A DNA stretch of 37,657 nucleotides from a virus (Duplodnaviria > Caudoviricetes), in IMG/VR virus record IMGVR_UViG_3300005077_001151, positions 1 through 37,657 of that record. One strand, given 5' to 3'. Position numbers and translations under genes: made by a program. This document shows, piece by piece, positions 1 to 37,657 of the stretch (positions within the stretch are counted from its first letter, which is position 1; each line of letters begins with the position of its first letter). A model generated the notes under the pieces. That model saw only the letters and a list, made by a program, of their open reading frames with translations. It was not told the origin of the DNA and searched no databases.

Positions 1-1
1 A

Positions 2-112
2 AAGATTGCCAACTGTCGACACAACATATTTCTTATTTATCAATGTGTTCCGATGAAAGATACACTTCCAGCCTAAGCAATAATGGCCAGGCCATCCTCG
101 TTCTTCTCTCAT
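2..112 (-). CDS. Partial hypothetical phage protein (runs off window start; possible frameshift)
   Basis: ATG at 112 overlaps the upstream stop (ATGA). Reads MREERGWPGHYCLGWKCIFHRNTL; an adjacent frame continues DNKKYVLSTVGNL. Confidence 0.4.
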   Translation of the reverse strand, partial: MREERGWPGHYCLGWKCIFHRNTLINKKYVVSTVGNL

Positions 113-519
113 TCTTTGGCCTCCTCATTAAGTTTAGCAGCTAGTTCGTTTGCCTCATCCCATGTGCAACGGTCTAAGGTCTTTTGCATCCACATTAGGC
201 CAGTGCTGGTATCTGTGACCGTGCCATCACCATTATCAATAAAATGTTTCTTTATCACATTCCAACAATCCTGTCCGCCTCGCACTGCGCGAACGAAGTA
301 GTCGTCGCACTTATTGCCGTAGGAGATGTAGCCGTGGCTGAAATTCACGATCCACGCGCCGTAGTTCGGATAGCCGGCAATGGTAGTAGACGACCAATAT
401 GCGGACGTCTTCGTGCCAGGGAAAAAGTCAGTATCAATGGCAGGATTGTACCTTGCTAAATCCATGATGGACTCTAATTCCTGTCGTGTCGGCAACCGCC
501 AGTCTGTATATTTTTTCAT
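109..519 (-). CDS. DUF1566 / Lcl C-terminal (C-type lectin-like) domain protein, circularly permuted
   Basis: Motifs DWRLPTRQEL, YWSST, AWIVNF, VRAVR and FIDNGDGTVTDTSTGLMW...TWDEA; RBS AAGGAGG upstream. Confidence 0.85.
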   Translation of the reverse strand: MKKYTDWRLPTRQELESIMDLARYNPAIDTDFFPGTKTSAYWSSTTIAGYPNYGAWIVNFSHGYISYGNKCDDYFVRAVRGGQDCWNVIKKHFIDNGDGTVTDTSTGLMWMQKTLDRCTWDEANELAAKLNEEAKE

Positions 520-534
520 GCTTTGCCCTCCTTA

Positions 535-924
535 TTACAAAAAAGCTTTTTTTCGCCAGGAATAAATTGCACGCATACTTAATCCAAGCTCCATGGATAT
601 TTGCTTTTCAGGTTTGCCGCTCTTTATAAAAGCAACAATTTTGTTGTTAACTTCTTCTTCACTCTTAACGCCGAGCTTCTCCATGAAAGCTCTTGCGCGC
701 AACGCTGTTCGTCCGCCCTTTGACCTCACCTTTGTTCCTTTTGGCATCCAGCTTGTTATTGAACTTGGACTGACGCACAGCAGCTTCCCAAGCTCTTTTG
801 AAGAGTAATATCGCTCGCTGTAATAATGGCGCAGGAATTCTTCAAACGTTTTATCTGGATCGAGCATCTGAGCTGTTCTGATAGCATCCCTTTTTTGTAT
901 TTTTATTCCAATCCCCTTCGGCAT
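535..924 (-). CDS. Putative DNA-binding protein with two HTH-like segments
   Basis: SSKELGKLLCVSPSSITSW and EKQISMELGLSMRAIYSW match HTH patterns. Confidence 0.6.
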   Translation of the reverse strand: MPKGIGIKIQKRDAIRTAQMLDPDKTFEEFLRHYYSERYYSSKELGKLLCVSPSSITSWMPKGTKVRSKGGRTALRARAFMEKLGVKSEEEVNNKIVAFIKSGKPEKQISMELGLSMRAIYSWRKKAFL

Positions 925-942
925 ATCAGCTTCTCCAATTAA

Positions 943-1173
943 TTAAGAATTAAGTTTAGCATAAAAAATACTGTCTCTGTTGTTTCGCTCCTTGCGCAGC
1001 AGCGCTCCAATATGACCAGAGTACAGCAGATTGTAGCAGTCGCAGCAGATATACTCCGCGCCGCCACCGCTACCGCATAGTATTCGCCCACAGCATATGC
1101 AAGAACGAATAGCAGCTGTTGCCATGCCTGTTGGATCTTTTGCTTCCAGTATATCCAATCTGTAATATTTCAT
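943..1173 (-). CDS. Small Cys-rich (putative zinc-binding) protein
   Basis: CICC...CCDC pairs; RBS GAGGAGG. Confidence 0.6.
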   Translation of the reverse strand: MKYYRLDILEAKDPTGMATAAIRSCICCGRILCGSGGGAEYICCDCYNLLYSGHIGALLRKERNNRDSIFYAKLNS

Positions 1174-1201
1174 TTTTGCCTCCTCACTGCTGGTCTTCTA
1201 A

Positions 1202-1891
1202 CTACAAATACAAAGTCCGCGGCTTCTGTCCTGACTGGTTTATATTTGGCACACGCAGACCATCAGCCTGCGGCTCGCAATAATAAATGGTATTCTCATC
1301 GCTCGGCCAAAACAGATTAAGCGCATGATTTGTGATATGCACAATACCAAAGCACATATCCCAGTATGGAGACAACCACTTCTCGCCGAGCAGAGCTTGA
1401 GAGAAGTCCTGGCACATAAAGCTTCTTGTATTAACAAGGTTTGCGCTGTAGGCTCTATATGTCCACAACTCTATCGGAGTTGCTTTTAACCACATCAAGA
1501 AAACGCCTTTTGGTATTCTCCACATTGGATAGGTAGATCCCGAATAACCTGACATTTCCCAGTCACGGTGCAGTGTTTTTGTAACACCGATCGTGGATGC
1601 GGTTGCACCACGATCCAACGTCATGCCAAATTGACTCGCCCACTGAGCGCGCAGACCTTCAACACTAAACAGCTTTGCTCGCCCAGAGTCAATCATTTGT
1701 TCCATCTGTGGAAGACCAACAAACCTATCCGCACTGGCATAATGCTGAGACAGATACAAATTTGCTTCAACTGCTTCAAGCTTTGCCTTCAGACTTAAAT
1801 TTTCACTGGTAAGCTGCGAGCCTTTAGCTGTTAAATTTTTTATCTCATTAATACAAGTGAAGGACTTCTTCATGCAATCATAAAACGACAT
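1202..1891 (-). CDS. Hypothetical protein with C-terminal papain/transglutaminase-like motifs
   Basis: CQDFS...HALN...EPQ pattern; N-terminal coiled coil; RBS GGAGG. Confidence 0.55.
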   Translation of the reverse strand: MSFYDCMKKSFTCINEIKNLTAKGSQLTSENLSLKAKLEAVEANLYLSQHYASADRFVGLPQMEQMIDSGRAKLFSVEGLRAQWASQFGMTLDRGATASTIGVTKTLHRDWEMSGYSGSTYPMWRIPKGVFLMWLKATPIELWTYRAYSANLVNTRSFMCQDFSQALLGEKWLSPYWDMCFGIVHITNHALNLFWPSDENTIYYCEPQADGLRVPNINQSGQKPRTLYL

Positions 1892-1900
1892 ATGGCCTCC

Positions 1901-1956
1901 GAAACAAAAACCGTTGATAGAAAATAAGCACTATGCTGCATCCACTATCAACGGTT
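1901..1956 (-). terminator. Putative intrinsic terminator / intergenic hairpin
   Basis: Perfect 12-bp inverted repeat AACCGTTGATAG (1909-1920 / 1945-1956) followed on the minus strand by a T-rich run. Confidence 0.45.
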
Positions 1957-1993
1957 GTATTTACCAATGCTGACTTACCTTCTGCAGCCGCAG

Positions 1994-2392
1994 TTACTGT
2001 AGAATGATCCTCAAGTTAATTGGCACCGAAAATGTGCTTGTAAAGTCGCAATCTGCACAAACCTCATTTGAATAGTCTGACTCCACCAGCGACACCTTAT
2101 TGAAAGCTGTTGCCACAAAGCATAAATTTTTAATCGTCCCTGCCCATGACGGATTTGTTATAGTAACCTGCTTTGTGTACTCTGTCTGCGGAGACACAAA
2201 CGGTACATCTACCAGCGGAGCATATGGCCCACCAGCAGCAATGCCCATGTAGATCTTCCACCCGCCGAAATCTGGCTTAGCAACATCAGCAGCAGCCTGC
2301 TCCCATGCCAGATCCTTTACACACTGCGCAGCGCAAGACGCAACGACGACATGAAACAGCAAAATTATAAACAATACTAAAAACTTCTTCAT
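1994..2392 (-). CDS. Secreted/lipoprotein with fibronectin type III-like domain
   Basis: Signal peptide MKKFLVLFIILLF..., then GWKIYMG..GGPY and FVATAFN...ESDYSNEV, typical of FN3-like domains. Confidence 0.6.
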   Translation of the reverse strand: MKKFLVLFIILLFHVVVASCAAQCVKDLAWEQAAADVAKPDFGGWKIYMGIAAGGPYAPLVDVPFVSPQTEYTKQVTITNPSWAGTIKNLCFVATAFNKVSLVESDYSNEVCADCDFTSTFSVPINLRIILQ

Positions 2393-2595
2393 TTCTTTTT
2401 CTCCTCTGATTCACCATTTAATTCTCGAAACTGATCATCCATAGACTGCATCTTAATTCTGATATGGTTAGCCTCCTTTTCTAAACGATTAACTTGTATC
2501 GTTAAATCATATATGTTAACAGCAGCATCAATAAAAGCTATTAGCAGAAGCACCATCGCAATGAAGTAAAGTATTTTGATTCTTTTTTCATTCAT
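2389..2595 (-). CDS. Small membrane protein with coiled coil
   Basis: One hydrophobic helix then a coiled coil; RBS AGGAGG; ATGA overlap with the next gene. Confidence 0.65.
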   Translation of the reverse strand: MNEKRIKILYFIAMVLLLIAFIDAAVNIYDLTIQVNRLEKEANHIRIKMQSMDDQFRELNGESEEKKK

Positions 2596-2607
2596 CGCAA
2601 CCTCCTT

Positions 2608-2730
2608 TTACCAAAGCAAGGCGAGATAATAACCAACTACATACAGAGCAGCAGATATGACTACTGCCAAAAAAAGTCCTTGAAAAAAACGAAGACTTAC
2701 TGCATATGAGACATGATTATTTTTCTTCAT
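2608..2730 (-). CDS. Small membrane peptide (40 aa; below ORF-track cutoff)
   Basis: MKKNNHVSYAVSLRFFQGLFLAVVISAALYVVGYYLALLW fills the gap between neighbouring genes. Confidence 0.45.
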   Translation of the reverse strand: MKKNNHVSYAVSLRFFQGLFLAVVISAALYVVGYYLALLW

Positions 2731-3046
2731 TGATCCTGACAAAATAAACCACCTCGATCCCATTTATCATTACAAATCGTGGTGGATCAATAGACTTATC
2801 CCAATACGCCACTTGGCAACCTGTTGGTACAGCAGCCTCAGCAACAACACCAAACTGATCTTCCTCAATAACCTTATTCGCAATAAGCTCCAGAGCCTCT
2901 CGCTCACTAAGTAATACAATCTCCTGAGCGCACACAGCACACAAAAGCATACGACCTTGGAGTGTTTCATACTGTATCTCTGGTGGATCAACTTCGACGC
3001 AATTGCGACAGAACTTAACTCTCTTCAAGCTTGCTTCATTTTCCAT
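2717..3046 (-). CDS. Hypothetical protein with two CxxC motifs
   Basis: CRNC and CAVC; RBS AGGAG. Confidence 0.6.
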   Translation of the reverse strand: MENEASLKRVKFCRNCVEVDPPEIQYETLQGRMLLCAVCAQEIVLLSEREALELIANKVIEEDQFGVVAEAAVPTGCQVAYWDKSIDPPRFVMINGIEVVYFVRINEEK

Positions 3047-3329
3047 GCGCCATCTTCTCCTTTCCTATCAGAGGACCGTCTTGTTTCAGCTTCTGATCAT
3101 ATTTGCCATAATTAAAAAACTTTATGATCACAAACAGAGCAGCTTTAACTCCATCAATTGTTCCTAATATCGCTGAATCAATCCGTCGTTTTCTATTCCA
3201 CAACACAACAGTTTCAGTCAACTGGATGATTATTGAAAGAGTTATCATTTGTATGCCAGCAGAACTATCTCTGCAAGTAACAAATATTGCTGATCCGCAT
3301 ACGGCAAGAATACAATTAAACAACGCCAT
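3036..3329 (-). CDS. Hypothetical membrane protein
   Basis: Start reassigned to MALFNC... (RBS AGGAGGAG); several hydrophobic segments. Confidence 0.55.
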   Translation of the reverse strand: MALFNCILAVCGSAIFVTCRDSSAGIQMITLSIIIQLTETVVLWNRKRRIDSAILGTIDGVKAALFVIIKFFNYGKYDQKLKQDGPLIGKEKMAHGK

Positions 3330-3609
3330 TGGCTCCTCCTGTCTGATCGTTATCTGCGAGAATATCCACCAGTTTCCGTCCTTCTTGCCCCAACTGTGCC
3401 AATGCCTTTTTATAGTCCAAATCGGCATCGCACACCGCGCACCTGAAAACATTCTGCATTACAAAATCTCGCTTACCAGAAGGCGATTGCACAGCAGGGA
3501 CAATCCGAAATACAACTCTACTAACAAACTCCTTGCTGGCACCACAACTCGGGCATATAACTATTTGCAGCTTATTCAAATCCAAATTAACTCGCACGCC
3601 GCCATTCAT
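3316..3609 (-). CDS. Zinc-ribbon protein
   Basis: CPSC...SPSG...FRCAVC; RBS GAGGAGGA. Confidence 0.65.
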   Translation of the reverse strand: MNGGVRVNLDLNKLQIVICPSCGASKEFVSRVVFRIVPAVQSPSGKRDFVMQNVFRCAVCDADLDYKKALAQLGQEGRKLVDILADNDQTGGANGVV

Positions 3610-3624
3610 AAAATCCTCCTCCTG

Positions 3625-3819
3625 CTAATCGTCCTCTTCAATTTCATCGCCGAAAGTCTGACGATATTTTATTTCCGACTCAATGATTTTAACAGCTTTT
3701 GCGTGCTGCTTACAAAACCAATCCTGCTCTAGCAACCACCGCAAATACCCTGTAGGCACATCTTCAATGCCTTGTCCGCAATACTTTCCAAACTTCAACT
3801 CAAAGACAGACTCTGCCAT
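3625..3819 (-). CDS. DUF3820 / exonuclease X C-terminal-like small protein
   Basis: FGKYCGQGIEDVPTGYLRWL matches the FGKYxGxxIxDVPxxYLxW pattern. Confidence 0.75.
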   Translation of the reverse strand: MAESVFELKFGKYCGQGIEDVPTGYLRWLLEQDWFCKQHAKAVKIIESEIKYRQTFGDEIEEDD

Positions 3820-3834
3820 ACCAGCTCCAGCGCT

Positions 3835-4203
3835 TCAATTGTCATTATTTAACTTATTGGAGTCTAACCTCTTAACAATAACGGCCCCTTGCTCTTCTTC
3901 TACTCGCAGCATATTTTCCTGTTCATTAATAAAACGTTTTGTTTCTTCGATCTCCTCTGTAACAAAATTAATCACAGTGTCCTTGTCTATATCAACCCAT
4001 ATCTTACGATTATTGGCATTAATCAAATACTGCTCCAAGCATTCAATTCTCTTCAACTGCCCAGCAATGGTTTTTGCAAAAGTACAAAACCCGTCAATGA
4101 AATCAATTTCATCTTTCGTAGAATAAACGCTCTTTAAATCAGCAGCTGTCTCACGCTTAAGTCGTTCCACATCAACAGGAGATAAATCATTACTTGCCAC
4201 CAT
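3835..4203 (-). CDS. Hypothetical protein
   Basis: Intact ORF in the operon; start MVASND with AAAGGGAG RBS. Confidence 0.6.
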   Translation of the reverse strand: MVASNDLSPVDVERLKRETAADLKSVYSTKDEIDFIDGFCTFAKTIAGQLKRIECLEQYLINANNRKIWVDIDKDTVINFVTEEIEETKRFINEQENMLRVEEEQGAVIVKRLDSNKLNNDN

Positions 4204-4474
4204 TAGCGGCTCCCTTTCTGCGCACAGCAATATTTACTCTTCCCTCAGCATTTATACGTTTAATCCAATTCATCACGGTCTGTTTGCTTATGCTCAAGTG
4301 CCTTGCTATTTGACTATATGACATACCTTTTTTTTCATAACAATGCTTTATATACTCACAGCCCTTTCTGTCAAATCCTTCTGTGTGCGCCCTTACCCGC
4401 AAAAACAAATAGCTCTCGGCACTGCCTGCAAACCCTTCAATCAAATAGCTACCAGCAGGCTTCTTCACTTCCAT
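4190..4474 (-). CDS. HTH DNA-binding protein
   Basis: GMSYSQIARHLSISKQTVMNWIKR. Confidence 0.7.
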   Translation of the reverse strand: MEVKKPAGSYLIEGFAGSAESYLFLRVRAHTEGFDRKGCEYIKHCYEKKGMSYSQIARHLSISKQTVMNWIKRINAEGRVNIAVRRKGAANGGK

Positions 4475-5115
4475 AAACCTTCCTCCACCATAGAATAGCT
4501 GCCCTGCGTCTTGCTTACAAGAAATGTTTTATCTGCTGATTGATTAATATCCTCTGCGTGACTCACCATAATAATCTGCAAATTAAGTCTCTTGGAAATC
4601 AGTTTTACCATCTCGGAAACATTGCCTTGCAAATCAGGGCTTACATTCCTAAACGGTTCATCAAGAATAAACACACTCTCATTCTTCCGCAACGTCCATA
4701 GAGAAATCCTCAGCGCAAATGATACCACGTCCAAAACACCGCCGCCGCTGCTATCAATAGGGCGTAGGTCTTCTGTGCCAGTTCTAAATAACAAGTCGCA
4801 CTCTGTCTGTCCTCGCCTGCTCTCAAAACGCACAACAAACTCAGGCGGATTTTCAAAAACAGATTGCATTGCCATCGTTACAATATTCCCAATGTGAACC
4901 TCTAGTCCTTTTTGAGTTGCTTTGGCAACCTCTTGGATAAATGTCCTTGCCATTGTAGCTCTGTCGCGCTGTACTGTATGCTGGGCAATGGCTTTTTCTG
5001 CTTCATCTATGTTTCGCTCAATAGCATTGCGTGCACCTGTTGCCTGCTGAACAACTCGAAGCATCTCACGATAAACGGCTTTTGCCTCAGCAAGTCTATC
5101 ACAACCACTTGGCAT
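4465..5115 (-). CDS. Rad50/SbcC-like ATPase, C-terminal half
   Basis: Coiled coil, signature SSGGG, Walker B ILDEPF, H-loop MVSH; no Walker A. Confidence 0.85.
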   Translation of the reverse strand: MPSGCDRLAEAKAVYREMLRVVQQATGARNAIERNIDEAEKAIAQHTVQRDRATMARTFIQEVAKATQKGLEVHIGNIVTMAMQSVFENPPEFVVRFESRRGQTECDLLFRTGTEDLRPIDSSGGGVLDVVSFALRISLWTLRKNESVFILDEPFRNVSPDLQGNVSEMVKLISKRLNLQIIMVSHAEDINQSADKTFLVSKTQGSYSMVEEGLWK

Positions 5116-5428
5116 AATTACCGTCCTTTTCTATGGCAGCAACACTATCATCAAATAGTTGCAACAGCCTATCCCGTTTAGCCACCAGCTCAGAGATTTT
5201 CTTAACAGCCTCCTTCAGCGATGGTGAGCCAATCAATTCAACAAGCTCCCGCTTTGCATCATCAAGTAAAGCGCTCGCACGTTCGCGCTTTCTCTTTGCC
5301 TGCTCAGCAGCTTCCTGTAACTGCTCATAACGTCTCTGCAGTTTGAGCGCCTCTGCTCTCACCTGTGCTTCTGTCATAGGCTGTATGTCCGGCAACTTCT
5401 GTAATGGTCTCCTACTGATGGGCGGCAT
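5099..5428 (-). CDS. Coiled-coil protein in the Mre11/Rad50 cluster
   Basis: Heptad-rich helical sequence; overlaps both neighbours. Confidence 0.65.
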   Translation of the reverse strand: MPPISRRPLQKLPDIQPMTEAQVRAEALKLQRRYEQLQEAAEQAKRKRERASALLDDAKRELVELIGSPSLKEAVKKISELVAKRDRLLQLFDDSVAAIEKDGNYAKWL

Positions 5429-6377
5429 CGTCAACAATTCTCCTTATCAGCAATTTCGTTTCTGCATCAAGTGTTGATGTCTTCAAAGCTTCAGAAATAT
5501 TACTCCCAAAATTATAGTTTGCGTGCTCGCCTCCAGACTCAACCACAGACCGAATAAAAGCTTCAAGTTTTTCATCAAGCTGGTTCTTGCGCTCCGTCTC
5601 CTCAATTCTATCTGCATCGAAAACTTCGTTTGCTGACTCAACAGGAATTGGTTCTTCCTTAATATCAACGGAAACCCACCCATTTTTGGTCACGGCAAAC
5701 TCTACTATGTGAACTGCTGGAGTATACCCTATCTGGTCGACGCTGCTCCTCATCAATGATCCACAATTAACAAGGTAGCTACCATCACCACGATACACAA
5801 AGCGCTTATGATTATCTCCACAAACAACAATTTTAGCTTTGCTGACCAAGTTTTTTGCCAGCGAATAGTCCTGCTCCTTCGCCCAACTTGGGAGCTTCTT
5901 TTTGTCATCAAAAACCATCTCATGAGTTGCATACAAACAGGGCTCACTGTCCCTAGCAATTTCAAACTCATCTGCACCAAAACTACGACCGTACAAATAC
6001 ACGCCACCAAATTGGCTCTCTGCATCACTCAGCAGTTGAAATCCGCAAGACACAGCAAGTAAATTCAACGGAGTGTTTTCGCAACTTTCCTGTGTAAATT
6101 GATGATATCGCTGGTCATGCTGCCCATACACATAGAAAACCTTAACCGCGCTGTGCTCTAAAAACAAGACCACGCACCGCGACATCGCCCAGAATGGCAT
6201 TCTAACAGAGTCAAAAATATCACCTGCTATAACAAGCGCTGCGCCTTGGTCCTCGCATAAGCCAAGAACCCACTCCAGCTTTCTCATCTGTGCTCCGAAA
6301 TAATTTTGGTCAAGCCTGGCAGCAGGTCGCTTATCAGTAAGATGCCAATCAGCTGTAACCACAAATCGCGTGGTCAT
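5412..6377 (-). CDS. Mre11/SbcD-like metallophosphoesterase nuclease
   Basis: ADWH, AGDIFD, GQHD, THE, GDNH, NCGS motifs; start MTTRF in an ATGA overlap. Confidence 0.9.
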   Translation of the reverse strand: MTTRFVVTADWHLTDKRPAARLDQNYFGAQMRKLEWVLGLCEDQGAALVIAGDIFDSVRMPFWAMSRCVVLFLEHSAVKVFYVYGQHDQRYHQFTQESCENTPLNLLAVSCGFQLLSDAESQFGGVYLYGRSFGADEFEIARDSEPCLYATHEMVFDDKKKLPSWAKEQDYSLAKNLVSKAKIVVCGDNHKRFVYRGDGSYLVNCGSLMRSSVDQIGYTPAVHIVEFAVTKNGWVSVDIKEEPIPVESANEVFDADRIEETERKNQLDEKLEAFIRSVVESGGEHANYNFGSNISEALKTSTLDAETKLLIRRIVDDAAHQ

Positions 6378-7324
6378 TCTTTGTCCTCTTGCACGACAGA
6401 TCCGCAGAGCGGACATTTGCCATAAGAACCAATAAGCTTATGAATGCGCTGTTTATTAGAATCAATTTCAACGGCTAAATCATTACACTCTTTCTCACTT
6501 GCAGCAAAATTCGTTTCGTGTAAATGAATGCGATTGACTAAACCTTCTATGTATTCTATCTCGACCGTCACTTCCTTTATTCTGCTGGATAAAGCACCGA
6601 TGCTGCCCAGCTTATCGAGCAGTTCGTCTAACTCTAAAAACCCAGCAGCTACTTTCTGAAGTTCACTAAGTCGGTCTCCAGCCTTTTCGATCTGCTCAAT
6701 ATTAGACGATATGCTTCCGGCTTCATCGACAATTTCCGCAAGAGCTGCAACTTCATCAGCAACACTATCAAGTCCGAGATAAATTGCTATCTGCTCTTCG
6801 TAATTGGCTAACTGATTTTTCAATACTGATAAAGCATTTGTTTCTTTCAGCACCTCTGCATTCGCAAGCTTAATGCTAAAATCAATGATACCTAGTCCAG
6901 CCAAATCGTTAAAGCGCCGCGCAACCTCGCCAGCGCTTTCTTGCAAGAGAAAATAACCATCGTGCTGACTTTGAAGATTTATTTCCGACAGGTTCAGCAC
7001 AGAAGAAACTTCCAATGGCACGTCGTTCCGAACGGCAGTCAGTTTATTTCCTCCAACCACATAGCCATTCTCCGATGGGTCACGAAACCTTGTCACCGTA
7101 CATCTTGAATCATCAACTGTAACAGCAACAGCTTCTTTTGGTTTGGAGAAAACAGATTTAAAAGCTCCTCCCTGCGGCTTATTCAGCAACAGCCAACGCA
7201 GCGCCCTTACAATTGAGGACTTGCCGGAGTTGCTTTGTCCCTTGATAACATTGACTCCCTCTGATAGTTTCAGGGAAGACTTTCTGTGGGACTGGAAGTT
7301 TTTTAAATCAATAGACTTTATCAC
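6374..7324 (-). CDS. Rad50/SbcC-like ATPase, N-terminal half ending in a zinc hook
   Basis: LKNFQSH, Walker A GQSNSGKS, Q-loop, coiled coil, terminal CPLC. Confidence 0.9.
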   Translation of the reverse strand: MIKSIDLKNFQSHRKSSLKLSEGVNVIKGQSNSGKSSIVRALRWLLLNKPQGGAFKSVFSKPKEAVAVTVDDSRCTVTRFRDPSENGYVVGGNKLTAVRNDVPLEVSSVLNLSEINLQSQHDGYFLLQESAGEVARRFNDLAGLGIIDFSIKLANAEVLKETNALSVLKNQLANYEEQIAIYLGLDSVADEVAALAEIVDEAGSISSNIEQIEKAGDRLSELQKVAAGFLELDELLDKLGSIGALSSRIKEVTVEIEYIEGLVNRIHLHETNFAASEKECNDLAVEIDSNKQRIHKLIGSYGKCPLCGSVVQEDKE

Positions 7325-7385
7325 AAGATCGCAACTACCTTGCTACAGCGTTTCGCTGACATTGGCTATGTTCTTGCTCCCAAAA

Positions 7386-7868
7386 CTATTTAACGCCATC
7401 ATATTGCATCGCGTATCGTGCTATGTGCAAAGCGTCAGCAAGTCCGTCCTTTGACTTTTTCCAATCAAACTTTGGGTACAATCGACGTGCCATATTTAAG
7501 CTGCGCTCCTTTGTTTCACCAGTACCACTATCAAGCATTGCGCTCTGCCATTTTTTAGGCGTGACCATGACAAACGGAATATCAAGAGCAGCAACAACTC
7601 CAATAAGAGAGCCATAATTAAGCCCAAATTTAAAGCTGCTTGCTCGTCCCCATACAGGAGTGGCATGAACCTGCTCTATAGCACAAAGCAGAACATCATC
7701 GCACATTGATACAAGCTTTTTTATTTCTAGCGCTGCTGAAGACGCATCACCCGGAAATCCAACCATAACAGGCTCACTAACCTGTTCTCCACGCACAATC
7801 AGCAGGACTATACCGCCAGCCTTACCTGGATCTATCCCTATATAACCTCTGCGCAAATCCTTTAGCAT
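7386..7868 (-). CDS. RuvC-like Holliday junction resolvase
   Basis: IGIDPG, IEQVH, PKKWQ, DGLADAL. Confidence 0.85.
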   Translation of the reverse strand: MLKDLRRGYIGIDPGKAGGIVLLIVRGEQVSEPVMVGFPGDASSAALEIKKLVSMCDDVLLCAIEQVHATPVWGRASSFKFGLNYGSLIGVVAALDIPFVMVTPKKWQSAMLDSGTGETKERSLNMARRLYPKFDWKKSKDGLADALHIARYAMQYDGVK

Positions 7869-8803
7869 AAGCGCAAAACCTCCTTCCATTTCTTATAGTC
7901 GCGGGTGAATGACACAAAATCAAACCTGTTGCACATTCTTAAAAACGCGTTCTCGCTTGCAGAAAACGCGCCCATATCGACATTTAAGTCAGGCATTTCC
8001 TGATGAGGAAGAAACACTAAAGGCAATATTGTATCCATTGCCCAAACAATATTGTCACTTATGTTTTGGAATGCTTTTGTTGTAGCGCTCAAGTCTCCTC
8101 GCAGATACTTCACCGCAGTCTTTATGCCTATACCCTCGATGCCTCTGATGTTGTCGCCTGCGCAGCCAGCCAACGTTTTTACCTGTGCCCACTGTCTACA
8201 TGTCGGCAAGCCATACTTTGCTTCAAACCAATTGCGGTCCAATAATTGTTTCTTCACCGGAGAGTACATCTTGCAGTGATCAAGCAACTGATATAAATCA
8301 TTATCGCTGGAAACAATAATATGATCACACTCTCTTACCTGCAAAACAATCCAAGCAAGAATGTCATCCGCCTCCATCCCTTCGACAATGAAATTGTTCT
8401 TAAAACCAAGGGCTGGAATAAGTTCTTCTCTGAGAAGATCAAACTGTTCGTAAGCAATTTTATTATATTCGAGCTCTGCTTTTTTCATCTCGCGGGCAAA
8501 GCTCGACCGCTGACTAGTTATTCCACCATCAATGCCTCCCTCACGAGAGCCTTCGTCAGACGTGCATAAATAAATCTTTCTGTTGTCTTTGTACTCAGGA
8601 TAAGTCGCCTTGCGTAACTTTGAAAAACTGTCCCAAGCAAACACAAGCACCTCTGGTTTAAAAAGCAACAGATACTTTCGCAGCTCGCAAAAAAAACCAA
8701 ATATAACTCCTGTCATCTGCTCCTCACAGGACAGGTCCTTGTGAACAAACTTGGCAACACTACAGAGATAATTGCAATCCAAAAGCAAAACAGTTCTTTT
8801 CAT
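7862..8803 (-). CDS. 5'-3' exonuclease / flap endonuclease (T4 RNase H / PolI N-terminal-like)
   Basis: LLD, R...YPEYK, EADD, SSDNDLYQL, GDNIRGIEGIGIKTA. Confidence 0.9.
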   Translation of the reverse strand: MKRTVLLLDCNYLCSVAKFVHKDLSCEEQMTGVIFGFFCELRKYLLLFKPEVLVFAWDSFSKLRKATYPEYKDNRKIYLCTSDEGSREGGIDGGITSQRSSFAREMKKAELEYNKIAYEQFDLLREELIPALGFKNNFIVEGMEADDILAWIVLQVRECDHIIVSSDNDLYQLLDHCKMYSPVKKQLLDRNWFEAKYGLPTCRQWAQVKTLAGCAGDNIRGIEGIGIKTAVKYLRGDLSATTKAFQNISDNIVWAMDTILPLVFLPHQEMPDLNVDMGAFSASENAFLRMCNRFDFVSFTRDYKKWKEVLRLC

Positions 8804-8816
8804 ACAGCTCCAATCC

Positions 8817-9806
8817 CTATTCCCGCGACTTCGCAGAGCGCGAGCATTTGAAAGCTTCCTCGGCAGCATTCCACAGCTTTATAACACTCTTTTTAAGGTC
8901 ATCTGCAAGATTGTTTGATTCAGTGTGCCGTATTGCCTGCTCTATGCCTATAAACCTTTTCCCATCAGCGCACGTAAACATTGTGTCGCCTGTCATAGAT
9001 TTCAAATAGTGAAGGTTCCCTCGAATATCATCGATGCCGTAGTTAAACAATATGTAAATGCTGCAGGTCCTAAAGGGATCGTCCACGGTTGACTTCTTGA
9101 TATAACACTCGCTGCGAATGCCTATAGCCTTCGATATTTTCACCCCAGAGTTTAGTTTAACCTCTCTTTCTACAAGCTCTTTTTGCGTTACTCTAATGCG
9201 CAGCGAACTGTAGTATGGTATGGCTTGACCTCCTGGAGTAAATGTCCCGCGCTCACCTTCTCGCATCTGATTGGAGCACGCAAGAATGCAGTTCCTATTC
9301 TTAATTATGCGCGCTGTTTTTCTAAGCTCTGCGCTAAAATCCTTTGCGCGCTTCATTCCCATCTTGTCGCCTTTGTCCATCTCCAAGTCTGTTGACAGTG
9401 CAGCAAGGGAGTCTGTTGCAATTATATTGACTGCCTTTCCTTCTTTCGGCTCCCAATTGCGCAACTTCTCGAAAGCCTCAACAACAGTGTCTGGCATGTG
9501 ATAGTCCTCTTTATTGAGTTCCATGCCATAGATCTTAGAGTATTCCTGATCAAGACGTCCTTCTGGATCTAGATACATAACACTACCTTTCCGAGCCTGC
9601 GCAGAAGCGCAGAGCTCGGAAAGGATTGCTGTTTTGCCGCTGCTCGCAGGACCAAATATCTCTACAATTATTCCTCCAGGAATGCCTCCCTTCGGATAAC
9701 GCTTGCCCGAGATGCACAGATCAAGCAGCGTTGAACCAGTAGATATCAGCTCGCAGACCGAATGCGACAGCCGACTAACTTCAGACTCGGCCCTTCTTTT
9801 TATCAT
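8817..9806 (-). CDS. recA: RecA/UvsX-like recombinase
   Basis: ISTGS..LD, EIFGPASSGKT, DSLAAL, NQMR, TPGGQAIPYYSSLRI. Confidence 0.93.
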   Translation of the reverse strand: MIKRRAESEVSRLSHSVCELISTGSTLLDLCISGKRYPKGGIPGGIIVEIFGPASSGKTAILSELCASAQARKGSVMYLDPEGRLDQEYSKIYGMELNKEDYHMPDTVVEAFEKLRNWEPKEGKAVNIIATDSLAALSTDLEMDKGDKMGMKRAKDFSAELRKTARIIKNRNCILACSNQMREGERGTFTPGGQAIPYYSSLRIRVTQKELVEREVKLNSGVKISKAIGIRSECYIKKSTVDDPFRTCSIYILFNYGIDDIRGNLHYLKSMTGDTMFTCADGKRFIGIEQAIRHTESNNLADDLKKSVIKLWNAAEEAFKCSRSAKSRE

Positions 9807-9808
9807 GG

Positions 9809-10825
9809 CTATCTCCGTTTCAGTTTAGCAGAAGCTCTTCTTCTGTCAAACTCCTCGGAACAGTCCTTATAAATCTCGCAGTTCTCGCAGTCATCAAACC
9901 TGTCAGCGTCGACGCCGAACTCATGCTCACAGGGGCAGCTGTCTCTGCTGTCGTCCTGCTGCGTGGGCTTTGGTGCTTGCCTCCTTGAATCAGAAGGCTG
10001 CTCTCTGCTGAAATTGGATGTCTCTGTCTTCCCAGATCTCCAGGCGCCTCCTTGAAGCTTCTCCTTTATATAATCATAATCACGCAGAAGCAGATGCTGA
10101 TCAAGAGCATAAGCGTCATCAGAAATGTTTCTCGGTATATCATAGTTCCTCGGTAGAAACTTGTGGCCGCTGATGGTCTTGTAGGTATCGCCTGCCACCT
10201 CGAATGAGATGCTCATTCCTGCATCCTTCTGTAAAGCTGCGAAGGGAATGATGCCGCCTTCACGCGGATTTTTAGCAAGAGATTGAAAAGGCTTCTCGCT
10301 ATACTTGTGACTGACCTCCCAGATCTGTATTCCCTTCTTCTCTTCCTTGTCTGAGTCGTAGCAGATTATGTTGTAAACGCAGCGACGTTTTGGTGCTATA
10401 TCGCTGTATTCTTCCCACTCGCGACCTTCCTTAATTTGAATATCAATCTCTTCGCAAACAGGGCACGGTTTACCATAATTCTTTAGAGGACACAGGATCA
10501 TCTCCTTGGCCGGACCTATTCCGGAATGAACAAAGACCTCCAGGACATAAACATAATCGTCCTTTAGAACAGGATTTCTGCGATTGAGCTCAGTAGGAAA
10601 TCTGTCACCGGCATAAAACGGAATGATATCTATGATGTGAGGATCTTCCTTTGTAGTTGTGCATTTCCAGAAAGGCAACTCTGAATCAGGCAGAAAATAT
10701 TTAGATGTTGCGTCGCCATCCTTTCTGTCGTATGACTCTTGCGTCCTTTTTATCAACTGCTCCATCATCTTGTCTTGCGATATAGAATTTCTGCTCTCTT
10801 CTTTTTGGTTCATGCGATCTCTCAT
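9809..10825 (-). CDS. Phage ssDNA-binding protein (gp32-like) with C-terminal Cys-rich domain
   Basis: H...CPLKNYGKPCPVCE zinc motif, YNI, GIQIW; lies between UvsY-like and RecA genes. Confidence 0.7.
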   Translation of the reverse strand: MRDRMNQKEESRNSISQDKMMEQLIKRTQESYDRKDGDATSKYFLPDSELPFWKCTTTKEDPHIIDIIPFYAGDRFPTELNRRNPVLKDDYVYVLEVFVHSGIGPAKEMILCPLKNYGKPCPVCEEIDIQIKEGREWEEYSDIAPKRRCVYNIICYDSDKEEKKGIQIWEVSHKYSEKPFQSLAKNPREGGIIPFAALQKDAGMSISFEVAGDTYKTISGHKFLPRNYDIPRNISDDAYALDQHLLLRDYDYIKEKLQGGAWRSGKTETSNFSREQPSDSRRQAPKPTQQDDSRDSCPCEHEFGVDADRFDDCENCEIYKDCSEEFDRRRASAKLKRR

Positions 10826-10866
10826 AAACAACTCCTTTCGATCTGTGAATAATTATTATCCGTTAC

Positions 10867-11364
10867 CTACTTCCTTGGGTCCCTTCTGGACAACGATCTG
10901 CGTGCTTCCGAAGAGTAATCATCGCCTACCTGCTGCCTCTTCAATTTGTCTACGCGCGGCTCTGACCAGTATCCTGAAAGAAATAAATCTGTCTCCTTCT
11001 CTAAAGCCTTCTTACGATGCTCGATAGCGTCCCTTGCTACCTCAAGAAGTCTCGTATCTCGCAAAGCTTCAAGATATTCGTTGTTAGCTTTCTGGTACTC
11101 GCTATTCAAAACAATCTTTGTCGCAATAGCAGCTTCTGTTATTTTTTCTTGAGCAGCTGCTGCGAGAGTCCTTATATTATTATCCAACTGTGCGCGCAAT
11201 ACATCAAGCCGCTCCTTGTGTTTGTCTTTCTTAAACTGAGCCTCTGCCCAAAGTTCGCCGTACTTCATACAAAGCAACGGTTGCCTCTCCCACTCGTTGT
11301 CTAATGAGTGCTTGTCAAACTCCATGTCCTCTCTATTCACCATCTTGCTCTCCCTTGTAGTCAT
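10867..11364 (-). CDS. UvsY-like recombination mediator
   Basis: LDNEWERQP...ITEAAI...RKKALE helical pattern; synteny with SSB and RecA. Confidence 0.6.
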   Translation of the reverse strand: MTTRESKMVNREDMEFDKHSLDNEWERQPLLCMKYGELWAEAQFKKDKHKERLDVLRAQLDNNIRTLAAAAQEKITEAAIATKIVLNSEYQKANNEYLEALRDTRLLEVARDAIEHRKKALEKETDLFLSGYWSEPRVDKLKRQQVGDDYSSEARRSLSRRDPRK

Positions 11365-11377
11365 ATGCGTCTATTCC

Positions 11378-11395
11378 TATTATACCCCTATTTCT
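11378..11395 (-). promoter_or_regulatory. Putative phage promoter motif AGAAATAGGGGTATAATA
   Basis: Intergenic, contains TATAAT; 17/18 identical to 18139-18156. Confidence 0.6.
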
Positions 11396-11426
11396 ATAAA
11401 ACAGCATCATTTTATTGCTTTATTTA

Positions 11427-14400
11427 CTACTTTATTATCGTCGATAATGCCCTTATTTTCTCTGCAAAATTTTTGATGCCATCTGAAAACATCTGTTGGT
11501 TTTCTCTCTGATATAAAACTGAAGCAGGGTGTATGCACCAGCACAGCCAGCAACCATATTCTTCATGCCACTCTGTCGTGCCACTCTTAGACATTATTCC
11601 TGAGTCACGATCTAAGAAAAATTTCATATTAGTATTTCCGATCGCCAATATCAGAAAAGGCTTAAGTGAGATGATCTCTTCTGTAAGCCATTTAGAGCAA
11701 GCCTTTATTTGCTTACTGGTAGGAGTCTTTGTCTCTGATGGCCAGCACTTTACAACATTCGTAACGTGAAATAACTCTCTACCAAGACCGTGTTCTTTTA
11801 ACTCCTTCCAAAGAACCTCACTGCCTGATCTACCAACAAATCCCTGACCACTACTGTCCTCGTCCTTACCAGGAGCCTCTCCTATTATCATAATGTTATA
11901 TAGTCCTCTTGAAGGCAGAACAGGAGCTTTGCATTGTGTTCTTAACTCACAAATACTGCAAGAACCAAGATCTAAATTTTGAAATCTCCTGTGCCGAGCC
12001 AAATTTAAAGCAATGTTCTGTGTTCCAAAATTGGCAGACAGAACCTCCTCACCAAGCCAAGCCCATTTACAATGTAGGCTGCCCGCCCTAGATATATTCC
12101 CTCCATAAGCCAATATGTGCTCTCCCTCACAATGCTCTATAATATCTTTTTTAGCATTGTATATGTCTGACCCAAATACTATCATGCAAAAATCAGTGTC
12201 GTCTTTTATATTGCCATATACCCCTCCCAAGGACTCTTCTGTTGCCGACGCTTTCATCTTGTTTGAGCTAGAAAGTTTATTGACAGCTGCTTTATAACCA
12301 AACCTAAGCTGCGTCATATTGCCGAAATAATAACTACTTATTTTGGTAGGAATGTTCCAATTTATCGAATTTATTTTCTTTATCTCCAAGCTTGTACTTA
12401 AAAGCTCAAGCACCTTTCTATACTTCTTAGTTCTGTCACGACTAAAAGAAAAATTGAAATATTTTGAAAGCTCGTCTGCCTTTTCCTCACTCACAGGTAT
12501 ATCAGAAAAGACGTCCATCTTGCTGATTATCTCTGTGCACTTTGAACTTATTTTTCTGCCAGACTCCGAGTCACAAAACGAGTTCTTATCAGCAGAGAAT
12601 ATAGCAGTCGACATCTGCTCAGATGTTCTCTCTCCGAAGCCTTTGATCTCGCTAAATGAAGCGTACAATACACCGTCTCCTATGACCCATTCATTCGGCT
12701 TACTTATCCCTATCTTTGGTGGTCTAATATCCAAGCCCAACCTAAAGGCTTCCTCGACAAGCTCTTCCTTCTTTGTCTCGCTACCATAAGTCAAATTTGC
12801 CCACATAAACTCAAGTGGATAATGGCACTTTAAATACATACACCAATATGTTATAAGAGAATACTCGCAAGCATGAGACAAATTAAAACCATAAGAGCCA
12901 AAGCTTGCAAGCTCATCCCAAAGCTTCTCGGCAGTCTCTCTATCAAGCGTCTTTCTCTCAACGCAGCCATTAGCAAAAAGCTCTTTAAACTTTAGAAACT
13001 GCTCAACTCCCTGAGATTTGCTTATGACTTTACGAACAGTGTCTGCTGTCTTCCAGCCAAGACCTCCAAGCTCATACATAAATCTCATAACCTGCTCTTG
13101 GTATAAAATTATTCCTAATGTGTCCTTTGTTATCTCTTCAAGATATTTATGTTTGCATACCCACTTCTTCTCTCCTCTCTTCCGCATAATATACTCAGTA
13201 ACCATACCAGATCTAAGTGTGCCAGGACGATGAAGAGAAGTCAAATGAACAAGCTGATTAAAGTCTTCAACTCCCATCTGCTGAGCAAGTCTTCTTAGCC
13301 CAAGAGAGCCTACCTGGAAACAGCCAATTGAGTTTCCTTTGGTAAACTCTTCATAACACGCTTTGTCGTCAAGAGGAATACTGTCAAAATCTATTTGGTC
13401 TCCGCTCCTCTCTGATATTACTTTCTTGGCCGCATTAAGTATTGTCAGAGCATTAAGGCCCAACACATCAAGCTTCATCAGACCAAAATGCTCTATGTCC
13501 GTTTTCTCCCAGTTAATCATAATCTCGCCATCTTTACCTGTCTGAACGCAGCACCGACTTCCATCAAAAAGACTGTCCTTGGATATAACAATTGCTGCTG
13601 CATGTTGGCCCTTCCCGCGCGCCTGTCCTTCAAGTCTCATAGCTATCTCTGCAACCTCGGGATACTTTCTCTTAAACCTTATTCCGTCCTCGAATGTAGA
13701 GAAAGCGTCTTCAATTGTAAAGTCGCTGCGAAAGTCTCCGCCGCTCCTGACCACGATGCTTTTTGCAGCTTTGTCGGCATCTATTATTGGTACATTAAAA
13801 ACCCTTGACACATCTCTAATGGCAGACCTACCCTTCATTTCCTGAATAGTTGAGATTGCTGCAACGTTGTCTCTGCCATAAAGATCTTCAAGATGGCTCC
13901 TTATAAGATGCCTTTTCCTGTCCTCGAAATCCATATCAATATCTGGCAAATCTATTCTGGCAGGACTTATGAACCTAGCAAAAATAAGATTAAACCTTAT
14001 CGGATCTATCTCTGTTATGTTGAGAAGATAACAGACAAGAGATCCGCCAGAACTTCCTCTGCCAGGTCCTACCATTATGTCGTTTTTCTTGCACCAGTTT
14101 ATCAGCTCCCAAACGATAAGAAAATACCTTGAGAAGCCTTGCTTGATTATTATATCAAGCTCCTCTTGCAGCCTCTCAGAATATTTTTCAGGATCATCGA
14201 CCTTGTTTCTTATCTTACGATCATATCCCTCAAAAGATAATCTTCTCAAAGCGTCTTCGTCTTTCTCTCCTGCCAAGCAAGGGACTTCAGGTAGAGCAAC
14301 CTGGACTTCATCAAGAACAAAGTCTCTACACTTTTCAGCTATTTCAATTGATGTGTCCATGGCACACAGGAAGTCCCTGCTGCTGACGCCTATCTCTCTA

Positions 14401-15143
14401 AAAGATAAAGACATCTCTGAAGCAGTTTTTAAATAAAGACTATCAACTTCAAACTTCCACCTCTTTGGGTCGCGCATATTTGTTTTTGACTGTATTGCAA
14501 GCAATACTTCCTGCGCTCTATTGTCAGTTTTAAGCACATAATGGCAATCGTTCGACGCCACAATCTTGATATTCTTTTTTCTGCCGAGATCAAGGCACAA
14601 GTTATTGTGCAATATCTGTGCATCATAATTCAAAGGCATTATCTCAAGATAAAAATCGTCACCAAGACGGTCCTTTATTCTATCTACAAGCCTGCTCGCT
14701 CCCTTCATATTTAAAAATGACGAAGCGCAAGCACTCATAACAACCAGACCTTCAGAGAAATTAAGCAGCTGCGAGATAGAGAACCTTGGCTTGTAATAAA
14801 ATCCGCTTGTACCTGCAACAGATAAAAGCTTCAAGATATTTTTCCAGCCAGCTTTGTTTTTAGCCAAAACTGTTATATGGTATCTCTTCTCTCCTTTAAT
14901 CTTTATGGACGGATCTGGAACCACATATCCTTCAAAACCGAATATGGGTATGATAGAATTATCGTGGCAGGCCTTATTAAATTTGACAACTCCGTCCACG
15001 TTGCCGTGGTTGGTTGTCGCAAGATATTTAAATCCTATCTCCTTTGCTCTAGCTGCATATTGAACAGCCTTGCCCATTCCGTCCAGTAAAGAAAACTCAT
15101 CGTGCACATGAAGGTGGCAAAAAGCTCTACCCATAATTACCAT
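11427..15143 (-). CDS. dnaE: DNA polymerase III alpha (family C) fused to C-terminal family-4 uracil-DNA glycosylase
   Basis: PHP HLHVH..SLLDG/TNHG/NDCHY; GRGSSGGS, PDIDMDF, KLDVLGL, YQEQVM, YGFNLSH; C-terminal CSIC, GEAPG, FVGRSG, NVVKCWP, HPAS. Confidence 0.95.
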   Translation of the reverse strand: MVIMGRAFCHLHVHDEFSLLDGMGKAVQYAARAKEIGFKYLATTNHGNVDGVVKFNKACHDNSIIPIFGFEGYVVPDPSIKIKGEKRYHITVLAKNKAGWKNILKLLSVAGTSGFYYKPRFSISQLLNFSEGLVVMSACASSFLNMKGASRLVDRIKDRLGDDFYLEIMPLNYDAQILHNNLCLDLGRKKNIKIVASNDCHYVLKTDNRAQEVLLAIQSKTNMRDPKRWKFEVDSLYLKTASEMSLSFREIGVSSRDFLCAMDTSIEIAEKCRDFVLDEVQVALPEVPCLAGEKDEDALRRLSFEGYDRKIRNKVDDPEKYSERLQEELDIIIKQGFSRYFLIVWELINWCKKNDIMVGPGRGSSGGSLVCYLLNITEIDPIRFNLIFARFISPARIDLPDIDMDFEDRKRHLIRSHLEDLYGRDNVAAISTIQEMKGRSAIRDVSRVFNVPIIDADKAAKSIVVRSGGDFRSDFTIEDAFSTFEDGIRFKRKYPEVAEIAMRLEGQARGKGQHAAAIVISKDSLFDGSRCCVQTGKDGEIMINWEKTDIEHFGLMKLDVLGLNALTILNAAKKVISERSGDQIDFDSIPLDDKACYEEFTKGNSIGCFQVGSLGLRRLAQQMGVEDFNQLVHLTSLHRPGTLRSGMVTEYIMRKRGEKKWVCKHKYLEEITKDTLGIILYQEQVMRFMYELGGLGWKTADTVRKVISKSQGVEQFLKFKELFANGCVERKTLDRETAEKLWDELASFGSYGFNLSHACEYSLITYWCMYLKCHYPLEFMWANLTYGSETKKEELVEEAFRLGLDIRPPKIGISKPNEWVIGDGVLYASFSEIKGFGERTSEQMSTAIFSADKNSFCDSESGRKISSKCTEIISKMDVFSDIPVSEEKADELSKYFNFSFSRDRTKKYRKVLELLSTSLEIKKINSINWNIPTKISSYYFGNMTQLRFGYKAAVNKLSSSNKMKASATEESLGGVYGNIKDDTDFCMIVFGSDIYNAKKDIIEHCEGEHILAYGGNISRAGSLHCKWAWLGEEVLSANFGTQNIALNLARHRRFQNLDLGSCSICELRTQCKAPVLPSRGLYNIMIIGEAPGKDEDSSGQGFVGRSGSEVLWKELKEHGLGRELFHVTNVVKCWPSETKTPTSKQIKACSKWLTEEIISLKPFLILAIGNTNMKFFLDRDSGIMSKSGTTEWHEEYGCWLCWCIHPASVLYQRENQQMFSDGIKNFAEKIRALSTIIK

Positions 15144-15376
15144 TTCCTTCTAGCGAATTGTTCTCTCATAGCGACCAAATACTGGAGCATATCTGCAGCT
15201 TCCTCGATGGCCTCATCAATCCATTCAAAAGGATTTTTCTTCTGGTCCCAGCTTATGCCCTGACCATATGTAGCTCTTCCCTTCTTCCACCTATCTTTTA
15301 TTACCTTGATCACAGCTTTCTCGGTCTCTGTCTCTACAATATCGTATGGCTCAGTTTTGCGGGAAGATTTTTGCAT
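15137..15376 (-). CDS. Small all-alpha NTP pyrophosphohydrolase-like (MazG-like) protein
   Basis: R..KG..TYG...WIDEAIEEAADMLQYL acidic EExxD helix. Confidence 0.55.
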   Translation of the reverse strand: MQKSSRKTEPYDIVETETEKAVIKVIKDRWKKGRATYGQGISWDQKKNPFEWIDEAIEEAADMLQYLVAMREQFARRKW

Positions 15377-15380
15377 ATGA

Positions 15381-16100
15381 TTATCTCTTCACCCATCGAC
15401 TTATATCCGTATCAATGGCAACAGGAAAATCATACTTGCCGCAAGGAACAGGGCTGATGCACTTGCCTAATCTAAAGCACAGCGGCTTCATAGGCTCAGA
15501 GAGTATAGGACTTATTTTCTCTCTTATCTCGGCTCGCATAAGCCTTGCCACTTCTCTAAACTCACCTTGTGCGTTCTCGCAAAACCGCAGCTCCAGCATG
15601 TGATAAAGAGACCGAAGATTTATCGCCATCGTTATCGTGCTATGTATGTTCAAAGGGAGCAGTCCTCTTGCATCCTCTGTTTTACAGCCAAGTCTTATGA
15701 GCTCTCTATATTTGGACTGAAGATCTTCCATCGTCTCTCTGTATATTTTAAGAGCTGCTGCGTTGTTATTAAGCTCTTCAGAAATTGCAAACCTTTTCTC
15801 ACTTGCGAAGTCTCCTACATCAACTATTCTCAAGCTCTGTATGCTATAAGCTGCGGTCCTTGTCCTGGTTAGCTGCTGCTGAAAAGCTCGGCTTGCGCCT
15901 TCTATAAGCCACACAAGATTGACAAATTCAAAAACGGTCTGATGCGGTTGTTTGATAAGCATGCTAAAAAATGACTCTTTCTCATCGCTACTGAGATTTA
16001 TGTTTTCAATGCTATCAGGAACAACATGGTGCATGTTCATAAATGCCCAGTAAATAACTTCAAGCGGGTTTTTAGTAAAACTTATAAGCTTAACCTTCAT
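15381..16100 (-). CDS. thyX: Flavin-dependent thymidylate synthase (variant RTR motif)
   Basis: HQTVFE, SRAFQQQLTRTR-x7-S-LR, EDARGLLP, NLRSL, R.C..AQ.E.R; start MKVKL with GAGGAG RBS. Confidence 0.88.
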   Translation of the reverse strand: MKVKLISFTKNPLEVIYWAFMNMHHVVPDSIENINLSSDEKESFFSMLIKQPHQTVFEFVNLVWLIEGASRAFQQQLTRTRTAAYSIQSLRIVDVGDFASEKRFAISEELNNNAAALKIYRETMEDLQSKYRELIRLGCKTEDARGLLPLNIHSTITMAINLRSLYHMLELRFCENAQGEFREVARLMRAEIREKISPILSEPMKPLCFRLGKCISPVPCGKYDFPVAIDTDISRWVKR

Positions 16101-17355
16101 GAGCAGGTCTCCTCTCTTTTTCAAGCTTTTCACTTTTCTTAAAGAATGTGTCCACAAGCTCTCCAAATCCTATGTCTAAGTTAATGCCTATTGTCAAGAA
16201 ATATTTGAATATATCAATCCACTCCTCCTTTATCTTCTCTCTTGATATTGGCCTGTCGCTCTTATGTATCTTCCAGTTTATACAATCAAGCAGACTAAAT
16301 ATTTCATCTAGCATTAAAAGTGATAGCTTCTCGGTGTTCTTTTGCACAAGGCATAAGTCCTCGGAAAAATCAAAATAATGAGCAGAGTAAACTTCCTGCA
16401 TAGAGAATATATCATTCATAATAAATCTATCGTCCGATGATCTTCTTATTATGTCTTGTATTAAAATATCTGGATTCCACTCTGCATATCTCCCTAGCAT
16501 CATTATATTTTTAAATCTTTTGTTAATTCTCTTCTTTATTATCCTTGTTCTCTCCAAATATTTGCCTCCGCTGAATATGTCGCTCTTGCCTGTTATCTCG
16601 CAGAAGCATTTTTGGTCTCTCTTGATAACCCTTGAAAACTCGAAGCTTGGCTCAGGAAAATAAACGATCGCGTTCTCATAAGGTATTTTATTTATGCCGA
16701 AGTCGCTTTCTGTTCCCTCGAAGAACGTGCTGCCAAGATATTCTAACTGCTCGTCACCAGAAGCAATATCTGTGTCGGAATAAACCACCTTGCAGAAAAC
16801 ATCATAAGGTATCGTGCTTACGCAATGGTTAAAACTGATTTCTCTCCCAGAGGAAAGAACGACCTTATTATTTTCAGGGCAGATTTTAGAAACAAGCTCC
16901 TCTGAAAAAATTTGCGGCGCAATTATCTTATCAAGTGACAAAAAAAGGCTTTCAAGATCGACATCAAGCGCCTTCAAGCAGCTATTCTTTTCACAGCTCA
17001 AAAATAAACCTTCTCCATAAATCGATCTGCTAAATTTTAAAGCTCTGCCTGAGTACTGATCAACAAGCTTCTTATCTATTATTTTCTGCTTGTCGTCCGA
17101 CGACAGATATTCAGAGCTTATATAATTGTTATTGACTGATACAAGTATATCAAAAGTTTTGTGAGTATAGTCAACTCTGCCACCTAGCAGATTGATGTCA
17201 GAAAAAAATTTTTTTATCCTGTAATTGTCGTGGAAAAGAATAAAAGGCGACAGACAAGTGATAGTACTTAAATTGTCCTTGCCGACTATAAAGTAATCTC
17301 TATTATAAAGAGAAAATATTTTAGCGGATAATCCGTTTCCTAGAACAATGTTCAT
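16090..17355 (-). CDS. Fusion of a flavoprotein-like (Rossmann) oxidoreductase and a dimeric dUTPase-like all-alpha NTP pyrophosphatase
   Basis: N-terminal IVLGNGLSA, VSTIP, LGRYAEW; C-terminal DEIFSLL..INWK.H...IKEEWIDIFKYF...FFKKS. Confidence 0.65.
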   Translation of the reverse strand: MNIVLGNGLSAKIFSLYNRDYFIVGKDNLSTITCLSPFILFHDNYRIKKFFSDINLLGGRVDYTHKTFDILVSVNNNYISSEYLSSDDKQKIIDKKLVDQYSGRALKFSRSIYGEGLFLSCEKNSCLKALDVDLESLFLSLDKIIAPQIFSEELVSKICPENNKVVLSSGREISFNHCVSTIPYDVFCKVVYSDTDIASGDEQLEYLGSTFFEGTESDFGINKIPYENAIVYFPEPSFEFSRVIKRDQKCFCEITGKSDIFSGGKYLERTRIIKKRINKRFKNIMMLGRYAEWNPDILIQDIIRRSSDDRFIMNDIFSMQEVYSAHYFDFSEDLCLVQKNTEKLSLLMLDEIFSLLDCINWKIHKSDRPISREKIKEEWIDIFKYFLTIGINLDIGFGELVDTFFKKSEKLEKERRPAHEG

Positions 17356-17417
17356 GATCAAATGCTCCTCTGTCTGTCAGCCTTTAGAGATAAAAAGTTA
17401 ATGGTTAATTGTCTTGG

Positions 17418-18080
17418 TTAGGCTCTGCTATAGGCGCCATCCTCGCTCTTCTTGATCCAGCCATTTCTCATCCCTGTTGCTATAACCTTTGAAACACGGC
17501 TGGCAGGGTTCGTCAGTTTCTTGCAAGACGACGATATCTTCCTGATAAGCTCCTTTTCAGTTATGCCGTCGCTGTTGACGATTAATGATATTACAGCGTG
17601 TGTGCCGGCACTCTTTCTATATCCAAACTCATCAATCTTCTCTGACTGCTCCTTGGCAGCAGGTTTGGCAGCAGGTTTGGCAACGGCCTTGGCAACGGCC
17701 TTGGCAGCAGGTTTGGCAACGGCCTTGGCAGCAGGTTTGGCAACGGCCTTGGCAGCAGGCTTGGCAACGGCCTTGGCAACGGCCTTGGCAGCAGGTTTGG
17801 CAACGGCCTTGGCAACGGCCTTGGCAGCAGGTTTGGCAACGGCCTTGGCAGCAGGCTTCCAGTCGTCGATCTCCTCTTCCTCTACAGAGAAAGAATTGTA
17901 TACAACTGTAATTACTTCTGCCAAAGAGCCATCTTTCTCTTCAGGAAGTGATTCAACTGCAACCATGAATTGCTCCTTGGCTTCTTCTGCTGTGCAGCTG
18001 CTATCAATCACCAGCGGCTCCTCTCTGAGCATTTGGTCGTTGAATGCCGCAACGGCTTGATTAAATTTTTTTGTTTTCAT
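17418..18080 (-). CDS. Histone H1/AlgP-like Lys-Ala-Pro repeat protein
   Basis: Acidic N-terminus, 17 KPAA/KAVA tetrapeptides, basic C-terminal globular domain; AAAGGAG RBS. Confidence 0.75.
17653..17858. repeat. Coding tandem array of two 12-bp units (ttggcagcaggt / ttggcaacggcc), 17 units
   Basis: Read directly; encodes 8 KPAA and 9 KAVA. Confidence 0.95.
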
Positions 18081-18138
18081 ACAGGGTGCTCCTTTCTTGG
18101 TTTTTTGGATTAAACAAAACTTCCTGGCTTCCTGTTAT

Positions 18139-18156
18139 TATTATACCCCTGTTTCT
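18139..18156 (-). promoter_or_regulatory. Putative phage promoter motif AGAAACAGGGGTATAATA
   Basis: Intergenic, near-identical to 11378-11395, same orientation. Confidence 0.6.
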
Positions 18157-18170
18157 GATAATTGGAACCA

Positions 18171-19769
18171 TTATTTATTATTTTTTTTAGAATCAAAAAG
18201 CTCTACTCCTCTGTGCTCATAATCAGAATAAGGTTCGCTGTCAAGAATGACTTGGCCAAGTGCTACGTTTTGCAAAACCTGCACAGACTTCTGCTGATCA
18301 AAATCAGACTCTCTGCCTGCAACAACACCTATCCTAACCGTCTTCATTTTTTTCTCCATCCTCTGCTGATTAATAACCAGCATAAGGTCAACATGAGCGA
18401 GCTTTCTTATGTCCTCTGCTACATGTACCTGAGTGACAAACTGCTTATCGATACTGGATCTGTTGCTTTGACTAGCAGTAACAACAAGAGCGTGCCGTGT
18501 GCTGGCGATGTTCTTTAAAGCCTTCCACGTGTCGTCTATTCTCTCTCTGCCTACTTGCCTGGTGTCCTCTGGGGCAAGTATGTCTGCATAATCTAAAATT
18601 ATAACATCTGGAATAAAATTATCCACCTGCTCTAGTTGATCGATATCAGATTTTATTTCAGACAAGTTTGCAGAAAAAGAAGGATATGAGCCAAACCTAA
18701 AATTTTCACGAAAAGGCTTGTCCAAAGAGCTGAAAAGATTTATCGTGCTGCTCTTTTTCATCTCTGGCTTAGACACCTTTTCATACCAAATGGCTTGAAT
18801 AAAGTCCCTTTGCTTGTTGTTATTTCTACATTCTGTACAGACCTTGTGATTGTACGCATCACGGGCAAAGCCTTCTTCTGTAACTTGTCCTTCAATTTTG
18901 CCAAAGCCAGACCTTTGTTTCTTTTTGCACGAGTCGTCTTGGTTTCTCAAGCAGTCAAAAACCGGATATATAAAGTCACCCGCTGCATCAGCCCTTGCCG
19001 TTATGCGCTTATAGAAGCGCTTCTTCATTCCAAAGGCATCCATCTCCAACGAGATAAATATAACCTTAAATCCGTTGAGCAGCGCCTGAAAAGCAGTCTC
19101 CTGCAGCCAGAACGTCTTGCCTCTTTTTGGAGGGCCTAAAAATGAAACAAGCCATCCTCTTTCAAAGTCTCCTATCATGTCACCGAGTGCGCCAGGAAAT
19201 CTAAAAAGAACATTGGTCTTATCATTCCTGTCATCAAAGTATTTCTTTATCTCCTCTGTTGCAAATATGTTTACAAAGTTCGCAGAAGCTTTCTCTATCC
19301 GTCTAAAGTCAACAAGAGCGCTCTCTGCAGAGTCAAGATTGCCAGCATCAGAGCAAGCCACCAAAGTGTCGCCCAGAATTTTAAGCAGCCTAATCTTGAA
19401 ATAATCAATGGTCTTGTCCAGAATATAATCGATATTTACTCTGCTATCACAGAAGGTCTCACTGTCTATTTTCTTTATTATGTCCCATGTTATGTCCTGC
19501 TCCTCTTTGCTCATGCTACCAGCATTAGAGTGAAAGATCTCTTTTATAAACTTGCCTGGAGACTTTTTATATTTTCTATAATAGACCATACACCAAGCAG
19601 ATATTTTATTTATGTCTGTGTTTTCAAAAGCAGCTTGTCCTCTTTTTCTGTCAACCTGTTCAAGAATAGAGGCACACCTTGAGAGAAACGTGTCGTTGTG
19701 AACCAAGTAGCCAAGAACATTTACTTCAAACTCTGAATCAATCTTCCTTCTTCTGACCCCTGTCGTCAT
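18171..19769 (-). CDS. DnaB-like (SF4) replicative helicase
   Basis: GPPKRGKT, FISLEM, ILDYAD, TASQSNR, AEDIRK. Confidence 0.9.
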   Translation of the reverse strand: MTTGVRRRKIDSEFEVNVLGYLVHNDTFLSRCASILEQVDRKRGQAAFENTDINKISAWCMVYYRKYKKSPGKFIKEIFHSNAGSMSKEEQDITWDIIKKIDSETFCDSRVNIDYILDKTIDYFKIRLLKILGDTLVACSDAGNLDSAESALVDFRRIEKASANFVNIFATEEIKKYFDDRNDKTNVLFRFPGALGDMIGDFERGWLVSFLGPPKRGKTFWLQETAFQALLNGFKVIFISLEMDAFGMKKRFYKRITARADAAGDFIYPVFDCLRNQDDSCKKKQRSGFGKIEGQVTEEGFARDAYNHKVCTECRNNNKQRDFIQAIWYEKVSKPEMKKSSTINLFSSLDKPFRENFRFGSYPSFSANLSEIKSDIDQLEQVDNFIPDVIILDYADILAPEDTRQVGRERIDDTWKALKNIASTRHALVVTASQSNRSSIDKQFVTQVHVAEDIRKLAHVDLMLVINQQRMEKKMKTVRIGVVAGRESDFDQQKSVQVLQNVALGQVILDSEPYSDYEHRGVELFDSKKNNK

Positions 19770-19805
19770 AATTTTTCATCCTCTCTTTTGGACAAGTTAT
19801 GCACT

Positions 19806-21176
19806 TCACTCTTCGTCACTTATTGATATGGTTATATCTTCTGAAGAATTGTGCTCTACAGCATAACGCCTCAAAACAACGCTGTCTTCTGCTGTTTCTA
19901 TTATACTCTCCTTAACCATATAAGCAGGAAGCCTTCGGCTAAACGTTGTCACAGAGCAGAGCCAAGATGGCGTAACCTTATGCCATTCAGAGTGGACATC
20001 CTCTTCTATTGCATTAAAAAAATAATTGCACAAGGACCATAAAGCTCCTCTGCCATCAATGTCAAACATCACACGGTTAAATCTCTTAGAGTTTGCACAG
20101 GCAAAGTCTGTGAGCATTTTGGAAGCCTTCATAAAACATATCTCGTCTGACACAGAAAATCTCTCCGGTCTTACTCTGCCAAGAACCTTATCGACATACA
20201 TATTTTTAATCATGATAGTCAAGTGTTTGTTGCTGTCCTTTTCGGCATCTGCACATTCCTTGCTAAGCTTTGGCTCTTCTTTTAAGTATCTAATGAAAAG
20301 ACTTGAGCAGCCTTTAGGGTTGAAACTGTTTATAACAAACTCTGCTGGGGTCATTTTTGATAGCCGTTTTTTTACAATAGGATTTGTTGGTTCATATTTG
20401 TTGTCCAAAGCTGCAAAAGAAAAGTTACATATGGATCTCTTTATTTCTTCTATGGTGTACTTTCTGCCATCGAAAAGTTTCCCTTGCAGAAGATGTCCAA
20501 ATCTCAAATAAGAATATCTATAGGATTTTGTTTCAGTAGCTGGCAACCTCAGTCCGCAATCTCGCCAGTAAAGAATAAGCTCTTCTACGGCATTGTTTTT
20601 GGCTTGCGGTTTTAACCTTTTGTGATAATTATTATTGGGCTCTGGTAGTAAGCTGGTGGCTCGCGGACGCAGAGGCTGCGCAGCAGCGGCTGTCCTTCTT
20701 CTATGAAGAAATGTAACTCCGTTAGGAGTTATATTTTTCATAGAAGAAGAATATATATTCTTCTTTATTATATCCTTAAAGTTTTCTTTAAGGATAGGAA
20801 GTTGTCGATCCTTAAAGTTTTCTTTAAGGATAGGACGTTTGTTGTCTGTATTTTTAACTATTTTTTTCTGTATGTTTCTTAGTATAAAACTGTTCAGCTT
20901 TTCTCTATGCAGCGTTTTAATAAACCTTCTCCTTGTTCCGCTGTTTACAATATCTATAAGACCGCTCATGCTCAAAGACTTTATTGACTTGCTCACAGTT
21001 TGCACAGATACATTTAAAACATTAGCAAAATACTTGTCAGAAGCAAAGCAGTGCTTGTCGTCGGAGTCAAGAGAGATTATATATCCGTATAAGGAAATGT
21101 CTGTCTTGGAAAGCTCTTGATATTTAGAACACTCATATACTTCGGCAGGGATGACTATGAATTTTTGCTGTTTCAT
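19806..21176 (-). CDS. Replication initiator-like protein with N-terminal winged HTH
   Basis: LYGYIISL...CFASDKYFANVLNVSVQTVSKSIKSL...GLI; internal DNA repeats; upstream of the helicase gene. Confidence 0.7.
   Translation of the reverse strand: MKQQKFIVIPAEVYECSKYQELSKTDISLYGYIISLDSDDKHCFASDKYFANVLNVSVQTVSKSIKSLSMSGLIDIVNSGTRRRFIKTLHREKLNSFILRNIQKKIVKNTDNKRPILKENFKDRQLPILKENFKDIIKKNIYSSSMKNITPNGVTFLHRRRTAAAAQPLRPRATSLLPEPNNNYHKRLKPQAKNNAVEELILYWRDCGLRLPATETKSYRYSYLRFGHLLQGKLFDGRKYTIEEIKRSICNFSFAALDNKYEPTNPIVKKRLSKMTPAEFVINSFNPKGCSSLFIRYLKEEPKLSKECADAEKDSNKHLTIMIKNMYVDKVLGRVRPERFSVSDEICFMKASKMLTDFACANSKRFNRVMFDIDGRGALWSLCNYFFNAIEEDVHSEWHKVTPSWLCSVTTFSRRLPAYMVKESIIETAEDSVVLRRYAVEHNSSEDITISISDEE
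20771..20835. repeat. Two 28-bp direct repeats, each palindromic (ATCCTTAAAG-TTTT-CTTTAAGGAT); candidate origin iterons
   Basis: Copies at 20772-20799 and 20808-20835 are identical (36-bp period), with AT-rich flanks. Confidence 0.8.
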
Positions 21177-21210
21177 TTTTTCTTCCTTCTATTGGTTTGG
21201 CCAGAAGCTT

Positions 21211-21408
21211 TTATGAATTTTTTATAAGATCAGCTTCCTGAAAAATATGTCCTGATATTTCATTTATTTCACATAGAAGATCTTGAGCGCTTATTGGACA
21301 AAATCCAGGAGATCCATCTTCGCTGGCTATAAGTATGATAAGGTTTTTTGTTTTTGATAGCTTCTGCAAAGCGTCTATCAGAAGCTGGGTGTCTTTGAGC
21401 TCTATCAT
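21211..21408 (-). CDS. Hypothetical protein
   Basis: Short ORF filling the operon gap. Confidence 0.45.
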   Translation of the reverse strand: MIELKDTQLLIDALQKLSKTKNLIILIASEDGSPGFCPISAQDLLCEINEISGHIFQEADLIKNS

Positions 21409-21429
21409 TTCATCACCATAAATTAGAAA

Positions 21430-22341
21430 TTAGAATAACGTTTTTACTAGATGATTTGCGTCATCAGGCAGCATGTCTGATGGATCTCCGTCATCCAGAT
21501 AAAGCACCTCTACATATTTTACAAAGGCAGAAATCCTTGCAGCCAGAGCCTCCGCCTTTCTCGGAGCCGAAGGGTCCTTTTTGCGACTATCGAACATAAC
21601 AAAAGCTTTGTTAATATTCTTGTCTCTTATCTCTAATATTTGTTTGCTGGATACTTCTGTGCCCATGGTCGCTATGGAAAGCTCTCCAAGTCTCCATACG
21701 TCTGCTGGGCCTTCGACAATAATAACTCTTTCTTTTTTGATAGAGTCAATATTGTATAGGCATTGTTTGGCAGGACAGACAGCCTCGGCTGCAGGCTGAT
21801 TTTTGTATCTTGGCTCCTGTTTTTCTGTGACGTCTCTTGACGTGAATGTAACAAGGTCTCCGCATTTGTATATTGGAATTATTATCCTGTAACAATATTG
21901 CCCCGTAAAGTGCGAGAACCTTAAATCATACTTGCGTTCTATTTCCTCTGGATCGAAATTTCTTTTCAGAAGATAGTTTCTGTGCAGCTCTGGCATCACC
22001 CCTGAGCATTCTTTTGGAAGACATGTATGTGTTTTTCTGGAGAAGGCTTCTTGTGGCATGTCCTCTCTTGGAAAAGTCCCTCTGTCGTATCGCTGAATTA
22101 TGCGCTCACTTTCGCCGTAACTTATGCCCAGCAAAATAGTAAGCAGTTTTTTGATATGGCCTTTGGCTCCGCATATCCAGCAATGGTAGGCACCAGATGA
22201 TAAATTCACTCCCATATGCCAGCTGCTGTCAGAACAATATGGCATAGGGCATGTCGTCTCAATCCAGCCAGACGATACATTTTTACCTGATGTCTTGTAT
22301 GGGATACCATAATCCCTAAAAATCAGCTCTATATCGACCAT
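21430..22341 (-). CDS. DNA primase (zinc finger + Toprim)
   Basis: CPMPYC..H...CWIC, RIIIPI, VEGPAD, MFD, DPSD. Confidence 0.88.
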   Translation of the reverse strand: MVDIELIFRDYGIPYKTSGKNVSSGWIETTCPMPYCSDSSWHMGVNLSSGAYHCWICGAKGHIKKLLTILLGISYGESERIIQRYDRGTFPREDMPQEAFSRKTHTCLPKECSGVMPELHRNYLLKRNFDPEEIERKYDLRFSHFTGQYCYRIIIPIYKCGDLVTFTSRDVTEKQEPRYKNQPAAEAVCPAKQCLYNIDSIKKERVIIVEGPADVWRLGELSIATMGTEVSSKQILEIRDKNINKAFVMFDSRKKDPSAPRKAEALAARISAFVKYVEVLYLDDGDPSDMLPDDANHLVKTLF

Positions 22342-22398
22342 ATGCAATTTTATACAGGATTTAAAAGTTTTTAACTGAGTGGCTTAAATTGGCCAATT

Positions 22399-23730
22399 TT
22401 AAGACTTCTTTTGCGAGACAGTTGCGCTGTCTATAAAATCTCTTATTATCAGCTGTCCCTTATTTTGGGACTTTCTCAACCCTCTCCCTATGGACTGGAT
22501 GACAGCGGTCTCGCTCTTTCCTCCACCAACTATATACACGCAGTCAAGAGAAGGAATGTTAATGCCCTCTTTCCAGACAACAGAGGCTACCACGGCTTTT
22601 ACTTCTTTGCTTTCGATGGAATGTCTTACTTTGTTTCTATCCTCGGTGGGTGTATCGCCCCAGATAAAAGGCACAGGTCCGACAGAATTTGTCCTGTCTA
22701 TTTTTTGGATTGCTTCCTGGATACAAAACCCGTGCTCTATTTCAGATACATATATCAGACAAGACCGCCCAAGCTCTGCGTCTTTTATGCAATGGCGAGC
22801 AATTATGCCTGTCCTTACTGAGTTGTAAACTATTCCTGATTTCCTTATGCTGCTATACTTTGTTAAGCCTCTTAGGTTTTCGCTGAATGGAATTTTTGCA
22901 AGATAGACCTTTGGCTGAGCGATAAGATCCGATGTCCTTCCTTCTTGGATGCTGATCTCGTCTATTATAGGCCCAAGCAGACCTTCACTTACCAGCGCTT
23001 CTGCTCCTTGCTTTGGTGGAGTTGCGGTTAAACCTATTCTGACGGGAGCCGTGGATCGCAATAGTGTTCTATGATAGTCGCCATCATATACGCAAGCGTG
23101 ATGAGACTCATCAATGATTATTATATCATATGAGCAAAGGGACTCTGTCGGCATAGCTCTGACACTCTGAATGGTTCCAGCAGTTATGATATTCTTGTGC
23201 TTACTGGCAATGTCCTTTTGCCCGCTAAAATAGCAGCTTGTTCGGAAGCCAAACTTGCAGAATTCTTCAACTGCCTGCTTGCACAGATCTATGGTATTTG
23301 TAAGGAAAAGAACTCTGCAGTTCTGCGCTTTCTGGTAGCAGCTAATAATGCCTGCCGCTATGACTGTTTTGCCTGATCCTGGCGGAGCCTTTAGCACTCC
23401 TCTGCTACACAGCAGAGCATTCTTTATCATACGCAACTGGTCTTCACGGAATTCAATATTGTCTATTGCTGGTGGAAAATCATATGTGGGAAATGAATAA
23501 GGAAAAAACGGAGAGGCAACCTCGGGATTGTCATTTATCAGGCGTGGTAATAGACCGGCAAGACAATAACCTTGCCGGTCTATTACTGACTGGATCTTTT
23601 CAACTCTTGTCATGCCGAAACGATCTCTGCGGTATATAACTTTTTTGAAGGTAGGTACTTGCAGGCAGGCACCCACCTTTATCAGGGTGGGGTCTATAAT
23701 CTTAATCTGCTTATTGTCCTCTATGCGCAA
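22399..23730 (-). CDS. Superfamily 2 helicase (UvsW-like)
   Basis: PPGSGKT, IDESHH, GLTATP, EGINIP, QSIGRGLR; TTG start with GGAGG. Confidence 0.9.
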   Translation of the reverse strand: MRIEDNKQIKIIDPTLIKVGACLQVPTFKKVIYRRDRFGMTRVEKIQSVIDRQGYCLAGLLPRLINDNPEVASPFFPYSFPTYDFPPAIDNIEFREDQLRMIKNALLCSRGVLKAPPGSGKTVIAAGIISCYQKAQNCRVLFLTNTIDLCKQAVEEFCKFGFRTSCYFSGQKDIASKHKNIITAGTIQSVRAMPTESLCSYDIIIIDESHHACVYDGDYHRTLLRSTAPVRIGLTATPPKQGAEALVSEGLLGPIIDEISIQEGRTSDLIAQPKVYLAKIPFSENLRGLTKYSSIRKSGIVYNSVRTGIIARHCIKDAELGRSCLIYVSEIEHGFCIQEAIQKIDRTNSVGPVPFIWGDTPTEDRNKVRHSIESKEVKAVVASVVWKEGINIPSLDCVYIVGGGKSETAVIQSIGRGLRKSQNKGQLIIRDFIDSATVSQKKS

Positions 23731-24065
23731 AGGACCTCCCTGGTAAAATTTTTCATCTCATTGACCAACGCATTAAACGACCTTCTATTTAAATTATACT
23801 TCTTTTTTATAAAGCAGAGCACTTTTTTTCTTGATATTTTTTCCTCACAAAGAACAAAGAGTTTTTCATCGTCACCTAGAATAGATGTTACAAGATCTCT
23901 TGCTGTTGCAGACAAAGCTTTTATCTCCTGTTCTATTAGCAATCTGTGGAATGCTTCGTTGTAAGAAACAGGAAAGTCTTCTTGTGCATCGTCCTCTGAT
24001 GGTAGAGGAAGTGTGCCTTGAAAATAGGTATATGCAGCAATCTGCCAAGCAAAACTTTGTTTCAT
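23721..24065 (-). CDS. Hypothetical protein
   Basis: Intact ORF with RBS, overlapping the helicase start. Confidence 0.55.
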   Translation of the reverse strand: MKQSFAWQIAAYTYFQGTLPLPSEDDAQEDFPVSYNEAFHRLLIEQEIKALSATARDLVTSILGDDEKLFVLCEEKISRKKVLCFIKKKYNLNRRSFNALVNEMKNFTREVLCA

Positions 24066-24083
24066 GCTCGCTCTCTCCCTTCT

Positions 24084-24269
24084 CTATATATGCTTCACAG
24101 AAAAACACCGCAGCAGTTTAAAAAAGTTTCGTTTGCTGCGGTGTTTGTAAAATTTTTTCAGCTTACAGTAGCTGTATTCTGTTACATTGTAGTATGTGTA
24201 GCGCTTTTGTCCAAGACATATTATAAGGCTTCCGTCCCTTTGCCAGCTAACAATTTTGATGTCATCCAT
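24084..24269 (-). CDS. KTSC-like small protein
   Basis: L.I......YTYYNV....Y..L.....S...FF pattern. Confidence 0.5.
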   Translation of the reverse strand: MDDIKIVSWQRDGSLIICLGQKRYTYYNVTEYSYCKLKKFYKHRSKRNFFKLLRCFSVKHI

Positions 24270-24279
24270 ATAAACACTA

Positions 24280-24471
24280 CTACTTATCAAGCAAGTCAAG
24301 CGCTCGCCTCAGCAAGCAGCTTACCATATTGCTGATGCTGCGATGCTCGTTTTCACTTGCCTTCTGTATCATTTCCCATAAAGACGCATCGATACTCACG
24401 CCGAGAAATCGCTTCTCAGTTTTGGGACTATTTCTTTTGCCTTCTGATGATTGTCCTTTTTTCACAGTCAC
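24280..24471 (-). CDS. Ribbon-helix-helix (Arc/CopG-like) regulator
   Basis: FLGVSIDASLWEMIQKASENEHRSISNMVSCLL. Confidence 0.75.
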   Translation of the reverse strand: MTVKKGQSSEGKRNSPKTEKRFLGVSIDASLWEMIQKASENEHRSISNMVSCLLRRALDLLDK

Positions 24472-24676
24472 GGTTCTCTCCTTTGTCTTTGTATATTTTT
24501 CTCCACAGGTTCAAAAAATCGTCACTTGTTATTGAGTTAGTCTCGTGGCCTTTTACGTCTACCAGGCAGACCACGGTTGAATCAATATAGTATCCGACTA
24601 TATGTGATCCATACTTGCTCTGAAAATATCTGAGCATAGGCGCATAATCAGGATCTTCTCGCAAATCACACAGCAT
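24428..24676 (-). CDS. Hypothetical protein
   Basis: ORF with GGAGG RBS, overlapping neighbours. Confidence 0.5.
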   Translation of the reverse strand: MLCDLREDPDYAPMLRYFQSKYGSHIVGYYIDSTVVCLVDVKGHETNSITSDDFLNLWRKIYKDKGENRDCEKRTIIRRQKK

Positions 24677-24932
24677 CTGTCGCCCTCCGTCGTTTCAGCG
24701 GACAGGCAAGGCGACGACGATGAATGGTCTTGGCCTTGCTGTCTCTGTGCTGTTTATAATAACCGCTGTCTTCGTATGCCTTCGCTACAGCGGGACATTT
24801 TGCAGCGTCCCATTTTTTGCAGCGCTCTACGCATATTTGCAGCGGCTTGAAGTGCAGACTGTCTTGGCAATACTGAAACAGAGATGAGCCATACTCATAC
24901 TCATACTCATACTCATCTTTGTGCCTTTTCAT
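24666..24932 (-). CDS. Hypothetical Cys-containing basic protein
   Basis: AAAGGAG RBS; (CATACT)4 microsatellite encodes EYEYEYEY. Confidence 0.55.
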   Translation of the reverse strand: MKRHKDEYEYEYEYGSSLFQYCQDSLHFKPLQICVERCKKWDAAKCPAVAKAYEDSGYYKQHRDSKAKTIHRRRLACPLKRRRATDAV

Positions 24933-24950
24933 CCTGCTTGTCGCTCCTTT

Positions 24951-25187
24951 CTAAAGCTCTGACCGATGGAGCTTATTATTGTTTAGAGTGCAAAAATCTT
25001 CCAGCAGATCTTCACGCTCTGTTGTCAGTTCAAGCACGTCGTCCCTTGCCAGCACTGCGTCCAGGCATGCAGAATGGTGTGCTATGCCCTCCATAAAATC
25101 GGCTGTTTCGCCCGCCCAGATAGGACGTCCGCACTCAGGACAGACTGAGAATTGTGTTGCTGTTTTTCTAGTAATTTTGTCAGTCAT
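24951..25187 (-). CDS. Small zinc-binding protein
   Basis: CPECGRPI..GE...HHSAC; GGAGG RBS. Confidence 0.65.
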   Translation of the reverse strand: MTDKITRKTATQFSVCPECGRPIWAGETADFMEGIAHHSACLDAVLARDDVLELTTEREDLLEDFCTLNNNKLHRSEL

Positions 25188-25199
25188 GTTGCCTCCCTC

Positions 25200-25274
25200 T
25201 TACCCTATAACAAGCATTAACATTATTATAATTGCGATAATAAGAAAACATAAAAATTCTTCGACTGTCAACAT
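25200..25274 (-). CDS. Small hydrophobic peptide (24 aa)
   Basis: MLTVEEFLCFLIIAIIIMLMLVIG with AAGGAG RBS. Confidence 0.4.
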   Translation of the reverse strand: MLTVEEFLCFLIIAIIIMLMLVIG

Positions 25275-25295
25275 GTTAATTCTCCTTCCTTCGGT

Positions 25296-25481
25296 TTATG
25301 AATTAATTTCGTTTCGCAAGCACTCCAGCGCCTGCAGCAGCTGCTGCTCTGTTTTCGGAAGATGCTTGCCTTCTCTGATGACGGCATATACCGCTGCCAG
25401 TAAGCCAACAACTCCAACAGACGAAGCCACCTTGCTTACTTGATCAACGGCCATTTTGCTTATGGACTCTTCAAACGTCAT
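25296..25481 (-). CDS. Hypothetical protein
   Basis: Start reassigned to MTFEESI (TAAGGAG RBS). Confidence 0.55.
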   Translation of the reverse strand: MTFEESISKMAVDQVSKVASSVGVVGLLAAVYAVIREGKHLPKTEQQLLQALECLRNEINS

Positions 25482-25513
25482 AGTTTTCTCCTTATGATTT
25501 TTGGTTTTTAATA

Positions 25514-25576
25514 AACCGCCGGCACACTGGGAGCCCGACCAGTACGACCACTGAGACATGGTTCATGCCGGCGGTT
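25514..25576 (-). other. Intergenic three-way-junction RNA structure (candidate)
   Basis: 11-bp closing stem AACCGCCGGCA/TGCCGGCGGTT enclosing two short hairpins. Confidence 0.5.
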
Positions 25577-25590
25577 ATTTATAATTTTTT

Positions 25591-25635
25591 TAGCAAGCTG
25601 TGCTGGTAGCTTCCTACTGCCAGCACAGCTTGCTA
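25591..25635. repeat. Hairpin-forming repeat, copy 1 (inverted relative to 29150-29192)
   Basis: TAGCAAGCTGTGCTGG...CCAGCACAGCTTGCTA 16-bp arms. Confidence 0.85.
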
Positions 25636-25644
25636 GTTATTGCG

Positions 25645-26877
25645 TTATACCATATCAACTCTTGTACCAAATGGCGGATCGTAAAGCCGGCCTGTTGAAC
25701 TCCAGTTGAGCCAAACCACGGGACACAGTGGATCAAGATCTGGTGACGGAAACGATCCAGCCATATCCGTAAAGTAAATTACCGCTGCCGGATCAATCTG
25801 CTCGGAAGCAATATATTGAAACACTGGCTCAAAGTCTGTGCCGCCTCCACCAACTGGGCGAACGTCAGTGGTCATGTCCAGCTCTTCAACATTTTGAATT
25901 TTTTCGTCACAGTGAATCAGAAGAACTGGTTTGGCAAACTGATACTGCGCAACGAACTCTCGAAGCTTGCCGATGAATGTGCCGAGAAGTTGCCGATTGA
26001 TTGATCCGCTAGTATCAAGAGCAACCACTAGCGGCTTATCGATTTCTTGGCTATACAGACCAGGCATTCCAGCGCACCGCCGATTTTGCCGGCTGTAGCT
26101 GTAGTCGCTGCGCGCAGCCTGCTGAATAGCAGCTGCCAAAATTTCTTCCCACGGAGGGTTTGCCTCCAGCATTTCCTCTGCCATTTGACGGACCTGCCCG
26201 CCCGATTTGTCGCCAATGCCTTGGGCCATGCTCACTGCCTGAGCGAGCATCTGCTTTATTCTGTTTTCTTCCTCGGTGATGTCGCCCTCACTCATCGGCG
26301 AGCCATCTTCATTTGTTGGCTCCTCAACTTGCCCCCAAGTTTGAGGCGTGCGGCCAGGAATGCCGCTGCCTTCGCTATCATCGCTGCTATCATCGCTGCC
26401 TTCGCTATCATCGCTGCTATCATCGCTGCCTTCGCTATCATCGCTGCTATCATCGCTGTCTTTCTGCTTCTCAGCTTCACGTTCTTGCACCAAAGCTACA
26501 TAAATCTCTTCCGCGCTCATGCCGCGAAACTGTTCATCCAGCAGTCCTGGAGGCAGCTCATATCGCTCATTGACCAGCATTTGATTAATGCGATAATCGC
26601 ATGCCATATTCCACAGCACAGGATCTCTTCCACAGATGCGAATATGATCCATAAGGTCAGTGTGCATGCCTTCGTGGAGCAGGACTCCTTCAACTTCATC
26701 AACCGAAAGTTTATCAACAAACTCGCGATTCCATTTAATTACACGACCATTCGTTACCATGGTTGGCTGATTGTTGTCTTCTTTGAGCTCCATACCATAC
26801 ACCGTTGCGGCATGAAACAAAGCATCTTGGCCAAGCTTAATCTTGGCGCATATTAATTTTTCTTCGGCGGTTTTCAT
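25645..26877 (-). CDS. Putative metallopeptidase (DUF2201-like, HExxH) + vWA domain protein
   Basis: LHEGMH, WNMACD..IN, acidic linker, MIDAS ALDTSGS, GGGGTDF, YFTD. Confidence 0.88.
   Translation of the reverse strand: MKTAEEKLICAKIKLGQDALFHAATVYGMELKEDNNQPTMVTNGRVIKWNREFVDKLSVDEVEGVLLHEGMHTDLMDHIRICGRDPVLWNMACDYRINQMLVNERYELPPGLLDEQFRGMSAEEIYVALVQEREAEKQKDSDDSSDDSEGSDDSSDDSEGSDDSSDDSEGSGIPGRTPQTWGQVEEPTNEDGSPMSEGDITEEENRIKQMLAQAVSMAQGIGDKSGGQVRQMAEEMLEANPPWEEILAAAIQQAARSDYSYSRQNRRCAGMPGLYSQEIDKPLVVALDTSGSINRQLLGTFIGKLREFVAQYQFAKPVLLIHCDEKIQNVEELDMTTDVRPVGGGGTDFEPVFQYIASEQIDPAAVIYFTDMAGSFPSPDLDPLCPVVWLNWSSTGRLYDPPFGTRVDMV
26364..26458. repeat. 3 x 30-bp coding tandem repeat (SDDSSDDSEG linker)
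   Basis: cgctgccttcgctatcatcgctgctatcat repeated exactly three times. Confidence 0.9.
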
Positions 26878-26961
26878 GATTGTCTCCTTGTAGGTTAGGT
26901 TAGTATTCCTGTTTAGCTCTCAAGAAGTCGCTCAAAATTAATTGAGCGACATGCTTCAAAA

Positions 26962-27951
26962 CTAAATCAGATATTTTGCATTGCTAGCTGCCCACTTAAC
27001 AAAGGCAGCAGTTTCTTCAAACCATGAATGATTGAGACGCGCTTTCGCAACGAATAAGTATGCAAACTCAGCGCCAAGCCGCTCCATGACCGAGAAGCAC
27101 TGGGAAACATTCTTCGCAGTCGCCTTTCCAACCAGCGCTGCGACCATAGCGAATTTTACTGCACCGTTTTGCGGTACAGCAAACGTACTAGCATTCACCA
27201 GCACATCATCAAGGTCCGGCAGCTCATTCATGACCTTCACGAAAGCCCAGAAGTCCAGAGCAGCGGCTTCACCAACTGCGCCCTTAACCACTTCAAACAT
27301 AGTGGAGCAAGAAACCTTTCCGTCCCACCCTTTAATTACGTCACTCACGAATTCCCAGCTGCGCGGAGTTGGGAATGATTTCAGGTCCTTCTTGGGATCA
27401 AACTTGAAAACCATCTCTGGGCGATACGCGATGTAAGCAATCACCCGCATTTCGTAGTCCATCTTAATGGCATGCTCAATCCACTCGGCAGCGTCCGCTT
27501 CCAAGTCCAAGTGGATAAACCTATTAGCCAAAGGCGCAGGCATCGGAGTTGTGAAGGCGCGGTCGCTTTCGCGATTTCCAGCCGCAATAATTAAGCAGTC
27601 CTCAGGCAGTTCGTATTCACCAAGACGCCGATCAAGCACCAGCTGGTAAAGAGCAGCCTTTACCATCGGCGCCGCATTTGGCAGCTCATCCAGAAACATA
27701 ACATATCCAGGACCATCAGGCAGAAAAGAAGGTGGGCACCATTGCGTCCTGCCGTTCACTACCTGCATCAATCCGCGCAGATCAACAGGATCAAGCTGAG
27801 TGGCACGGATATCAATCAGCTTACGACCATTCGCATCAGCGAACTGGCGGGTAATGCTGCTCTTGCCGATCCCAGGCGCACCCCACAAAAACACGGGGCG
27901 TTTTGTTTTTGCGATAATATTCATTGCGGTTAACAGTGCTTTTGCTTTCAT
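26962..27951 (-). CDS. MoxR-like AAA+ ATPase
   Basis: WGAPGIGKS, DLRG, FLDE, AAGN, LANRF, TPRSWE. Confidence 0.9.
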   Translation of the reverse strand: MKAKALLTAMNIIAKTKRPVFLWGAPGIGKSSITRQFADANGRKLIDIRATQLDPVDLRGLMQVVNGRTQWCPPSFLPDGPGYVMFLDELPNAAPMVKAALYQLVLDRRLGEYELPEDCLIIAAGNRESDRAFTTPMPAPLANRFIHLDLEADAAEWIEHAIKMDYEMRVIAYIAYRPEMVFKFDPKKDLKSFPTPRSWEFVSDVIKGWDGKVSCSTMFEVVKGAVGEAAALDFWAFVKVMNELPDLDDVLVNASTFAVPQNGAVKFAMVAALVGKATAKNVSQCFSVMERLGAEFAYLFVAKARLNHSWFEETAAFVKWAASNAKYLI

Positions 27952-28039
27952 GCGGATCTCCCTTCTTGTTGTAGTTTATTATAAGTTTTGTTTGGTGTTC
28001 ATCGTGGGGCACGCACAGGTCGTGCCCCAGAGATCAACA

Positions 28040-28855
28040 TCAAACTTTGTACGATTCCACTTTTTTCAGCAGAGTTGTAAGCTTTTTAGCTTTGTCTTCA
28101 TCAGTATCGTTCTGGTTGCCGACGATACTGGTTGCAGTGTTGACTACTGCATCAAGCGTCTTGTCCTCGGTGACGTCGTTCAATTCATTTGCAGACGAAA
28201 GCACCTTCTCTATCCTCTCGATGGCTTTCTCTGTGACACCGATCTTGTCATTTGTCAGTCGACCAATAAATGTCGCGAGCCCCTCGATCAGCCTCAATCT
28301 TAGGTCTTCACGCATTTCTTTTAACTGTTCGTCCAGCAGAGAGGAAAATTCAGACCTCAGCGTCTCATTATCAACACCATCGATCCTGAAATCATTTTCA
28401 GGAATGGGCATAACACTTACTTTTACTGAGAACGTTGTCTTGATCTCTTCAGCTGCAGGATACTCGCTCTCATCAAACATATTGCCCAGTCTATTGCTTG
28501 CCTCTTTCTTGATATCGTCATACTTGCTGCAGAAGAGTCTAACTGCTTCTTCATGCTTCGAGACCAGAGCTGTCATCCGCTCTGCAAACCTAATATATTT
28601 TTTGGATGGAAGCACTCTAATGCCTTGGTCCATCCATGGCAAGGTCTCTGCGTGGAGGAAAATCTTTATCGAATTCCTCGCAGACAGTAATTCCTTCAGG
28701 TGCCTTCTCTCTACCAGCTTCTTAACATAGACACCAGCTCCATTGGTACCATGGCCTTCGTCGACCTGCTTTGTTACATTTTTATCCACTATTGCGCCTG
28801 ACCAACCGCCAGTCGAAACTCTGATTAAAACCGCTCTATCTCTTAGTGTTACCAT
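28040..28855 (-). CDS. DUF3150-like phage protein
   Basis: KKL...TLPW...G.RVLP...LGNMFDESEYP pattern, recalled as the usual partner upstream of phage AAA/vWA pairs. Confidence 0.6.
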   Translation of the reverse strand: MVTLRDRAVLIRVSTGGWSGAIVDKNVTKQVDEGHGTNGAGVYVKKLVERRHLKELLSARNSIKIFLHAETLPWMDQGIRVLPSKKYIRFAERMTALVSKHEEAVRLFCSKYDDIKKEASNRLGNMFDESEYPAAEEIKTTFSVKVSVMPIPENDFRIDGVDNETLRSEFSSLLDEQLKEMREDLRLRLIEGLATFIGRLTNDKIGVTEKAIERIEKVLSSANELNDVTEDKTLDAVVNTATSIVGNQNDTDEDKAKKLTTLLKKVESYKV

Positions 28856-28901
28856 ATCGATCTCCTTTTTATAATTTGTTATTTGTTGTTTAAGTTTAAT
28901 C

Positions 28902-29129
28902 TTAGTCGTTGTACAGAACTAATTCAAAGCCATTATCAGTCTTGTATTGCCACCCAAGGGTTTTTTCTTGGTCGGGAGTCTTCAATTTTTGATATATCTT
29001 GAAGACATATCTAGGCAGTACGGTTATTTGCATTGGTGTTTTCCCAACAGGGATGCCCAGAGATGATGCCTCGGCGTAGAATGTGTTTTTGTTGAGGTCA
29101 AATTCTAACAGATTGATGTTAATTACCAT
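28902..29129 (-). CDS. Small hypothetical early protein
   Basis: Start reassigned to MVININ (AAGGAGG RBS); FYAEASSL...GWQY...LYND. Confidence 0.6.
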   Translation of the reverse strand: MVININLLEFDLNKNTFYAEASSLGIPVGKTPMQITVLPRYVFKIYQKLKTPDQEKTLGWQYKTDNGFELVLYND

Positions 29130-29149
29130 ATAAAGCCTCCTTGTCATTT

Positions 29150-29192
29150 TAGCAAGCTGCGCTGGCAGTAGGAAGCTACCAGCACAGCTTGC
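29150..29192. repeat. Hairpin-forming repeat, copy 2
   Basis: 42/43 match to the reverse complement of the 25591-25635 element, including its asymmetric centre. Confidence 0.85.
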
Positions 29193-29208
29193 CTTTGTTT
29201 GTGGTTTA

Positions 29209-29406
29209 TTATTTGGAGAGATTATACTTAACGAACCGCATATGTTCAACGTGCATACGCTGAATATGATCAACTCCCTCTGCTTTGCTAGCAAATAGTC
29301 CTGTGTTGCGATTTTGCGCAACACTGAACCCTTTCCAATTCCCTACCTTAGTTTTCCAAATCTGACCAATGATCTCTTTGCCAATTTTCACTTCATATTT
29401 TTTCAT
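29209..29406 (-). CDS. Small basic hypothetical protein, first ORF after the hammerhead
   Basis: AAAGGGAG RBS; 65 aa. Confidence 0.6.
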   Translation of the reverse strand: MKKYEVKIGKEIIGQIWKTKVGNWKGFSVAQNRNTGLFASKAEGVDHIQRMHVEHMRFVKYNLSK

Positions 29407-29436
29407 CTCTGTCTCCCTTTGCTTTGCCTTGATTAT

Positions 29437-29507
29437 GGACTCATCAGTAGCAGCACCATACTGCCAGACAGCCGATTAACATATAATCAGCTGTTTCGTC
29501 CTATGGC
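29437..29507 (-). ncRNA. Hammerhead ribozyme, type II
   Basis: Minus strand: GGAC-GAAA-CAGCUGAUUA(UAUGU)UAAUCGGCUG-UC^-UGGCAGU(AUGGU)GCUGCUA-CUGAUGA-GUCC. All core nucleotides and three stems are present. Confidence 0.92.
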
Positions 29508-29897
29508 GGTTATCATGCCTACGCTTGCGCTCCCGCCGTGGCACCCAAAATTTTGGTCAGATTGTTTGGGACTTGACCCTAGGATTGCATCTCTGCGATT
29601 CCCCTGAGATCTGCCCACCTTTTAAACTTTGATTGTCCACCGTCGCCTAACTTGGTTCGTGCGCTGCCGCACGCCCTACCCTTTCGGGTACCTATTGCTA
29701 GGTGGTCGCCGTTTGTTCGCTGGGTCTCGGGTTTTTTACCTTCTAAAAAGCCCTGAAAAAATTGCCTTTCGGCTATGAACAACAGATCACTACTTGCAGA
29801 TCCGTGACAAAGCGCCTTGCAGTGGGACGAAACTGACGTCCCCAGCTGCCCTTGCCACTTTCCTGCTTTCGTTTTCTGTTGTTGTTTTTGTGTTCAT
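29508..29897 (-). ncRNA. Candidate structured non-coding leader RNA
   Basis: Several stems capped by GNRA loops (GCC-GAAA-GGC, ACCUA-GCAA-UAGGU, UACCC-GAAA-GGGUA) plus long-range pairings; no convincing ORF. Confidence 0.55.
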
Positions 29898-29903
29898 GAT
29901 CAT

Positions 29904-29960
29904 ATTATCGCTCTTTTTAAAAATAACTAAAGGATTTTTTAATTTTTTTTTAAAAAAAAA
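29904..29960 (-). promoter_or_regulatory. Putative early promoter with A-tract UP-like element
   Basis: GATAAT (-10-like, 29904-29909) with A/T tracts upstream, at the head of the early gene array; -35 is weak. Confidence 0.35.
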
Positions 29961-30168
29961 TATAAGTGCTTGTTTTTACTTAACAAAAAAAAGATAAAAA
30001 ATCGGAAGAATTTTGTAGAGAGAGACAGAATTATTCCAAATTTTTGGTAGCTATGAAAAAAGGAAGGTATTACAGTAGGTTATATTACATCGTTTGCCGA
30101 AAAGTAAAAGAGATGCGATAAGTAGTTGATATAACTTACGAAACAAGAAACATAAAAATACGGAAATA

Positions 30169-30468
30169 TTAAAAAATACCTCCAAAGACCTTGCCTATAA
30201 AACCAGCTACTGCGTCAACAGCGCTTTTCAACACCCCACTCGGCGCTTCTGGTGCTGTGCGGAAGGATTGGACTGCGCGAGTAGAATTATCAAATACAAG
30301 ATCCACCCTTGTCGTGGACATAACCTGCGATAATCTGCCCTGTTCATCATACACAATGCGATATAAGTAGTTATAGGGCGACCGGCACACGGCACTATTG
30401 TGAGCGCAGCCAGCAAACAAGCAACAGCACAAAATTATTAACGACGCTGCAATAACTCTATAAGCCAT
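30169..30468 (-). CDS. Putative lipoprotein (lysis-module associated)
   Basis: Signal sequence with lipobox-like FAGC. Confidence 0.55.
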   Translation of the reverse strand: MAYRVIAASLIILCCCLFAGCAHNSAVCRSPYNYLYRIVYDEQGRLSQVMSTTRVDLVFDNSTRAVQSFRTAPEAPSGVLKSAVDAVAGFIGKVFGGIF

Positions 30469-30599
30469 TTGACCCATCCTTTCACTCTCAGTTTTGTTTT
30501 TATTTTTAGCTCAACGCAATCCGCAGACACGATCTTCTTTTCATATACCTCAGACTCAAACTTAACTGCGATGCCTGCTGCTTTTATTTCGCCATCCAT
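30438..30599 (-). CDS. Small hypothetical protein
   Basis: GGAGG RBS before MDGEIK. Confidence 0.4.
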   Translation of the reverse strand: MDGEIKAAGIAVKFESEVYEKKIVSADCVELKIKTKLRVKGWVKWLIELLQRR

Positions 30600-30681
30600 A
30601 ACGATAACCTCCGCGCATAAAAATGTCCTCTGCCCAAATCGTTGTAAAATGAGCAGAGGACACCGGCCACTAATAGTTTCT

Positions 30682-30930
30682 TTACTTAGGCACTTTGGCA
30701 ATTAGCTCTTTGGCTTTACCCTGATCGATTATCTTGCGCACGATAACGACGATGAAGGACACCAAAGGCACAATTGCGCCTATCAGATTTATGATCAGGT
30801 CGATGGCTTGAGCCTGTTCATCTGCGCCTATAGTTACCGCTCCCTTCGTCAGCAGCGCGACTGCCCATGCGATAATCCCAATAAGTGCTGCCCAGATCGT
30901 TCTAGATTGCCACCAGTTTGTACTCAACAT
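30682..30930 (-). CDS. Holin-like two-TM protein
   Basis: WWQSRTIW, two hydrophobic helices, basic C-terminus; AAAGGAG RBS. An in-frame upstream ATG exists at 31020. Confidence 0.6.
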   Translation of the reverse strand: MLSTNWWQSRTIWAALIGIIAWAVALLTKGAVTIGADEQAQAIDLIINLIGAIVPLVSFIVVIVRKIIDQGKAKELIAKVPK

Positions 30931-31016
30931 AGCTGTCTCCTTTAAAGGTTTTTTAAGTTTGTGCCGTATGTAAAACGCCAATAATTTGGCGATAATAAAA
31001 TGTTTTACTTTTGATG

Positions 31017-31400
31017 TCATCGGTAAAATAAATATATTGTACCAGACTTTGTGTCGCCAGCATTCGTGACCTGAACGGTAATGAGGCCACTAACATGTGG
31101 TACGTCAAACCCAGAAGTACCTTTGTTGATTTCTTCCTTTGCCGACGCAGAGCAATCAACACCTATGCCATACAGTATGTCCCAACCACTCTCGTCATAA
31201 ATAACAATGTCGTATAGATCTGTCGGCGCAGCGGTTGCGCTTGGCACAATAATAACGCGCCCAAGAATACCATCAATATTGCCGTACACAGTTGCGCTGC
31301 CGGAGCCATTAGAAGTCCACTGAATTGTTTCAACTTTAGTTGCGAGAGCTGTGCCACTCAACAAAGCTGCTACAACGAAAAACAAAATAAGTTTTTTCAT
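31017..31400 (-). CDS. Secreted beta-rich protein, paralogue 2
   Basis: Signal peptide ending ALA; APTDLYDI...TNAG..KSGTIY shared with the upstream gene. Confidence 0.7.
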   Translation of the reverse strand: MKKLILFFVVAALLSGTALATKVETIQWTSNGSGSATVYGNIDGILGRVIIVPSATAAPTDLYDIVIYDESGWDILYGIGVDCSASAKEEINKGTSGFDVPHVSGLITVQVTNAGDTKSGTIYLFYR

Positions 31401-31415
31401 ATTTGCTCCCTCCCC

Positions 31416-31868
31416 CTACCGCCACCAAATATAAATGGTTCCAGTTTTAGAATTGCCTGCGTTTGTTATGGACAAAGTAATATCGCCGCTAATCATAAAA
31501 GGCGCGTCAAAAGATGTGTCACCCTTGTTGCGCTCTTCTGTTGTTGACGTATCGCGATTGTTTAACTGCCCTTGCGCAGCATCAATCCCTGAAACATCAT
31601 AAAAATATATGTCATAGTTATCTGTCGGCGCTGCAGAACCAGGATCGGTAACAACTCGCCCGATCTCACCATCAATCTGAAACGTAGCGCCGGAAACCAA
31701 ACCCGTTGACACGCTTGAGATCCACTCGATCTTGGTAAGCTTTACGGACCGGCTTGTATAGTGGGTGACTGTAGTATATCCGGTTGAGTCACTGCCTCCT
31801 GCCATTGCCTGAGTGCTTCCGACGAGCAGAATGCCTGCAGTAATAAGAACTATAATCCAACGCTTCAT
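31416..31868 (-). CDS. Secreted beta-rich protein, paralogue 1
   Basis: Signal peptide ending AMA; APTDNYDI...TNAG..KTGTIY. Confidence 0.7.
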   Translation of the reverse strand: MKRWIIVLITAGILLVGSTQAMAGGSDSTGYTTVTHYTSRSVKLTKIEWISSVSTGLVSGATFQIDGEIGRVVTDPGSAAPTDNYDIYFYDVSGIDAAQGQLNNRDTSTTEERNKGDTSFDAPFMISGDITLSITNAGNSKTGTIYIWWR

Positions 31869-31889
31869 CTGTGGTTCCTCCATATAATG

Positions 31890-32294
31890 TTAATGGTTCT
31901 TTTCTGTTCGTGCTTGTGACTCTCGAATAGTTGCCAAATCGCGGGTCAGCAGCTTTAATTCCGTATTGATGTTTGCCATTTTGTCGGAATACTCTTGCGA
32001 CACCTTTGATATTCGCTCGGAAGTCTTTTCATATATGGCTTCAATCCTTGACGTTGTCGCAAGCTGTACAGAAATAAGGCCGCTGAACACAGCGCAGATA
32101 ATCGAGATAGTTATTATTAGCACTCTCATACTCACCTTCCCTTCAATACTGGTTTCGATTAATTGGCGACACGAACTGCATTCGTGCCTCATATCTTCCA
32201 CCTGATCTTTAACTTCTAAAATCTGCTTCCCTTGCGAACATATTTGCGCTTGTATTCCTGAACATTTTGTACATGTAAATTCAGACTCCGACAT
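31890..32294 (-). CDS. Single-TM coiled-coil protein (lysis-module associated)
   Basis: Central hydrophobic helix flanked by coiled coils; two CxxC motifs. Confidence 0.6.
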   Translation of the reverse strand: MSESEFTCTKCSGIQAQICSQGKQILEVKDQVEDMRHECSSCRQLIETSIEGKVSMRVLIITISIICAVFSGLISVQLATTSRIEAIYEKTSERISKVSQEYSDKMANINTELKLLTRDLATIRESQARTEKNH

Positions 32295-32835
32295 TTGGCA
32301 TTCCCCGCTTCCTAAGCACCAGCAGAAAAGAATATTCTAAATATCCCAACTCCTCAAATTCGTATATCAGCTCAACGCTCGGAAACTCTGCGTTCAAAAA
32401 GGTTTTCATCCATTTTAATCCCATCTCATCATTGTGATGGTTACAGTTCGGAGACTCTCCCAAAGCTTGACACTTGGCTCGATATTTCTTTTCGTCTGGC
32501 AGGTACAGTATCAGCAGCCCTCCGACTACCAGCACACGCAGCCACTCCTGCAGCAGTGGTCTAGGGTCACTGTAATCTTCCAACAAATGTGAGCTGTAGA
32601 CATAGTCAAGCACGCCATCCTTAAACCAGTACAGGTTTGTGGCTGAGCCGGTTAGCTGCTGCGGAAAGTTGCCGACGTTTGTGTATCTTGTGTTCACGTC
32701 CATGCAAATAACACTCGGCGTGATAGGATCTCCGCCATAGCCAATATCAAGTCCGTTGCATTTGCCTTTCAAGAACGGCAGAACCCTGTCGCGGACCTTC
32801 TCTGTTTCTCCTCCGCTCATGTACATGCGGTTCAT
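32281..32835 (-). CDS. Class I SAM-dependent methyltransferase (type 11-like)
   Basis: GLDIGYGG, DYVYSSHLLED, EWLRVLVVGG. Confidence 0.85.
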   Translation of the reverse strand: MNRMYMSGGETEKVRDRVLPFLKGKCNGLDIGYGGDPITPSVICMDVNTRYTNVGNFPQQLTGSATNLYWFKDGVLDYVYSSHLLEDYSDPRPLLQEWLRVLVVGGLLILYLPDEKKYRAKCQALGESPNCNHHNDEMGLKWMKTFLNAEFPSVELIYEFEELGYLEYSFLLVLRKRGMPNVGV

Positions 32836-33230
32836 TATTTATTCCTTTTCTTTCCAGCAGCATATGTCCACAGCATCATTTGTGGTTTGCCGCGATCTAT
32901 GTCTGCGTGGATAAAAGTATTGGCAACGCCAATGCGCGTGAACCCAACCATATAGAGCGATTCCATTACAACATATCGATGCAGCGATGTCGTAACGCGT
33001 ATATCAACAGCACATCCAATAAGGTGTGCAGAGTCATCCTCGCCGCCAACATTAATATTATGTTCATGACATCGACAGCCTGAGTCAATAATAAATGGAG
33101 TGCGAGCAAGCTCCCGCGCCTCATCAAGCATGAGCACGAGCCGATTTGACGGGCAACAAAACCCGCACCCGCATTTACAGGCGAACTCCTCTGCCTTAAA
33201 ATACTTGCTGTCAATTTGTTCTAGGACCAT
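32835..33230 (-). CDS. Peptidase M15 family endolysin
   Basis: YFKAEEFACKCGCG, SGCRC..HN..VGG, SAHLIGCAVDI, FIHAD. Confidence 0.88.
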   Translation of the reverse strand: MVLEQIDSKYFKAEEFACKCGCGFCCPSNRLVLMLDEARELARTPFIIDSGCRCHEHNINVGGEDDSAHLIGCAVDIRVTTSLHRYVVMESLYMVGFTRIGVANTFIHADIDRGKPQMMLWTYAAGKKRNK

Positions 33231-34491
33231 TCGTGTTGCCTCGCGCGGTTAAAAGCTTCACTGCCTTTTCATACACCTCTTCAAAGTCCAGCTTGTCGTA
33301 GCATTTACAGTGTTCCCAGGGTCGCTCCAGATACGCAACGTCAAACGTATGCAAATGGCAGTGCCTTCCGCCATACTCGCATATGTCGCTTCCGCTATTT
33401 GGCTGCACCCATTCACAGTTTTTGTATGTTCCCATACGCAGCTCAGGATTAAAACCACCATATATTCCAAGTGACGGAATGCCAAGTCCTTGCGCAACAT
33501 GCCCTGTGGAGCTATCGGGATGTATGGCAATGCTGCTCTGGCTGATTGCTGCAACAACCTTGTTGAAGTTACGCGAGCGAGCAGTAAAGTTATGAATGTT
33601 TTTCCGCAGGTCTTCAGGAAAGAATTTCTCTATGTAGTTATCAACCACCTTTGCGGCTGGCATCATGTCGGCCACTACCATATGGTATCCATCGCACAGC
33701 AGCGGGATCAAAATCTCCTGCCACGCTCGCGGCGAGGGTGTGCGGATAAAAGCGCTGGCCCGGAATTGGACATAAATATATTTGCCTGCTTCAACACCCT
33801 GCTCATTCAGATAACGCAAAACATCATCCACGTCGTCTTGCCTCGGCGTAAGCTGTGGCCGCAAATCTTCATCATCGATATCAAGGTTAAACCATTTTGC
33901 AGCAAGCCTATACGCATTAACCTTTTCCGCTTCGAGACAGTGAACAATACAGTCGTCAAACGCCAAATGATATTCCGCATCTTCCAAGTAACGCAGAGAG
34001 CTTGGTATGGTGCAAAACGAATCAAATAGGTCCCAGGTGCGCAAGAACATTTCGCATGACGGGAAAGACAGACACTTGACTTTGCAGGAAGGCCATCGCT
34101 CTTTAATCTCACGGATAATAGGCTGGAAGAAACACAAATCGCCAAACCCTCCTATCATCCACGCCGCAACTGTTTTACCATCCAAAGGCTGACCACGATA
34201 ATGACGCCACCATGTAGAAGGATCTTCGTTTATCATTCGTACAGGTGGAGGCAGTCCGTTGTTGCGAGCAGCAGCCGTGAAGTTTGAAATCATTCCACGC
34301 TTTGCGACAAGCGGGATATGGGTCGGTACATGAATACGCTCTCCGCAATTAACCGAAGTGGTTAAGTGCGTATCTGTACTGAACACAACGAACTCTGGCC
34401 AATGCTCTCGCAACATATGATCAAGGTCTGTATATTTGGGTCGAATTACTTGCATACCAAGTCTCCCATGCGTTAAATTGGCTACTGTCAA
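33211..34491 (-). CDS. Glycosyltransferase family 9 (heptosyltransferase-like)
   Basis: GGFGD...PIIREIK.RWP; DSSTGHVAQGLGIPSLGIYG. Confidence 0.8.
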   Translation of the reverse strand: MTVANLTHGRLGMQVIRPKYTDLDHMLREHWPEFVVFSTDTHLTTSVNCGERIHVPTHIPLVAKRGMISNFTAAARNNGLPPPVRMINEDPSTWWRHYRGQPLDGKTVAAWMIGGFGDLCFFQPIIREIKERWPSCKVKCLSFPSCEMFLRTWDLFDSFCTIPSSLRYLEDAEYHLAFDDCIVHCLEAEKVNAYRLAAKWFNLDIDDEDLRPQLTPRQDDVDDVLRYLNEQGVEAGKYIYVQFRASAFIRTPSPRAWQEILIPLLCDGYHMVVADMMPAAKVVDNYIEKFFPEDLRKNIHNFTARSRNFNKVVAAISQSSIAIHPDSSTGHVAQGLGIPSLGIYGGFNPELRMGTYKNCEWVQPNSGSDICEYGGRHCHLHTFDVAYLERPWEHCKCYDKLDFEEVYEKAVKLLTARGNTNGPRTN

Positions 34492-34787
34492 ACTTTGAGC
34501 AATGCGCTCATGCGCAGTATAATCAGAGGCGGATACATTTCATATACCAGCTCTTTTATTTTTGCGACCTGTTTCTCATCCAAGTCGATCTCAGCACTTT
34601 GATAAATCTGCTCCGCAAGCATACCGCGCTGAAGCTTTTCGATCCCGTCGGTTTTCCTACTATTGTCAAGCAGCGCATTAACTGCTATGGTCCGGAATGT
34701 GATAGGCTCCCGCACACCTTCATCATTCGTGGAAATAAGATCCTCTCCCGACAAACTCTTTAGCACAACATCCGTTCTTACCTTCAT
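34488..34787 (-). CDS. Hypothetical protein (possibly tail-assembly associated)
   Basis: AAAGGAG RBS; follows the tail genes. Confidence 0.6.
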   Translation of the reverse strand: MKVRTDVVLKSLSGEDLISTNDEGVREPITFRTIAVNALLDNSRKTDGIEKLQRGMLAEQIYQSAEIDLDEKQVAKIKELVYEMYPPLIILRMSALLKV

Positions 34788-34845
34788 TACTTGGTCTCCT
34801 TTTGTTATTAGTAGATTATTGTTTATGCTCTAGCCGAGCCGTGAT

Positions 34846-34856
34846 TATTATACCCT
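34846..34856 (-). promoter_or_regulatory. Possible third copy of the promoter core (AGGGTATAATA)
   Basis: Shares GGGTATAATA with the 11378 and 18139 motifs; precedes an intergenic gap. Confidence 0.35.
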
Positions 34857-35115
34857 AATACGACTCCGTCGTTAAAGCCTTTTTTATGTTTGCTGCTGCG
34901 ACGCTCATATATTTTTTGACACTGTCTGGGAACAAAACAGTATTGATACTTTTTATAATTGATGACAATGGCGGAGCGCCAGACGGAAACAACCAACCAA
35001 CGGAAAGACCTTTCTTCCAGAATTTCTCTCCAGCAAAACTTTCCTTCTGCAAACCCTGAAACGGGACACCTCGCAACCAAAACCTTTCGCCGCCAGCGGG
35101 ATCAGATGCTGCCAT
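34855..35115 (-). CDS. Small tail-associated hypothetical protein with internal duplication
   Basis: AGGERFWLRG / AGEKFWKKG repeat; start overlaps the tail gene stop. Confidence 0.5.
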   Translation of the reverse strand: MAASDPAGGERFWLRGVPFQGLQKESFAGEKFWKKGLSVGWLFPSGAPPLSSIIKSINTVLFPDSVKKYMSVAAANIKKALTTESY

Positions 35116-37655
35116 TACGTCGCCTCCCAATCGTCAATATAAACAGAGCCAACAGTGCCATCACAATCAACATAGAACTCAACGACACAATCGGCACTGA
35201 CCGAACCCGTTGAAAGTGATAGCTGCTCCCACGAGCTTGCTCCGCCTGTCATAGTAGCCGAGCCAGCGGTAACGCCAATACACGCCTGCGCCTTGCGAAT
35301 GAGCCTTGGCTGATTACCAGCGTAGTCAGCTGACTTATAAAGATAAACGCTGCATGTGCCTTCATCCCCGTCAGCTACCGCGATACACTTTTCGGCGCTG
35401 AACATTTTTGTCGTTCCGCCTGTCGGGATTAACTGCTGCGAAGGCGCTGCTGTTTTGTAAATAGAAGAATCCATTTTGCTTGTGCCAAACGGTCTCGAAA
35501 AACACGACAGCCCAGCGGTGCCATCGAAGCTTTGAGCTTTGATTATTGCGTATGTGTCAATGTCCTCGTGGTCAAAGTTTACGCAAGGTGTTGTTCCAAA
35601 TGTAACGTTTCCTAACTCAATGCTTCCAGCAATAAAGTCCTTCAGGTTCATGCAGGATGTGGCGCACGGCACTCGCGGATCGGAGCCGCCAGGACTATAG
35701 GACAGATCGGTGTTCTGGATTGAGAACCTATCAAGGAAAAATACGCCTGTTGCTACTGTGGTCGTTGCATAGTTATCAAAAATAATATCATGTGCAGTCG
35801 TTCCTGACGTGCCACTTATCGCACTGCTTTTTATATTTGACAGCGTCCAATCCTGTAATACGAGCATCTGGGTATCTCCGGGCAATAAAGAGTTATATCC
35901 TATCTTTATGTTGTATGTATTGTTGCCCCATATGTCAAGATCGGAAATGTTTACGGTTTTCTGATAAGAATAACCTGTCTTTAGGCACAGCCCTATATTC
36001 CCGCATTCATATATTGAGGACGAGCCCTCAAGACTAAAATTTTCCATTTCTACGTTCTCTAGACACAGCCCATGGTTGTTTACGGAATGAATACTTGCTC
36101 CGCTCACCGTCCCAGGAAGAGACAGGGTGCTTGCGCCAATTATGTATATCCCATTGCCTGGTATACAAGAAACCCAGTTATCTTTAAACTCCATATTGGT
36201 AGGACAACCAGCTACCACCCAAATGCCTGTTACAACGGTTCCTGTCGTTCCGCCGTAGCAGCCAACAACGGTATTGCCTGAAACCGTTGCGCTTACCGAA
36301 CTATATAAGTTCACACGCAGAACTTGCCCGCTCACACTGTAAAGCCCGCAGTTCGCGAACACATTGTTTGTGATCACCACCGTTGCGCATGTCGCGGAGC
36401 TAAAATAAAGGCCGTTGTGAGAGTTGTCCGTCTCGTAGAAAGAGCATTTGTTGGCATGAAATAACGTTGTCGGGCTGCTTGAAAAAGTCACTCCGTTATA
36501 CGACGTCCGACAGAGCTTGTAAAACGCCACATTGTCCAAAATAGTTACGCTCGTTCCGGATATTGTAAAATAAGAGCTGAACAGAGAAGTTGCGCACTTT
36601 ATAATAACATTCCTCCGCACCTGAACAACCTCTGTTCTGTACGGAGCTGTGCCTGAATGCGCATATACAGCTGTGCCGGTCGTAGCACCAATATTCTCAA
36701 GCTCTATGACATAGGGAGCCGAAGTACCCGCCGCGCCATCCAACTGCATGTGCTCAACTTCGCCAGTATTAAATGTTGATGACGCAATATAAACTTCATC
36801 ATGATTGCTCCACCCCGTATTATCTGCAACCGTGATTGACGTTGCACCAGCAGCTACGTTTGCGGACAGAGTTGTTCTAACAAAGTCATGATCATCACCT
36901 GCCATGCAAACAGTCCCACCAGTTTGCTGAATATAATACTGCCCATCAGAAGTACAATCCATCAAGAAAATTGCTTCATACCCGGAACCAATTCTGCTTG
37001 AAAGCTGACCCATATTCATCAGACCATCCGGATAAATTAAAAAGTTTCCGGATGTCTTTAAAGTTGTATCGGCGCCTGTTGCCCACTGCATCGTCCCATA
37101 CCGACAAACGGTTATTGCCCCGAAATCCACTGTTGTAGCATTATAGTCGTACGTCACAACGTTGGAGGAATACGCTGTGCCAGAATTTATCATTTCACCG
37201 ATCACAAATGGAGTATCTGCCGATGCGAACGCTGTTGAGTTCGCAGTTGCCAAACGCAGGTAACAGGTCCAGTTCGCGATGACCACCCCTATATTAATCC
37301 CAGATCCGCCGGAAAATTTATATGCAACTTTGGTTGTAGAGTTGCATGTCACGGTCCCATCCAACTTCATAAAAAGGCAAGCTTCCCCTACCTGCATACT
37401 GTCAACTAGACAGGCAGATGTTGCGGCGTTTGTTGTACCATTATCAAGAGATACCGCGACAGACAGCGTGCCGGTAGCGCCTGCTGTCTTGGAAATAAAA
37501 GTCATAACACCATCAACAACATCAGATGTAGAAGTGAGTGTAGATGTGTATGTATAAGATGACGAAGGCGTACCCCATCCCCAAATTGTTTGCACGCCTG
37601 TTGATGACGTTTTTCTCCACGTCCCGACCGATGTCCAGTTGCCTGATGTGCCAGC
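35115..37655 (-). CDS. Tail fibre/spike-like protein with parallel beta-helix repeats (5' partial)
   Basis: Frame open to the window end (AGTSGNWTSVGTW...); T/S/G-rich, with beta-helix-like repeats (NGLYF, NGIYI, HGLCL, IGLCL). Confidence 0.7.
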   Translation of the reverse strand, partial: AGTSGNWTSVGTWRKTSSTGVQTIWGWGTPSSSYTYTSTLTSTSDVVDGVMTFISKTAGATGTLSVAVSLDNGTTNAATSACLVDSMQVGEACLFMKLDGTVTCNSTTKVAYKFSGGSGINIGVVIANWTCYLRLATANSTAFASADTPFVIGEMINSGTAYSSNVVTYDYNATTVDFGAITVCRYGTMQWATGADTTLKTSGNFLIYPDGLMNMGQLSSRIGSGYEAIFLMDCTSDGQYYIQQTGGTVCMAGDDHDFVRTTLSANVAAGATSITVADNTGWSNHDEVYIASSTFNTGEVEHMQLDGAAGTSAPYVIELENIGATTGTAVYAHSGTAPYRTEVVQVRRNVIIKCATSLFSSYFTISGTSVTILDNVAFYKLCRTSYNGVTFSSSPTTLFHANKCSFYETDNSHNGLYFSSATCATVVITNNVFANCGLYSVSGQVLRVNLYSSVSATVSGNTVVGCYGGTTGTVVTGIWVVAGCPTNMEFKDNWVSCIPGNGIYIIGASTLSLPGTVSGASIHSVNNHGLCLENVEMENFSLEGSSSIYECGNIGLCLKTGYSYQKTVNISDLDIWGNNTYNIKIGYNSLLPGDTQMLVLQDWTLSNIKSSAISGTSGTTAHDIIFDNYATTTVATGVFFLDRFSIQNTDLSYSPGGSDPRVPCATSCMNLKDFIAGSIELGNVTFGTTPCVNFDHEDIDTYAIIKAQSFDGTAGLSCFSRPFGTSKMDSSIYKTAAPSQQLIPTGGTTKMFSAEKCIAVADGDEGTCSVYLYKSADYAGNQPRLIRKAQACIGVTAGSATMTGGASSWEQLSLSTGSVSADCVVEFYVDCDGTVGSVYIDDWEAT

Positions 37656-37657
37656 TA

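What the first reader, a model, noticed from the sequence alone, without database searches (positions are those of the whole stretch)
29437..29507. Type II hammerhead ribozyme at the head of the early operon
Seen on the coding strand: CUGAUGA (29447-29441), GAAA (29497-29494), GUC triplet (29469-29467), an 11-bp stem III, a 7-bp stem I and GGAC/GUCC stem II. The 5' flank GCCAUA can pair with loop I UAUGGU, a pseudoknot of the kind seen in natural type II hammerheads. Predicted cut is between 29467 and 29466, 60 nt before the first early ORF. This would give the mRNA a 5'-OH hairpin end and release the upstream RNA. Phage hammerheads are known, but their roles largely are not.
Basis: partly seen in the sequence, partly recalled or inferred. 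Interest (0 to 1): 0.85.

Follow-up and report, generated by a model that had tools for sequence, protein, structure and literature searches.

The report
Phage hammerhead ending a folded RNA
An uncultured phage has an intact hammerhead ribozyme sequence 60 bases before its first likely early gene, and it is predicted to cut the message free from a roughly 400-base, predicted-folded, apparently non-coding RNA upstream for which no relative was found; the ribozyme is a known kind and the upstream RNA is the open question.

Summary
The hammerhead is real. All core nucleotides and all three core-closing pairs are present at the stated coordinates. It is the only type II match in the window, and 0 of 300 shuffles give one this strong. 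It is an ordinary phage subtype: about 340 viral stretches share the pattern.

The pseudoknot claim is half right. The conserved contact is one A·U1.7 pair (123 of 126 relatives). The 7-bp 5' extension is peculiar to this copy, and the published type II pseudoknot uses the 3' tail instead.

The context is the unusual part. 63 of 65 relatives follow a stop codon within 51 nt. This one follows about 390 nt of GC-rich, predicted-folded RNA (z -4.1, four GNRA hairpins) with no Rfam match and no homologue in any search. Its 5' hairpin tip is complementary to both core strands of the ribozyme (0 of 2000 shuffles, post hoc), but folding energies favour the active ribozyme.

Best reading: one cut makes a 5'-OH hairpin-capped early mRNA and releases an orphan RNA of about 430 nt. 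Cleavage, transcription and function are untested.

The parts
29437..29501 (-). Type II hammerhead ribozyme (stem II open; stems III and I closed)
29466..29467 (-). Predicted cleavage site, 3' of C17 (GUC triplet 29469-29467)
   Evidence: sequence plus established hammerhead chemistry; untested
29468..29494 (-). Stem III, 11 bp, 5-nt loop; ends the released 5' product
   Evidence: pair probability 0.98
29448..29466 (-). Stem I (6 family-level pairs) and loop I with U1.7 at 29460; becomes the 5' hairpin of the mRNA product
29441..29447 (-). Catalytic core CUGAUGA
29502..29508 (-). 5' flank able to pair 7 bp with loop I (29460-29454), starting at the conserved A(-1)/U1.7 contact
   Evidence: duplex -7.1 kcal/mol
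29434..29438 (-). 3' CCAUA: alternative 5-bp partner of loop I (the published type II geometry; needs stem II cut to 2 bp)
   Evidence: duplex -3.2 kcal/mol
29505..29897 (-). Upstream GC-rich (50.5%), predicted-folded, probably non-coding RNA, about 390 nt; 5' end not mapped
29778..29883 (-). Domain 1: long irregular hairpin with a GAAA/AGUA internal loop (loop-E-like, motif name recalled)
   Evidence: z -5.92, 0 of 200 shuffles
29825..29841 (-). Tip of domain 1: 17 nt complementary to both core strands of the hammerhead ('anti-core')
29764..29773 (-). GNRA hairpin (GAAA loop)
29677..29703 (-). Two adjacent GNRA hairpins (GCAA and GAAA loops)
29587..29596 (-). GNRA hairpin (GAGA loop) in a stretch with a chance-level likeness to group I intron P4-P6
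29413..29418 (-). Shine-Dalgarno-like AGGGAG of the first downstream gene
29209..29406 (-). First downstream gene, 65 aa, basic, no homologue or family found
29900..30168 (-). AT-rich spacer (24% GC) that likely holds the promoter; only weak sigma-70-like sites (8-9 of 12)

Best explanation
This is an intact type II hammerhead sequence that is predicted to cut one transcript once, at 29467/29466, separating a likely non-coding, predicted-folded RNA of about 430 nt from the message for the first likely early genes. Shown by sequence: the full core, three closed stems, the A(-1)/U1.7 contact, a ribosome-binding site and a called gene 60 nt after the cut, and an upstream region that folds better than chance. 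Inferred: a promoter in the AT-rich spacer starts transcription near 29900; domain 1 folds first and hides its anti-core tip; the ribozyme folds and cuts during transcription, helped by the 7-bp 5' pairing with loop I; after the cut the 3' CCAUA can take over loop I, which would help the products part. The mRNA keeps a 5'-OH under a hairpin, which would resist 5'-end-dependent decay (established knowledge of RNase E and RppH, recalled). The 5' product leaves with a defined 2',3'-cyclic-phosphate end behind stem III, so the ribozyme would serve as a factor-independent 3'-end maker for a free phage RNA, much as theta ribozymes are proposed to do for phage tRNAs.
For: Core and stems. Covariation of stems I and III in 35 copies, 0 of 500 shuffles on cells paired (stem II and the core are fixed by the search pattern and carry no information). 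A(-1) and U1.7 in 123 of 126 other copies; the U1.7/A Hoogsteen contact is described in passages of PMC11875169. SD plus ORF within 100 nt of the cut in 105 of 126, median 53 nt; here 60. Upstream RNA: minus strand z -4.14 against -2.45 for the plus strand; four GNRA hairpins, 0 of 2000 shuffles and the top count among 187 genome windows; GC 50.5% against 24% upstream and 43.5% genome-wide; the only sizeable same-strand ORF in it (67 aa, TTG start) is not in the protein collection and has no Pfam match, while the downstream 65-aa gene was called. The unconstrained MFE of the full transcript contains the active ribozyme fold.
Against: No cleavage, transcription or end-mapping data. No clear promoter, so the 5' end and length of the upstream RNA are guesses. 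No homologue of the upstream RNA, so no covariation supports its fold; the part 3' of domain 1 folds only weakly (z -2.03, 6 of 200 shuffles). By the same loose ORF test used on relatives this copy lies 77 nt behind the 67-aa ORF, so the contrast with relatives depends on that ORF being spurious. Stem II forms with probability of only about 0.5 in the nested-fold ensemble. Rfam score is below the gathering cut-off. Only 3 of 50 related phage records carry such a ribozyme, so it is not a core feature of this phage group.
Confidence: 0.55

Rival explanations
1. The ribozyme serves only the downstream mRNA (a stable 5'-OH hairpin end, or insulation from read-through out of the lysis genes). The upstream stretch is a leader that acts in cis during transcription, for example in antitermination, and is discarded after the cut.
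For: Matches the usual role: 105 of 126 relatives sit just before a gene and 63 of 65 just after one; Perreault 2011 proposes processing of phage transcripts into shorter mRNAs (passage). All long genes of the fragment lie on the minus strand, and only two weak terminator-like sites precede the spacer, no more than chance. The 3' two-thirds of the upstream RNA fold weakly.
Against: No boxA within 2 mismatches in 29300-30600. Four GNRA hairpins and a 106-nt irregular hairpin are more structure than a plain leader needs.
Confidence: 0.25
2. The upstream RNA and the ribozyme form a switch: the tip of domain 1 can pair with both core strands and lock the hammerhead off, and a protein, RNA or transcription pause decides between locked and cutting.
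For: The 17-nt tip pairs with the two core strands at -26.5 kcal/mol; shuffles give -13.9 +/- 2.0, 0 of 2000; the next-best other place among 187 genome windows gives -18.8; 0 of 78 other hammerhead loci reach it upstream (best -20.3). After paying to open the tip the locked state is still -3.2 kcal/mol against the ribozyme's secondary structure. Core-occluding 3' tails (AUCAG) occur in 29 of 126 relatives.
Against: The test was chosen after seeing the match. Any 9-nt exact complement between this region and the ribozyme arises in 129 of 2000 shuffles. Eight of the 17 nt follow simply from the tip stem having the same GGAC/GUCC as stem II. The nested full-length fold disfavours the locked state by about 20 kcal/mol, and the 7-bp pseudoknot (-7.1) was not credited to the active state. 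The loop has another possible partner inside the upstream RNA (29563-29555, -6.2). None of 120 metagenome matches to the 17-mer has a hammerhead pattern on its own strand in the flanks held.
Confidence: 0.1
3. The hammerhead is a recently arrived, selectively near-neutral element that travels with small accessory genes; its place behind the folded RNA is incidental.
For: Patchy presence: 3 of 50 related records, at different places. Hammerheads cluster near mobile genes (passages of PMC10085705 and PMC3088659).
Against: The 7-bp 5' pairing uses letters (CCGCC) that also close the last hairpin of the upstream RNA (29537-29533/29509-29505), and it is the longest among 127 copies, which suggests local co-adaptation.
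Confidence: 0.07
4. The upstream RNA is a decayed or permuted group I intron, and the hammerhead trims it.
For: 29612-29541 shows four short blocks in the order of group I P4-P5-P6 (seen by eye against 121 intron matches).
Against: A model of P4-P6 built from 34 such introns scores it 7.5 bits, E 2.4, rank 4 of 11 chance-level hits in the window. RF00028 gives no match here. One P4 pair is a mismatch in the intron register and no P7 follows.
Confidence: 0.03

Closest known systems
Type II hammerhead ribozymes of bacteria and phages (Rfam RF02276; Perreault et al. 2011, PMC3088659, passages read)
   Same: Same permutation, full core consensus, closed core-adjacent pairs, phage intergenic position just before a small gene.
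   Different: 4-bp stem II with the loop I contact on the 5' side; the published pseudoknot uses the 3' tail and often a 2-bp stem II. Single copy in the 37.7-kb fragment, not a cluster. Follows a folded non-coding stretch, not a gene.
GGAC/GUCC viral type II hammerheads fetched here (126 distinct copies from 137 of about 340 IMG/VR stretches)
   Same: 6-bp stem I, A(-1)/U1.7 contact, SD and gene about 50-60 nt after the cut.
   Different: 63 of 65 with enough upstream sequence lie within 51 nt of a stop codon; 5 of 126 have 5 bp or more of in-register 5' pairing, none has 7; none of 126 has the 9-nt anti-core complement upstream.
Theta ribozymes beside phage tRNAs (Kienbeck et al. 2024, PMC10879173, abstract read)
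   Same: A small self-cleaving RNA proposed to make the 3' end of a phage non-coding RNA without host enzymes.
   Different: Theta ribozymes are HDV-like and cut next to tRNAs; here a hammerhead leaves its own stem III on a large RNA that is not a tRNA.
Large phage-associated RNAs GOLLD and ROOL (recalled; in Rfam)
   Same: Several hundred nucleotides, many GNRA hairpins, phage context, unknown function.
   Different: No Rfam match to E 10; shorter; one example only, no covariation.

Membership tests
Type II hammerhead ribozyme | Core C3 U4 G5 A6 N7 G8 A9, G12 A13 A14 A15, U16, H17 | tested here: met
   criteria from PMC3088659 methods passage
Type II hammerhead ribozyme | Core-adjacent pairs 10.1-11.1, 1.1-2.1, 15.1-16.1 intact | tested here: met
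   G29440-C29498, U29466-A29448, A29494-U29468
Type II hammerhead ribozyme | Stems I and III closed by loops, stem II open | tested here: met
Type II hammerhead ribozyme | [quoted passage not shown] | tested here: met
   A29502/U29460 in the register kept by 123 of 126 relatives; sequence-level only
Type II hammerhead ribozyme | Loop I pseudoknot with the 3' tail (common, not universal) | tested here: inconclusive
   3' CCAUA can pair 5 bp only if stem II shrinks to 2 bp; the 5' partner is stronger
Type II hammerhead ribozyme | Rfam RF02276 gathering score (37 bits) | tested here: not met
   23.1 bits, E 0.07; a limit of the model's short stem II, not of the catalytic consensus
Type II hammerhead ribozyme | Self-cleavage 3' of H17 giving 2',3'-cyclic phosphate and 5'-OH | not testable with these tools
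   needs an in vitro assay
Group I intron (upstream RNA) | P4-P6 domain | tested here: not met
   E 2.4, rank 4 of 11
Group I intron (upstream RNA) | P7 guanosine site after P6; RF00028 match | tested here: not met
Any Rfam 15 family incl. GOLLD, ROOL, OLE, RNase P (upstream RNA) | Covariance-model match | tested here: not met
   0 matches to E 10 over 29480-29920
tRNA or tmRNA (upstream RNA) | ARAGORN gene call | tested here: not met
   0 genes in the window

The most novel reading that the evidence does not exclude
The 29897-29467 RNA is the first example of an undescribed class of large phage RNA that is released by its own 3' hammerhead at the start of infection, and the tip of its 5' hairpin is a built-in lock that pairs with both core strands of that ribozyme, making a natural, protein- or pause-controlled ribozyme switch that ties RNA release to early gene expression.
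Probability: 0.1. Interest if true: 0.85.

Novelty: new member of a known kind. Interest (0 to 1): 0.42.

Why it matters
The ribozyme alone adds one more member to a large known set. Its biological role in phages is still open (PMC6765202, passage). This locus offers a clean test of two roles at once: making a stable mRNA 5' end, and making the 3' end of a free non-coding RNA. If the upstream RNA is a functional class, the arrangement promoter, large RNA, hammerhead, early genes is a way to find such RNAs and fix one of their ends from sequence alone. If the anti-core pairing is used, it would be a natural long-range ribozyme switch; I found no description of one in the searches run, which cover only open-licence papers.

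Tried and rejected
Homologues of the upstream RNA, none found. blastn in phages (three short chance hits) and plasmids (none). Pattern scans of viral contigs: the 17-mer tip (one hit with no further likeness), the internal-loop pair (30 hits, none folding alike), the P4/P5-like block, the twin GNRA hairpins. Metagenome scan with the tip: 120 of about 130 hits examined, the best extended match lies in a coding gene. nhmmer and a GNRA-density screen of 80 loci around related MoxR ATPases. A single-sequence model of domain 1 over 50 related viral records and 87 loci. These searches rest on guessed motifs or one sequence, so they do not show absence.

The phage has no close relative: nearest MoxR ATPase 47% over full length, direct locus search empty, isolated phages at most 37% in the rows listed.

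Group I intron ancestry: rejected; the intron HMM's best window hits were inside ordinary genes. Sigma-54 boxes and boxA near the RNA: not found. A pattern for hammerheads with this same 5' pairing gave 3 stretches, two of them near-identical core-variant hammerheads with a shorter pairing. Ribosome-site accessibility before and after the cut depended on the window folded and is inconclusive. Sequencing runs: none was listed, so no reads were laid; this says nothing about expression. ESM Atlas for the 65-aa gene gave no hit at 0.9 or more and no family. No supplements were read; the alignments in the Perreault 2011 supplement could bear on how common 5'-side pairing is.

Full report
Setting. 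The window is a whole linear virus record of 37,657 bases, estimated 40% complete. Its long genes lie on the minus strand. Read 5' to 3': a large probable tail protein, a glycosyltransferase, an endolysin, a methyltransferase and small membrane genes ending in a lipoprotein-like gene at 30477-30169; then about 760 nt without a credible gene; then small genes, DUF3150, a MoxR-type ATPase, a DUF2201 protein, and helicase, primase, DnaE-type polymerase and recombination genes. The finding therefore sits at what is probably the late-to-early boundary. 'Early' is an inference from gene content. The phage has no close relative.

The ribozyme is there. It meets the core criteria in the methods of Perreault 2011 (passage). 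It is the only type II match in the window; 10 of 300 shuffles give a minimal match and none a match with stems of 6/4/6 bp or more. Rfam lists it only below threshold, 23.1 bits against 37. A model built from 35 copies, this one included, scores it 58.5 bits and nothing else in the window above 12.3 (partly circular).

It belongs to a common phage subtype. A pattern with the same stem II and core hit about 340 stretches of IMG/VR; 137 were returned, giving 130 distinct cores, of which 127 including ours passed a stem check. In an alignment of 35 of them all six stem I pairs and three stem III pairs change on both sides, and no cell in these stems is unpaired. The core and stem II were fixed by the pattern and prove nothing.

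The tertiary contact. 123 of 126 other copies have A directly before stem II and U at position 1.7; neither was in the pattern. This is the Hoogsteen A/U1.7 contact of fast hammerheads (passages of PMC11875169). But extension is not a family trait: 5 of 126 reach 5 bp, against 2.8 expected with swapped flanks, and the second pair is unpaired in 17 of 34 rows. The published type II pseudoknot uses the 3' tail. This copy also has such a partner, CCAUA at 29438-29434, weaker (-3.2 against -7.1 kcal/mol) and in conflict with the 4-bp stem II. A simple reading, inferred only: the 5' strand helps the cut and the 3' strand replaces it afterwards.

Usual context against this context. 105 of 126 copies have a Shine-Dalgarno site and an ORF within 100 nt of the cut, median 53 nt; here it is 60 nt. 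Of 65 copies with at least 1 kb upstream, 63 lie within 51 nt of the stop of an ORF of 50 codons or more and 53 within 12 nt. So these ribozymes mostly split a polycistronic message between two genes, as proposed in PMC3088659 and PMC6765202 (passages). Here the nearest upstream ORF by the same loose test is a 67-codon TTG frame ending 77 nt away. It has no Pfam match, is absent from the protein collection in which its neighbours were called, shows no ribosome-binding site by eye, and runs through predicted hairpins. I treat it as spurious; that is a judgement.

The upstream RNA. 29897-29510 is 50.5% GC beside a 24% GC spacer. It folds at z -4.14 on the minus strand and -2.45 on the plus strand. 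It has four GNRA-capped hairpins, which 0 of 2000 shuffles reach and which is the top count among 187 genome windows. The support is uneven: domain 1 (29883-29778) is strong, z -5.92; the rest is weak, z -2.03, with competing folds. No Rfam family matches to E 10 and there is no tRNA. Every homologue search failed, so there is no covariation. No convincing promoter was found; the best sigma-70-like sites score 8-9 of 12, one with its -10 box at 29909-29904. A start near 29900 would give a 5' product of about 430 nt.

The anti-core tip. The tip of domain 1 (29841-29825) is complementary to GGACGAAA and to CUGAU..GUCC, the two core strands, as if the ribozyme were read with stems III and I left out. 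The duplex energy, -26.5 kcal/mol, is reached by 0 of 2000 shuffles, by no other place in the genome, and by 0 of 78 other loci upstream. Against this: the test is post hoc; a 9-nt complement to any part of the ribozyme arises in 129 of 2000 shuffles; eight letters follow from a shared GGAC/GUCC stem; the nested full-length fold prefers the active ribozyme by 20 kcal/mol; and a kissing-type estimate of -3.2 for the locked state is smaller than the pseudoknot it would compete with. None of 120 metagenome matches to the 17-mer had a hammerhead pattern on its own strand nearby. I keep it as a testable minority reading.

Group I likeness. A stretch at 29612-29541 resembled intron P4-P6 by recall. 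Real introns were fetched and modelled; the stretch scored at chance level. Rejected.

Mechanism, step by step. Shown: ribozyme anatomy, downstream gene start, non-random upstream fold. From established chemistry (PMC6765202, passage): a cut gives a 2',3'-cyclic phosphate and a 5'-OH. Inferred: transcription from the AT-rich spacer, co-transcriptional cutting, a stabilised mRNA 5' end, and a free upstream RNA with a job of its own. I put activity of the ribozyme at about 0.9 and the whole reading at 0.55.

Comparison and novelty. As a ribozyme it is a new member of a known family. It works like gene-leading phage hammerheads and, for the upstream RNA, like theta ribozymes at tRNA 3' ends (abstract). 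Searches of the open literature for this arrangement found nothing (0 papers; listings with no such report evident from titles and abstract starts; PMC5737381 seen as a listing only; PMC10085705 as passages). Unchecked notes from this scan describe the same arrangement in several other phage genomes and core-occluding tails; they are leads, not support, and none shares sequence with this locus. Verdict: real, mostly ordinary ribozyme in a less ordinary place; interest 0.42.

Noticed in passing
window 29150-29192 and 25593-25635: The same 43-nt near-perfect hairpin (16-18 bp stem) occurs twice, in opposite orientation, each between two genes of the early region. No U-run follows on the coding strand; it may be an RNase III site or a small mobile palindrome. 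The first copy lies just after the 65-aa gene, so ribozyme and hairpin could bracket a one-gene mRNA.
   Followed up: partly
window 29249-29221, minus strand: The best sigma-70-like promoter of the region (TTGAAC-17-TATAAT, 10 of 12) lies at the end of the 65-aa gene, so genes further down may not depend on the ribozyme-cut transcript.
   Followed up: no
L003-L139 (126 viral type II hammerheads): 29 of 126 have AUCAG right after stem II, complementary to the core CUGAU; 21 have GACY within 15 nt, complementary to GAGUC. Many have the upstream stop codon overlapping the A before stem II.
   Followed up: partly
L218 7950-7990, L164 9040-12260, L163 7905-7960, L174 500-530: Hammerheads lie directly before or after the MoxR ATPase gene, or within 1.3 kb of it, in four distantly related phage records.
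   Followed up: partly
window 11427-15143: DnaE-type DNA polymerase with a uracil-DNA-glycosylase-superfamily domain fused at its C-terminus.
   Followed up: no
window 15137-17361 and 32281-34491: Thymidylate-synthase-like gene, a 423-aa gene with a C-terminal nucleotide pyrophosphohydrolase-like part, a glycosyltransferase and a methyltransferase: possible modified-nucleotide or glycosylation pathway.
   Followed up: no
window 17627-17894 and 26364-26462: A 12-nt tandem repeat inside a 220-aa gene and a 30-nt repeat inside the DUF2201 gene.
   Followed up: no
window 20772-20839: Two 32-nt palindromic direct repeats inside the replication-initiator-like gene; possible origin iterons.
   Followed up: no
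window about 1270-1660, minus strand: A 390-nt window folds at z -4.2 (8 shuffles only) inside a 229-aa ORF.
   Followed up: no
L450 695-735 of the matched strand: An unrelated metagenome contig has a perfect 11-bp hairpin with the same UCAGUUU loop as the domain 1 tip, near its end; no further likeness.
   Followed up: partly

What the first reader, a model, noticed from the sequence alone, without database searches (positions are those of the whole stretch)
29467..29897. Candidate novel ~430-nt structured RNA released by the hammerhead
Seen on the minus strand between a putative promoter and the ribozyme: a 5' domain closed by AACAACAGA/UCUGUUGUU containing GUGGCAAGG/CUUUGUCAC and GGGACG/CGUCCC stems. 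GNRA hairpins follow at 29764-29773, 29690-29703 and 29677-29690, then CGUGCG-GCAG-CGCACG (29658-29673) and a GGCGG/CCGCC stem with GC-GCAA-GC. The GNRA loops read correctly only on the transcribed strand. Inference: promoter > structured ncRNA > self-cleavage > early mRNA, yielding a discrete first-made phage RNA (antiterminator, protein decoy or anti-defence RNA). This is my best candidate for an undescribed system.
Basis: partly seen in the sequence, partly recalled or inferred. Interest (0 to 1): 0.8.

Follow-up and report, generated by a model that had tools for sequence, protein, structure and literature searches.

The report
Hammerhead-ended orphan phage leader RNA
Behind its predicted early promoter this uncultured phage has a 431-base stretch with no called gene that is predicted to fold into an intricate RNA ending in a self-cutting hammerhead motif, so it likely yields a free RNA, possibly a protein decoy, early in infection; it matches no catalogued family, but no relative was found to confirm the fold.

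Summary
The minus strand folds better than shuffles (z -4.5). The signal lies in the 5' rod (z -4.9) and the middle hairpins (z -2.9); 29490-29655 has none (z -0.2, -0.8). GNRA hairpins number 4 against 0.66 expected (p 0.004), with 0 on the plus strand. The 3' end is a type II hammerhead with an intact core (Rfam RF02276, 23 bits, below the cut-off of 37), predicted to cut after 29467. No other Rfam family matches within the RNA, and the 67-aa and 35-aa ORFs have no homologues. No relative of the RNA turned up in IMG/VR, JGI, GTDB, phage or plasmid collections, so covariation is untested; no sequencing run was listed. The promoter is non-consensus. Two related phages have unrelated 460-490-base gene-free leaders at the same position; three do not. 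Earlier notes of this scan report the same layout on other phages. Verdict: a probable real orphan structured RNA, likely released by the ribozyme; decoy role is inferred only. Interest 0.42.

The parts
29898..29960 (-). Predicted early promoter: A-tract (UP-like) about 29956-29935, weak -35-like hexamer 29931-29926, -10-like GATAAT 29909-29904; start inferred at about 29897
   Evidence: Sequence. The same A-tract layout stands before consensus promoters in relatives G005 and G029. Not listed by the consensus scan. The gap 29898-30168 is 25% G+C against 50% in the RNA.
29778..29883 (-). Domain 1: 106-base interrupted rod with a GAAA/AAGUA internal loop (loop-E-like, label from my own knowledge), a 3x3 AAA/GGA purine loop and an apical GGGACG/CGUCCC hairpin
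   Evidence: z -4.9 minus, -3.6 plus; pair probabilities mostly 0.8 or more; 3 G-U pairs
29756..29773 (-). Three-pair GAAA hairpin followed by six U (pause- or weak-terminator-like)
   Evidence: Too short a stem for the terminator scan.
29729..29753 (-). A/U-rich stem-loop
   Evidence: Pair probability 0.7-0.8
29658..29703 (-). Three abutting tetraloop hairpins (GCAA, GAAA, GCAG loops)
   Evidence: z -2.9 minus against -0.8 plus for 29655-29775
29538..29657 (-). Poorly determined segment with competing helices (including an 11-pair alternative 29692-29682/29550-29540)
   Evidence: z -0.2; helix list; the alternative fold costs 5.5 kcal/mol
29505..29537 (-). GGCGG/CCGCC stem with a two-pair GCAA hairpin and a 13-base open loop
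   Evidence: Pair probability about 0.8; segment z -0.8
29434..29501 (-). Type II hammerhead ribozyme: stem II GGAC/GUCC, GAAA, 11-pair stem III, GUC triplet (predicted cut between 29467 and 29466), stem I, CUGAUGA core; loop I can pair with the 3' tail
   Evidence: RF02276 23.1 bits, below the gathering score 37; E 0.047, 4.1e-4. Present in the MFE fold, ensemble share about 0.39 with its stems enforced.
29209..29420 (-). Ribosome site and first downstream gene (65 aa, no family), on the 3' cleavage product
   Evidence: Called gene, singleton cluster; no PHROG or Pfam hit; Atlas leads under 0.9 only
25645..29129 (-). Downstream early module: 75-aa ORF, DUF3150, AAA_5 ATPase, DUF2201 metallopeptidase-VWA, with its own 10/12 promoter-like site at 29249-29221
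   Evidence: Pfam, PHROGs, promoter scan

Best explanation
The stretch is likely a phage non-coding RNA gene whose 3' end would be made by the hammerhead: host RNA polymerase would start near 29897, the first 431 bases are predicted to fold as they emerge, and self-cleavage after 29467 would free them as a stable RNA that probably works in trans as a binding surface or decoy for a host protein early in infection. Shown here: the helices, the strand bias, the intact hammerhead core, the lack of a called or conserved ORF, and the position between the lysis genes and the early/replication genes. From established chemistry (own knowledge): the cut leaves a 2',3'-cyclic phosphate on the RNA and a 5'-OH on the mRNA. 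Inferred: transcription, the start site, cleavage in vivo, stability, the decoy role and its partner.
For: Folding z -4.46, -3.6 without the ribozyme. GNRA excess on the minus strand only. A 50% G+C island next to a 25% G+C promoter gap. Purine-rich internal loops in domain 1 of kinds used for tertiary and protein contacts (sequence; labels from own knowledge). The hammerhead forms in the MFE fold. Cleavage does not open the downstream ribosome site (mean unpaired 0.79 uncut, 0.64 cut). No 12-base complement exists elsewhere on the same strand of the window, and only 6 weak minus-strand terminator-like sites lie in 15000-29400; these weaken the translational, antisense and antitermination readings. 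Two relatives have gene-free leaders of similar length at the same place, one closed by a terminator (G022, z -2.70; G027, 492 bases).
Against: No homologue, so no covariation. The 3' third has no folding signal. The promoter is non-consensus, and two upstream 9/12 sites would move the 5' end. The hammerhead is under the Rfam cut-off and its ensemble share is only about 0.39. The G027 leader is not significantly structured (z -1.68, 6 of 100 shuffles as good), the three leaders do not align, and G005, G011 and G029 start a gene 17-74 bases after a consensus promoter. A hammerhead before a DUF3150/AAA/VWA module needs no upstream RNA to explain it. No positive evidence points to a protein partner; the decoy role is chosen by elimination.
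Confidence: 0.4

Rival explanations
1. The hammerhead only trims the early mRNA (or insulates it from read-through of the lysis operon), and the upstream piece is a by-product: a mosaic of local RNA modules or relics, not one functional RNA.
For: Uneven folding signal. Ribozymes next to phage early genes are in print (PMC3088659). Relative G027 has 12 twister-P5 ribozymes over cut-off in a 13-kb stretch, most just before a ribosome site. No homologue anywhere. Twister-like words occur in order at 29596-29566 without the P1 stem.
Against: 395 bases without a gene and with a strand-specific GNRA excess are more than trimming needs. The twister-like words score with none of 3 twister models nor with a profile of 13 G027 copies, and the same pattern also occurs once inside a gene.
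Confidence: 0.27
2. The RNA acts in cis on the polymerase that made it, like HK022 put: domain 1 or the hairpin cluster binds RNA polymerase and makes it resistant to pausing and termination through the long early/replication operon.
For: It is the first thing transcribed in a co-oriented run of about 29 kb. A hairpin plus U6 follows domain 1. put activity persists without tethering (PMC9378689 Introduction), so cleavage would not abolish it.
Against: put RNAs are about 70 bases with two stems, against 431 here. Few and weak terminators lie downstream, and a better promoter-like site lies at 29249-29221. No sequence or model match.
Confidence: 0.18
3. The leader is a switch: domain 1 is opened by a ligand or by a ribosome on the 35-codon ORF that starts at the predicted first base, and this controls either the U6 pause site or the hammerhead through pairing of 29833-29825 with the ribozyme core 29501-29493.
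For: A perfect 9-base complement to the core, with flanking wobble helices. Best 33-base duplex -35.1 against -29.2 +/- 2.7 kcal/mol in shuffles, p 0.02; a run of 9 or more in 31 of 500 shuffles. The ORF 29897-29790 spans most of domain 1.
Against: Found after looking. The alternative fold costs about 19 kcal/mol. No such anti-core word lies upstream of the hammerhead in 135 loci (3 hits, all downstream). The ORF is neither called nor conserved.
Confidence: 0.1
4. The stretch codes for a small protein (67-aa ORF 29782-29579, or a 104-codon open frame 29893-29579), and the helices are incidental.
For: A stop-free frame of 104 codons exists.
Against: TTG start with no ribosome site. Not called. 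No candidate among 5.8 billion proteins. No significant tblastn hit in phages (best E 2). 0 of 596 metagenome candidates confirmed. No Pfam or PHROG hit.
Confidence: 0.05

Closest known systems
Type II hammerhead ribozymes of bacteria and phages (Rfam RF02276; Perreault et al. 2011, PMC3088659: passages and part 1 of the Discussion read)
   Same: Open stem II, closed stems I and III, intact core, loop I able to pair with the 3' tail; placed just before an early gene, as for the HF1/HF2 halovirus ribozyme.
   Different: Long stem III and a score below the gathering cut-off. Here it also closes a 395-base structured leader, which the parts I read do not describe.
GOLLD and ROOL RNAs (PMC5737381 and bioRxiv 10.1101/2024.12.08.627333: passages read)
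   Same: Large, multi-helix, phage-borne RNA of unknown function.
   Different: Shorter (431 against about 581 and often over 800 bases). No tRNA in the window. No Rfam match. Ends in a ribozyme. No covariation support.
HK022 putL/putR RNAs (PMC9378689: abstract and Introduction read)
   Same: Structured RNA directly behind an early phage promoter, ahead of a long operon.
   Different: Six times longer, many more helices, followed by a ribozyme, few terminators downstream, activity untested.
Group II intron domains 1-3 (resemblance recalled from memory, used as a lead only)
   Same: Loop-E-like internal loop, GNRA hairpins, similar size.
   Different: No match to Rfam group-II-D1D4-1, -2 or -3 or to any group II model in the all-family scan; no reverse transcriptase among the annotated ORFs of the window.

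Membership tests
Type II hammerhead (RF02276) | Conserved core CUGAnGA, GAAA and NUH triplet at a three-way junction | tested here: met
Type II hammerhead (RF02276) | Stems I and III closed, stem II open | tested here: met
Type II hammerhead (RF02276) | Loop I / 3' tail pseudoknot | tested here: inconclusive
   3-4 possible pairs, partly competing with stem II; a 7-pair alternative with the 5' flank exists
Type II hammerhead (RF02276) | Rfam gathering score 37 bits | tested here: not met
   23.1 bits, E 4.1e-4 for the contig; long stem III. So: predicted to work like one; not a curated-threshold member.
Type II hammerhead (RF02276) | Self-cleavage | not testable with these tools
   Needs in-vitro transcription
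GOLLD / ROOL / OLE / raiA | Match to the covariance model | tested here: not met
   No hit at gathering score or at E 10 over 4227 families
GOLLD / ROOL | Often near tRNA genes in phages | tested here: inconclusive
   0 tRNAs in the window, but the contig is about 40% complete
GOLLD / ROOL | Structure backed by covariation | not testable with these tools
   No homologue found
Group II intron (incl. permuted form) | D1-D4 model match and catalytic domain 5 | tested here: not met
   (3 of the D1D4 families scored singly, the rest only in the all-family scan)
Twister ribozyme | Model match (P1, P3, P5 types) with intact P1 and flanking core | tested here: not met
HK022 put | About 70 bases, two stem-loops behind an early promoter | tested here: not met
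   431 bases, at least eight helices; definition
HK022 put | Suppresses termination by binding RNA polymerase | not testable with these tools
   Needs a transcription assay

The most novel reading that the evidence does not exclude
A new class of ornate phage RNA gene that uses a hammerhead instead of a terminator to make its 3' end. It would be the first product of infection, fold through GNRA and purine-loop contacts into a compact or multimeric particle, and neutralise a host defence or RNA-handling protein, with its apical loop able to pair with and tune its own ribozyme. It would be one of several unrelated, interchangeable RNAs filling the same early-leader slot in this phage clade.
Probability: 0.2. 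Interest if true: 0.8.

Novelty: new member of a known kind. Interest (0 to 1): 0.42.

Why it matters
Large structured phage RNAs (GOLLD, ROOL) still have no known function. An RNA with both ends fixed by the sequence, a promoter and a self-cleavage site, is easy to make and probe. If it acts in trans it would add an RNA-only route of host takeover or counter-defence. As a singleton without covariation or expression data it is a weaker starting point than the conserved examples of the same layout noted elsewhere in this scan.

Tried and rejected
Homologue searches for the RNA, all empty.
- blastn in phages and plasmids: only chance pieces of 24-34 bases.
- Domain-1 patterns: strict, IMG/VR 0; relaxed, 96 stretches, best non-self 10 of 14 pairs against 14; intermediate, metagenomes 0 and GTDB 0.
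- Three-hairpin pattern: 45 stretches, best 6 pairs against 16.
- Apical hairpin in GTDB: 6 matches, no more than chance by my arithmetic (about 17), none followed by a hammerhead core.
- Back-translated 104-codon frame in metagenomes: 0 of 596 confirmed.
- nhmmer and a single-sequence covariance model over 135 type II hammerhead loci, from a scan that covered 24 of 64 parts of IMG/VR; nhmmer over 80 of 531 AAA loci and over 65 SSB-clade loci plus 40 fetched stretches; BLAST over 30 of 31 records; the model over the 40 stretches and over 50 + 50 whole records. Searches had no positive control inside them; the model finds its source. A one-sequence model and fixed-geometry patterns miss distant kin.

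Close phage relatives: none found (best AAA 43-45%; best SSB 52%).

Sequencing runs: none was listed, no RNA holder listed; not evidence either way.

Rejected: group II intron and twister readings; second hammerheads suggested by repeats D9 and D15, which lie inside ORFs and lack a core; pairing of the first six bases with 29781-29776 (probability 0); a codon-usage score, which did not separate called genes from the small ORFs.

Literature: searches gave no paper on this RNA. Five short motif strings were absent from 6 supplementary files of PMC10690425; files 1, 2 and 4 could not be searched and may bear on novelty. bioRxiv 10.64898/2026.09.22.753630 has no mention of hammerheads (passages); bioRxiv supplements are closed.

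Full report
Context. The window is a whole virus contig of 37,657 bases, estimated 40% complete. The genes that could be annotated all lie on the minus strand: tail-like and lysis genes at the high end, then the finding, then small ORFs, DUF3150, an AAA_5 ATPase, a DUF2201 metallopeptidase-VWA, helicases, primase, a Pol III alpha-type polymerase, SSB, a RecA-like protein and SbcCD. The host is unknown; a lipoprotein-like ORF next to the endolysin suggests a Gram-negative host (inference from the sequence). No close relative exists in the collections: DUF3150 finds only itself, the best AAA hits are 43-45%, the best SSB hits 52%, and cultured phages are under 40%.

Observation. The stretch 29425-29900 folds at z -4.46 on the minus strand and -3.39 on the plus strand, and at -3.6 without the ribozyme. 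The signal is uneven: domain 1 -4.9, middle -2.9, 29545-29655 -0.2, 29490-29545 -0.8. 2 of 171 background tiles score lower than domain 1. GNRA hairpins of 3 or more pairs number 4 against 0.66 expected (p 0.004) and 0 on the plus strand; 8 of 745 overlapping 431-base windows on the minus strand reach 4 or more. One of the four (29593) has low pair probability. Domain 1 holds a GAAA/AAGUA loop and an AAA/GGA loop, which I recognise from own knowledge as loop-E-like and tandem sheared-purine motifs; no call tested these labels.

The ribozyme. 29501-29437 is a type II hammerhead with an intact core and a GUC triplet; the predicted cut falls between 29467 and 29466. It scores 23.1 bits on RF02276, under the cut-off of 37 (E 0.047, 4.1e-4). 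It forms in the minimum-energy fold of the full transcript, with an ensemble share of about 0.39. It is the only hammerhead found in the early region. Cleavage does not open the next ribosome site in the model (0.79 unpaired uncut, 0.64 cut).

The 5' end. It has a good -10-like hexamer, a poor -35, and an A-tract laid out as in consensus promoters of relatives G005 and G029. Two 9/12 sites further upstream could make the RNA longer. A 10/12 site at 29249-29221 could drive the DUF3150 module independently.

Coding. Neither the 67-aa nor the 35-aa ORF is in the protein collection, while the 65-aa and 75-aa neighbours are. The 67-aa ORF has no candidate among 5.8 billion proteins and no significant tblastn hit; the 35-aa ORF has none. 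A 104-codon open frame exists but gave 0 of 596 confirmed candidates in metagenomes. A codon-usage score was uninformative.

Known families. No Rfam hit at gathering score in the window. At E 10 around the finding there are 3 hits: the hammerhead and two chance hits downstream of the RNA. Group II D1D4-1, -2, -3 and twister P1, P3, P5 models give nothing on the contig. No tRNA or tmRNA.

Homologues. None was found by blastn, patterns, nhmmer or a single-sequence covariance model, in phages, plasmids, IMG/VR, JGI metagenomes or GTDB (counts under Tried and rejected). Covariation is therefore untested, not refuted.

The clade. An SSB alignment gave 65 loci. The fetched records are syntenic for the replication genes but have no detectable DUF3150, AAA or VWA gene and no type II hammerhead (4 pattern matches against 13 for the reversed control in 30 records). 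G027 has a consensus promoter, then 492 bases to the first ORF (z -1.68, not significant), then 12 twister-P5 ribozymes over cut-off in the 13-kb stretch scanned. G022 has a gene-free stretch of about 460 bases between a promoter-like site and a terminator (z -2.70). Neither leader matches Rfam, and the three leaders share only 25 invariant columns of 537. G005, G011 and G029 start a gene 17-74 bases after a consensus promoter. So a long early leader and ribozyme punctuation recur in the clade, but not this RNA.

Mechanism. I commit to a ribozyme-released trans-acting RNA, most likely a protein decoy (0.4), by elimination. There is no antisense target of 12 bases or more on the same strand of the window (only 40% of the genome is held), no effect on the ribosome site, and few strong terminators. 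A by-product or mosaic reading follows at 0.27. A put-like role gets 0.18; put does not need tethering (PMC9378689), so cleavage does not exclude it. A switch gets 0.10: the apical loop of domain 1 is complementary to the ribozyme core over 9 bases (p 0.02-0.06 after looking), but that fold costs 19 kcal/mol and the word is not enriched near 135 other hammerheads. Coding gets 0.05.

Comparison and novelty. Hammerheads beside phage early genes are described (PMC3088659, passages and part 1 of the Discussion). Large phage RNAs of unknown function are described (PMC5737381 and bioRxiv 10.1101/2024.12.08.627333, passages). Seven literature searches and a partial supplement search (3 files not searchable) found no description of this RNA. 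Earlier notes of this scan hold no look-alike sequence but report the same layout in other phages; these are unchecked leads, not support. Verdict: a probable real, orphan structured RNA with a predicted self-cleaved 3' end; new member of a known kind; interest 0.42, and 0.8 if the novel case (probability 0.2) holds.

Noticed in passing
window 29150-29192 and 25593-25635: A 43-base palindromic element in two copies, inverted relative to each other (98% complementary), brackets the 75-aa ORF, DUF3150, AAA and DUF2201 genes. It could be a processing stem, a mobility end or an invertible boundary. No look-alike in earlier notes.
   Followed up: partly
window about 30121-30140 and 29964-29983: Two TAAGT-N10-ACTTA inverted repeats in the A/T-rich gap upstream of the RNA, operator-like. 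Similar spaced repeats occur in G005, G026 and G027 but not at promoters.
   Followed up: partly
L316:3673-13005 (G027): A relative's early region carries 12 twister-P5 ribozymes over the Rfam cut-off plus a weaker 13th, most just before a ribosome site; one more matches by pattern in L312.
   Followed up: partly
L316:2618-3105 (G027): 492-base gene-free leader behind a consensus early promoter, ending in a long perfect hairpin; no Rfam family; z -1.68.
   Followed up: partly
L321:2200-2740, minus strand (G022): About 460-base gene-free structured stretch with its own promoter-like site and terminator, holding two copies of a 12-base word; no Rfam family; z -2.70. A candidate RNA gene in its own right.
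   Followed up: partly
window 29596-29566, minus strand: Three twister-P5 consensus words in the right order but without the P1 stem; possibly a ribozyme relic, possibly chance (one similar match inside a gene at 31147).
   Followed up: yes
window about 27950-28035, 26880-26960, 25506-25584, 23540-23590, 20690-20770: Long, near-perfect hairpins at or near early gene boundaries and inside two replication genes; possible RNase III or stabilising elements.
   Followed up: no
window 11427-15143: Pol III alpha-type polymerase fused to a C-terminal uracil-DNA glycosylase domain.
   Followed up: no
L474, L477, L478: The 19-base apical hairpin occurs letter for letter in three bacterial genomes, in two of them inside longer palindromes; the count is within chance.
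   Followed up: partly
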